Assembly (NCBI GenBank): GCA_964187785.1
Contig: OZ076409.1
Coordinates: 61,072,001-61,136,000 of the forward strand
Direction: 5' to 3'
Source of the DNA: Amphiscolops sp. MND2022
Taxonomy: Eukaryota
Length of the DNA: 64,000 bases
Shown here: positions 1 through 64,000 of the stretch, piece after piece
Numbering within the stretch: position 1 is the first letter of the stretch
Layout: the number at the start of each line of letters is the position of its first letter
Notes under the pieces: generated by a model
The model's database searches: none
Seen by the model: the letters and a program-made list of their open reading frames with translations, nothing else
What the model was told of the DNA's origin: nothing
Program-made: the position numbers and the translations under genes

Positions 1-429
1 TAAATACGAATGTTTTCTTCTATTAGAAAATAGGTGAAAATGTTTGAAAATACAGACGTTTTGTTGGTGACTCGATTTCTTCATCATATCCAGATATTTT
101 CTCCCTTTTCGAAGTGATGATTTGGCTGTTCGAAAAGATATAACGGGTTGTTCGAATTGTGAACCCTGAGAACTAAGTGAACAACACGAGGAGCAATCAC
201 AAAGGTCAGAAGGTAGAACTGTTGACAGTAAAAACAATGAGGTGTCAAAGCAGATGACGACCAAGAGACTATACGAGATCGACACGTACAATCGTGGGCA
301 TTCATCGATGGACTCGGAGCGGCGTAGATCTGCTTCAAACAAGCTGGACTAACGCAGGGCTATCCGTGCTAGATGTGTGGAGTGCAACGTAATTGAAGCA
401 GTCAACGCCAGCATCATGATGAATTTACA

Positions 430-1018
430 CGTAATTGTGCTTGTAATTTATACTGCATTATGCGGTTTGTATAATATTTCAATCAAAACAGCATAATGAT
501 TCGTCACACATATTATGTTGCTCACACATATTATGATGTACTATACTGTTTATGCGGTAATTTCACAAAAACAGTATGATGTGTGTATTCAAAAACAGCA
601 TACTGAACACCAGCAGGACAGTGCTAGCGAATTACACTGCATGATGCGGTTTGCATAAAACAGAATATGCGGTTTTAATGAAAACAGCATAAAATCTGCA
701 CGTGTGTTCATGCATACAATTCACGTCACAGTATGCGGAAATTCTATTAAAACAGCATGATGATCTAAATCAAAAACAGCATGATGATCTTAATCAGAAA
801 AAGCATAATGATCATTCACACTGGCGCTCACATATTATGATGTGTCATAAGGGCTTATGCGGAAACTTCAGAAAAACAGCATGATGAATAAAAGTGAAAA
901 CAGCATAATGATTAAATGCGCGGCGGCGCTAGTATATTATACTGCAATATGCGGTTTTTATGACAACAATCAGCATAATCTGCAACAAAACCCGCGGTAA
1001 TGCGTCGCTACTACAGTG
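430..1018. mobile_element. Subterminal repeat array and probable right end of a CACTA/EnSpm-like DNA transposon
   Basis: Many AAAACAGCAT(A/G)ATGAT and ATGCGG(TT) motifs. The array ends in ...CTACAGTG (1011-1018), whose reverse complement is CACTGTAG. The other end is not seen. Confidence 0.45.
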
Positions 1019-1045
1019 CTTTATTGAAACTTTCTCGTGACATGA

Positions 1046-1906
1046 TGTAACGATTTATTTTTACCTTCGGACTGTAGAAACATAACGTTATGATGATTTG
1101 CCTAAAAATGACGGTCATGCTGTTAAAATTTCCCGCCAATGGAATCATTTGAAGAGAGACCCTTTAAAAAATCATTTTATAACCATCATTCCACAAAAAT
1201 CTCAAAAACAGCGCAGTCACTCAATTTCACAAACAACCCACAATCCCAAAACTCTGCAGTTTTGTTCCTCTGTAAAGATAACTTCTACAGTTTCCTTTCA
1301 CCCAAATATCTTTGTAATTCGAAGATTTTCCCACTCAACTCTGTTTTCATCATGAGAAACAAGAGAAATAGACGTTCAAAGAGAGCAGAATCTCAGTCAT
1401 CAGACAGAGACGAAAATACATCAGAAACAAGCTTCACTCAAGGTAATGCAACTTTGGTTGATGTTTCTGATAATGTCAATAAAATATTTGACAGGAACTT
1501 AGGTAGCGAACTAACAGACTCTTCGCAAATCAGTAATGTGATAGAAGCAATAACCCAGAGATTGTCTGAGAAAAACAGCCATAAAATGACACAAATTGAA
1601 CAACATCTGAACAGTAAATTCGAAGAGATACTCAAAGAAATCAGAACAGAATGAGACAGCAGTTTAGAAATGATGAAGAGGATGCTGAGAACAACAAACC
1701 CAGTACTTCATATTCAGAAAACAAGTCTCTCAGGAAAAAACACGCATCAAATAATGAAATCGATAAAGACACAAATCAGGATAGTCGCTTTCAGGCTTCA
1801 GAAATGTACGAACTAAGGCAGCCATCAATCCCTTTTGGAGATGTAAATGAGACCTTAGATGACACAAATATAATAAACGAAAACAGACAGGAAGCCGAAT
1901 ATCACA
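1046..1906 (+). mobile_element. Probable solo or partial Gypsy LTR carrying a decayed gag N-terminal ORF
   Basis: Coding-like ORF from ATG 1352 (MRNKRNRRSKRAESQSSDRDE...), frameshifted near 1651. It is S/D-rich then helical, and ends at ...GAATATCACA (1906). Architecture resembles the LTR-borne ORF at 56893-57202. Left boundary TGTAAC (1046) is tentative and there is no clean TSD. Confidence 0.4.
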
Positions 1907-4609
1907 CTTGGAAAACTGGTCGAAAAGCAACTTGGCAAAACTACAAAAATACAACGGCGGAAAGCTCTTCAAATACCGAAACAAACTAACATCAGTCAAA
2001 CAGATCTCTTAGATTGAGCCAATGATGAAATCGAAAAGGCGATAGGCGACTCAAAGGAACGCATGTGAACTAACTATTTTTGATTGACAGTGCTGCTGAA
2101 TATTCTAACAAAAACGAAATCTTGATCAACTCTGAACAATTAGTCAAAAATTGATTTTTAAGGAATGCGTGTGAGAAAACTCTGCACTGATTATAACATC
2201 AAACAAAAACTAACGGGCAGCTTTAGACATCAATACTTACAATGTTGAGCTGCTGTGAAAACTTAAACATTGACTTTGAATTAAGTTGTCATTGAACGAA
2301 AAAAAAACGCATCTTCGGAGCATAGTCAAGGTCTTCAACACATAGTTCTGAACAATTCTATCAAAAAAAGTTTTACGCCAAAACGGCATGAGACGATGGA
2401 AGAAGCAGCTCAAAACTTGCGCAACACAAAAAGCTGGTTGCGGTCTTTGTCACTGCGAGCTCGAGATCGATAATGTTGCTGTTTTGAAAACAGGTTGAAA
2501 TTTTCTCATTGGCTAGAAGATGCAGTTTGAACAAATTTGCTGTTTGCCTGCAAACACATGAGAAACGAACAAAAACATCTTTGCAAAAGCCACGCAGGGT
2601 TTATGGCTTGCTACGAAACTTTCAATGCCTTCCATGAAAATGCTGTCCATGAAAACATAACAGCAAGAAGCCAAAGCTACTATAGGGAAGCCTGAATCCC
2701 AAAATCAATGGAACGGTTGTATACACATTTCTGTCATACAGCATCAAAAAAGTTCCATTAGACCGGTTCATGTAAGAATCGGGAAAGCTTCAGATTTAGT
2801 TAAGAAAGCTGAAAGATAGAAAGTTAAGCAACGTCAATGAGTTGTTATTTCGTAAGAATAATAGTTGTTACAAACTTCTCGGTTGTCAGTTTACACCTCT
2901 TACATTTCAAGTTTTATTTTTATCTAATTTGGCTAATGTATTGAAAATGGCAACATACCTAGTTGTTAAAAAAATTTTGATTGTCTTTTTTATTGGAAAT
3001 ATTAAGCTGGATGTAAAATGCACGCTGATTCGGCAAAATAGTTACAAATTCGTTATGTACGAATTTTTTGTACTTCACCATTATGGTAATTACCTTAAGC
3101 CATTGGGAAGATCCTGATTGTTTTCACGGCAGCAACTGGGAAGCGATTGAATGGCAAGTATGAGTTGAGTATTTGTTTCCTTTGAAAAAAAAATCAAAAG
3201 TCTTTAGATCTTTTTAACGTTAGCGTCCTAAAAAATGAAATTAACTACATCTTTCGTTCAAACTTGCAAAAATTCAAAGCCAATTTCCTCAAAAAGGTCG
3301 TACATAGGAAAACTCAGTTTCTCAAGATAGGAAACATGTTAGTTCCAACGAGCGATTTTCCTTCCAATTTCTCTTTTTAAAAACTAGGTATCTGGTGCTG
3401 TTGAAATTTCCAGTGAATTACGTTTATTTATTATCACTAGAGTTTGGCGGCTTCTTTTTACACGTCTTGTCAGTTAAAAACACCTTTTTGAGCCTAAAGG
3501 GTCACTCGTTGAGTAATTTTGGTAATGTGAAACTTTTTCGTTTGAGAATTTTTGAAACAATTCAATTTTTTTGATATTTTCATCTCAAAAAAAGGCTACT
3601 TTTGAATGAAAGGCCCACTCTTGGAAGGCCGTCATTGAACGATTTTTCGAAAGTTTTTCTCACCATCTATATCCCCGAGCGTGGGAGCTCACAACAAACT
3701 CGTGTCGAGCATGGAACTTTTCACATTGGACTATGATAAAACTTTTTTCAGTTGAAATTTACTTCAACGAAGGAAGCGCTGTAACCGAATTGTTGACCTA
3801 ATTTTTTGTTAACCTGATATGAATAAATTATTGCTCGAATTCATTCTTTTTCAAACTTTTGTTGTGTTCAAGTTTATTACATCCAAACTGTTTTGCGACC
3901 AAAGAGCTACGACGGCAAAATTGTAGTTTATCCAACTAATAACTTTCCCGAAATTGGTCACGTGAAGGATAAAAGGATAATCGGAGAAACCCAATTTCAA
4001 AGATTGCCCGATGGTACCCTATGCGATTATGCGTGAGTTGGTCTTCCAGTTCTTACGAGGCATTTTTAGTCTAGACTTTTCCGTTTCTTTTTCGTTTTGA
4101 AACAATTAAGTTTTGTAACTGTCATATCTTTTCCAAAGGTATCTTGAAACAGTATGAGAAACATCTTGTTATAGATCATCTTTGAACTCTTCACAAAATC
4201 AACTTTTTCAGATTTTAGTGATTGGAAATCAAAAATTTTCGGGAACAGTTTTTCGCTGATACACTCTAATAATCACAGAGCACTTTGAATAACCTTTTTT
4301 GAATTGGTCCGGAATTAGAAAAAATATACGTCATTCCGAGCCCATGAGTACTGCATTGAGTGTAAAAAGATAGGCTATAAATGTTGCATTAAAAAAAGGA
4401 CTGTTGCTATTTCAATTGTAAAAAATTGAACAATCGAAAAATGTCAGAATCTTCAGTTTATTTTGGGATAAAAATTTAGAAAGAAGTTTTAGAAACAGAC
4501 TTAAAAGTTCAAAAACGTGCAATTTTGACTCCGTTTCTAACATTTGCAGAAATTTTTATAGACGAAATTTTACTATCAGTCATCTTTTCGTATATGAGAC
4601 AGTTTTCAA

Positions 4610-7600
4610 CAATGTAGTCTGGTTAAATCAGAACGCCAATGTGTATTAATTGTTACTGATGATTGGCTGGCTAATAATAATACAATAATGTGGTTAAGAA
4701 TTTGACAAGATATCAGATTGTTGTCCTAAACCTCATGATTGAAAGAAGTAAGATTATCAACACTCAACTGTACTCTACCTTGTCGTATCTTTTACTAAGC
4801 AGTGCTTCTGCTGCGCTCAATTGGCAAGTATTCAATAAAAAGAACAAAAATACACTAAACGATAAATGTAGACTAATTAATGTAAACCGTCTGAGTCTTC
4901 TATATTTCCCCCTCACAATTGGCTGTTGTTCGGTCAATGGCTTTATGTGTATTCTCTTTATTGCGGTGATTCCTCAATTGGTTCATTGGTTGACGGACGG
5001 ATGACCGTTACTCGCACTTATGGTTGTCACAGTGAAGGTTTGGCCGTGACGTCTGGTTGTCGATTGCTTCTGAGTTCAAAAGGCGCTGTTCGTCTTCATC
5101 TCCTGTTCTGGATTAATTGACCCAGTGTGGTTCCCGACATCAGCCTTTCTACGGTGTTTCCAGTAATCATGACATATTGGATTGTTATATCTAATAATTA
5201 GGTTAGTTTTTGTTAGTCTTTTCGATCTGCGTACTATTGCTTCTTCTTCTTCGTGTTTAGAGTCCGCTTCTAGTTCAACACTTGAGCTCAGGTTGCTTCC
5301 TAGATATAATTCAAAGGTTAATAGGCTATTTTCATCCCCCGTGTTAGGAGTGAATTAGGATTTTGAAGAACCTTTTCATCTCTGATAAAATCTTTTTGTC
5401 AGCGCTTTTAGCTTTTATAGCACCGTCGATCTCCGTGTCTGTCACGTGGGCGGTAACGCTCGTTAATGGGCCAATGCTGTTTTTTGTTACTGACGACTTT
5501 CCCAGTGGGCTTTGGGGGAGCTTGAGCTCAGCCGGTCCTGTATCAGTCTCCGTCTGTCCCGCCCGAACGTCATTTCGTGACAGAAGTGTTGTCTATTCGC
5601 TCCGGTGTCCTTGGGCTATTTTAATCTCGCGGTGGTTCTCTGGTTCGTTGTCTGACTCGATTGTGTACACCTTCTTCTGTTTTGATGGTGAATTTCTATG
5701 TTTTAGTCTTCCATTCGAGGTGGTCACTGTATGTTTTGTGCCCGATACTGCTTTTTATGGTTCATCGGTATATGCACGTTGAAACTTAGATTTCTGATGT
5801 TTTTTCCTTATACTTCATCGATACAAACAAACCGCCAACTCCGCTGAATGAGCATAAGGTGTGGGGTTTCGATGAAATGGATTTTTTCGTTAGATTTTGT
5901 TATAAATCAAGCTTTAATAGGTTGCTGCTTTCTGTGTTTGTCTCCCGACTGTCGTGAAGTTCAAATACCGATTTTCTCATTCTCATGTGTGGTGTTTTTC
6001 TAATCACATCTAGAGACATGTCTAGAGCTTTTTCAAACCATTCACCTGCTTTTATGCTGGTTAGAGGGTTTTCCTCCAGTGATCAAACTCCCTGTTCTAC
6101 TAGACCTGTGGGAGTGTGTACATACGGTGTTCCGTGTATTAATTTGACATATAGATTTTTACAGAAATCACGAAAAAGACATAGTGTGATCACGGTGGCC
6201 TTATTCATTCTAATCAATTCCGGTATGCCATTCAGTTGAATATACCGTTCGAGAAAGTTTACCGTTGTTTCTCCGTATGTATTTCTGCTGCAGACCAAAT
6301 GCTGAACAGGATAATGGACAGTAGATTAAAATTTTGGGAGTAGTTTTCTATGATTGGTCCTTCGAAATCCAATTGAATTTCCTCGTTTGCGCTATTCACT
6401 GGCGGTAAGTTATTTTTCCGTACTTGGTATAATAGGTTTCAAATTCTTACCGGAAATTTTGCAGGGGTTGCAAGTTTTGCAATTTTTCTGTTTTGTTTCA
6501 GACATCTGTGGCCACGAGAAGTGTCTCGCTGCGAGTGTCATCATATTGATGGCCGGATGTCCTTTGTGTAGGAGACTGATTATTGTGGCTTAGAGATTTT
6601 TCGGGACGATGATAGTGTCTTCCTCAGAGACCAGACCGAACCTGCTTGATAGCTTTCTTCTGTGTGTCTGGTATTCTTATGGTATCATTCCATGCTGTTA
6701 CTTTTCCAATCATACCAGTATCTTGGGTCATTCGTTGTCTCAGTCATCAGCAGTTGTAGACCCGTTGAAAAGTTTTTCCGTCTCCCCCGCTCGGCCTGCT
6801 CTAGCTTCCAATCGTTGGGTTCCTCTGCTGCTATTCTTGGCGCTAATCTGAACATCTGGCAGCATCCAATTTAATTTCGTTCTTTATGTATTGGTAAGTT
6901 TGTTTGAATTTGTGAGTGAGTGAGTAGTATTGTTAAAACATTCAAAAGTACTTCGTTGACAGGCATCGTTTGACCGTGTTTCTTTGTTTACTTTGCGCTC
7001 ACTCTCAACTGACTGTTCCGCTTCCAGATTGATTGATATGATTGCTGAGGCAACCGTGTTTGGACATTGAGTTGTCATGCGGTAGAATGATGTTGATCAC
7101 GTATGTTTGATCGGATGCGTTATCCGTTTGCAGCTGTCAGATTTCGACTTAGGTAGTCCGTGAGTGCTAGATGTTTACCAGCAATGTGGTTCACGTTAAA
7201 AGTGAAACGTTCTAACCTTCCAGTCATTTTGTTAATTGTGCGCTGTATGCTTTATTGGAGCGGTTCGGCTTAATCAAAAGGTCTGATGCCTGGCGAACCG
7301 TAAATAGTTTTATGGTATCACTGTAAAAACATAGGCGGAAATGTTCTAAGACCCAAATACTGCTAGCAAATTGAGTTGGTTTTTTTGCGTATTCTTTTTG
7401 GTGTTTGACAGAACACGACTCGCGAAGCCTATTGGTTTTATATTTCCACCTAGCTCTTCTTGCCATAATTTCGCGCCGAGGCATCTTTTGCTTGCGTCGG
7501 TGGTTATGACGTGCGAATAATTTGAGTTATAGTGTACCAGACACAGTATTTCCGTGTTTTTTTTGTTTAAGATTTTCAAATGCTAGTGTGTGTTTTCCCT

Positions 7601-7615
7601 TTTATGTCCTTTTGT
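4610..7615 (-). mobile_element. Decayed 3' half of a Ty3/Gypsy (Mag-like) element: RNase H, integrase, PPT, 3' LTR
   Basis: Fragments TTDASKRCLGAKLWQ...KPIGFASR (RNase H) and IHGTPYVHTPTGLVEQGV (integrase), similar to the element at 26837-32703. Minus-strand PPT GAGGGGGAAA near 4905-4914. LTR roughly 4610-4904. Confidence 0.75.
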
Positions 7616-9604
7616 TTCAGTTTGGCAACATGCATTCATATGTCTAATGATGTAAATCGGACTTCTCCCTCATTTTCGCTATTAGTTATCTTGACGACTT
7701 GTTCCATATGATTATCAAGATTTGGCTTTTGGTATTTTTCCTCCAGGATTGCGTGGTTCAAAGATCTGGCATCTAGAGCAATTTTGACTGATTTGTCCTC
7801 CTTGACTGTCACCACCACATGTTGTATGAAAACTTCATCACTACTTTTCTCGACCTTTCTGATGTGACCTACCTTTAATAACTTCTATTTCTTCTTCCAG
7901 AGTTTCCTGCAACTGTAAGGGATTTCGTCTTCTTTTTTGTTGGGTGATGACTGCATCTTTTCGAAACTCGCATTTAATTTTGTATCCCTTACTTTTGCCT
8001 TGTCCACTGAACAAATCAGGGACTTTTCGCATTAGCTGTTTTATTGTTTGTCGTTCAGAATTGAGATTATTAATGTAAGAAAACTCACCAATTCCATTTG
8101 CTTCCTCCACTCAGAAATTTATTAGGTTAGCCAGTCTCGTCCAATTAGCAAGCGTTTCCCTTCTCTCGAAATCAAAATCCTGGCGTACTTGATTGCCCGT
8201 TTCCCCAACTTTACGTTCACATTTGTGAATCCCAGTAGGTTGAGGGGTTTGTTGTTGTAGTCAACGTATTGTTCATTTGTGGGCATGGGTCTCACAAATA
8301 TCACATCTACCTTTAGTAGCTCTCTTAAGTCTGCTTGAGTAACTATAGTGATTGGGGAGCCTGAATCAATCATTGTTGAAAATTTTTGATCATTTCTTTT
8401 GCCTTTCATTACGAATGGTTGACTATCGTCCGCCTATGCGTAAGACCATATTGTCTTCATCTTGTTCCGTGCTTTCTTCTGATTGGCTGTATTCGCGCTT
8501 AATCAAGTTGATTCGCCGCATTCTTGCTCTTCCCGCAAACTTGCCCCTTTTGACATTGCCAGTTTCGGGGCGTTCGCACATTCGGGCAAAGTGGCCGATT
8601 CTGGCGCAGTTTCTGCATTTCTCATTCTTTGCTTTGCAAACCTCCAGATGGTTTTGTGAGAATTCTAGTCCGCATCTAGTACAATGTTTTTTTCTCTGTT
8701 ACGGCATACACAGGTTCGCTTTTTTTGTCCCGTCTTTCACTTTCAAATGTTCGGAGCTGGCTAATCCCTTCTTCATACGCAACCGCGAATCTGAGAGCTT
8801 CTTGGGGGTCCTCTTTGGGCTCCGAACACAACTTTTGCTGTACCATTTTATTATTCATGTTTTGAATAATTGTGTCCATGATTGAGCTTTCAGTTTGTTC
8901 ATCAAATGCGCATTTTGATGCCAGTCCTGTTAGTGCGTGCCAAAACTGTTGTAGTGTTTCTTTGGACGTTCGTTCTCTCGAGAAAAATTTATAATGTTCT
9001 AACGTCCTGTTTCTTGGTTTGATGAATGCTTGTTCGCAGTTTTCTTTCATCTGCTGTAGTGAAATCGTTGCTACTCTCATCTCTGGAAATTTGTCTGTCA
9101 GGGTTTTTCTTGCAACCGACCCCAGTGATGGAAATAGAACACTTACTATTTTTCTCTCTGCAGCTTGTTCATTCAAATTGTTGATCAGCGCAGCTACTCT
9201 CGGTTGTTGCTCTGTCGCCGTTCTGAGAACCTAAAATACCAAAATTGAATATTTCGCGTTTGCTGCTACAATGAAGAGATCCCACCATTCTTCCCAATCT
9301 GTTTTAGGGGCTGCTTCTGTCAAATCCCAAAAAGATTGCAATCTCGAAACTGCTGACGATCCCCCAGATGTTGTTGCTTTCCCATAAATTGACAAATCTC
9401 GCAGCGCTAGAGGGCTCGAGGAGTAAACTAACTGAATACTGTGGTGCTATTGCTAATTGAAAACAATGATATATGTAGTATCGCGAATTCTAGCCAACTG
9501 TTAAATTTAGGAGACCATGTGGCAAATGATCTTCTGCTGAATTCTGTTTTCCATGCTTTTGTTTACAAACAACCTGTTTCTAAGTGAGCATGCGCTCTAC
9601 CACA
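7616..9604 (-). mobile_element. Decayed 5' half of a Gypsy element: 5' LTR 9405-9604, gag, protease, RT N-terminus
   Basis: Gag fragment 8676-9176, protease MIDSGS, RT SVKIALDARSLN. Near-identical to 38381-40373. Confidence 0.9.
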
Positions 9605-10542
9605 GAGACCCTTTGAAGACTTATAAAAATTTTCGAGAAAACCCAAAAAATGAGATTTTTGAAAAGTGTCACAGGTCCGAAAAATGAAACATTGAACCAC
9701 ATCGAAACAAATGAAGGGGGACCCTTTGGTGCAATCCAAAAATTTTCAAAAAAGTAGCATAGTGGACGTCGGTTTTGTTTCTTTTTGATTTGGCGAGGTT
9801 CTGAGTTCGAGTTTTTTTTAACCTCCGTAGTTCAAGTTGTTGAATAAATGACAGAAAAGTGGACCTTGCGCGTCTAAAAAGACTTAGCCACTTTTCTTCA
9901 AAAGCGCCGACAAAAAATGCCACTGTAAGAGTCGGACATTTTTTGTTTTACAAAAAGCGCCGACTGAAACACCAAGGTAAATTAGATGAAAGTCTCTAAC
10001 AAAGATTTGGTGTTTGCAAATTTCGCGAAAATTGAGCCTGAAATCGGCTCGGAGGATGATTTCTTAAATACTGTACTCACTTCTGATAGATTAATGAGAA
10101 TGTTTCTTACCACGCTGTGATCTAGTTAGGTCAAACTATCTAATGAGGCATTAACTTTTCATAATTTGCTATTGTCAATTTGTAGTATAGGACTTGGATC
10201 GAAAATCTTTTTTTTGCGTCTTAATAATTTTCGTTTACTTTAGGGGCAACCATTTTTAAGGATCCTTGGAAGGGCTCAATAAAAACATGGTGACATTTAA
10301 CGCGTTTTATAAATTCGTGTTTCGCAAAGACTGTCAGGAAGTGGGCAGGGAATATATGTAACAAGCTGAAAAGACAAAAAACCGGTACTAGAAAATGTGA
10401 ACATCGAGTAAAGACCAACTATCCACATGATCAAATGATTGTCATTCCATTATTGTCTGTCCTTTATTGTAAATTTTACCCTTTTCAGTCATTTCAGTGG
10501 AATTGGCTCCACTGCAGTGAACAATTTGCATGTCATGCAACA

Positions 10543-11403
10543 CCCAGGTTTTCGATCTTTGCGAATCTGTGCAGATCTGCAGGGTTTTTGCAGATCTTTG
10601 CAGATATGTGCAGATCTGCAGAATTTTTGCAGATATGTGCAGATTCCAAAAAAAACTGACACCCTCAGATACGCAATAAAAACCCCACAGGGATGTCAAA
10701 CGAATAATAAAAGTGTAAAACTGGAGAGAAGTCTCATTTATGCCAAAATATTTTAAAATTTTCTGTAGCAATCTGTACAGATCTGTAGAGATTACAGATC
10801 TTTACAGATCTTTACAGCGCCAAACAATGACCAATAAATTACCATAACGTATTCCAAGTTAATAGCAATTAATAAAAATACTCCAACAAACTATGTTGCG
10901 GAAATATTACAAAAACGACACTTTATCAACACATGGATCAACCCAGAAGGTTACCACATGTCAAATTTTATCTGCCAAAACGAAGTCAATATGGCAAACG
11001 AGCCTCTCAAAGTTTAACAACCACTTCTGGAAAGTTCGAGTGAAATGGATAAATTACCGTGTTTTACCAAAAACCGCACTTTCTCCAGACACCAAAATTA
11101 CCGTGATGGGGACAAATTTTCCTCCTCAAGAATTTTGAGTGATGGATAGTTTCAACTGACTGGCCCTAGGTCAGCTAAAATACTCGATAAAATAGTTGAA
11201 GAAGTCCAAACATGCAGTTTTTGGTTCCTTAGAAGCTTCAGAAAAACATATTTCTGCAAAAATCTTCAAAGAAAATCTGCACACTTCTGTAAAGATCTTG
11301 CAGATCTGTATGGATCTTCAAGATTCAGTGCAACGATCCTTGCAGAACAATGCAGAAAAAATCCTGCAGATCTGCACAGATTTGCAAAGATCGAAAACCT
11401 GGG
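10543..11403. mobile_element. Non-autonomous TIR DNA transposon (CCCAGG termini, CACTA/EnSpm-like)
   Basis: TIRs CCCAGGTTTTCGATCTTTGC ... GCAAAGATCGAAAACCTGGG with subterminal GCAGATCT repeats, flanked by CA/CA. Absent from copy B at 41311. Confidence 0.9.
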
Positions 11404-13480
11404 CATGCAATCACTGGTATTGGTTGAAAATATTTCAAAAGAGTTATTGAAGAAGGAAAAGCAAACATTGGAATGACCTGTCATAAATCTTATCACTCAT
11501 AATTTGATCACATGAAGTCCAATTACACCTGTGACTTTCGAACTTTTCTTTTGATCACTATTTTGGAGTTATCAATAAATTCATTTTGGAGTGATCGATT
11601 ATCAACGAGTGATCAATAAAACTGGGGGGGGGGGGTTCGTTTGAATTTGGGTGGTCAAGATTTGAGTCAACTTTTGATTTGTCTATGATGGTACCAAGAT
11701 TTGAGCCAAGTTCCGAGTAACCAATTATAGCCCCATAGAGTTTTGTTGATTAAATCAAATACACACTTGGTGAATTATTTCTAAGAAACAAGAATTCAAA
11801 TTAGATGTGACTTTCAGATAAGATTCCACAATTTATGAATGGAACTCAGGCAATATCCGTAAATATTCAAGTATCAATTGAATATTTTGAAATCTTTCAC
11901 GATTACGTGAGCAGCTATGAAGCTAGTTTCTGAAGGTTATTTTGATCTAAATGGTTCTATCTGGAACAGGTCAAAAGGTCAAAAGTTGAAGTGTCGTGAT
12001 AGTTAACAAAGCTTGAACAAAATTTCTGAAATAAACAATGTGATAAAATCAAGTTTGATCATAAATCTGGAAATTTCTGAAATATATCCGTACTAAAAGT
12101 AATTGATCTTCAATTGCTATTTGTTTGTTAATCTTTACTGAACCCTGCCGATTAATCTGAGCTTCTGAGCTAATTTCAAACTTAGTTATAATACTTGCAG
12201 TGTATCCTGTTTATAAATGGTAAAACTCTAGTCACCAACATTTGTGTCAAGTTTCCGTATAAATTTAAAGCACAGCATGATTTCTTCATTTGCTAATAAT
12301 CTGAATTACGTAACTAATTAGCAAATATTGCTAGTTTTTACCAATTTATTGACATTGAGCAATTGACCTTGACCTTGATCTTTGAAAGGTCATCATCTTA
12401 TTGCCTAAGATCGACGCGCCCACAATGTTAGTGATTGGTACAAAAGCTCTGACGTCAAGAATTGAAACGGATCTCCATAATCACTAATGATCTTTCTCTG
12501 ATTGGTCGCAACTCGAGGTTTCATCAACACCGGATGGACCTCCGATTGACCCAAAACTTGACCCTCTTACTGCATCACATGAACGAACTGATTAGCCAAA
12601 TATTTATTCTTTCTTTGTTTTTTCTCCACATTCCTAAAAGTCCTTGTATAAATAAATCAGGTATTCGCTTTTAATATAAATGGCTCACGAATTTGCACGT
12701 CTGTTCATTTGACTCAATTTGGTCACGCGCTCAACTTTGAATTTTATAATTTTATCAGCTGAGAAATTACAAATTAAAATCAGAACTGATTTTGTGGTCT
12801 GTATAGCTTGCGATTCTTTCTTTTTCCTCCTCTGAATTCTCAAGATGTCGATGAGTATGCACGTTTACGGTGGCAGCGGATCCTATCAATGGTACCGGAA
12901 ATCGAATCCTAAACCCATTTTCCAGACCAGCTCCGACAGCTCAATTTTGCAATACACTTCCAGAATCAAAGCCAGAATAGCGTCCAGAATCAGAAGAAAC
13001 AGCCCCAAATTCGACGACAGTCCGGAACACACGCCACCCAGCTCAGTTCTGGCATACAGAAGTTTGGATAGCTAAAGAATCGTTGAATTTTTTAATGATC
13101 GCCGGCAAAATATCTCCAGTGCATTAGTACCTCCTTCGAATTTAATACACAGTTCACAAGAAACATCTGTAAAAACTGAAATACATATATAATCTTTTGT
13201 GGCTAAATCAAACTGATGAAACTCAATTCGCCAAGTATACAACAAGCCAGATTGCAGCTTAAAAGATTCCTAGTTTTTAAAGATTAGTTACATTAGTTAT
13301 GTTAGATGGTTGTGTAAAATTTATAATAAAATTGTAAATTTGATGAAGTTTAGATATAACGTTGTTACTTTTATAGTACTTTTAACCTACGCGATTTAGT
13401 TAACATTTGGCTATTTTTCCCAAATTTTCCCAGAGATCTTCTGATGAGTATAAGAAGGCACGAAACGTTTGAGAAAGGAA

Positions 13481-14166
13481 AACAAGCCGGGACCGGCCCA
13501 AGTCGGCGCCATATCCAAGGCTCAAAAATAGCAAAAAGACTTCCAAGTGTCAAGTATTCTTTTACAGTACTCGAAAATTGAAAGTTTTTTGAAAAATTTT
13601 TTTTCTAAAAAATTACATACTAAAAAAAATGGACCGAGTGGCGCGCCGGGACTCGCTAGCGCGAGCCCCTGGCGCGCTAAAGTCTCACAATGCCGAAAAA
13701 CTGAAAGGGGGACCCTTTGAGGTTTTTCAACATCCACAGAATGGCATTCTGTCGCAAAACATGAAAAAATTGAAGAAAACAAAAATTTTCATTTTCGGGA
13801 AAAAATCTCACAATGCCGAAAAAAACTGAAAGGGGGACCTTTTGGGATTTTTTAACATCCATTCTGTCGCCAAACATCAAAAAAAATGCAGGGGGGACCC
13901 TTTGGGGAAAATTTTTTTTCGAAAAAAAAGTCTCGCAGTGCCGAAAAAAAATGAAAGGGGGGAGCCTTTGGTCTCGCCCGGTACGGTATGTTAAGCGGAA
14001 AAACAGGAAAAACCTTTTTGGTTCAGTTCGCTAGACTAAATAGTGCAATTTAGTGCAATAATATTTTGTAGAACTTTTAAGAACTATTTTGGTCAATTCG
14101 TGTGGATAGAAAAAAAAGAGTCACTATAATATTAGTTACATTAGTTCATGAAGCGCCGACTAAAAA
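13481..14166 (+). mobile_element. Helentron/HINE-like interspersed repeat
   Basis: 5' AACAAG...AAGTCGGCGCC and 3' AAGCGCCGACTAAAAA form a subterminal inverted motif. Internal repeated unit TCTCACAATGCCGAAAAAACTGAAAGGGGGACCCTTTG. Many related copies in the window. Confidence 0.6.
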
Positions 14167-15044
14167 TCCCGACTAACAAAGCTTTATGTGAACACTGGAT
14201 GGAATTTTCATTGCCCACCTGTAGATACCATCGAATAGGTTTTCCACTACAAACAAGCTTTCTGGGCTACAATACTTCGGCATTCCATCGGTGGCTGCCG
14301 GAACTCTGTCGAAATCCACCGATTAGCCAGTATAATTAAATATTTTTTTATGGTACCCAGAGTTGGATAGCAGAATAGTGTGAAATTCTGAAAAGCTTTA
14401 ACACGTCAACTAACCATGCAAGGAAAATAAAACGAAAGAAAATCAGTCGAACTTTCCTTTATTCAAAAAATGAATAAGCCTAAACTAGTCTTCACTTTTG
14501 CGGTTTTGCATAACAGCAAAAACGATTGACCTCATTTGAAAAATTTAACACAGTCTAAAATTTCAGAACTTTCTACTCTATATATGTCTCTTTTCTCTGT
14601 GCAGATTGTTTTTTAAATAACTACAAAACCTATGTATTTGAGGATTGGTAACTTTTTGTTGTTAAGTGACGTTTTCAGCGATGCTCGTCCAATAATCACT
14701 TCAAAATTTCTTCCAATTCAACTTGTGAATAGGGAACCTTTCAATTGTGAATAGGGAAATAAAACGCGACTATAAAAGTGATTTGGTAACTTTGATGTTT
14801 TTTTTTTGTTTTCAGTTAAAGTTAAGAACACAGAAGCTTTTTAAAAAGTCATTATTTGGGGGGTTTTTGAGCCTTAAGACTTGGGCGGCTACCGACTTGT
14901 TTTTTAGTCGGCGTTTTTCTTGAAAAGAATCGACTATAGTCATGGCTTTTCGTCAGTGGTTTTTGCAATACACCTGAAGTGACCAAAATAGTTCTACCAA
15001 AAGTTCTATTAAATTTCATATTGCACCTGTTGGCCCAGGAACTG

Positions 15045-17080
15045 TGTGGAATTTTTGATTCTTTGGCGTTTTAGAAAAATCCCATTACTTTTGCGCGAAG
15101 ACAGTGATCTAGAGAGTACCTTTTCATGCCTTGCTTAAAACGATGGCGTTGACGGTCACCCATGTGAGAAGGCAAGGCACCGGATCGGAGATAATCCACC
15201 CGTTCGTTATAGCTTTCAGGATCCATATTAGATTAATTACTATATTGCAATGCAATAACATGCGAGAATAGAACTGCGGATAGCAAACGGGATATAGAAA
15301 GAGTAAATTTGATTGTTCGAGCAAACTCGAATTGACGTCAACAACGAAATTGTTCGAATTAGCTAAGTTAGAATCGACCGCTTCGAGCGAATTTTACTAA
15401 GTTTTTCTTTGGACGGAAACATAGATCTGAAGGAAAAAACACCACCCCCCTTTTTGGGAAGGACTTATCCGATCGAGCTGAAATTTGCCATGCATAAACT
15501 CTAGAGGTGATAACTCAACTTTCGACTAGGAGTACCCACCCTCGTACCTCCCCCCAGTCCCGGGCTATTAGCACCGGAAGTGAACTATGTCGACCCCCCT
15601 ACGAACTCGTCGGCCAGGCACGGAATAAGTCGTATTATATATGGAATTGATAGCCTACGTGATCTTAAGACGTTTGTGCATATTTTTGGAACCCTACGAC
15701 GCGTGTAGGAGGAGCACGGACCCTAAGTAAAAAAACCCCGAATGTTATGTAAATAGCCAACGGACGACCCGAAGATCATGAAACTTACCCAATATATTCA
15801 CCTGGTAACCCTAACTAATATACATGAAAGATACAAGAATCGGTCCACCACGCGCGGAGCAATGTTTGTTTAGGGCACGCGGGACCTGACGCGCGGGCCC
15901 GACCGATAAGGGACATTGACATTGGCTTGTAATATCTCAAACGAACCGGAATGATGAATGTAGTTGATTACTAGCGTGAATGAAACCATATTTATAACCC
16001 ACGCAGGGGTAACCGCCTTAAGTAAACAAACAATACGTATATCATGTAACTCGGAGACTATTGACCCCAGAGTGGTATAACTTGGCATATAGCAAACTTA
16101 GATGGGGACAAATAACTTCAAGGTCACGGACGGACCTCAAGGTCATTTTAGATGCAACACCAGAACATATAAGAAAACGTACAATAAAACATGTAAATCA
16201 GCGTCTTTAAGCGATAATTTATGCGTTTCAGTCAGGCGGAACGATTCGGGATGTATTTCACCTAGGAAAATGGAAAAGTACCCCTTACGTGTAGAGAACA
16301 TGTAAACTATGTAGTCATGAAGGTCATTGAACAATCTTTTCGATATTAAAATATCTCGGGCGGCTTGAATTATTATTGAAATGCGAACTTTATACAACCA
16401 TTGTTGAATTACTTGTCGTAGACGAAGTATAACCGGTGGCGTTCGCCTTGCCATAAAAGGAATGGATAAACATGAAGGTAAACACATGCAAACTCAATAT
16501 GCCGACGCCCTGTATGTAATGAAAATGTCACGTATGATAGAATGTTTAGATGCGATCACCAGAAACACGCGCGATAAATAAATATAAATGAGGCGGAATT
16601 AAAACAGAATCGAAGAGACACAACCGAGAAAGAGAGCTAGAAGAGAGTTGAGTCTCGCGGAGACAAGAGACACTTCTAGAAGATCTTGTTGTCGGTAACC
16701 TAAAGAAGATTTCCTGACAAGTCCGGGACTTGTGATTTTGTTGAAGTCGGAGCTTTAACAAAATTGGACTCGCCTAACGTAACTGGCTGAATCGCGGATT
16801 GTTCTCCTATTCATAGAGATAGAGATTATTTTGTTTGGCAGTTGCGAATCATTTAGTGTTACCTTTGCTGTGATAGTGTTAATTTTGCTGTATAGAAGAA
16901 ATTGTATCATCTAATTAGTCGAACTTTTTGGAATAATTAGAGCCGAAGAGCAATTTGGAGAGAAAAGTAGTCGCGCTAGCAATCGACGCAGAAGCCTTAC
17001 CTACCAAACAAAAAACCTTTCTGTTAAGAGTTGAGCTCTTGGGGTTTTCTCTCCGACCCCAGTAGCAGAAATTTCTTACA
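15045..17080. mobile_element. Solo LTR, 2036 bp
   Basis: TGTGG...TTACA termini with 5-bp TSD AACTG (15040-15044, 17081-17085). Empty site CAGGAACTGAACC in copy B at ~44821. No long ORF. Confidence 0.85.
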
Positions 17081-18046
17081 AACTGAACCAAAAAGGTTTT
17101 TCCGTTTTTCCGCGTAAAATACGTTACCGGGCGAAACTAAAGGGTTCCCCTTTCACTTTTTAGAGTTTTGCGACAGAATGGATGTTGAAAAACCGCAAAG
17201 GGTCCACCATTTCAGTTTTTCGGCATTCTGAGACTCTTTCAAAAACATTTTCATGAAAGGGTCCTCAAATCACCAATACTTTGACATTTTGAAGTCCTTT
17301 TGCTATTTTTGAGCCTTAGATATGGCGCCGACTTGGGCCGGTCCCGGCTTGTTAAACATATGATGATGAATTTTTAAATTAACATATTTTTGGTATTTCT
17401 TGAATATATGTGTTGGCGCCAACTATGATGTATTTGATAGAGCGATGATATCTTCTTTGATCTTTTCGTTCGATACTTCAAGTATTCTTACGATTCGTGT
17501 CTAATTTCTACATGGCAACAAATTCATCAGAAAAACTTTAGGAAGAGGGAACTAAACAGAAGTCCCAAAATTTCAAAGTTGCGCATTGGAACCAAAGGAT
17601 GACCTTTTGGTCTAAACTATTGGCATCACAAAAAATAGTCCTGCGTAGGATTCCAACCTAATCTAACACCATGAAAGGTCCGAAAAGCAAAATCTTGTTA
17701 CCTGATTTTAGGTGGGCGCTTTATATTAGAAAAAAAACTTTTTGAGAGGAATTTTCTTTCCATTATTTTTCGTTTACTTTAAAAAATCTTGAGTTTAGCC
17801 GGGGAACTCGTGGGTTTAGCCATACGTGGGTTCGAGTCTCGCATTGCACCACTTTTTCTGCTCTAGCGTTTTTCAGCACCGTGCGACTTCGGAATTTTTA
17901 AAACCGGAGCCCAACTCTTTGATTTTTGGCAAAAAGAATGCGCTTTTCTAGCATAGAGGCCCCTAAAGGTTTTTCGGCACTGTGTGACTCATCGAGAAAA
18001 TTTTTTTCAAAAAACAAGAAGGTTTTTACAGGTTTTCTGTTAAGAA

Positions 18047-18149
18047 AATCGTTTTTCATGTCTTAAGGGTGACCTAGTATCTAGTTTATTTATCCTAGTA
18101 GGATAAATAAACTAGATACTAGGTTACCCTTAAGATATGAAAAACGATT
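18047..18149. repeat. 103-bp near-perfect palindrome
   Basis: AATCGTTTTTCATGTCTTAAGGGTGACCTAGTATC...CCTA-G-TAGG...GATACTAGGTTACCCTTAAGATATGAAAAACGATT, with 51-bp arms and a 1-nt centre at 18098. Confidence 0.95.
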
Positions 18150-18874
18150 CGGGCTGACGAGTGTCTCTCAATTATTGTGGAAAAGACGTAAGGTTTCTCC
18201 CGGCTCTGTGAGACTTTTTACAATTTTTTTTCAGTCATTCAAGGGTTCAGTTCCTTGGAGGCCACACCTTTGGGTAATTTTGTCACTGCGACTTTTTTCG
18301 AACAAAAGGTTATCGGGAAAAAAAAACAAAAATTTGGGTTGTGATATTTTCAGTATGGAGAAAATTTTTTACCCTGCAAAATCCCCCTTGGACGCTTTCT
18401 GTGGTAGCAATGTAAAAAAATTGCACTGTGACTGCAATATTTTTTGTTTTTTTTTTGTAATTGGTCCAAGTGACCTAAAAAATTAAAAGTATAAAATCCA
18501 AATAGAGCCAAAGGGACTCAAAGGATCCTCCTTTTCATTTTCCAGAAACTCTATTTGAAGTACAAATCCCCAAATGGTTTGTTTGGAAATGTGCAGCTCC
18601 TTTCAGATTTTTTTTCCAATTTACTAACGTTATTAAGCTCGTTTCATGTTTTCATGTACTTAACTGGAAATTTTTTTCAGCACAAAGAGTTCTCCCTTCA
18701 AATAGGTTTTGATAATGTCAGTTTTGAATTTTTTCTGAAAACAATTCCTTAACGACTTGAAATGCAACATATCAAACCACTCTGCAGACCATGCTCTCAC
18801 AATTAATCCGAAGTCGTTCTATGGAATTTAATAAGTTTCCTTCATAACTAGCCCAATGTAGTTCAAAAGATGGT

Positions 18875-21709
18875 AATAATAATAATTGAATTTATCAGGT
18901 GGCGTTATACATGTTCCAGAATTTCAAAGTAGAAATATATATATATATAAAAGCCCCTGAAAAGAATTCCTACAAGCACAAAGGCTTTTCGTGAGGAATC
19001 CTTTTTTACAACACAAAAGGTATGAGTTATTGGTTAAACAGAAACTTGGTTGTGGTAGAGGTTTGACACTTAATTATCTATTGTAGAGGAGATCGATCAG
19101 TTCTCCGTTGCCAAAAATATATAGATCTGAAATTTGGTGATAGAAGTTTTGAACCTGCTTTTCATCCATTTCACATATATTTTCCTCGGACGGCAAGACA
19201 CCCCACTTACGTAAAGCATTCATTAGTATTATTGCATGAGAATCTAGCCGATCAGTTTTTGCAGCGTAGTTCCAAACGTTTAGACTTCTGTTTCTTGTCT
19301 GCCTGGCTTGAGCCCCAATCTTCAAATTTTTGAAACCATTTCGAATCTCATTAATAGAGTACTTGAAAACTTCGTAGATATGGTATTCAAAAACTGTGCC
19401 AATTTTTAGCTCTTTAAATTTTGCCATTACACTAGCCCTTGGTGGAAGTCGGAATGCTATCCGAATTATTTTTTTTTGAAGTAACATGATTTTTTGTAGT
19501 CTTGTTTTCGGGCTTAAACCATACAAAAGAACCCCATATTGAATAATTGGCGATATATATGATCGGATGTATTGTACTAACTGTCTTTTGTTCAGTGTTT
19601 CTCTTAATTTGTAAAGAATTCCACTCTGTCGTGCAAGTTTCCCAGTGATTTTACTAATGTGCACTTCAAAGTTCAATTTTTTATCAAAATGTATGCCCAA
19701 GTACTTGTAGTTTTCACATGAGGAAATTTCATGATCCCCAATTGCTGTATTTGGATGATTTACTGATCTCTTCTCGAAAACAACAAACTTCGTTTTCATG
19801 TAATTACAGTCAACGTCATTTTCATTCAGCCAGCTTTGAAACAAACTTTTGTCATCTGATCTAGAGTTTAATTTTTCTATCATAACTGTGTCATCAGCAT
19901 ATTTTACAACTTCGCTCTGCCAATTTTCATCTGCACCCAGGTCATTAATATATACAAGAAACAAAAGTGGGCCAAGAATAGATCCCTGTGGTACTCCACG
20001 TTTTATCGATCTCATTTTTGAACATTCATTTTCAATTTTAACATACTGAAATCTATTTGCCAGATAATTTTCCAAGAGCTTATGAGGAATCCCTCTAATA
20101 CCATAATGGTACAACTTTTCTAACAAGATTTTATGATCAACTGAATCAAATGCTTTCCTGAAGTCGACAAAAATGCAGTTCGTTTTGGCTTTGGATTGCC
20201 AATTTTCTTCTATTTTTTTATATAGCGATGTTGCTGCTTGGATACAATTTTTCTTTTTCCTGAATCCGTATTGATTTTCCGAAAGGAGTGAAAACTTTTC
20301 TAGATAGTTCATCAATCTTTCGTGGATTACTTTCTCAAATACTTTTGATAAATTACCCAAAATTGAAATTGGTCTGTAATTTGAAGGTAAATTTTTTTCT
20401 CCGGCTTTAAAAATTGGAACTACTTTGGCAATTTTCATACTTTGGGGGAAAACTCCTTCTGAAATGCATTTATTAAAGGCAGTTTTTAGGTAAGGACTAA
20501 CAATTTGTGCCGCTTTCTTTAAAACTCTGACATCTACACCATCTTTTCCAACAGATTTTTTGTTTTTCAATGTTGCGATAATTTTCAATATTTCATCATC
20601 ATTTACTGGACGTAGAAACATAGATTGCGGTTGGTCAACTTGCTGACTTTTCCATTTAGGAGCGGACGTGTTATTTTGTTTATCACAAGCAGTGACGAAA
20701 TATTTATTGAAGTCTTCAACAGATAGTCCTCCAAAATTTTTCACTTGGGTGTCAGTTCCTTTCATTTTTTTAATATGTCTGTACAGTTCTTTTGGATTAT
20801 TTTGCTCAATTTTGTTTTGAACTTCATTTCGTTTTGCAATTTTAATCTCCATGTTGACTTCATTCCGTTTCTTTTTGTATTTTTCGTGATCAAGCTCTGT
20901 TTTTGTTTTGATCCATAGCTGGTACAGTTTATCTCTAGTAGCTATTTGCCGTTTTATACGATTTGTTATCCATGTTTTTTTGCAAGCGCGTCTTTTTACT
21001 TTTTTTAGCGGAAAGTATTTGTCTGTGGCATCGTGAAGTAGTTGTGCAACCTTATCAAGATATGCTTCGGCTTCTGTGTTTACCTCATCAATTTTCCCCA
21101 GAGAATGACTCAAGAAAAAGAGAAACTTTTCACAGTAGAGAGGATCTTCTAATTTTTTCAAAGATCTAAATTCATAGATGTTTTCTACGACCTCATGGTA
21201 TATATTGATATCCAACTTCAAGCTGTAGTGATCGGAGAATGTAGTCTTTACTATCAGGGATCGTTGAACAGGAACATTGCTGTATATCGAATCTATACAT
21301 GTACTTGATGTAGCAGTTTCTCTAGTAGGTTCTCTCAAACTAACCAAATCAAGTCCTTGTGAAGACATCAAGTTTTCTAGCGTTACCCGTGCTGCAAGGG
21401 ACACGTTCAAGAGATCAATATTGAAGTCACCACATGCTATTTGTAAACCGTCGCCATTTTTCATCAACACTTCTTCAACGTGTTCTAGATACTGGTTTCT
21501 GTTTCTGGAAGGTTCACAGTAAAAACAAGAAACAGTGATTTTCTTTTTCTTTTTGGAGTCACTAATTTTTACTGATACTGACTCATGTATCTCATCAGTG
21601 TGTATTAGTTCTGCTTCCAAGTCTAACGTAACATAAATTGCTACTCCTCCACCTCGTCTTTTATTCCTAGTACTGGTAAATGGTCTGTGGTATCCGTCTA
21701 TGCTATAAA
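18875..21709 (-). mobile_element. 5'-truncated CR1/L2-group LINE
   Basis: APE endonuclease motifs (RRGGGVAIYV, GDFNID, SDH) and RT. (TTA)n 3' tail on the minus strand at ~18875. Flanked by GGT/GGT. Empty sites AAAGATGGTTTTAGATT at ~46447 and ~48843. Confidence 0.95.
19074..21709 (-). CDS. LINE ORF2 (AP endonuclease + reverse transcriptase), N-terminally truncated
   Basis: 848-aa ORF-track ORF (19074-21620) stays open upstream to the truncation point. Motifs NYRPISIL, QYGFR, DFRKAFDSV, GVPQGSILGPLLF, YADD, YKYLG. Confidence 0.95.
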
Positions 21710-24387
21710 GGTTTTAGATTACATAAAATACTTTTTCCGCCTGAAAAGCGGCGATAAGCAACTTGGCCAATCGTTCGTAAGATTTTGATAGGGAATTCAT
21801 TTTGTAGAAAACCATGTTAATTTTACTCAAACAGCATCATTTTTCAAATGCAATTTTCGGGAACTGCGACTTTCTTGACTGTAATATCAATGCTGCATCA
21901 TTTTTCTTTTATCTTTTGGTTCAACCTACAAAAATATTCTTTGGCATGCGAATTTGGAAAACAATAGAAACAAAGTTTAGATACTGATTAACAGTTAAAA
22001 GCAGATTCAAAAGTTAGATTTTTAGTGTAGTTTTTTTCTTCAGCCCACTCCGTATCCATTCTGAAGAACTTCTTCTCTATGCTGTTCTTGGTCTTCTTTC
22101 TTTTTGGCAACTGAAACACAGTTTAATTGATCAAGGGAGAAGAAAATGGATCCCTGTCCAAGAATGACTATGCCGCAATTTTCCAAACTATGAGGGAAAA
22201 AAGGTGAAAGTTCTTCATTCAAGATGCCTGAACTTCTACGTACTCTATAGGTTATAACCTTTTAGACAGCACGCTTTTGTGCAGCATGCCAAAAGTTCCT
22301 GTACCTCCGACTAGAGGAAACAGTTGTTGACTCTCCAAATACATCTTATCTTTGAAAAAATGTATATTACACTTTACCGCGTGACAATTTTGTTTTCCCT
22401 AACCTTCAAAATTTTCCAAGAGCAAAAATATGATATACTTTTAGGTTGAAATCATTTTAGAGATGATACTTCTAGGCAGCAATAATCAGTTTTTTTCTAA
22501 CTGCAACAACAGCTTTGGAAAAAGCAATGAAATATGTAAAGCATTTTTAGTTATACGGGATGAAACAATATCACAATGAGAGAAAGACAAATATTTAATG
22601 TAAAACTCTGCGACATGACGAGATCATTTCAGTTAACGCAAGCAGTGTCACTACTTATTGGGAATTTCCTTCACAGTCGCAAAGATTTGCTTTGAGTCCA
22701 TGAAAAACCACTGTTAATAGGTGATCAATTTTCTCTGTTCTATTTGTTAATATGAAAAGTTCAAGCTTATTATCAGCTTCACACAAACTTCAGGTTGCCA
22801 ACATGCATTCATATATTTTTAAAAATTACGCGTATGCTGATTTCATACATGTGGTGAATTCTACTGAAAAACCCAGATGTGAGACACCCGTTGGACTCAA
22901 AAACGTATTTCCCGATCTTAAAAAGACAAAAAAAATCCAATACGGTGAGAAATATTTCGTCCAAAGTTTGAAAAAAATCGCACAGCGCCGAAACAATATT
23001 TGACATAGTTTAGTGTTGCAAAGGTAAAAAGTTGGTCCAAAGCAAAATTCCAATCCACTCCAAGAGTCCCACAATATCTCACCACCCAGATAAACCCGTG
23101 TTAACCTCTAGGCCAAGCAGCAAATGAAGTGACGGAGAAAACGAAGGAGAAAAGTATAGAATAGTTAAAGAACCTGTCAGTTCAGTTTCCAACAAAGGCA
23201 CAAAAATGTCTTTTTTTACGAAAGCGCCCACTGAAAAGTAACATTCAATTTGAACGATTTTGTGTGCATTCATGATTCAATCTGTGTATCATATTTTTCT
23301 GAAATATATCACTGAATTTATTCAGGGCAGAAAATACCTCAGTGTTTAATGAGCGTCTTCTTTAATGGTTATTTTGACTAAATTCGGTGTAACAGGTTGC
23401 TTTCGTTGAATATTTTCCCACATCTTAAAAACGAAAATTAGAGTCTTTAAATTTTATACAACCACAACTGGCATCAAATTTGGAGAAACTGCAGAGTTTT
23501 TTGGTATGGGCCGAGAAATGCTCACCTGGAGGCAGGCGAAGCGCCCCCGTAGCAGCGTTGCCCACTACTTTGAGAGTCTACTGAAGTCTCCCTTCTATAA
23601 TCAGCTGCGTTACGTTGACTAAAATCCACTTTGGATTGATTGGGACGGACTTGTACTAGCTTCCGGATTCTGTGTAGTGCTGCGAACCGACGGTCGTTTT
23701 AGCATTTAATCCGTTGTCAAGTACATCTAGACCATTTCGGTGTTGGAGAAAAACTTCTGAGCAACAGCTTAGTCTATTGCTTGTAAAATCTGCAAATGGG
23801 ATTTATTTTGATTTCATCTAGCTTTTTGCACATTTGTCTAACTAACTCTGAGATTGTTATTCAAGCCGATTAGCGAATATTGCACTACTCTCTCTACTGT
23901 TGGTATTTAACAGAGATCTCAAATCATCTTCTATTGTGTTTGTATTTTCTTGTCGTCCTCTGTTGAGTCTGCTCGAATATATCTCTGAATCGAGTCGTTT
24001 TCGTTAATATTCCTTGGGAAGTTCCCCAATATCACAATCATACTTTGCATATTTGATAATTTGACATTGACTTATAATTTAAATATTATACTAGTTATCT
24101 TACACTACTCCTGGGATGTAATTATGATATTAATACTTCTATGATGTCATGGTTCATATATCCCATCGAGAATATAGTGTTTTTTTTACTTTTCAAGTCA
24201 GGCATTACGTCTGACTCCCTAGAACGCTTTTCTCTAGCTTTTTTTACTGGTTGAAGGAGTGTTGTTTCCAAACTATATTATTGAAAAGAGTGTTGAATGA
24301 GTGTTGTTTTCAACCTATATTGTTGAAAAGAGCGAATCAGTACTATTTGTTAGAATTGTGACAACTTCAGGTGTGTACTGGAATGTA

Positions 24388-25143
24388 CAGTAGCGTTCTA
24401 AAACATCGCAACTCCAATGCTTAAAATTGCAAATTTCAAATCCGAATTTCTTGAAAACTATCACAAATACGAAAAAAAGTTAGCTAGGAAAGTTTCTTAA
24501 GAATTTTATCTAGTTTACAAAAATGTTTGTTTGAAATTTCTGCGACAAAAATTACAAAAGTTAGAAATTGGAAATTTTGACAAAATTTAATCAAATTTTT
24601 ATTTTTTCTGGATTTTTACAAAGTTGAAAATATATTTTTGAAAAATTTTCAGTCAATCATTTGCCCCCAAATCTCCTGAGGATGCTGATATAATTTCATC
24701 GGAAAACATTTTCGATTTCAAATAAAAATCATTTTTCTAAATACAATTCTTATAGCCTATCTTAATACATGTACTTCAGTGCTCATAGACACAAATTATA
24801 GTGTATTTTTTCTGATTCGAAAAAAATTCTCGATCAAAACAAATCAGTAGGTTCGGGAGATTGTAGGAAGTTTCCCAATGAAAAAAAAATCCAAAAACGT
24901 TTATTCTAAGTTACTCAATTTTCGAAAAAACTCAATATTCAATTAAAATTTACTAAAATTTGCAATTTTTTAATTTTTTTGGTAACGGTCGTAGAAATTT
25001 CAAACAAACATTTGTAAACTAGATAAAATTCTAAGAAACTTTTCTAGCTGGCAAAATTTTGTATTCGTGACAGTTTATGAGATATTTGGTTTTGAATTTT
25101 GCCATTTTATGCTATGAGGTTGCGATATTTTAGAACGCTACTG
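24388..25143. mobile_element. Tc1/mariner-type MITE with ~200-bp imperfect TIRs
   Basis: TA|CAGTAGCGTTCTAAAA ... TTTTAGAACGCTACTG|TA. Empty site GTGTATTGTATC in copy B at ~51344. Confidence 0.9.
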
Positions 25144-26549
25144 TATTGTATCAAAGATTATGAATGCGGGTGATGGGTATACATTTTTAAGGGCTGTGAC
25201 GTCCAAAACAGTGGGATTCACGTTACTACAATTAGTAGCACCCTACTATGACCAGGGTTGCCAAAAAATATATCTTATATGCAATAATCTTACAAAATTT
25301 ATAGCCGATTATCTATTGCATGACACTATGAAGTAAAGATTATATATCTTTTGAATAGAGCAATACAGAATACCTAATTCAACATTAAGATAATTTTATA
25401 TGTAAATGCATGTAAATAATGACGGGTCAAAGCTGCGTGTTTTGAAGTCCGTATACATTGCCGCTGCGAAAAAGTTTGTCTTTTTTTGAGTCATACAACA
25501 ATAGTTTTTGAAACCGAGTTTTTTCCGTGACCGTTGTTTCTAATATCTTTCATAATGGCAATTTTTGCTAATCTTACTGAACAGTGATACTAACTGTACT
25601 CTCATTTACAACGCAAAATTGTTCAATCATGATGTATAATTTTAAAAAACGCCTCCGGTTACGACGCGTTAGGTTGTGGAAGTTTTGTATTCTTCAAAAT
25701 ACGTCAAAACATCCGTCTTGAATAATGCAATGTTCGAAAGAGCCCGACCGAGGAACCCGTGAAAACGTAAAAAAAAACATAACGCGTTTCAATCTCAGAA
25801 TTGTCTTGTTTTCTGAAACAAGCAGCTGTCAACAAGCAACAAGTAACCAAAACTTTCACTGTCATTCATTCACAAGGGAACTATCATTACGTAATAAAAA
25901 AATGATGTTCCGAAGCTTTTCTGTATGTCTAAGTATCTTTTATTCAAAAGTCAGGGTTGAATTGACAGGTCAATCTGACTTTGGATGTGAAACGTTAATT
26001 TATAAATTCTAGCGTCCGAATGAATGACAAGATGAAGTAAGACTTGCATAACTTATTCAAAATAGTTATCGACAAATATTTCGAAAGTCGAGTGCTCAAA
26101 AATATATGTTTTGTAGTTCATTCAACAGTAATAAGTGACGCGCAGCAAATGGTACATGTAATAATTTTGCTGAAATTCAGAACCAAATATGAGTAAATAA
26201 AACATGAAAGTGCTTCTCGGAACGAAGTGTGAGCTTCTCGGAACGACGTGTGAGCCTGAACGGAGCTGTCAACCAAAAGCGAAACGCGTTTTCAAACTGT
26301 CTGTGATTGAACAAAGTGGGCTTCTTTATTTAAATTTAGAATACCTGTCAAATCTATCAGATGTTGTCCACGAAACGATGTTGTTTTCAGCAATTGACAA
26401 GCAACAAACTGAAACTTATAAAATTTTTGACTTCTTGTTGACAAATATTTACGTTGTCAAACTTGCTAAATGTTTACATGCACCGTTTTTTGCGGGTCAC
26501 CTATAATTACCCATTTATTGCGTAATAAAATATTCAGTGACGTAATGTT

Positions 26550-26746
26550 CTAACGTGCGAGTTGTACCATCCACACTCCCCAGATGATAGACCAGAACCA
26601 GCCGATGAAGAAGAAGACGACAGTGCACAGCTGTGAGAACCCGATCAGCAGAACATTGGCCATCAGCTGGCCGTGACCTTGAGCGACCTCCTGCTCGTGC
26701 TGCTGTCGCCTGTACACGTGCACACAACCCGCTGCCACTATTGACC
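26550..26746 (-). CDS. STUM: Internal or terminal exon of a STUM (stumble)-like membrane protein
   Basis: Acceptor TTTTAG at 26752-26747, then (G)GG TCA ATA GTG, giving GSIVAAGC...NVLLIGFSQLCTVVFFFIGWFWSIIWGVWMVQLA. This matches the GTIxS...QLxTxxxxxGWxWSIxWGxxMV pattern I recall for STUM proteins. Ends at a possible donor GTTAG (26554) or at stop 26550. Confidence 0.8.
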
Positions 26747-26836
26747 CTAAAAGGTCAGGTACAGGTCCCTAACGCACACAATCAATACATTTAATTTGTT
26801 ATCAAAAACCATGGCCTGAAGGCTATCCAATGCTGC

Positions 26837-29800
26837 TGTGGAGTAAGGTCTAGAGGTCACAGTATTACGTAACCGTCTAAAGTACCTGCTAAAACAATAC
26901 TTAGTCTGAACGATTTAACTGTATTAGTATACCATATGATTTGAGACAATACAGTATTACCCTTCTTATCTTTTATCGAACATTGAGATTACAACATGGC
27001 GCAGTAAGCAATGACTTCAAACAATTCAAAAACCGTTACGAACGAAGCAACGGGACCAAATTCTTCGAGCGAAGAATCTGAAAGAAGAGGAAGAAATAAA
27101 CCTCACCAAAAGATCACCTTACCAATCTTCGAAAAGAAAACCATCCAGGAAGCGAAACTATGGTGGCGAAGATTCATACAATATGTCAAGATGACACAAG
27201 ACATAGACCTGACAAACATGACGACAGACAAGGAGATAATACCCGAATTCCGCGAAGAATTAGAAGTGAAAATTAAAGATATTTTCATTTGGGCGCTAGG
27301 CGAAGCAGCAGTGACCGAAATGACAAAAACGGTCAGAGACAACGACCCAAATAAAATGAACATTAACCAACTGTACAGCCTATTCAGACTTCACTTTATC
27401 CCGGAGAGAAACAAGTTTCACAGCAGAGCTGATTTCTTCGGTATCACTAGAGAACCGAACGAAACAGCGGAAGATGTCTGGACCAGAATACTACAAACGG
27501 AGAAAAATTGTGAATTCGACAGAGTGACCCCAGCCGAATTAATCGCATCGAAGTTTCTATCACTTATTGGAAGATCAACGGGCGACTATGAACTGAAGAA
27601 AAAGATCCGGAAGAGTGACATGACAATCGAAACGATAACGGATCTGATACATGAATATATGTACGACCGGCTGAATGATTCTAACAATTCGAATGACGGA
27701 AGAGATATAAAACATGTACAAGAACGGCCACAAAAAAGAAAGTGGACAGAAAGACCCGTTTACGAAAGAAACAAAAGAAGACCGGACTATCACAAAGAAC
27801 GATACAAAGACAACCGATGCGGACAATGCGGAGCACCAAACTGGACTAGACAACATATTTGTCCCGCAAAATCGGTGGAGTGTAGAAACTGCAAGAAAAG
27901 GGGCCACTATGAGAAGATGTGCCGCATTCCCAGAAGAATACAACATTTGGAGAAAACAACATCATCAGCGGAAGAAGACAACTGGGACTACGACAAAATA
28001 CAGAAGATAAATAACAACAAAAAGAAAGTCGAATACATTTACGTAACTCTATTGGTTAACAACGCACCAATAAAAATCATCATTGACAGTGGCTCACCGG
28101 TAACATTGATACCTCAAAGTTTATTCCACGAGATAACAAGAGTGGAGAAAATGAACACCGATTACAAAGATGTAAATGACAACAAGATCGAATTTGTTGG
28201 ACAAACAAACGCAACGGTGAAGACAAACAAAACAACACTACAACTGCCACTACTAATTACAAGAGCAAATATAACACCGTTAATGGGATTAGACTGGATG
28301 AAACGGCTGGAAATAACAATCAACTCAAACACCAAAGCAATCAAAATACACAACATAAAAATGGACGACAACGAAAAACGAATACTGAGACTAAAAAACG
28401 AGTTCAAAGATCTGTTCTACAACAACACGGAGATAAAAGACACGGTAGTCAAAATCAACCTAAAAGAAAACGCAAACATAATACAACAAAAAGGGAGACC
28501 AATACCAATCCACTTACAAGATCAGGTCGCCGAAGAATTGAAGAGACTAATAAAGAACGGATACTTAGAAAGAGCAACAGAATTTACTGAAGATTGCTTC
28601 GTAAGTCCGGCGGTAATAACAGTAAAGAAATATAAATCGATAAAAATTGCACTGGACTCAAGAAAACTAAACGAAGCGACAATCAAACGAAAGGCACAAA
28701 TGCCAAATATGGAAGAGTTGATATCGAGAATATCACGAAAAATATCTGAAGAAACAGAAGGCGAAATAACAATAACAAAACTGGATTTCGACTATGCTTA
28801 CGGACAACTAAAACTAGACGACCAAACAAGAAACTAATGTATATTCACAGTTACGGGCGGAGAAGTCAGGGGATACTACCGTTTCCTAAAGGGATTTTAT
28901 GGACTGGCAGACATTCCAACAATTTTTCAGGATCGGACAGACAAAACACTCGATTTCAATCACCCCGCTTGGCTAGACGACATCATAATCGTAACCAAAG
29001 GAAGTATCGAACAGCATGAAATGGAAGTAAAAGAAGCGATGAAAAAACTAGAAACGGCAGGATATAGACTAAACCCGAAGAAATGTGAACTTTTCAAAAA
29101 AGAAGCAGAATGGATTGGACACAAAATAGAAATACCAAAAAACGAAAAAGAACTAAAATCCTTCTTGGGAGCAATACACTATCTGTCAAAGTATATCGAA
29201 AACCTTTCAGCACAAACAGATATACTAAGAAAACTACTGAAGAAACAAAACAAATGGATATGGACCGACGAACACACAAAAGCCTTCAACAACCTAAAAA
29301 AACTAATAACGCAACTACCATGCCTAGCACACTATAACCCGAAGAGCGAAAATATCCTTACAACAGACGCCAGTACTAAAGGATTGGGAGCTACACTATG
29401 GCAAAAACAAAAAGACGGAAATTTAAAACCGATTGGATTTGCCAGCCGATTTTTATCGGACACTGAAAAGAAGTACGCGATAAACGAACTGGAGCTTCTC
29501 GCAGTAGTCTGGGGACTGGAGCATTTTCGATTATATATCTATGGTAAACCGATTGAATTATTGACAGACCATCAAGCGCTAGAACCATTAATAAACAGAA
29601 ACCGATCAAACAAAACATATAGCGCAAGGTTAACAAGATGGCTGGACAGACTGGCACACTTTGATATTCAAATAAAACACGTAGCAGGAAAGCACCTAAA
29701 TTTAACTGACTACTTAAGTAGAAATCCAATATCAAAGCCAGAACCAATTGAAAATTACGATGAAACACGTAATTAATTGCATAATCCCTTTACTGGAATT

Positions 29801-32703
29801 TATAAATACGCATGGCAGCATCACCGATGAGAAAGAACGCACAGCACGAACGGATCAAAAGAAGTCAAACCAAACGAACAGCCAATCAAATTCAAGACAC
29901 GTGCAGAAGCTACAAACGAACGACAGCAAACATCAACACCGCAGTTCGTTGCTATCACAACAAAATTCAGTTCGCACTTACCAACTCAAAGACAATTACA
30001 GCCAAAGCAAAGAAATGGATTTGAAAACAATCGAATTGATAGAAAAACAAGACCCTTCAGCAGAAACTTTAAAACTAACAACCAGATGGAAGGAAATTAC
30101 GAAACCCGGAGATAATCGTTACACACAGGGGCAATGGAAGAAGTACAATCCCCCAAGAACATTAAAAGCCGAGCAGAAAAAGATAGAAATCGAACTCTGG
30201 CAAAGAAAAAACAAACTTCTCTGGCAAAGAATGGAGGGAATAGTAAACACCGAATCTCCCGACGAAATTGAACGAAGAAAAGAGTTCCACAGAGCAATCT
30301 ACAAAATAAGGAACTGGCAGCCCAACGAAACCGGTCAGGGAACGAGCTGTCAACAAACGGAAGAAACACGAACAGGAGTAGAAATACCGGACATCGAAGA
30401 CACCGAAACAATGTAGTCCGGTTCGGAAAACACCATTGCCGTACCGGCAATAAACTTCAAACGCTACCTGGGAGCAACCGGTGTTAGATATATAAACATG
30501 GGAAAAGCAAGCAAAATCCAACAAAACAACGAGTGGGACCTGGAAGACACTGTTCGCCAAGTAGAACAAAAATTTGCAACAGATTTAAAAACAATCGCAG
30601 GCGAAACGACGAACGACGAGAAACTGTTAAAAACTTTTGTTTGCATAGAGAGAAAAACACTCGAACAAATGCCGGAAGAATATAAAGAGTACAAAAATCA
30701 TTTGTCGACAAGATTTCGAGTCGTCTTCTACGACAACAAAATAATCATCCCACAAGCCCTGAGAAGAACAATCATTACACTATTACACAAAGGACACCCG
30801 GCGATCAACAAGATGTCCGCAGCCGCAAAACCGTTTTGGTGGCCAAAACTGACGAAAGAAATACAAAACAAGTGCGATGAATGTATACCATGCAAAATGG
30901 CAGGTAAGTCCATCAAACCACAAATACCAATGTCAGAAATTAACTATCTACCACCGGCCGATAAACCGAATCAAGAAATCCAATTGGATTTCATCGGACC
31001 AATAAGATTTAAGCAGCGGAGATTTTATATACTAATCTCAATCGACCGGCATAGTAGATGGCCGGCGGCATGCATATGCGAAGCACCCACTGGGAAAACC
31101 GCAAAAACCTTCCTAGAACAATACATCCTACTAAATGGTATACCACAAACCATTAGAACGGATAAAGGCACGGCCTTTACCGGAAATGAATTCAGAACAG
31201 TATGCAAAAAGCTGAATATAAAACTAATTTATGGTACACCATATATTCATACGGCAACCGGACTAGTAGAAAGAGGCATAAAAACGCTGACAGATTTGAT
31301 GAAAACAAACCTGGAAGATAAATGTACGGTAAGCGAAGCCTTAAGCCGATCATTATTGGTAATGCGTACAACGGTCCATTCAACAATAAAAGAAACACCG
31401 TTCGAAAGACATTACGGAAGAAAGCCAAGAACGGAAATAATAAGCTACTTAAATTTACCAACGGACATATATGAATTTGTTTCAGCACGACCGGAAACAC
31501 TCCAGGTGTATTCATTCAACAATGTTGATGGCGAATACGGCCAATTGATAATGAAGGCCCCACGAAAATTGAAATGTGACGTTAGTAACAAATTCCCCTA
31601 CAAATTCTTAGAGAAAAAGAAACAAATATAAAAACAAATTTGAAAGTAACTACGAAACAAAACCACAAACAGCTGTAGCGGGAACAAAACATACAATAAC
31701 CACGGATACGAACAAAATAATACATCGAAAACTAATTAGTAAACCACTGCCTAATTCATTTCAGAATCCCCATTGACGGAGGGGAGAAAATAGAAGAGGA
31801 CCAGACGGTAAATTCGCAATACAAAAATCACCACCGACCGAAGAAGATACAGAAGACGAACTGGAGGAATCAGAAGAACAAAACCCAAGCACGCCAAACA
31901 CGTCAATAGACACGATAGAGGACAGCTTTGAATTCGCAGCACCATTACAGATAGGACGAGGAAGAGCCAAAAGACAAGACAAGAAGACAAAAATACCAGG
32001 AGAAGGAAACCTAAAAATGCATGTGGAGAACATGAATGTAGAACAATTGCAGCAGGCAATGGAGACAATAGAGGAAAACCCGGACAACATAACAATAGTC
32101 GACAACAACGGTAATAATGAAAATTACAACATGAAAACTGAAATAATAGAACCAATAAACAATAATAATAATAACGATAACAACGTACAAGTCCGACGAT
32201 CAAATCAAAAACACTAATCCAATAATAAGATTAGGAAATCCAATTACATTCTAATATTTGCAGGAAACACCGTTGAGAAGATAAACAAGAGACAACCGGA
32301 AAAACCCACGGAAGAAAAAGAATAACGGAGAGAAGAGATAGAAGAGAAAAGATTCGGAGGAAAAGCGAAGCATCAACGATCACCACCGGCTGTAACGAAA
32401 ACAACTTTCAAAACACCAGTGCTAGATGCTATTTAAGTTCATATTATTCATTTGTTAATCGAGTCTACGTACACGTATAGATGTACCAAATGTAAACATG
32501 TAACTACTTTTTTGTTCTTATATTTGTTACCCAGAAGGGGGGGAATGTGGAGAAAGGTTCAGAGGTCACAGTATTACGTAACCGTCTAAAGTACCTGCCA
32601 AAACAATACTTAGTCTGAACGATTTAACTGTATTAGTATACCATATGATTTGAGACAATACAGTATACCCTTTTATCTTTTATCGAACATTGAGATTACA
32701 ACA
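26837..32703 (+). mobile_element. Complete Ty3/Gypsy (Mag-like) LTR retrotransposon, inactivated
   Basis: LTRs 26837-26996 and 32546-32703 (TG...CA; by eye 4 substitutions + 2 indels), TSD GCTGC, PBS TGGCGCAG at 26997, PPT AGAAGGGGGGGAA at 32533-32545. Confidence 0.97.
27011..32217 (+). pseudogene. gag-pol: gag-pol polyprotein broken by several frameshifts and stops
   Basis: Two Cys/His knuckles (CGQC...HIC, CRNCKKRGHYEKMC), protease IIDSGS, RT, RNase H TTDAS/ELELLA/TDH, integrase HKGH..CDEC..C / QLDF / TDKG / VERG. Frame breaks near 28835, 29765 and 31625; stop at 30414. Confidence 0.93.
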
Positions 32704-33473
32704 GCTGCGGAAATAGGGTATCAACGAGGTGCGAAAAATTTTGTAAAAGTTGTTGATATTTTACTGAAAGGGTGTCGCTTCGGGTTTTTATATTTTTTAA
32801 CAAAAGAAATTGCGTTTTTTTAGCCGGAAGAGTTCTCTTTCCGATATTTTTGACCGTTATCGAACTTCTTAGAGAAAGTCTTCTCTCCTTTCAGTTTGTG
32901 ATGTTTTCAGTCAAGAAAAAAATTAGGGAGATATTGCCCCTTTCTGGTTTTATTCGATGAAATAACGTTTTTGCTAAATTATATTAGGCCTTGCGGGGAC
33001 AATGTCAGAGGAGTGGTTCACGGCACCTCATAAAAGGCGGAATGAAATATACTAGAGACCGAAACTGAACTTGAGCCATATTGAACTCAGGCCGTTTTTC
33101 AGACCGAAACCTGTATTAGCAATAAATTACCGTCTCGTGATGATTATTTGAAAAGGCTTCCAGTAACAAGATAGATAGCATTGAGAACAGAATTATTCAA
33201 TTCAACAATTTTTATAATCTTTTATCCTTCTTAAAACTAGTTAGAATCGTAGAATACAACAGCCTTTTCAAAAATTCTCATACTTCTTAGATCATGAGTT
33301 CTCAGACCTGAAACACTTTTTTGAAAAAAAACTGATCATTTTTCGTGGTAAAACATTAAAACATTTGAAGCCAGAAGGTTTGTTATGTTTAACAAAGACT
33401 ATATAAAACTTGAGAAAAAATTGCAGTTTCATTGCGAGTTTTATAGTTCTTCAGTAACTTTGGTTCGTATGCT

Positions 33474-33673
33474 NNNNNNNNNNNNNNNNNNNNNNNNNNN
33501 NNNNNNNNNNNNNNNNNNNNNNNNNNNNNNNNNNNNNNNNNNNNNNNNNNNNNNNNNNNNNNNNNNNNNNNNNNNNNNNNNNNNNNNNNNNNNNNNNNNN
33601 NNNNNNNNNNNNNNNNNNNNNNNNNNNNNNNNNNNNNNNNNNNNNNNNNNNNNNNNNNNNNNNNNNNNNNNNN
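33474..33673. other. Assembly gap, 200 N
   Basis: Run of N. Confidence 1.
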
Positions 33674-34829
33674 ATAAATGCTCATGCTGATCGTTATAAG
33701 ATAAAATGATTATGCTGTCATAAACTGCTAGAACCAGAAACATGAGTCTTTCGCTTAAAGATCCTTGTTTGGTACTTGAAGCCCGTGTGCCTCATCTTGT
33801 AGCTGTGTCGTCTGCCACTTTGATGTGTTATTTGATTTAATTTCACTGTTATTAGTTGTATTTTCTAGTTAGGGAGCTGTTTTTTGCACTTTTAGACGTC
33901 ATTCCCATGTTACCCTGGAAATTGAAAGTTACCTTATCTTCGGCATTGGTTTTACGTGCAAATTAAAAGGTGGTATTTAAAGGGTCAGGAAGATGCACGT
34001 TACTGTTAGCGATCAAAAAACTAGGACCGATTGGACGTTGTTTGTCAACGCACCCACATCCTCGGGACGTGTTTCAAACTTGAAAACAAAATAGATCAGT
34101 GGCGATAGGCGCCTGTTCCGAGCGATACACCCATTTGTGCAGGTTCCTTCACATCTGTTAACGCGTTAAGCAACCTACCTATCACTGCTTGCCGTTACAA
34201 TTTATTTCTGGTATAACGTCATAGTTCGGAATGAGCGCATTATTTTGAGCCTCTGCTTGCTTCCTTCCTACGGAGTAAACTGCAATTCCCTACGAATATA
34301 ACGTCAAAAATATGGATAGAATTTGAAAAACATTATAAGTATATATTACTTGAGAAAACATAATTTTGAAACAGCCTTATAGTTCCGAAAAAAGCACAAG
34401 GGACACTTTGGCTTTTCCATGATGCAGTCGGGTGCAAGAAGTCAAAATTACCAAAGAAGGAACACTGAGGCAAAATCAAACAATGTCAGGAAGAAAGTCT
34501 CACAATGCCAAAAAACCAATAAAACAGACCTTGTGAGTTGTCTAGTAATTGAAGCTTCAAAAACTACTCAACTGTGGCACCCTTTGGAACGTTACCAAAA
34601 AATACTTCCTAGTAAGGTAAGGAAGGCTAGAATAATTCTGTAAAAAGTGGACTTTTCAGTGTGAAGATTGTGGTCTGAAGGCAAAAAAACCAAGCGGGGT
34701 ACAGCCAAAGTCGGCACTATATCTACGGCGCTGAAAAAGCGCAAAGATTTCAAAATTTTCAAAAGGGGGCCCTTTTGCTCTTTGAAAATCCAAGTCATTG
34801 CAAAATGTTTAAAAAATTGAAGGAGGGAC

Positions 34830-35462
34830 TATTAGAGTGCTCGAGTAAACTAACTGAATACTGTGGTGCTATTGCTAATTGAAAACAATGATGTATGTAG
34901 TATCGTGAATTCTAGCAACTGTTAATTTTAGAAGACCATGTGGCAAATGATTTGCTGAATTTTGATTTCTACGGTTGTGTTTACAAACAACCTGTTGTTA
35001 AGTGAGGTCACGTTAGGTTAGAGCATGCGGTCTATCACACCCCCCACAATAACATGGAAGTACAACTGGGTATAAGAATGATCCAGTATCTAATTACAAA
35101 CACTTTTACATAGGTGTTTATATATGTATTCTAGTTACACGTCTTCAGTTGAATGTTTGTGTATTGTTTTAAAATGAATGTTCTCCGAGTTTTCTTGTTA
35201 CTCATCTTGCGGGGATCTTGGAGATAGCTGAGAGATTATTATGTTGTGACCGTAGAACTCCGGTTTGTTTCTTGTTCGCTCTCCTCGACGAGATGGTGGT
35301 GCTTGGCCTTCGTTGGGTGTCACTTCTTCTCCTTGCTTTTTTCCTCTGTGGAAGTCCCTGGGTTGTTGTCATTAGTTGGGTAGTTCGCTTCTTCTCATCC
35401 TCAGTTTCGGATAGGATTGTATCCAATTTCTTTAGGATCGCCTTTTCTTTCTTTAGTTTGTT

Positions 35463-35528
<66 letters not shown>

Positions 35529-38500
35529 TCTTGCTCTTTTCTTCAGTTCGATCATCGTTTCATGAGCCGTCTTTCTGGTTTTTCCTGTTTTGTGGTTGGC
35601 TGTCATTTGTTGATTGGCCAATTGTTCCTTTACGTTTTCCGTGGTTTGTTCTGTAATGCCGCTCTGATTTGCCAGTTCGCTTGTTGTACCTGAGTTGTTT
35701 TGATTCGTCAGTTCGCTCTCTAGAGCATCGAACAAGTGTTGCCATTTCGTTCTCTTTGGTCATTGTGCTCTCTGTGTCACTTGTTGGTGGTCGTGTGCTG
35801 CTCTGTATGTTACTCGATTTGGAACAGCATGGCATGCTGTCTGCTTTGTTCCACCAAATATGTCTTTTTGGAATCACTGTGGATTGAGTCCGTCCTCCTA
35901 GAAGGAATGTGATGGTATGGTTGCTATTCTCCAATAGCACTCCTTTTCGCTTCTTGTTGTGTCCTTCCAACTTGGTCCCCTTTGCTCTCTCCCGGACCTT
36001 CATTGCCGAATCTTGGCCAGACTAGAAGTTTTCGTTGTTGAAATTGACTTCTTGATTTTCTGAAATAAATTGTTGTTTGTTAGTGACTATTCTTTTCATT
36101 GTATTTGGTTCTTGGTCCGTATAGCCTTCCTTCGAATGTTGATTTTCGCGTGACTGGTGGATCCATCCCTAGTGCGAAAGGTCTTTCTTACAAGCCCATT
36201 TTGTCCTTAGTTACTAATATCTTCTTTTTTGTCCATAGTCTCTCGTTTATAGCTCGGATGAGTCTTTCTATTTCCCGTTTCCTCTGTGGTCCCGAATTGG
36301 ACATTCTACGTTCCTCAAAAACTATTTTTTTACAGAATTCCCTAAATTTTTGGCTTCTCAATAATGTGGCGGGATCTGTTGTTTTTACCGTTGGACTGTC
36401 GTGTGATATATTTTTGTAAGAACTCAATTACCTTCTCAGTATTTGGATTTCGGAAATATTTTGCTTCCGGCCAGCCACTGTAAAGGTCTGTTAATACTAG
36501 TAAATCATTACAAGCTCCTACTGCGTTTTGAGTGGGTCCCGCGAAGTTTATGGCTATTTGTTGGTTATTTTTTGCACTCTGGTAGTTTCCCTATTTGATT
36601 TTGACGTGATAGAGGTTTAATGTTCTTGCTCGTTGTTTTGCACTCTTGATAGGTCTGCGCATTTCCTACCACTTCTCTGTGGAGTCTCGGTTACATCCAT
36701 TTGCCACCGTTGGAAACATCTTTCGGGACTCGGGTGTCCGTAATGCAGGGTTCGTAAAATAATCGGGCGCAATAATTTTGGAATGACGAATCTTACGTCC
36801 ATATATTTAAAAAATCGTTGGAGTGGAGGTTAAAACAACGTAACTTTTCTCGCCATGGGACAGGTAGTCGACTGATTTTTGCCGCTTCTGGTTTTTTCAC
36901 TAGCGCAATGACCTTTTGTAAGAAGTCTGCTTCAAATTGGGCTGCGAAAAAGTAATTTCTAGATTTTGGAGGAATTCTATATAGATGATGGGATAGCAAA
37001 TTGGCGTTTTTAAGAGCGATTATACTGCGAGGTCAATTGTGCTATTATAGCACGTATCGGAATCTGATTGGCTATTCATGCTTCTCTTATTCGCTGATTG
37101 ACGTAATTATGTCTTTAATTGTTTGTTTCTCTTGTTTACATAATTTTTTGCTTTCACCGCCGTCCTCTCGTTCGCTCTTTCCAATCACTTCTTTCTCATT
37201 GGCTATCTGCGTTCTGATTGGTTGTTCTTTCTTTTTTGCCGTTTCGCTCTCGTTTGCTAGGCCTCCGCTGATTGGCTGATTCGCTGTTCTCCTTCTGTTT
37301 TGTTTATCTGAAACAGGTTTCTCACTATCAATTTCATCAACAGTAAACCAGTCTTTCAAAATTCAAAAACTCTTTTGTTTTTATTTGGTTGATTATGTCA
37401 CTGGGCGACGGGTGCCTGGACAGATATAGGGCCATCCCGAGAGTTTTTCCAGGTAAGTGTGTTATTGTAAATTGAAAAGGTAGAAGTTTGTCATTCCACC
37501 TTGTTGACCTACTTGAGTATGTTTTATTTGCCCGATTTCCTTTCAAAATTGCTGTTTAGGCCTTGTGATCAGCTATTATCTCAAATGGAATTCAATAGAC
37601 GTAGTTTCTAAAATTTTCTATGGCCAAAACAACTGCTAAGAGTTCTTGTTCGTTATTTGAATATTTTTGTTCAAAAGTTGTTAAAAATAGTGATGCGAAG
37701 TGTTTAGCCACCCAACCTTGTTCACTTCTCTGCTGTAGGACAGCCCTGAGTCCTTCTCTGCTTGCATCGCAGAGTATTTGTACAGGTTGGTTCTTTTCAA
37801 AATGTTTCATCATAGTGGTTTTCTGTATCTCTCGTTTTCTTCTTTGGGATGCATTTTCATGTTCTTCTTCCCATTTCCAGTTGATTTTCTTGCTGAGGAG
37901 TGGGCGTAGTAGGCACACAATTTTACCAAGTTTGGGATAAATCCGTTGATCTGGTTCAGGACCACCATTAAAGATCATAGCTCTTTTACTGTCGTCGGTC
38001 GCAGTCGGTCTGAAAAAGCCTGGATTTTTTCGTTGATTTGTTTCACCCCGCTTTCTGATAATTCAAATCTCAACCAATCAGTTTATGATTGCGCTAATTC
38101 GCATTTTTCTAACTTAGTCGGACTCCGGCGTCGTCTAGTGATTTCATTACTTCCTCTACTTTTTCCAAATGTTGTTGATACGTTCCCCCTGGTACTATCA
38201 GGATATCACCGATGAAGAAATATGTTTTTTGAATTTAATGAAATAGCTTGTCCATAATCTTTTGGAGTTCAGGCGGCAGGATCACGGTTCCGTAGTATTC
38301 CTTGTTGAATGCATATATGTTCCCGTGGCCCGGCTACCGAATATTTGAAAATTGCAATGACGTGCGGTTGTTGGGTGGAGTTCAGTTTGGCAACATGCAT
38401 TCATATGTCTAATGATGTAAATCGGACTTCTCCCTCATTTTCGCTATTGGTTATCTTGACGACTTGTTCCATATGATTATCAAGATTTGGCTTTTGGTAT

Positions 38501-40373
38501 TTTTCCTTCAGGATTGCGTGGTTCAAAGATCTGGCATCTAGAGCAATTTTGACTGATTTGTCCTCCTTGACTGTCACCACCACATGTTGTATGAAAACTT
38601 CATCACTACTTTTCTCGACCTTTCTGATGTGACCTTCCTTTTTTAACTTCTATTTTTTCTTCCAGAGCTTCCTGCAACTGTAAGGGATTTCGTCTTCTTT
38701 TTTGTTGGGTGATGACTGCATCTTTTCGAAACTCGCATTTAATTTTGTATCCCTTACTTTTGCCTTGTCCACTGAACAAATCAGGGACTTTTCGCATTAG
38801 CTGTTTCATTGTTTGTCGTTTAGAATTGAGATTATTAATGTAAGAAAACTCACCAATTCCATTTGCTTCCTCCACTCAGAAATTTATTTAGGTTAGCCAG
38901 TCTCGTCCAATTAGCGAGCGTTTCCCTTCTCTCGAAATCAAAATCCTGGCGTACTTGATTGCCCGTTTCTCCAACTTTACGTTCACATTTGTGAATCCCA
39001 GTAGGTTGAGGGGTTTGTTGTTGTAGTCAACGTATTGTTCATTTGTGGGCATGGGTCTCACAAATATCACATCTACCTTTAGTAGCTCTCTTAAGTCTGC
39101 TTGAGTAACTATAGTGATTGGGGAGCCTGAATCAATCATTGTTGAAAATTTTTGATCATTTATTTTGCCTTTCATTACGAATGGTTGACTATCGTCCGCC
39201 TATGCGTAAGACAATATTGTCTTCATCTTGTTCCGTGTTTTCTTCTGATTGGCTGTATTCGCGCTTAATCAAGTTGATTCGCCGCATTCTTGCTCTTCCC
39301 GCAAACTTGCCCCTTTCCTTGACATTGCCAGTTTCGGGGCGTTCGCACATTCGGGCAAAGTGGCCGATTCTGGCGCAGTTTCTGCATTTCATATTCTTTG
39401 CTTTGCAAACCTCCAGATCGTTTTGTGAGAATTCTAGTCCGCATCTAGTACAATGTGTTTTTCTCTGTTACGGCATACACAGGTTCGCTTTTTTTGTCCC
39501 GTCTTTCACTTTCAAATGTTCGGAGCTGGCTAATCCCTTCTTCATACGCAACCGCGAATCTGAGAGCTTCTTGGGGGTCCTCTTTGGGCTCCGAACACAA
39601 CTTTTGCTGTACCATTTTGTTATTCTTGTTTTGAATAATTGTGTCCATGATTGAGCTTTCAGTTTGTTCATCAAATGCGCATTTTGATGCCAGTCCTGTT
39701 AGTGCGTGCCAAAACTGTCGTAGTGTTTCTTTGGACGTTCGTTCTCTCGAGAAAATTTTATAATGTTCTAACGTCCTGATTCTTGGTTTGACGAATGCTT
39801 GTTCGCAGTTTTCTTTCATCTGCTGTAGTGAAATCGTTGCTACTCTCATCTCTGGAAATTTGTCTGTCGGGGTTTTTCTTGCAACCGACCCCAGTGATGG
39901 AAATAGAACACTTACTATTTTTCTCTCTGCAGCTTGTTCATTCAAATTGTTGATCAGCGCAGCTACTCTCGGTTGTTGCTCTGTCGCTGTTCTGAGAACC
40001 TAAAATACCAAAATTGAATATTTCGCGTTTGCTGCTACAATGAAGAGATCCCACCATTCTTCCCAATCTGTTTTAGGGGCTGCTTCTGTCAAATCCCAAA
40101 AAGATTGCAATCTCGAAACTGCTGACGATCCCCCAGATGTTGTTGCTTCCCCATAAATTGACAAATCTCGCAGCGCTAGAGGGCTCGAGGAGTAAACTAA
40201 CTGAATACTGTGGTGCTATTGCTAATTGAAAACAATGATATATGTAGTATCGCGAATTCTAGCCAACTGTTAAATTTAGGAGACCATGTGGCAAATGATC
40301 TTCTGCTGAATTCTGTTTTCCATGCTTGTGTTTACAAACAACCTGTTTCTAAGTGAGCATGCGCTCTACCACA
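34830..40373 (-). mobile_element. Full-length, heavily decayed Ty3/Gypsy element
   Basis: LTRs 34830-35039 and 40174-40373, TSD GGGAC (34825-34829, 40374-40378), G-run PPT (C run at 35040). Fragments of gag (CRNCARIGHFARMC), protease, RT, RNase H (CDASREGL) and integrase (LHYGHP). Confidence 0.92.
35463..35525 (+). repeat. (TTG)21 microsatellite inside the Gypsy pol tail (poly-Q on the coding strand)
   Basis: Perfect trinucleotide run. Confidence 0.97.
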
Positions 40374-43368
40374 GGGACCCTTTGAAGACTTTTAAAAAAT
40401 TTCGAGAAAACCCAAAAAATGAGATTTTTGAAAAGTGTCACAGTGCCGAAAAATGAAACATTGAACCACATCGAAACAAATGAAGGGGGACCCTTTGGTG
40501 CAATCCAAAAATTTTCAAAAAAGTAGCATAGTGGACGTCGGTTTTGTTTCTTTTTGATTTGGCGAGGTTCTGAGTGTTCGAGTTTTTTTAACCTCCGTAG
40601 TTCAAGTTGTTGAATAAATGACAGAAAAGTGGACCTTGCGCGTCTAAAAAGACTTAGCCACTTTTCTTCAAAAGCGCCGACAAAAAATGCCACTGTAAGA
40701 GTCGGACATTTTTTGTTTTACAAAAAGCGCCGACTAAAACACCAATGTAAACTAGATGAAAGTCTCTAACAAAGATTTGGTGTTTGCAAATTTCGCGAAA
40801 ATTGAGCCTGAAATCGGCTCGGAGGATGATTTCATAAATACTGTACTCACTTCTGATAGATTAATGAGAATGTTTCTTACCACGCTGTGATCTAGTTAGG
40901 TCAAACTATCTAATGAGGCATTAACTTCTCATAATTTGCTATTGTCAATTTGTAGTATAGGACTTGGATCGAAAATCTTTTTTTTGCGTCTTAATAATTT
41001 TCGTTTACTTTAGGGGCAACCATTTTTAAGGATCCTTGGAAGGGCTCAATAAAAACATGGTGACATTTAACGCGTTTTATAAATTCGTGTTTCGCAAAGA
41101 CTGTCAGGAAGTGGGCAGGGAATATATGTAACAAGCTGAAAAGACAAAAAACCGGTACTAGAAAATGTGAACATCGAGTAAAGACCAATTATCCACATGA
41201 TCAAATGATTGTCATTCCATTATTGTCTGTCCTTTATTGTAAATTTTACCCTTTTCAGTCATTTCAGTGGAATTGGCTCCACTGCAGTGAACAATTTGCA
41301 TGTCATGCAACATGCAATCACTTGCATTGGTTGAAAATATTTCAAAAGAGTTGTTGAAGAATGAAAAGGAAACATTGGAACGACCTGCCATAAATCTTAT
41401 CTTTCATAATGTGATCACATGAAGTCCAATTACACCTGTGACTTTCGAACTTTTCTTTTGATCACTATTTTGGAGTTATCAATAAATTCATTTTGGAGTG
41501 ATCGATTATCAACGAGTGATCAATAAAACTGGGGGGGATTGGTTCGTTTGAATTTGGGTGGTCAAGATTTGAGTCAGTCAACTTTTGATTTGTCTATGAT
41601 GGTACCAAGATTTGGGCCAAGTTCCGAGTAACCAATTAACCAATTATAGCGCTATAGAGTTTTGTTGATTAAATCAAATACACAATTGGTGAATTATTTC
41701 TAAGAAACAAGAATTCAAATTAGATGTGACTTTCAGATAAGATTCCACAATTTATGAATGGAACTCAGGCAATATCCGTAAATATTCAAGTATCAATTGA
41801 ATATTTTGAAATCTTTCACGATTACGTGAGCAGCTATGAAGCTAGTTTCTGAAGGTTATTTTGATCTAAATGGTTCTATCTGGAACAGGTCAAAAGGTCA
41901 AAAGTTGAAGTGTCGTGATAGTTAACAAAGCTTGAACAAAATTTCTGAAATAAACAATGTGATAAAATCAAGTTTGATCATAAATCTGGAAATTTCTGAA
42001 ATATATCCGTACTAAAAGTGATTGATCTTCAATTGCTATTTGTTTGTTAATCTTTACTGAACCCTGCCGATTAAACTTAGTTATAATGCTTGCAGTGTAT
42101 CCTGTTTATAAATGGTAAAACTCTAGTCACCAACATTTGTTTCAAGTTTCCGTATAAATTTAAAGCACAGCATGATTTCTTCATTTGCTAATAATCTGAA
42201 TTACGTAACTAATTAGCAAATATTGCTAGTTTTTACCAATTTATTGACATTGAGCAATTTACCTTGACCTTGATCTTTGAAAGGTCATCATCTTATTGCC
42301 TAAGATCGACGCGCCCACAATGTTAGTGATTGGTACAAAAGCTCTGACGTCAAGAACTGACTCGGATCTCCATAATCACTAATGATCTTTCTCTGATTGG
42401 TCGAAACTCGAGGTTTCATCAACACCGGATGGACCTCCGATTGACCCAAAACTTGACCCTCTTACTGCATCACATGAACGAACTGATTAGCCAAATATTT
42501 ATTCTTTCTTTGTTTTTTCTCCACATTCCTAAAAGTCCTTGTATAAATAAATCAGGTATTCGCTTTTAATATAAATGGCTCACAAATTTGCACGTCTGTT
42601 CATTTGACTCAATTTCGTCACGCGCTCAACTTGGAATTTTATCAGCTGAGAAATTACAAATTAAAATCAGAACTGATTTTGTGGTCTGTATAGCTTGCGA
42701 TTCTTTCTTTTTCCTCCTCTGAATTCTCAAGATGTCGATGAGTATGCACGTTTACGGTGGTAGCGGATCCTATCAATGGTACCGGAAATCGAATCCTAAA
42801 CCCATTTTCCAGACCAGCTCCGACAGCTCAATTTTGCAATACACTTCCAGAATCAAAGCCAGAATAGCGTCCAGAATCAGAAGAAACAGCCCCAAATTCG
42901 ACGACAGTCCGGAACACACGCCACCCAGCTTAGTTCTGGCATACAGAAGTTTGGATAGCTAAAGAATCTTTGAATTTTTTAATGATCGCCGGCAAAATAT
43001 CTCCAGTGCATTAGTACCTCCTTCGAATTTAATACACAGTTCACAAGAAACATCTGTAAAAACTGAAATACATATATAATCTTTTGTGGCTAAATCAAAC
43101 TGATGAAACTCAATTTGCCAAGTATACAACAAGCCAGATTGCAGCTTAAAAGATTCCTAGTTTTTAAAGATTAGTTACATTAGTTATGTTAGATGGTTGT
43201 GTAAAATTTATAATAAAATTGTAAATTCGATGAAGTTTAGATATAACGTTGTTACTTTTATAGTACTTTTAACCTACGCAATTTAGCTAACATTTGGCTA
43301 TTTTTCCCAAATTTTCCCAGAGATCTTCTGATGAGTATAAGAAGGCACGAAACGTTTGAGAAAGGAAA

Positions 43369-44030
43369 ACAAGCCGCGACCGGCCCAAGTCGGCGCCATA
43401 TCCAAGGCTCAAAAATAGCAAAAAGACTTCCAAGTGTCAAGTATTCTTTTACAGTACTCGAAAATTGAAAGTTTTTTGAAAATTTTTTTTTCGAAAAAAT
43501 TACATACTCAAAAAAATGGACCGAGTGGCGCGCCGGGGCTCGCGCTAAAGTCTCACAATGCCGAAAAACTGAAAGAGGGACCCTTTGAGGTTTTTCAACA
43601 TCCACAGAATGGCATTCTGTCGCAAAACATGAAAAATTGAAGAAAACAAAAATTTTAATTTTCGGGAAAAAATCTCACAATGCCGAAAAAAACTGAAAGG
43701 GGGACCCTTTGGGATTTTTTAACATCCATTCTGTCGCCAAACATCAAAAAAATGCAGGGGGGATCCTTTGGGGAAATTTTTTTTCGAAAAAAAAGTCTCG
43801 CAGTGCCGAAAAAAAATGAAAGGGGGAGCCTTTGGTCTCGCCCGGTACGGTATGTTACGCGGAAAAACAGGAAAAACCTTTTTGGTTCAGTTCGCTAGAC
43901 TAAATAGTGCAATTTAGTGCAATAATATTTTGTAGAACTTTTAAGAACTATTTTGGTCAATTCGTGTGGATAGAAAAAAAAGAGTCACTATAATATTAGT
44001 TACATTAGTTCATGAAGCGCCGACTAAAAA
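43369..44030 (+). mobile_element. Helentron/HINE-like repeat (counterpart of 13481-14166)
   Basis: Same AGTCGGCGC...GCGCCGACT ends and internal units. Confidence 0.6.
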
Positions 44031-44946
44031 TCCCGACTAACAAAGCTTTATGTGAACACTGGATGGAATTTTCATTGCCCACCTGTAGATACCATCGAAT
44101 AGGTTTTCCACTACAAACAAGCTTCCTGGGCTACAATACTTCGGCATTCCATCGGTGGCTGCCGCAGAATAGTGTGAAATTCCGAAAAGCTTTAACACGT
44201 CAACTAACCATGCAAGAAAAATAAAACGAAAGAAAATCAGTCGAACTTTCCTTTATTCAAAAAATGAATAAGCCTAAACTAAACTAGTCTTCACTTTTGC
44301 GGTTTTGCATAACAGCAAAAACGATTGACCTCATTTGAAAAATTTAACACAGTCTAAAATTTCAGAACTTTCTACTCTATATATGTCTCTTTTCTCTGTG
44401 CAGATTGTTTTTTAAATAACTACCAAACCTATGTATTTGAGGATTGGTAACTTTTTGTTGTTAAGTGACGTTTTCAGCGATGCTCGTCCAATAATCACTT
44501 CAAAATTTCTTCCAATTCAACTTGTGAATAGGGAACCTTTGAAATAAAACGCGACTATAAAAGTGATTTGGTAACTTTGATGTTTTTTTTTGTTTTCAGT
44601 TAAAGTTAGGAACACAGAAGCTTTTTAAAAAGTCATTATTTGGGGGGTTTTTGAGCCTTAAGACTTGGGCGGCAACCGACTTGTTTTTTAGTCGGCGCTT
44701 TTCTTGAAAAGAATCGGCTATAGTCATGGCTTTTCGTCAGTGTTTTTTTTCGATGCACCTGAAGTGACCAAAATAATTCTACCAAAAGTTCTACTAAATT
44801 TTATATTGCACCTGTTGGCCCAGGAACTGAACCAAAAACGTTTTTCCGTTTTTCCGCGTAACATACATTACCGGGCGAAACTAAAGGGTTCCCCTTTCAC
44901 TTTTTGGAGTTTTGCGACAGAATGGATGTTGAAAAATCGCAAAGGG

Positions 44947-47900
44947 TCCACCATTTCAATTTTTCGGCATTCTGAGACTTTTTCAAAAAAAACAATTTCA
45001 TAAAAGGGTCCTCAAATCACCAACACTTGTTAAACATATGATTGAAGGTCCCGGCTTGTTAAACATATGATGATGAATTTATAATTACCATATTTTTGGT
45101 ATTTCTTGAATATATGTGTTGGCGTCAACTATGATGTATTTGATAGAGCGATGGTATCTTCTTTGATGTTTTCGTTCGATACTTCAAGTATTCTTAAGAT
45201 TCGTGTCTAATTTCTACATGGCAACAAATTCATCAGAAAACCTTTAGGAACAGGGAGCTAAACAGAAGTCCCAAAATTTCCAAGTTGCGCATTGGAAGCA
45301 AAGGATGACCTTTTGGTCTAAACTATTGGCATCACAAAAAATAGTCCTGCGTAGGATTCGAACCTACTCTAACACGATGAAAGGTCCGAAAAGCAAAATC
45401 TTGTAACCTGATTTTAGGTGGGCGCTTTATATTAGAGAAAAAAACTTTTTGAGTGGAAATTTCTTTCCATTATTTTTCGTTTACTTTTTTAAAACCAAAG
45501 CCCAACCCTTTGATTTTTGGCGAAAAGGAAGCGCGTTTCTAGCATAAAGGCCCCTAAAGGTTTTTCGGCACTGACTCACCGAGAAAATTTTTTCAAAAAA
45601 CAAAAAGATTTTGAGAGGTTTTATGTTAAGGAAAATCGTTTTTCATGTCTTAAGGGTGACCCAGTATCTAGTTTATTTATCCTAGTAAGATAAATAAACC
45701 AGATACTAGGTCACCCTTAAGACATGAAAAACGATTCGGGCTGACGAGTGTCTCTCAATTATTGTGGAAAAGACGTAAGGTTTCTCCCGGCTCTGTGAGA
45801 CTTTTTACAATTTTTTTTCAGTCATTGAAGGGTTCAGTTCCTTGGAGGTCACACCTTTGGGTAATTTTGTCACTGCGACTTTTTTTCGAACAAAAGGTTA
45901 TCGGGAAAAAGTTGAAATTTGAGTTGTGATATTAGCAGTACGGAGAAAATTTTTTACCCTGAAAAATCCCGCTTGGACACTTTCTGTGGTAGCAAAATAA
46001 AAAAAATTGCAGTGTGACTGCGACATTGTTTTGTAAATGGTCCAATAGACCAAAAAACTAGAAGTATAAACTCCAAATAGAGCCAAAGGGACTCAAAGGA
46101 TCCTCCTTTTCATTTTCCAGAAACTCTATTTGAAGTACAAATCCCCAAATGGTTTGTTTTGAAATGTGCACCTCCTTTCAATTGTTTTTTCAATTTACTA
46201 ACGTTTTGAAGCTCGTTTCATGTTTTCATGTACTTAACTGGAAATTTTTTATTTTTTTCAGCACAAAGAGTTCTCCCTTCAAATAGGTTTTGATAATGTC
46301 AGTTTTGATTTTTTTCTGAAAACATTTCCTTAACGACTTGAAATGCAACATATCAAACCACTCTGCAGACCATGCTCTCACAATTAATCCGAAGTCGTTC
46401 TATGGAATTTAATAAGTTTCCTTCATAACTAGCCCAATGTAGTTCAAAAGATGGTTTTAGATTACACAAAATACTTCTCCGTCTGGAAAGCGGCCATAAG
46501 CAACTCGGCCAATTGTTCGTAACATTTTGATAGGGAATTCATTTTGTATAAAACCATGTTAATTTCACTCGAACAGCATTTTAGCATTTTTAAATGTAAT
46601 TTTCGGGAACTGCGACTTTCTTGCCTGTAATATCAATGCTGCATCATTTTACTTTTATCTTTTGGTTTAACGTACATAAATATTCTTTGGCATGCGAATT
46701 TGGAAAACAATAGAAACAAAGTTCAGATACTGAATAACAGTTAAAAGCAGATTCAACAGTTAGGTTTTTAGTGTATTTTTTTTCTTCAGCCCACTCCGTA
46801 TCCATTCTGAAGAACTTTTTCTCTATGCTGTTCTTGGTCTTTTTTCTTTTAGGCAACTGAAACACAGTTTAATTGATCAAGGGAGAAGAAAATGGATTCC
46901 TGTCCAAGAAAGACTATGCCGCAATTTTCCAAACTATGTGGGAAATCAGTTGAAAGTTCTTCATTCAGGATGCCTGAGCTTCTACGTACTCTAATCTTTT
47001 AGACAGCACGCTTTTGTGCAGCATGCCAAAAGTTTCTGTACCTTCGACTAGAGGAAACAGTTGTTGACTCTCCAAATACATCTTATCTTTGAAAAAATGT
47101 ATATTACACTTTACCGCGTGACAATTTTGTTTTCCCTAACTTTCAAAATTTTCCACAAGCAAAAATATGACATACTATTAGGTTGAAATCCACCATTTCA
47201 TATCCACCATCATACGGCATTCTGAGACTTTTTCAAAAAAAAACTATTTCATGAAAGGGTCCTCAAATCTCCAATACTTTGACATTTTGAAGTCCTTTGG
47301 CTATTTTTGAGCCTTAGATATGGCGCCGACTTGGGCCGGTTCCGGCTTGTTAAACATATGATGATGAATTTATATTTACCATATTTTTGGTATTTCTTGA
47401 ATATATGTGTTGGCGTCAACTATGATGTCATTGATAGAGCGATGATATCTTCTTTGATGTTTTCGTTCGATACTTCAAGTATTCTTAAGATTCGTGTCTA
47501 ATTTCTACATGGCAACCATTTCATCAGAAAAACTTTAGGAACAGGGAACTAAACAGAAGTCCCAAAATTTCAAAGTTGCGCATTGGAAGCAAAGGATGAC
47601 CTTTTGGTCTAAACTATTGGCATCACAAAAAATAGTCCTGCGTAGGATTCGAACCTACTCTAACACGATGAACGGTCCGAAAAGCAAAATCTTGTTACCT
47701 GATTTTAGGTGGGCGCTTTATATTAGAAAAAAAACTTATTGAGTGGAAATTTCTTTCCATTATTTTTCGTTTACTTTAAAAAATCTTTTAGCCGGGGAAT
47801 TCGTGGGTTTAGCCATACGAGGGTTCGAGTCTCGCACTGCACCACGTTTTCTGTTCTAGGGTTTTTTCAGCACCATGCGACTTCGGAATTTTTAAAACCA

Positions 47901-49583
47901 AAGCCCAACCCTTTGATTTTTGGCGAAAAGTAAGCGCGTTTCTAGCATAAAGGCCCCTAAAGGTTTTTCGGCACTGACTCACCGAGAAAATTTTTTCAAA
48001 AAACAAAAAGATTTTGAGAGGTTTTCTGTTAAGGAAAATCGTTTTTCATGTCTTAAGGGTGACCCAGTATCTAGTTTATTTATCCTAGTAAGATAAATAA
48101 ACTAGATACCAGGTCACCCTTAAGACATGAAAAACGATTCGGGCTGACGAGTGTCTCTCAATTATTGTGGAAAAGACGTAAGGTTTCTCCCGGCTCTGTG
48201 AGACTTTTTACAATTTTTTTTTCAGTCATTGAAGGGTTCAGTTCCTTGGAGGTCACACCTTTGGGTAATTTTGTCACTGCGACTTTTTTTCGAACAAAAG
48301 GTTATCGGGAAAAAGTTAAAATTTGAGTTGTGATATTAGCAGTACGGAGAAAATTTTTTACCCTGAAAAATCCCGCTTGGACACTTTCTGTGGTAGCAAA
48401 ATAAAAAAAATTGCAGTGTGACTGCGACATTGTTTTGTAATTGGTCCAATAGACCAAAAAACTAGAAGTATAAAATCCAAATAGAGCCAAAGGGACTCAA
48501 AGGATCCTCCTTTTCATTTTCCAGAAACTCTATTTGAAGTACAAATCCCCAAATGGTTTGTTTGGAAATGTGCAGCTCCTTTCAGATTTTTTTCAATTTA
48601 CTAACGTTATTAAGCTCGTTTCATGTTTTCATGTACTTAACTGGAAATTTTTTTTAGCACAAAGAGTTCTCCCTTCAAATAGGTTTTGATAATGTCAGTT
48701 TTGAATTTTTTCTGAAAACAATTCCTTAACGACTTGAAATGCAACATATCAAACCACTCTGCAGACCATGCTCTCACAATTAATCCGAAGTCGTTCTATG
48801 GAATTTAATAAGTTTCCTTCATAACTAGCCCAATGTAGTTCAAAAGATGGTTTTAGATTACATAAAATACTTTTTCCGTCTGAAAAGCGGCGATAAGCAA
48901 CTCGGCCAATCGTTCGTAAGATTTTGATAGGGAATTCATTTTGTAGAAAACCATGTTAATTTTACTCAAACAGCATCATTTTTCAAATGTAATTTTCGGG
49001 AACTGCGGCTTTCTTGACTGTAATATCAATGCTGCATCATTTTTCTTTTATCTTTTGGTTCAACCTACAAAAATATTCTTTGGCATGCGAATTTGGAAAA
49101 CAATAGAAACAAAGTTTAGATACTGATTAACAGTTAAAAGCAGATTCAAAAGTTAGATTTTTAGTGTAGTTTTTTTCTTCAGCCCACTCCGTATCCATTC
49201 TGAAGAACTTCTTCTCTATGCTGTTCTTGGTCTTCTTTCTTTTTGGCAACTGAAACACAGTTTAATTGATCAAGGGAGAAGAAAATGGATCCCTGTCCAA
49301 GAATGACTATGCCGCAATTTTCCAAACTATGTGGGAAATCAGGTGAAAGTTCTTCATTCAGGATCCCTGAACTTCTACGTACTCTAACCTTTTAGACAGC
49401 ACGCTTTTGTGCAGCATGCCAAAAGTTCCTGTACCTCCGACTAGAGGAAACAGTTGTTGACTCTCCAAATACATGTTATCTTTGAAAAAATGTATATTAC
49501 ACTTTACCGCGTGACAATTTTGTTTTCCCTAACCTTCAAAATTTTCCACAATCAAAAATATGACATACTATTAGGTTGAAATC
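44947..49583 (+). repeat. Tandem duplication of a ~2.3-kb unit (44947-47190, 47189-49583)
   Basis: Both units run from TCCACCATTTCA to TATTAGGTTGAAATC and each contains the 103-bp palindrome (45634-45736, 48037-48139). Confidence 0.92.
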
Positions 49584-51820
49584 ATTTTAGAGATGATACT
49601 TCTAGGCAGCAATAATCAGTTTTTGTCTAACTGCAACAACAGCTTTGGAAAAAGCAATGAAATATGTAAAGCATTTTTAGTTATACGGGATGAAACAATA
49701 TCACAATGAGAGAAAGACAAATATTTAATGTAAAACTCTGCGACATGACCAGATCATTTCAGTGAACGCAAGCAGTGTCACTACTTATTGGAAATTTCCT
49801 TCACAGTCGCAAAGATTTGTTTTGAGTCCATGAAATACCACTGTTAAAAGGTGATCAAGTTTCTCTGTTCTATTTGTTAATATGAAAAATTCAAGCTTAT
49901 TATCAGCTTCACATAAACTTCAGGTTGCCAATATGCATTCATATATTTTTAAAAATTACGTGTATGCTGATTTCATACATGTGGTGAATTCCACTAAAAA
50001 ACGCCGATGTGAGACACCTGTTGGACTCAAAAACGTATTTCCCGAACTAAAAAAGACAAATAAAATCCAATACGATGAGAAGTATTTCGTCCAAAAGTTT
50101 GAAAAAAATCGAAGTGTCGAAACAATATTTGACATAGTATAGTTTTGCAAAGGTAAAAAGTTGGTCCAACGCAAAATTCCAATCCACTCCAAGAGTTCCA
50201 CAATATCTCACCACCCAGATAAACCCGTTTTTACGTCTAGGCCAAGCAGCAAATGAAGTGACGGAGACAACGAAGGAGAAAAGTATAGAATAGTTATAGA
50301 GCCTGTCAGTTCAGTTTCCAACAAAGGTACAAAAATTGTCTATGTTTTACGAAAGCGCCCACTGAAAAGTAACACTCAATTTGAACGTTTTCGTGTGCAT
50401 TCATGATTCAATCTGTGTATCATATTTTTCTGAAAAATATCGCTGAATTTATTCAGGGCAGAAATTACCTCAGTGTTCAATGAGCGTCTTGTTTACTGGT
50501 TATTTTGACTAAATTCAGTGTAACAGGTTGCTTTCGTTAAATATTTTCCCACATCTTAAAAACGAAAATCAGAGTCTTTAAATTTTATACAACCACAACT
50601 GGCATCAAATTTGGAGAAACTGCGAAGTTTTCTAGTAACGGCCGACAAAATGCTCACCTGGAGGCAGGCGAAGCGCCCCCGTAGCAGCGTTGCCCACTAC
50701 TTCGAGAGTCTACTGAAGTCTCCCTTCTATAATCAGGTGCGTTACGTTGGAAAATCCACTTTGGATTGATTGGGAGGGGCTTGTACTAGCTTGCGGATTC
50801 CTGTGTAGTGCTGCAGACCGGCGGTCCGTTTTAGCATTTAATCCGGTATCAAGTACATCTAGGCCATTTTCGTGTTGGGGAAAAACTTCTGAGCAACAGC
50901 TTAGTCTATTGCTTGTAAAATCTGCACATTGAAACCATTTTGATTTCATCTAGCTTTTTGCACATTTGCCTAACTAACTCTGAGAATATTATTCAAGCCG
51001 TCTTAGCGGACATTGCACTACTCTCTCTACTGTTAGTATTTACTAGAGATCTCAAATCATCTTCTATTGTGTTTGTATTTTCTTGTCGTCCTCTGTTGAG
51101 CCTGCTCAAACATCTCTCTGAATTGAGTCGTTTTCGTTATTATTCCTTGGGAGGTTCCCCAATATCGCATTCATACTTTTCAAGTCAGGCATTACGTCTG
51201 ATTCAAAAGAACGCTTTTCTCTAGCTTTTCATTTGCTGGTTGAAGACATTTCAAAGAATGAGTGTTGTTTCCAAACTATATTTTTGAAAAGAGTGAATCA
51301 AAACTATTTGTTAGAATTGTCACAACTTCAGGTGTGCACTGGAGTGTATTGTATCAAAGATTATCAAAGAATGGCCCCTTTGACTGCGGGTGGTGGGTAT
51401 ACATTTGTAAGGTCTGTGACGTCCAAAATAGAGGGACTCACGTTACTACAAATAGTAGCACCCTACTATGACGTCAACCAAGTTATTTGAAGTTCCTTGC
51501 CAAAGCGGACATTACGTCCTATTGCATCAAATTATAAGAAGCAACGAGTTTGACTGATAAAACTTACAAGCTGTAACTACAACCCCAACGACACCCTTAG
51601 TGAGGTGACATGAATGGTTATTGAGTATCACTATCGTCATACCTTAGATACAGGTAAATACTGTAAGTGTTTATTTGTGAATGAATGGTAGCGGCGTATC
51701 GGACGTTAGGTCCTCTTAGCTGTAATGCCAGCAAACTTACAATTAAACTAACAATCTTATTGGCTACTGCAATATTTGACAACGCTTCATCTAGGCTAGA
51801 GCATCAGTCTAGTTGAATCC

Positions 51821-54078
51821 GGTTCGTATTCACAGCGTCGAAAATGAATAATTGGTCCCACATCGTCGATAATAAATATTTGGTCCCACAGCGTCGAAAA
51901 TATATAATTGGTCCCACAGCGTCGAAATATAAATTATATTGTTCCGTCACAGTTCATTGCGTTTTCAGACACAAACAATTATAGACCATAATTTGTATAA
52001 AATATGCATTTCATCCCAGCAACTATGGAAGCGAATTTCTCGCGTTTGAACAATTTTAAGCAAATATTACCATAAGATGTGTTCAGGTACATTTTGATTT
52101 TTTTTCGTGAAAATATTGGAAGTCGAAAAAAATTTTAGGTTGTTTTCGAGCTTAATACTTCTATCTATCTTAAGGAAGGTAAATTTAGCTCAAATAGGCT
52201 TGTACTAAAAAAAAGTGAAGGTGAGCATCGTTACGTCTCGTCGTCTCGTGATGCTTAGGGCTAGCTGCCGGGGTTGCTAGCGCCGTGATGAGGCCTTGTC
52301 TCAGTACGTCCGCCAATTAGTACTTGACCGAGTCTCTTAATGGGAGCGACATTTTGTTGTTTTTTTTTTGCTTTTAAAAATCAAAAAATGCTTCTAAAAT
52401 GCTCAATTATACACCCCCCGCTCACTGACATCTGAATTAAATAATAATTATTGAATTAATCTGAATTAATTACCAATAAAGAAGACAAACGCAAAATACA
52501 AAAGTCAAATCAGTTAAATACTTGAACAAAGATGAGAAATTGTCATCCAATAGTTTTTCATAGTACGATTACCAAGCCTTAGGGATGTTTTCAAGGCTTG
52601 AACCCTTTCATTGAAAATGCGCCATTTTTTCTGTTAAGTCGAAGCTAGGTTTCCGCGCCTAGCCAACACAATTTTATTGGAGACTTCTCTTTCCTATTGC
52701 ATAAGAAATCGAAGTGCAGTCCAGAAATTGGGAGATTTTCGCAGAAGTTAGTGGTACGAAAACTGGTGGGGCAATCATAAACATTCCATAAGTTTGGGGG
52801 AATGTCATAATCCTTGTTCTATGGAAATATTGATAAAACTTTAACGAATCGGGGACCTCTTGTTAGCTCCACGACTTCTGGCTCCCTCAAAAGATCCGCA
52901 ATTGCATTACACACTTCCTGTTCAGGGAGGTACGCTGATGCCATGAAAAGCCGAACACATTATCGTAAATATTTTTGAGAACGTTAGTGTGATCTATTTG
53001 CAATAATTTAAACATTTTTTGACGCATTTTTTTGTACTCGATTTGCTCAGTTTCTTCCGGATGGGTGTGTAATCCGGGAGGGGGGCGAATCACTCGAAAT
53101 ACTTCCGGATTCGCCAACATTGTTGATCGGCAACTTCGAACTCATTTAAGATAAACGGTTGTTTGGGTTCTTTTGTTAATTTTATAGCGGTAGTTTTCGA
53201 AAACTACAGTGAGCCCACGCATAGATTTTACAACTGATAGCTCATTCATTTTGGCAAATAGTAACCTCCTCCTAAAAATCCCCCTGCTAATATCGGAAGT
53301 AGTCTAACAAGCAGACCGTCTAATAAGCAGACTACTCAAAAAGCAGAAAATTTAATCAAGCGGCAATTGTTTGACCAATCAGAAGAAAGAATCACATATC
53401 AATAAAATGAGTGCTGATACAGCCAAGATGTATGGAACTTGATTTATTTGAAAAGATTAGCATATTTTTTGTTTGGCTCGGTCGCTTCGCTTCCTTCGCC
53501 AAGTAGCAACATTGAGACATGGCCATATGGCACGTCGCTCCGCTTCGCTTCGCTCCTGCATTTAGGGCACTAGCGGTATGTGAACATAGCTGACTACGTT
53601 ATAATAATAGTTATATTGACTGCTAATCTGACGCACTTATTTAGTCCTAATCTGAAATTTCAACCACTAGTATTCGAGTCTGCTCATCAGCATGAATATT
53701 ACTTTTATGCTATTTGACTGGTCTGCTTGTTAGACGCACTCCGCTAATATCAGCCATCATTTTCCCGCTTTTTGAAATTATCTTTGCAATTTTTCTCTTG
53801 TTTCTTCTCGTAAAGTAAATATTTTAATTATTTCTATTACACCGTTTTCACTAAATTAATCATTAATAAGGCCTTAAAACAAACAGAAAGCGTGCCATGC
53901 TGCCTAATCAAATTACAGTAGTGTTTAATAATTTTGGTCGTTCATTTCGTCAGCTGTCAGCCCCTTTCCAAAATAAATTGGCCAATAAAATCAGTTTTCG
54001 ACGCTAAGCTAAACTATTTTTATTTTCAACGCTGTGAACTTTCGACGCTGTGAACTTTCGACGCTGTGGGACTTTACC
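51821..54078 (-). mobile_element. Mutator-like (MULE) element with tandem-repeat TIRs and transposase remnant
   Basis: 9-bp TSD GTTGAATCC (51812-51820, 54079-54087), GGT...ACC ends, inverted arrays of CACAGCGTCGAAA. Minus-strand PPNLWNVYDCPTSFRTTNFCE at ~52738-52803. Confidence 0.9.
53295..53742. mobile_element. Mutator-type MITE nested in the MULE
   Basis: 9-bp TSD GCTAATATC (53286-53294, 53743-53751). TIRs GGAAGTAGTCTAACAAGCAGACC / GGTCTGCTTGTTAGACGCACTCC. Confidence 0.88.
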
Positions 54079-54500
54079 GTTGAATCCGTTTCCTTGTCGC
54101 ACTTTAGTTGTACTAATTGTTTGTTTACATTGCATTATACAAAATTACTAACCGAGCTAAACAGGCATATCAGTTATTTATATAAATAAAGATAACAACA
54201 TCTACATAGAAGTTCATAATTGTGATAAAGTAAGTGCGAATAACATCCCTCAGATAGATCTGGTAGTAATTTCCATCGCAGGCGGCATCCTGTGACAGCC
54301 CCTCAAGCAGGAACGCCGAGTCGTACAACAGTATCTCTTTTTTGGTGTCATACAACGATAGTTTCTGAAACCGAGTTTTTTCCGTGACCGTTGTTCCTAA
54401 TATCTTTCATAATGCCAATTTTTGCTCATCTTACTGAACAATGATACTAACTGTACTCTCATTTACAACGTAAAATTGTTCAATCATGATGTATAATTTT

Positions 54501-54955
54501 AACAAGCGGTGATCGGCCCAAGTCGGCGCCATATCTAAGGCTCAAAAATACCAAAAGGACTTCAAAATGTCAAAGTATTGGTGAATTGGGGACCCTTTTA
54601 TGATTTCTTTTTCGAAAAAAGTCTCACAATGCCGAAAAAAACTGAAAGGGAGGACCGTTTGGGATTTTTCAAAATCCATTCTGTCCAAAAATATCAAAAA
54701 ATTGAAGGTGGGACCCTTCGGTGAAAAAAAAATTTTCGAAAAAAAGTCTCACAGAGCCGAAAAAAACTCTTTGGCCCCGTTGAGTTTCTTAAATGATATA
54801 AAAATACTACTTCGTAAGCTAAGAATTGTAAGAAGTTACGAAATTGAGAAATTGTAAGATTGTAAGAATTGTAAGAAAAGTGGACCATTCAGCGTGAGAT
54901 TGTCAGCTGAAAAAGAAACAAGACGGGAACTTCTAAAGTCGGCGCTATATCTAAG
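54501..54955 (+). mobile_element. Helentron/HINE-like repeat copies, the second interrupted by the LTR at 54956
   Basis: AACAAG...CCCAAGTCGGCGCCATATCTAAGGCTC at 54501. A second head ...AGTCGGCGCTATATCTAAG is cut exactly before TGTCATGCC. Confidence 0.65.
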
Positions 54956-57202
54956 TGTCATGCCAGCATGATGGAAATATAATCTACTAAATATTTGTAA
55001 TGTAAATATTATGTCTTATGTACTTAGATATGGGCAATATGATGTCATATAATAAGAGCCATGGTTGTGAGCAACCCTACGTTACTTGTACCTTAATCCC
55101 TATCCCCCCTGAGTTTGAGCTATATATATTTACTTATTACTGAGCGCTCTAATTCCGGTGTCCGCACAAAATGATCTTGCCAATAGCTTTTAATGTGCTA
55201 TCTTATTCAATATTGGTTTGTCACGATAAGGGAGAGAAGTTTTCCGGTCAGACTGGACCGAGAGATGTAGAAATAATGAAATCTGTAACTTCTACTAGCT
55301 CCCTCGCCTCAGGACTTGTAGTCGTGACGAATTTCAGAAAAAGTTCATCACTAATCCATCAGCGGACTTAGTGATACTACAGCTTGATTTATTAGTGAAA
55401 TTACAGTGCTATATTATCAAAGTTCATCGCAATCACATCGCCAAGATTGCGGGTGAACAAAAATTGGGACATTTATTTGATTTCATTTAATGATCCATCA
55501 GCGGATCTCACGGGACTTTAAAATGCATGAAAACCATCCCATACTCATCGCCGTTTTGTGATTATTAACCTTCAATATGCTTCTCATTTCTTAAAAGAGC
55601 ATAACACATCTATATTTCATCGTCCTGACTAGTAACAATAAGAAATGAGAAAGTACATCCTTAATTCATCCTAAAAAAGAGTGAAGTGCTGGATAACTGT
55701 TTTATTAGACTAATTCATCACTAGTTCATCGTAAATTCATCGCTAGTTCAACTTGCGCTAGAATTAGCCAAATTTTCAGTTGAGTTCATCCTAAACTCAT
55801 CGTTGGAATTCGATTCATTAGATTTTGCTGTTTTATTGAATGTATTCATCCTAAAGTCATCGTATATTTGTCTTTACTGTAGAATTGGTTGTTTCACCTG
55901 TTTTATCGACTGAATTCATCCTGAATTCATCGTTATTTTCACTAGTGCTGGAAATTAGCTATTTTCGAGGAGAGTTCATCCTTTTACCATCGTCGATTTA
56001 AATTGTGCTGGAAATCGTTCATTTCGAAGAGAGTTCATCCTTTTATCATCGTCATTTTAAATAGTGTTGATTTCCGAGCGAGAAAGACTACCATTCATCG
56101 CATTTTCATCCAGAGCTAAACTATACTTGGAAATCAGCGAATATTCTTACAAGTTCATCGCATTTCCATCTTCGAGTTTTAAATCATTGATTTTGGTGCT
56201 AGAATCAGCGGAAAACATCGTTTTCCCATCCCAAAGTGTGCTTTACTCTAAATTTGCTTGAAATTTGTGCGTTATTGAATAATTTGAGTCCATTTTAGTT
56301 ACTATAGAAACCATGATGTTATGTGCAGGCAATTGCGACACTGTAAATTGATGACTAAACGCCATTAACACATGTAGATGTGCCATGGTGCGTGGCCACT
56401 TTGCGGCAGTTCACAACACCGGTCACGTGACTTACCATTTTAACACCAGTGGTAACAGCCAATGAGAAGAGGCTGGTAAGAGATTAGCGTCTTACCAGCC
56501 TGAAAAGACACGTGAACTGCTGTATTTTGGACCGCCATTAGCGATTACTCAGACCGAAATTGCGACAAGCTACTATCCAGTTGAACACCTCACGCCGAAT
56601 TTTACTCGAAAGTACATCTCATTTTCATCTTCAGAAACTATAATACTAAAACTGAGTAATTTCTTTTGACGCACTTACAACTGCGATGAACATTGGATGA
56701 ACTTTCCTATTCACCTTACTAATTTCCTGCTACTTTCTTTACGACTTGTTTATTTGTACTAGTCATCGATAAAACATCTCTGTTCAAACTTAGTGAATTA
56801 AAGATCGTAAAACCAGATAAAATAACAAAAATACATCGCAATAACATCTCAGATAATCCAGTCTTCACTCATAATTCTTTTCTCCCATCTCTATGAACCC
56901 AGATCTAGGCACTGAACTCAGAAGCGGAAGAATTATTAGTTCCTCGTTAGAAAGACCTGTTCCAACGGATCCAGACATGGCTCAGTCCTCTGCCAATGAC
57001 TCCGATAGTAACGAAACTTCTGATATCTCGTCTCAGTTATCTGAAATAAAAGAGAGTTATGAAAGAAAGATAAACGAGTTACAAAATGAGTTTAGTCAAC
57101 TGAAGGACTTAATGATGGCTGTCATAAGTAAGACAGACACCGAAAACCGACAATCAACTTCGAAAAGTCCTTCAAAGCCGGCCCACACAGTTGGGCTCGA
57201 CA
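54956..57202 (+). repeat. Putative 5' LTR (~2.25 kb)
   Basis: Starts with TG where a known repeat head is interrupted. Imperfect terminal inverted repeat. Ends in CA directly before a PBS-like TGG. The second LTR is not available for confirmation. Confidence 0.65.
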
Positions 57203-58398
57203 TGGTGACAGGAGCAACAGAAACCCGCTCCACCCGCCCAACAACCAGCTTCACCAACTTCAGAAGTTACCAAGAAGACGATTCAGACGAAGGAGAATCA
57301 ACCCCCAGAAGCAATGAGGAACGACTACTCAATGCAATCGAGACGATCCCCCAACGGATCAAAAACACAACCACCAACACGAAGCTTCTGCAGACACACG
57401 TGCCAAATTTCAGAGGCCAAAAAGACAAATTCGTCGAATTTGAGCACCTTCTCCTCAACCACCTTAGCCCGCTTGCCAACAAAATCACCGAGGAGAACAA
57501 ACTACACTTCTTTCAAAGCCTTTTGAGAGATGACGCAATAGAATACTGGCAATCCATCCAGATAACGCCAATGACAACACTAAAGGATGTACTCGACCTC
57601 TTCAGAAAAGAATTTGCAAAAGAGGATCTAAAGGAAGTGGCCCGTTACAAATGGGATCAAGCACGCTATGATCCCACAACAGAAACATTCGGAGATTTCC
57701 TCAAAAATCTCAAGAAGACTGCCAAACAAGCCTTCGGCAATGAGGCCGACAGAATAATCAAAATGTTCCTGTTTGGAAAACTGCCAGTCGAGATTCAACA
57801 AGAGCTCACTATGGCAAACAAAGAAGAGAGCTCCCCAGAGGAAATCAAAACCTACCTAATGCGAAAATACCAGTACCAGCAGTACGTCGCGCCACCTACG
57901 GCAATCCAACCATTTAACGCGGTCACCTCCTCAGCACCACCTACGATTACAACGACGAAGCCCACAACAACAACGACGACCACGCAACCGACAGAACGAA
58001 AACGATTTGAGGGACAATGTTTCTACTGCGGAAAGACAGGACACCGCAAAACGGAATGTCGCGCCCGACAACGAGACGAAGCGAACGGCATAAAGAAGAA
58101 GGATGCAATCCCAATGAAGAAAGCAGCCGATCCAGATAAGCCGAAATATAATCCAAAATTGGTCTGCCAGATTTGCGGTTACACAGGCCACTCAGCAAGG
58201 GATTGCAGACGACGCGTCCCTAAAGAAAGCAGTTCTGCATATGGAAAGATTCCATACGCAACGAATTCACAAGATGACAACAAAACTAGAAGACAAGATT
58301 TAAAACGACAACAAAAACCGATGAACCCTATGCAAGCAGTTGCCGAAGAAGAAGACCAAGAAAGCTACTCTGATGAAGACATAAATCAGGGTTTTTGA
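56893..58398 (+). CDS. gag: Gag with two CCHC zinc knuckles
   Basis: 501-aa ORF with CFYCGKTGHRKTEC and CQICGYTGHSARDC, and a capsid-like region VPNFRG...FFQSLLRDDAIEYW. Confidence 0.93.
   Translation: MNPDLGTELRSGRIISSSLERPVPTDPDMAQSSANDSDSNETSDISSQLSEIKESYERKINELQNEFSQLKDLMMAVISKTDTENRQSTSKSPSKPAHTVGLDMVTGATETRSTRPTTSFTNFRSYQEDDSDEGESTPRSNEERLLNAIETIPQRIKNTTTNTKLLQTHVPNFRGQKDKFVEFEHLLLNHLSPLANKITEENKLHFFQSLLRDDAIEYWQSIQITPMTTLKDVLDLFRKEFAKEDLKEVARYKWDQARYDPTTETFGDFLKNLKKTAKQAFGNEADRIIKMFLFGKLPVEIQQELTMANKEESSPEEIKTYLMRKYQYQQYVAPPTAIQPFNAVTSSAPPTITTTKPTTTTTTTQPTERKRFEGQCFYCGKTGHRKTECRARQRDEANGIKKKDAIPMKKAADPDKPKYNPKLVCQICGYTGHSARDCRRRVPKESSSAYGKIPYATNSQDDNKTRRQDLKRQQKPMNPMQAVAEEEDQESYSDEDINQGF
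57203..57214 (+). promoter_or_regulatory. Primer-binding site, tRNA-Leu-like
   Basis: TGGTGACAGGAG immediately after ...GACA. Resembles the common tRNA-Leu PBS TGGTGTCAGGAG. Confidence 0.6.
58389..58395 (+). promoter_or_regulatory. -1 ribosomal frameshift slippery site G GGT TTT
   Basis: CAG GGT TTT TGA ends gag. The -1 frame GGG TTT TTG ATT CCG is the pol frame. Confidence 0.8.
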
Positions 58399-61300
58399 TT
58401 CCGCCACGATTTCCGTCCGCTACCAACGACACGCGCGACAAACGACTTACGACTCAACAACAGACTCACAACCGTCCAATGAAGAAATGGCAGCCTTCAC
58501 TGGACAAACGACCAAAAGCTGACGACGTCTATCAGCGAAGACTTTCCAACGATGAAAAAGCGATGAGAAATGCACGTCAACTCAACGGCAGCCGCTTTTC
58601 TCCACTCGCTGAAATCAACGATGAACAAACGATGAACTGGCAACCAAACACCATGAGGCAGGTGGAAGATGCCAAAGAGATGGAAACCCACTATCTAGAC
58701 GACGACTCGACTACACACTCAACAATCGACAAACGGCTTAGTATTAAAAAACATGCACAACAGAGTAGTATTAACATTTCAAAAGCTAAAAAACATGCAA
58801 CTAAAACAGAAATTCACGTTCTCAGTCCCACTTTACATTTAAACAAGAAAGATAAAATGCTTTACGTCCCTCTTCAGTTTGACAAATACGAAAACAGCGC
58901 ACTTTTAGACACAGGCGCAATACAAAGTGCAATGTCTGAAGCCGAATTGCGAAAAATAACAACGGCTCATCCAGAAGCCATCCTTCAAGAATTCCCCCCT
59001 CCGAATTTCAAAATTCAGATAGCAAACGGGAACTTAGTCCCAGTGCGTAAGCAAGTCTTACTTAGATTTTACGTTGCTGGAAAAGTATTTGAAGAAACGT
59101 TCCTAATCCTTCCAACAATGGGAACAATTTTAATTGGAATGTCCTTTTTTGAAAAGTACTCAGTCAACTTAGACATCAAAAACCACCTTGTCCACTTCCC
59201 TAATCACATGATGTCCATGCAAGTTAGACAGCAAAAGAACAACAGATTCAAAACTGGTTTAATTGATTTGTGTTCCAGTACTAGAACAGTGATCCCTCCT
59301 CTCCATCAAGTGATGATACAGGTCCACAGTGACGCGGACATCTCACTTACAACTGGTACAGTTGAGGGCTCACCTGGATTCATGCGAAAGACGTGTTTGC
59401 TTGTTTCTCCACCTTTGGTTGACCTAGACGAGGGCAAGACGACAATCCAGGTCACCAACCCAAACAACCACACGTACACACTTGAAGCCAACACCACTCT
59501 GGCACACTTTCGCATCCCGACACCACACCAGGCGGCAAACATCACGCCCATGCCAGTGGAGCACTTGAACTTGATCACCAAGTACCCAGATGAAGCCGAA
59601 GCAGTGATCAACCAACTGTTCGTGAACCCTGAAATGAAATCAACCAAGTGGTACCCAACTCCCGAGACGTGCAGTGAGCCAGACAAACTCAACGCAATTG
59701 AGCGACGGATTTATGATGAGATTCTGGCACTGCGAGAGCTCGAAAAGCTTGACCCGTCCCAATCCGATGAACAACGGATGAATTTCCTGAAGAACTTCAA
59801 CTGGGACGACTCGCTTCTTACTCCGTCTCAACGGTTACAGGTAGAGGAGTTGCTGGTAAAGTACAACTCCATTTTTGCTAGACATCGTTTTGATATTGGC
59901 ATGAACACTGATTTTAAAGTTAAGTTAACACCTCAACATGAAGAACCTGTTTATTCACAAAGTCTCCCGACTCCGACAAATTTGAAGGACGATTTGCTCG
60001 TGGAGTTAGCTCTAATGCAAGAGTACGGGATTATAACTACTTTGCCTCACAGCAAATACTCTTCCCCGATATTTGCTTAGCGTAAACCTAATGGTAAATT
60101 GAGGATTTTAGTTGACTTGAGAAGAATAAACCACCTGATCAAAAACGATTACGGTGAGCACAATCATCCCGTAACAACAATTGCTGACGCTGCCCAACAC
60201 ATGGCCGGGAAAAAGTACTTCTGCAAACTTGACTGTTCCCAGGCCTACCATTGCATTCCAATGGCTGATGAGCAATCTGTCCAACTGTTATCGTTTAATT
60301 TTGGGTCTAGAATTTTTGCATTTTTACGTCTAGCACAAGGTCTTAATCGTTCTTTGTCAGCATTCACAGGAGTAATCCGTGAGTATTTGGACCCCTTGGT
60401 CAAAGCGGACCGCTGTGCCCAATATGTTGACGATATTGGAATTGCAGCACACTCACCCGAAGAATTGATTACTAACCTTGAACTTGTTTTCCAACAATTG
60501 CACAAAGCTGGTCTTAAACTTAGCATGAGTAAATGTGAATTTGGACAAAAACAAATTGAGTACTTGGGAAAAACCATTTCTAGCACTGGTATTGCTCCCA
60601 TTGAAAAACGCGTAACAGACTATTTAACCAAGTTGAAACCCCCCAATTCAGTGAAAGCGTTGCAACGTTATCTTGGTTTTGTAAACTTTTACAGGTCTTA
60701 TATTCCCCGTCTAGCTGATAAAACTTGTTGTTTACAAGAACTCATCAAGAAAGACGTCCCTTTCAAGCTGAACCAACAACATAAAGATGCTATTTTTGAA
60801 ATTAATGAAAGTTTGTTAAAAGCAACAAAAGTGTCTCTGAAATTGCCATTACCAGATAAACAATTGGTAATCATGTGTGACGCCAGCGAACACGCTGCCG
60901 GCTATGTGTTGTTAATCGAGGATTATGCAGACCCGTCAGTCAAACATACATACGCCCCTGTTGCATTTGGCTCTAAGAAATTTCAGGGCGGCCAGATGTC
61001 TCTAACAATGTATGCCAAAAAGTTTTTAGCTATGCACTTTGCCTTCGATGAATTTGGCCACATTTTGTGGGGTGCGAAAAAACCCATCATTGTTATGACT
61101 GACAATAAGGCCTTGACTAGATTTTTTCAGGCGAAACATATCCCGCCTTCACTTTGGAATTTTTGTGACCAAACCCTTCAGTTCAATTTTTTACTAGCAC
61201 ATGTACCAGGAGTTGAAAATCCCGCAGCGGATTACTTATCTCGGCTTGAGATTAGACCTGAAGACCGTGTACATTTAAAATTGACTGATACTATTCCAAT

Positions 61301-63488
61301 TCACAGAATCGAGATCGACATCGCCTCCCGTACACCAAAACAGGAGGAAGACGAGCCTGATTACTTTCCCACGAGCGAACCACTCAGATGCAAACGCCAG
61401 AAGGATGTCAAAGAGATGAAATTGGCAACTGGCACTGACGTGGCTCATGACGATGGGAAAGGGATGAAGTTCACCAACTGTGAGAGAACAGCGGCCTCAG
61501 ATGACTTCGCGACTGACAACCATCTGACGTACCGCCTCACAGACGTGGACGAGCCGATTCAACTCTCGCAATTCATCCGTAAAGTAACACTATCACACCC
61601 GGTAATGAGTCAGGTTAGCCCCGCTGAGGGGATCGATCTAATTCAGGTCCAGAAAAATAACTGGGTTATTCAAAAAATGATTAGATTTTTAGAAGGTACT
61701 GAAATTTTGCAACACCCAGTTAATACGCAAGATCAGTTTTTTCAAAAGTTGCACAAAAACCGAAAACGCCTACAAGTTGTAAACGGTGTCTTGTACAGAC
61801 AGTTTTTTGATCACACGGGACTGGAGTCTCACAAGCAGTTAGTTGTTCCTGAAGACTGTATTTTAAAAATAATTAAGACTCTACATAACAGCCCGGTACA
61901 AGGACACCCTGGTTTAAAGAAAATGTTGCACGAACTTCGTAAAAGATATTACTCTCCTAACTTAGCCTGTAAAGTTCAAAAAGTCCTTGACGGATGCGAA
62001 AACTGCATGAAATCTAGAAGTGTAAAAGAAACGCAACTACGTCCACCGTTACAAAAAATCTACGACCCGTGCGACGGACCAGAAGACCTGTTGGAAATAG
62101 ACATCGTTGGTCCACTCCCGGCGTCGAACGGTTTTACACACATTCTGACGGCTGTTGACGTTTTTTCACGCTACCTGTTCGCCGTTCCGCTGAAGAGACC
62201 TGATACACATTCCGTAGTCAGAGGATTACTGTCGATCTTCACAAAACACGCGTATGTGCCCAAACACATTCTGACGGACAAGGGCACGGCGTTCACGGCT
62301 GAACTTCTGTCTGAAATCGCGAAAGCGGCTGATATTCACATCTCCCATGCCACGATAAAGCACGCGCAGACAATAGGCATGGTGGAGAGAACGCACGCGA
62401 AACTGAAAAAGATCCTTAAAATTAGTGTAAACGCAGACAGACCACAATGGGACCGCTATGTCGACATAGCAATCATGGCCCATAACACAACGTATCATGA
62501 TTCACTGAAATGTTCACCAACTGAAATTTTCCACGGAAGAACACCATACAACTCACTAGATCTGCAATTCCGAAACGCAAACAAACCGGCTGAAACAAAG
62601 TGCAAGGACGTGAACGAAATTCTAGACAAAATGAATTTTATCTTAAGAGACAATCTAGATAACATCATTTCCGCCTATCACAAGTACAAAACGTACTATG
62701 ATAGAAAAGCACGAGCACAACCACTGAAGGTGAACGAATTTGTATTCCTACTAGACCCTAAGTACGACTCTCAGAGAAGCAAAGAAGAGTTTAAAACTTT
62801 CCACTGGAAAGGACCGTACAAGGTGATGAAAGTGCTATCCGATAGCAACTACATCATCCGCAAAGTAGGCACACATAAAACTCAGTGCGTACATCGCATG
62901 CGACTGAGATTGTTCAAACCGGAATTTCCGATTGATGATATCAACGTGTCCAAGCATCTTTACCCAGACACTGAAAGGGTTGAAGACACGGACATATTCG
63001 ATTCGAATATTCCGACAACCGACGACGTAGATCAGAACGAGAACGACAATCTAGATCAAGACTTAGTCGAAGATGAACCTTCAGCAGAAATAGTTCCACC
63101 AGTACAAGAGCGACACAGTCCACAAGTATTTCCACCAGAAATAACCACGAGAATAGAATATCAAAAAGTAGAAACTGACCACAACAACTTTAGACCACCT
63201 ACAGTTAGATTTGGAACGCGAGAAGAAATTATTCTACCGCCTCCCCGCGATGAGAGTAGGATAAGAGTACCTCTGAGAGACGAACAACACGAAAATCAGT
63301 CACAACAGACAAACACGCAAGATGAAGATGAAGAAAGGATGAGTTCTAGACCGTCTAGATCAAATCAAAGTAGGTACAGGTTACGCGAGAACCCTACACC
63401 GAAAACGTATCCAGACTTCCTCATTCATGAGATTACTTCAGCTAGAAACGCACTGAGAAAGACCAACAAAATAGACGTAACGATTTAG
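58395..63488 (+). pseudogene. pol: Pol (protease, RT, RNase H, integrase) with one in-frame stop
   Basis: LLDTGA, YVDD, CDAS, HNSPVQGH..CENC, EIDIVG/TDKG/VERT, GPY. Single TAG at 60078-60080 in IFA*RKPNGKLR, with both halves in the same frame. Confidence 0.95.
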
Positions 63489-64000
63489 CCAAGAAAAGTC
63501 TCATTTTAAATTTGAGATGTGTTACGGATGAACAAATCACAAAAACGAACGAATTACATGCAATTTTAACTTAAAGAACACATGAAGATGTAAAATGGAT
63601 GAAAAGTTACTAAAAATCACATGAAAAACGCATACAAACAAAACGCGATGTAAAACGGATGAAAAACGATCAAAAAACCAGAAAAAACAACCATAAAAAT
63701 TTCGAGATGAAAAAAGGATGAAACCACATGAAAATTTAGCTCAGACACACGAGAGATGAAAAAGTGATGAACTCAGTCAAAAATTCGACCAATCAACATG
63801 CAATATTTACTAGCGATGCATTTGAGATGGAAAGTACCATCAGAATGCGAACGCACCCACGTCCATGCTATCATAAGACTCTAGCTCGGCTAGAGGATGA
63901 AATAGCGATGAACTTGAACCAATTATTCATAAAATACATGAAATCAATCAATAAGATGAATTTGTGATGGACACTACCATCAAATCGTGACCGAATTTAT

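Follow-up and report, generated by a model that had tools for sequence, protein, structure and literature searches.

The gag frame of a Ty3/gypsy LTR retrotransposon was found to open inside the 5′ LTR, so that 310 bp of coding sequence, equal to 103 codons and one further base, precede the LTR end, and to continue in frame through the primer-binding site (PBS). Judged by its pattern of substitution, the LTR-encoded segment is protein-coding and under purifying selection, and the layout is clade-wide: it occurs in six or more families, with Gag identity as low as about 27–30%. We have good confidence that this is a gypsy element whose gag runs from 310 bases inside the LTR across the primer site, likely because its promoter lies close to the distal end of the long LTR, which would place the first 103 Gag codons in the repeated R/U5. 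The element begins within, and extends beyond, the window analysed, by which is meant the whole 64,000-nt stretch of DNA (G000:C1:61072001–61136000). Its features, in window coordinates unless stated, are:

54951–54955, no strand: target-site duplication CTAAG, 5 bp; its second copy abuts the 3′ LTR end and lies beyond the window
54956–57202, + strand: 5′ LTR, TG...CA, 2,247 bp; 4 mismatches to its partner
56401–56497, + strand: block of the LTR that recurs, at 75% over 104 columns (E 4e-6), in a family with 55% Gag identity
56700–56892, + strand: ATG-free stretch ahead of gag, the nearest preceding ATG being at 56697; transcription probably starts here
56893–58398, + strand: gag, 501 aa, with a capsid-like helical core (about 165–330) and two CCHC knuckles
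56893–57202, + strand: LTR-encoded Gag N-terminus, 103 codons; LRSGR basic motif, acidic Ser/Asp stretch, long helix, linker
57019–57150, + strand: predicted single long helix (AlphaFold2), Gag residues 43–86, partial heptad pattern
57202–57204, + strand: junction ATG (MVTG), read from the sequence as the last LTR base plus the first two PBS bases
57203–57214, + strand: PBS, 12 nt, abutting the LTR and within the gag frame; complementary to the host tRNA-Leu(CAG) 3′ end
58377–63488, + strand: pol, −1 frame; protease, RT, RNase H, integrase (Pfam order)
63489–64000, no strand: start of an extra region of 8.5 kb that separates pol from the 3′ LTR and contains antisense open frames
G000:C1:61144066–61146312 (L032:566–2812), outside the window: partner (3′) LTR, 17.1 kb further on

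An identical copy of the first 445 bp from 54956 was located by sequence search 17,110 bp downstream. The two LTRs differ at 4 of 2,247 bp (0.18% divergence), identity stopping exactly after GGCTCGACA, and such low divergence makes the 19.4-kb element young. A shorter LTR, ending near 55330 at CGTGAC, was ruled out by this full-length identity. CTAAG precedes TGTCATGCC at 54956 and the same 5 bases follow the 3′ LTR end, as the preliminary description had predicted for the sequence beyond 64000, and LTR identity reaches 57202, well past the gag ATG at 56893. That description had also placed the 5′ boundary at 54956, within an interrupted repeat and in imperfect inverted match to the LTR end; this holds, with termini that are inverted repeats (7 of 9 positions matching) and a host repeat, split by the insertion, whose intact form (...CTATATCTAAGGCTCAAAA) is present nearby in L032. 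Only GGGGAG adjoins the 3′ LTR at the place where a polypurine tract was looked for.

The element is a Ty3/gypsy LTR retrotransposon, given the Pfam domain order of its pol, and it further combines direct TG...CA LTRs and a short duplication with a tRNA PBS and a capsid/CCHC Gag; integrase before RT, the order of Ty1/copia, was not found in its pol. Among solved structures, those nearest to pol come from foamy virus and Ty3, together with a plant pararetrovirus-type enzyme entry, and the window copy of pol has one in-frame stop (60078–60080). Shortly before the gag stop, at 58389–58398, is GGGTTTT, which from its form we take to be a candidate −1 frameshift site.

The frame opens at ATG 56893 and stops at 58398, with the junction ATG (57202) 103 codons in, so that the start within the LTR and the in-frame passage through the LTR/PBS junction, both noticed in the preliminary description, are confirmed. 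Its interpretation of CA|TGG as an LTR end followed by a tRNA-Leu-like PBS agrees with the LTR pair and with the host tRNA 3′ ends, as the PBS pairs with the final 12 nt (CCA included) of tRNA-Leu(CAG). ARAGORN called a tRNA-Leu(CAG) gene in two of the eight loci examined. The tRNA-Leu 3′ arm pattern has 849 matches genome-wide, including a dense tandem array at G000:C8:35.59–35.64 Mb, and the isoacceptor of that array is the primer of this clade. The junction ATG occupies the same frame in all six families tested, with a strong context (gacATGG) in six families, and is best read as a by-product of the LTR-end CA and the PBS TGG, automatic when a PBS abuts the LTR. Since one of the two other frames is shut by a TGA within this PBS, retention of the frame by descent suffices to account for its being shared.

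The boundaries are not a matter of chance, as all 38 sister LTRs end CGACA at the same point, followed by a PBS in 19 and by other sequence in 19, and each of the 15 sister elements with paired LTRs carries, at these boundaries, a 5-bp duplication of its own, no two of them alike. Starting from the ATG at −310, 28 of the 38 sister LTRs keep the frame open as far as the LTR end, the remainder having a stop (n = 2), a frameshift (n = 3), or no start motif found (n = 5). A homolog search returned 136 proteins, those listed being ENA records, that fall into groups of about 85, 55, and 40% identity; in every group ~100 residues precede the MVTG motif, and such N-termini were located in this genome as well. 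Five further families, with LTR ends of the form ..CA|TGGTGACAGGA, were represented by two sets of loci, one of 90 (41 PBS and 49 unrelated flank junctions) and one, from three deep families, of 60 (25 PBS and 35 flank junctions, every one parting at CA). That ..CA is followed either by a PBS or by unrelated sequence places the LTR end there in these families too. ATG-to-LTR-end distances of 310, 331, and 322 all keep the frame, and the LTRs of two of these other families are 1.8 and 1.1 kb. Across families, gag starts 300–650 bases inside the LTR, the LTR-encoded part of Gag is 103–216 codons long, and Gag cores range down to 26–32% identity with that of the window (10 groups at 80% among 42 rows; a Gag tree, made in quick mode, shows family depth only). 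A profile search of representatives yielded 1,816 relatives at E ≤ 0.001, with an MVTG-like motif in 28 of 147 new ones.

Selection on the LTR-encoded segment was estimated in three families (14, 8, and 10 copies; 6 of 33 fetched loci dropped). For the LTR part, pooled Nei-Gojobori dN/dS was 0.15 (0.10–0.23) in the window family and 0.22 (0.15–0.33) and 0.14 (0.09–0.21) in the two others, values that come from non-independent pairs and from copies found by protein search, which biases toward low dN; for the capsid core of the same families it was 0.04–0.09. Loci picked by the PBS junction alone avoid the protein-search bias. The 14-mer of this junction has 7,527 exact matches in the genome, compared to 1 for a reversed control; the sample took the first 70 of them, which all lie at the beginning of contig C1. 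Upstream of the junction, 51 of the 70 were stop-free for 100 codons in the gag frame and 19 had stops, compared to 0 of 70 open in each other frame and 0 of 70 open in any frame in a control region (−900 to −600); Gag homology was present downstream in 59. Disjoint pairs of these loci were matched on the core downstream, and 17 of the 28 pairs could be aligned (11 dropped). In these, dN/dS of the LTR part was 0.14 in frame compared to 1.42 and 1.46 in the shifted frames, mismatches by codon position were 0.16/0.14/0.39, and 7 of 11 indels were a multiple of three. The dN/dS comparison across copies that the preliminary description had proposed gives 0.14–0.22, and the segment before MVTG, whose conservation it had made decisive, is conserved, with purifying selection and a frame open in most sister LTRs.

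The predicted Gag matches Pfam zf-CCHC above cut-off (E 1.7e-7), and its nearest ESM Atlas clusters are retrotransposon Gag (Retrotrans_gag/Ty3_capsid, 0.92–0.94); a fold search with the whole Gag model gave only weak matches (Arc/dArc/HIV capsids), none at E ≤ 0.001. The AlphaFold2 helix has pLDDT 75–83 at residues 51–80 within surrounding sequence of low confidence (mean pLDDT 57.8), and in its best register 58% of a/d positions are hydrophobic. The first 15 residues of Gag carry a net basic charge in 24 of 28 loci and a net charge of zero in the four copies of the window family, and the rest of the LTR-encoded segment is net acidic in 27 of 28. The segment opens with a basic N-terminal motif common to families and is probably the ordinary N-terminus of Gag; it might conceivably serve oligomerisation or targeting. 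The acidic/coiled-coil Gag extension of the preliminary description stands as an acidic and helical segment (dN/dS 0.14–0.22; helix predicted at 43–86), though the word ‘extension’ is doubtful for something that starts with a shared basic motif. In one family (L225, L234, L253, L261), Gag begins MGNKRS/N plus a polybasic run, which we take to resemble a myristoylation-plus-basic membrane signal; others begin with NLS-like basic runs.

The sequence ahead of gag was examined in 28 non-redundant loci, drawn from the 39 of 70 PBS-picked loci with an intact start motif (31 were dropped for lacking an intact motif-bearing start). There was 1 ATG in the final 100 nt before gag compared to 83 at −400 to −300, while permuted control triplets were barely depleted (17–51 compared to 35–81). 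A TATA occurred at −180 to −105 in 16 of the 28 loci compared to 1–5 in six other intervals; in the window's own family, no clear TATA was found at the expected place, and the gap from the gag ATG to the nearest upstream ATG is 196 nt. We infer that transcription would start about 100 nt before the gag ATG, from a promoter deep in the LTR, for the window copy by analogy with sister families. With such a start site, the 30 upstream ATGs of the window LTR would pose no problem. The shared block at 56401–56497, which contains an E-box-like (GGTCACGTGAC) and a CCAAT-like motif, names that we assign from their presumed form, is likely an upstream promoter element. The first gag ATG has a weak context, so a start could instead occur at 56977, the one of the six ATGs between 56893 and the junction ATG that is both in frame and in strong context. 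A poly(A) signal search of the LTRs found no conserved position, and mapping of R via recombination blocks in 16 sister LTRs found no clear border, with identity patchy (63–100% by bin).

The LTR start (window 54956–55260 compared to L202:2294–2599) is common, over 300 bp at 83% identity with the first 100 bp almost identical, to two families of 55% Gag identity, and the window LTR is a mosaic relative to its sisters (97% to about 56000, 63–89% at 56000–56900); together these suggest an exchange of LTRs. Three families (L031:3124–7822, 3′ of the window; L203:2199–4887; L205:2248–5287) have several antisense frames in the interval from pol to the 3′ LTR, one of these frames zf-BED-like (E 0.002, below the Pfam cut-off), which look like a spliced accessory gene. 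TTCATC motifs are numerous in the LTR (55340–56220) and the reverse, GATGAA, in the post-pol region (63520–64000 onward); they may serve sense and antisense promoters as binding sites. Elsewhere, the window holds a second gypsy element with 160-bp repeats (26837–32703), a LINE-like ORF of 879 aa (19074–21713), and long duplicated blocks of 92–98% identity (7616–24046 compared to 38381–51179).

A promoter near the far LTR end is the likely reason that gag begins inside the LTR. A single genomic RNA would start shortly before the gag ATG, with a short ATG-free leader, and would give one Gag product, the N-terminus of which (basic tip, acidic linker, helix) would be its normal pre-capsid domain. 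R/U5 is copied into both LTRs in each round of reverse transcription, so the frame fragments in 3′ and solo LTRs are likely a by-product, passively regenerated, and selection on the fragment would act through the 5′ copy. The preliminary description had proposed instead that two Gag isoforms could be made. In this reading, which is considered unlikely, translation from 56893 would yield the long form, while the short one would begin at MVTG by way of an internal transcript or internal initiation and might be a regulator like Ty1 p22. In its favor, the junction ATG is in frame and in strong context in six families, the product would retain linker, capsid, and knuckles, and in Ty1 an N-truncated Gag does arise from an internal transcript (PMC4974528, PMC7175516). 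The conservation of that ATG, however, is forced by the LTR-end CA and PBS TGG, and every one of the 28 loci has 2 to 19 ATGs between the first ATG and the junction. A scanning ribosome would be unlikely to get to MVTG past such ATGs, of which the window copy has six, including 56977 in frame with strong context, and an RNA for the short isoform would need a start inside the coding LTR; initiation at MVTG is thus left unsupported.

The fragments outside the 5′ LTR might alternatively have a second job. Every 3′ or solo LTR would then be a complete gene start, its ATG followed by 100–216 selected codons free of stops, and thousands could make truncated Gag N-termini (a basic-acidic-helix protein) with random tails that interfere with Gag assembly or seed host fusion genes. 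The whole inferred expression unit (promoter, leader, ATG) is contained in the LTR, and copies number in the thousands (1,813 candidates for the window LTR, along with the PBS junctions counted above), yet this too is given little probability. Open-ended frames that read into host DNA, as the preliminary description anticipated, do occur, the 3′ LTR frame of the window element running 9 codons into host DNA before a stop; their tails, however, are chance-like in length, with a median of 10.5 codons in 100 distinct flank junctions compared to 12 in the window background, and 7% over 50 codons in both. The target site is variable, the 15 different duplications in 15 pairs ruling out a fixed site, so that insertion supplies neither a stop nor a defined tail. 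One 3′ LTR (L206:776–3094) is inserted in frame in the ORF of another high-copy element and continues for 670 codons (a 773-codon open frame, in which no Pfam hit was found), but only 1 of 40 hits spans the junction, marking a single nested insertion and ruling out a multi-copy fusion family. Less probable still is a location of the frame in U3, where it would encode a separate accessory protein expressed from the RNA 3′ end, with gag starting at MVTG. LTR-borne accessory frames are known from retroviruses (nef, sag), long LTRs can hold such genes, and the frame here is wholly within the LTR and under selection; against this, it has no stop in the LTR, is in frame with gag in every family, and has the TATA and ATG-free leader upstream rather than downstream. 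The favored reading remains a single Gag, translated from an LTR-internal start.

Overall, a whole gypsy clade, and not a lone oddity, encodes a fifth to a third of Gag in its LTR, under selection. Such gag genes are mis-annotated when the internal region is translated alone, as the resulting ORFs begin at MVTG, and the LTRs of these elements should not be treated as non-coding in dating or modelling. With this layout, minus-strand strong-stop DNA would have to be about 400–750 nt long, and each solo LTR would be a potential gene start.

Taken as a whole, the preliminary description was right about the LTR-borne Gag segment and the open-ended frames, its two isoforms found no support, and it overlooked both the clade-wide spread and a precedent in Ty1 and Tca5. 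Narrow phrase matching of the literature, with subscription journals, Repbase, and supplements outside its scope, found no gypsy precedent for an LTR-internal gag start. The element resembles Ty3 and animal Ty3/gypsy elements in its PR-RT-RNase H-IN order, CCHC Gag, and separate gag and pol frames; in Ty3, the PBS adjoins the 5′ UTR, outside gag (PMC4974528). Osvaldo-like elements have LTRs of 1–2 kb, and differ in a tRNA-Lys primer and mostly 4-bp duplications compared to Leu(CAG) and 5 bp here (PMC3286476, in its available portion); the tRNA-Lys PBS of that lineage was not found in the window element, nor does that portion describe an LTR-internal gag start for Osvaldo elements. The Ty1 p22 model, as far as the sources used here present it, shares with a putative solo-LTR product the notion of a shortened Gag restricting its own element, but p22 keeps the capsid and is without the N-terminus, whereas the fragment here would be N-terminus only. 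Tca5 (Candida albicans, Ty5-like, Ty1/copia) has an ORF that opens at 382 of a 685-bp LTR, ~300 bp inside, an overlap nearly equal in depth to the 310 bp of the window element, while some families here reach twice that of Tca5; it differs in being copia-type with a single ORF, low copy number, few solo LTRs, and an iMet primer, its in vivo start is called unclear by the authors, and no selection test is reported in that review (PMC4139406). In Ty1 (Saccharomyces cerevisiae, Ty1/copia), the GAG start codon is in the 5′ LTR, 40 bp before its end (PMC10512236), and the PBS is within the GAG frame (PMC4974528); a start codon in the LTR and a PBS in the gag frame are both present here. Ty1 belongs to the other superfamily, and the clade of the window differs from it in an overlap of 310 bp, up to about 650 bp, in a tRNA-Leu(CAG) primer, and in a gypsy-type pol order. 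The layout is a gypsy version of the Ty1/Tca5 arrangement, the principle of which is already known from copia-type elements of yeasts.
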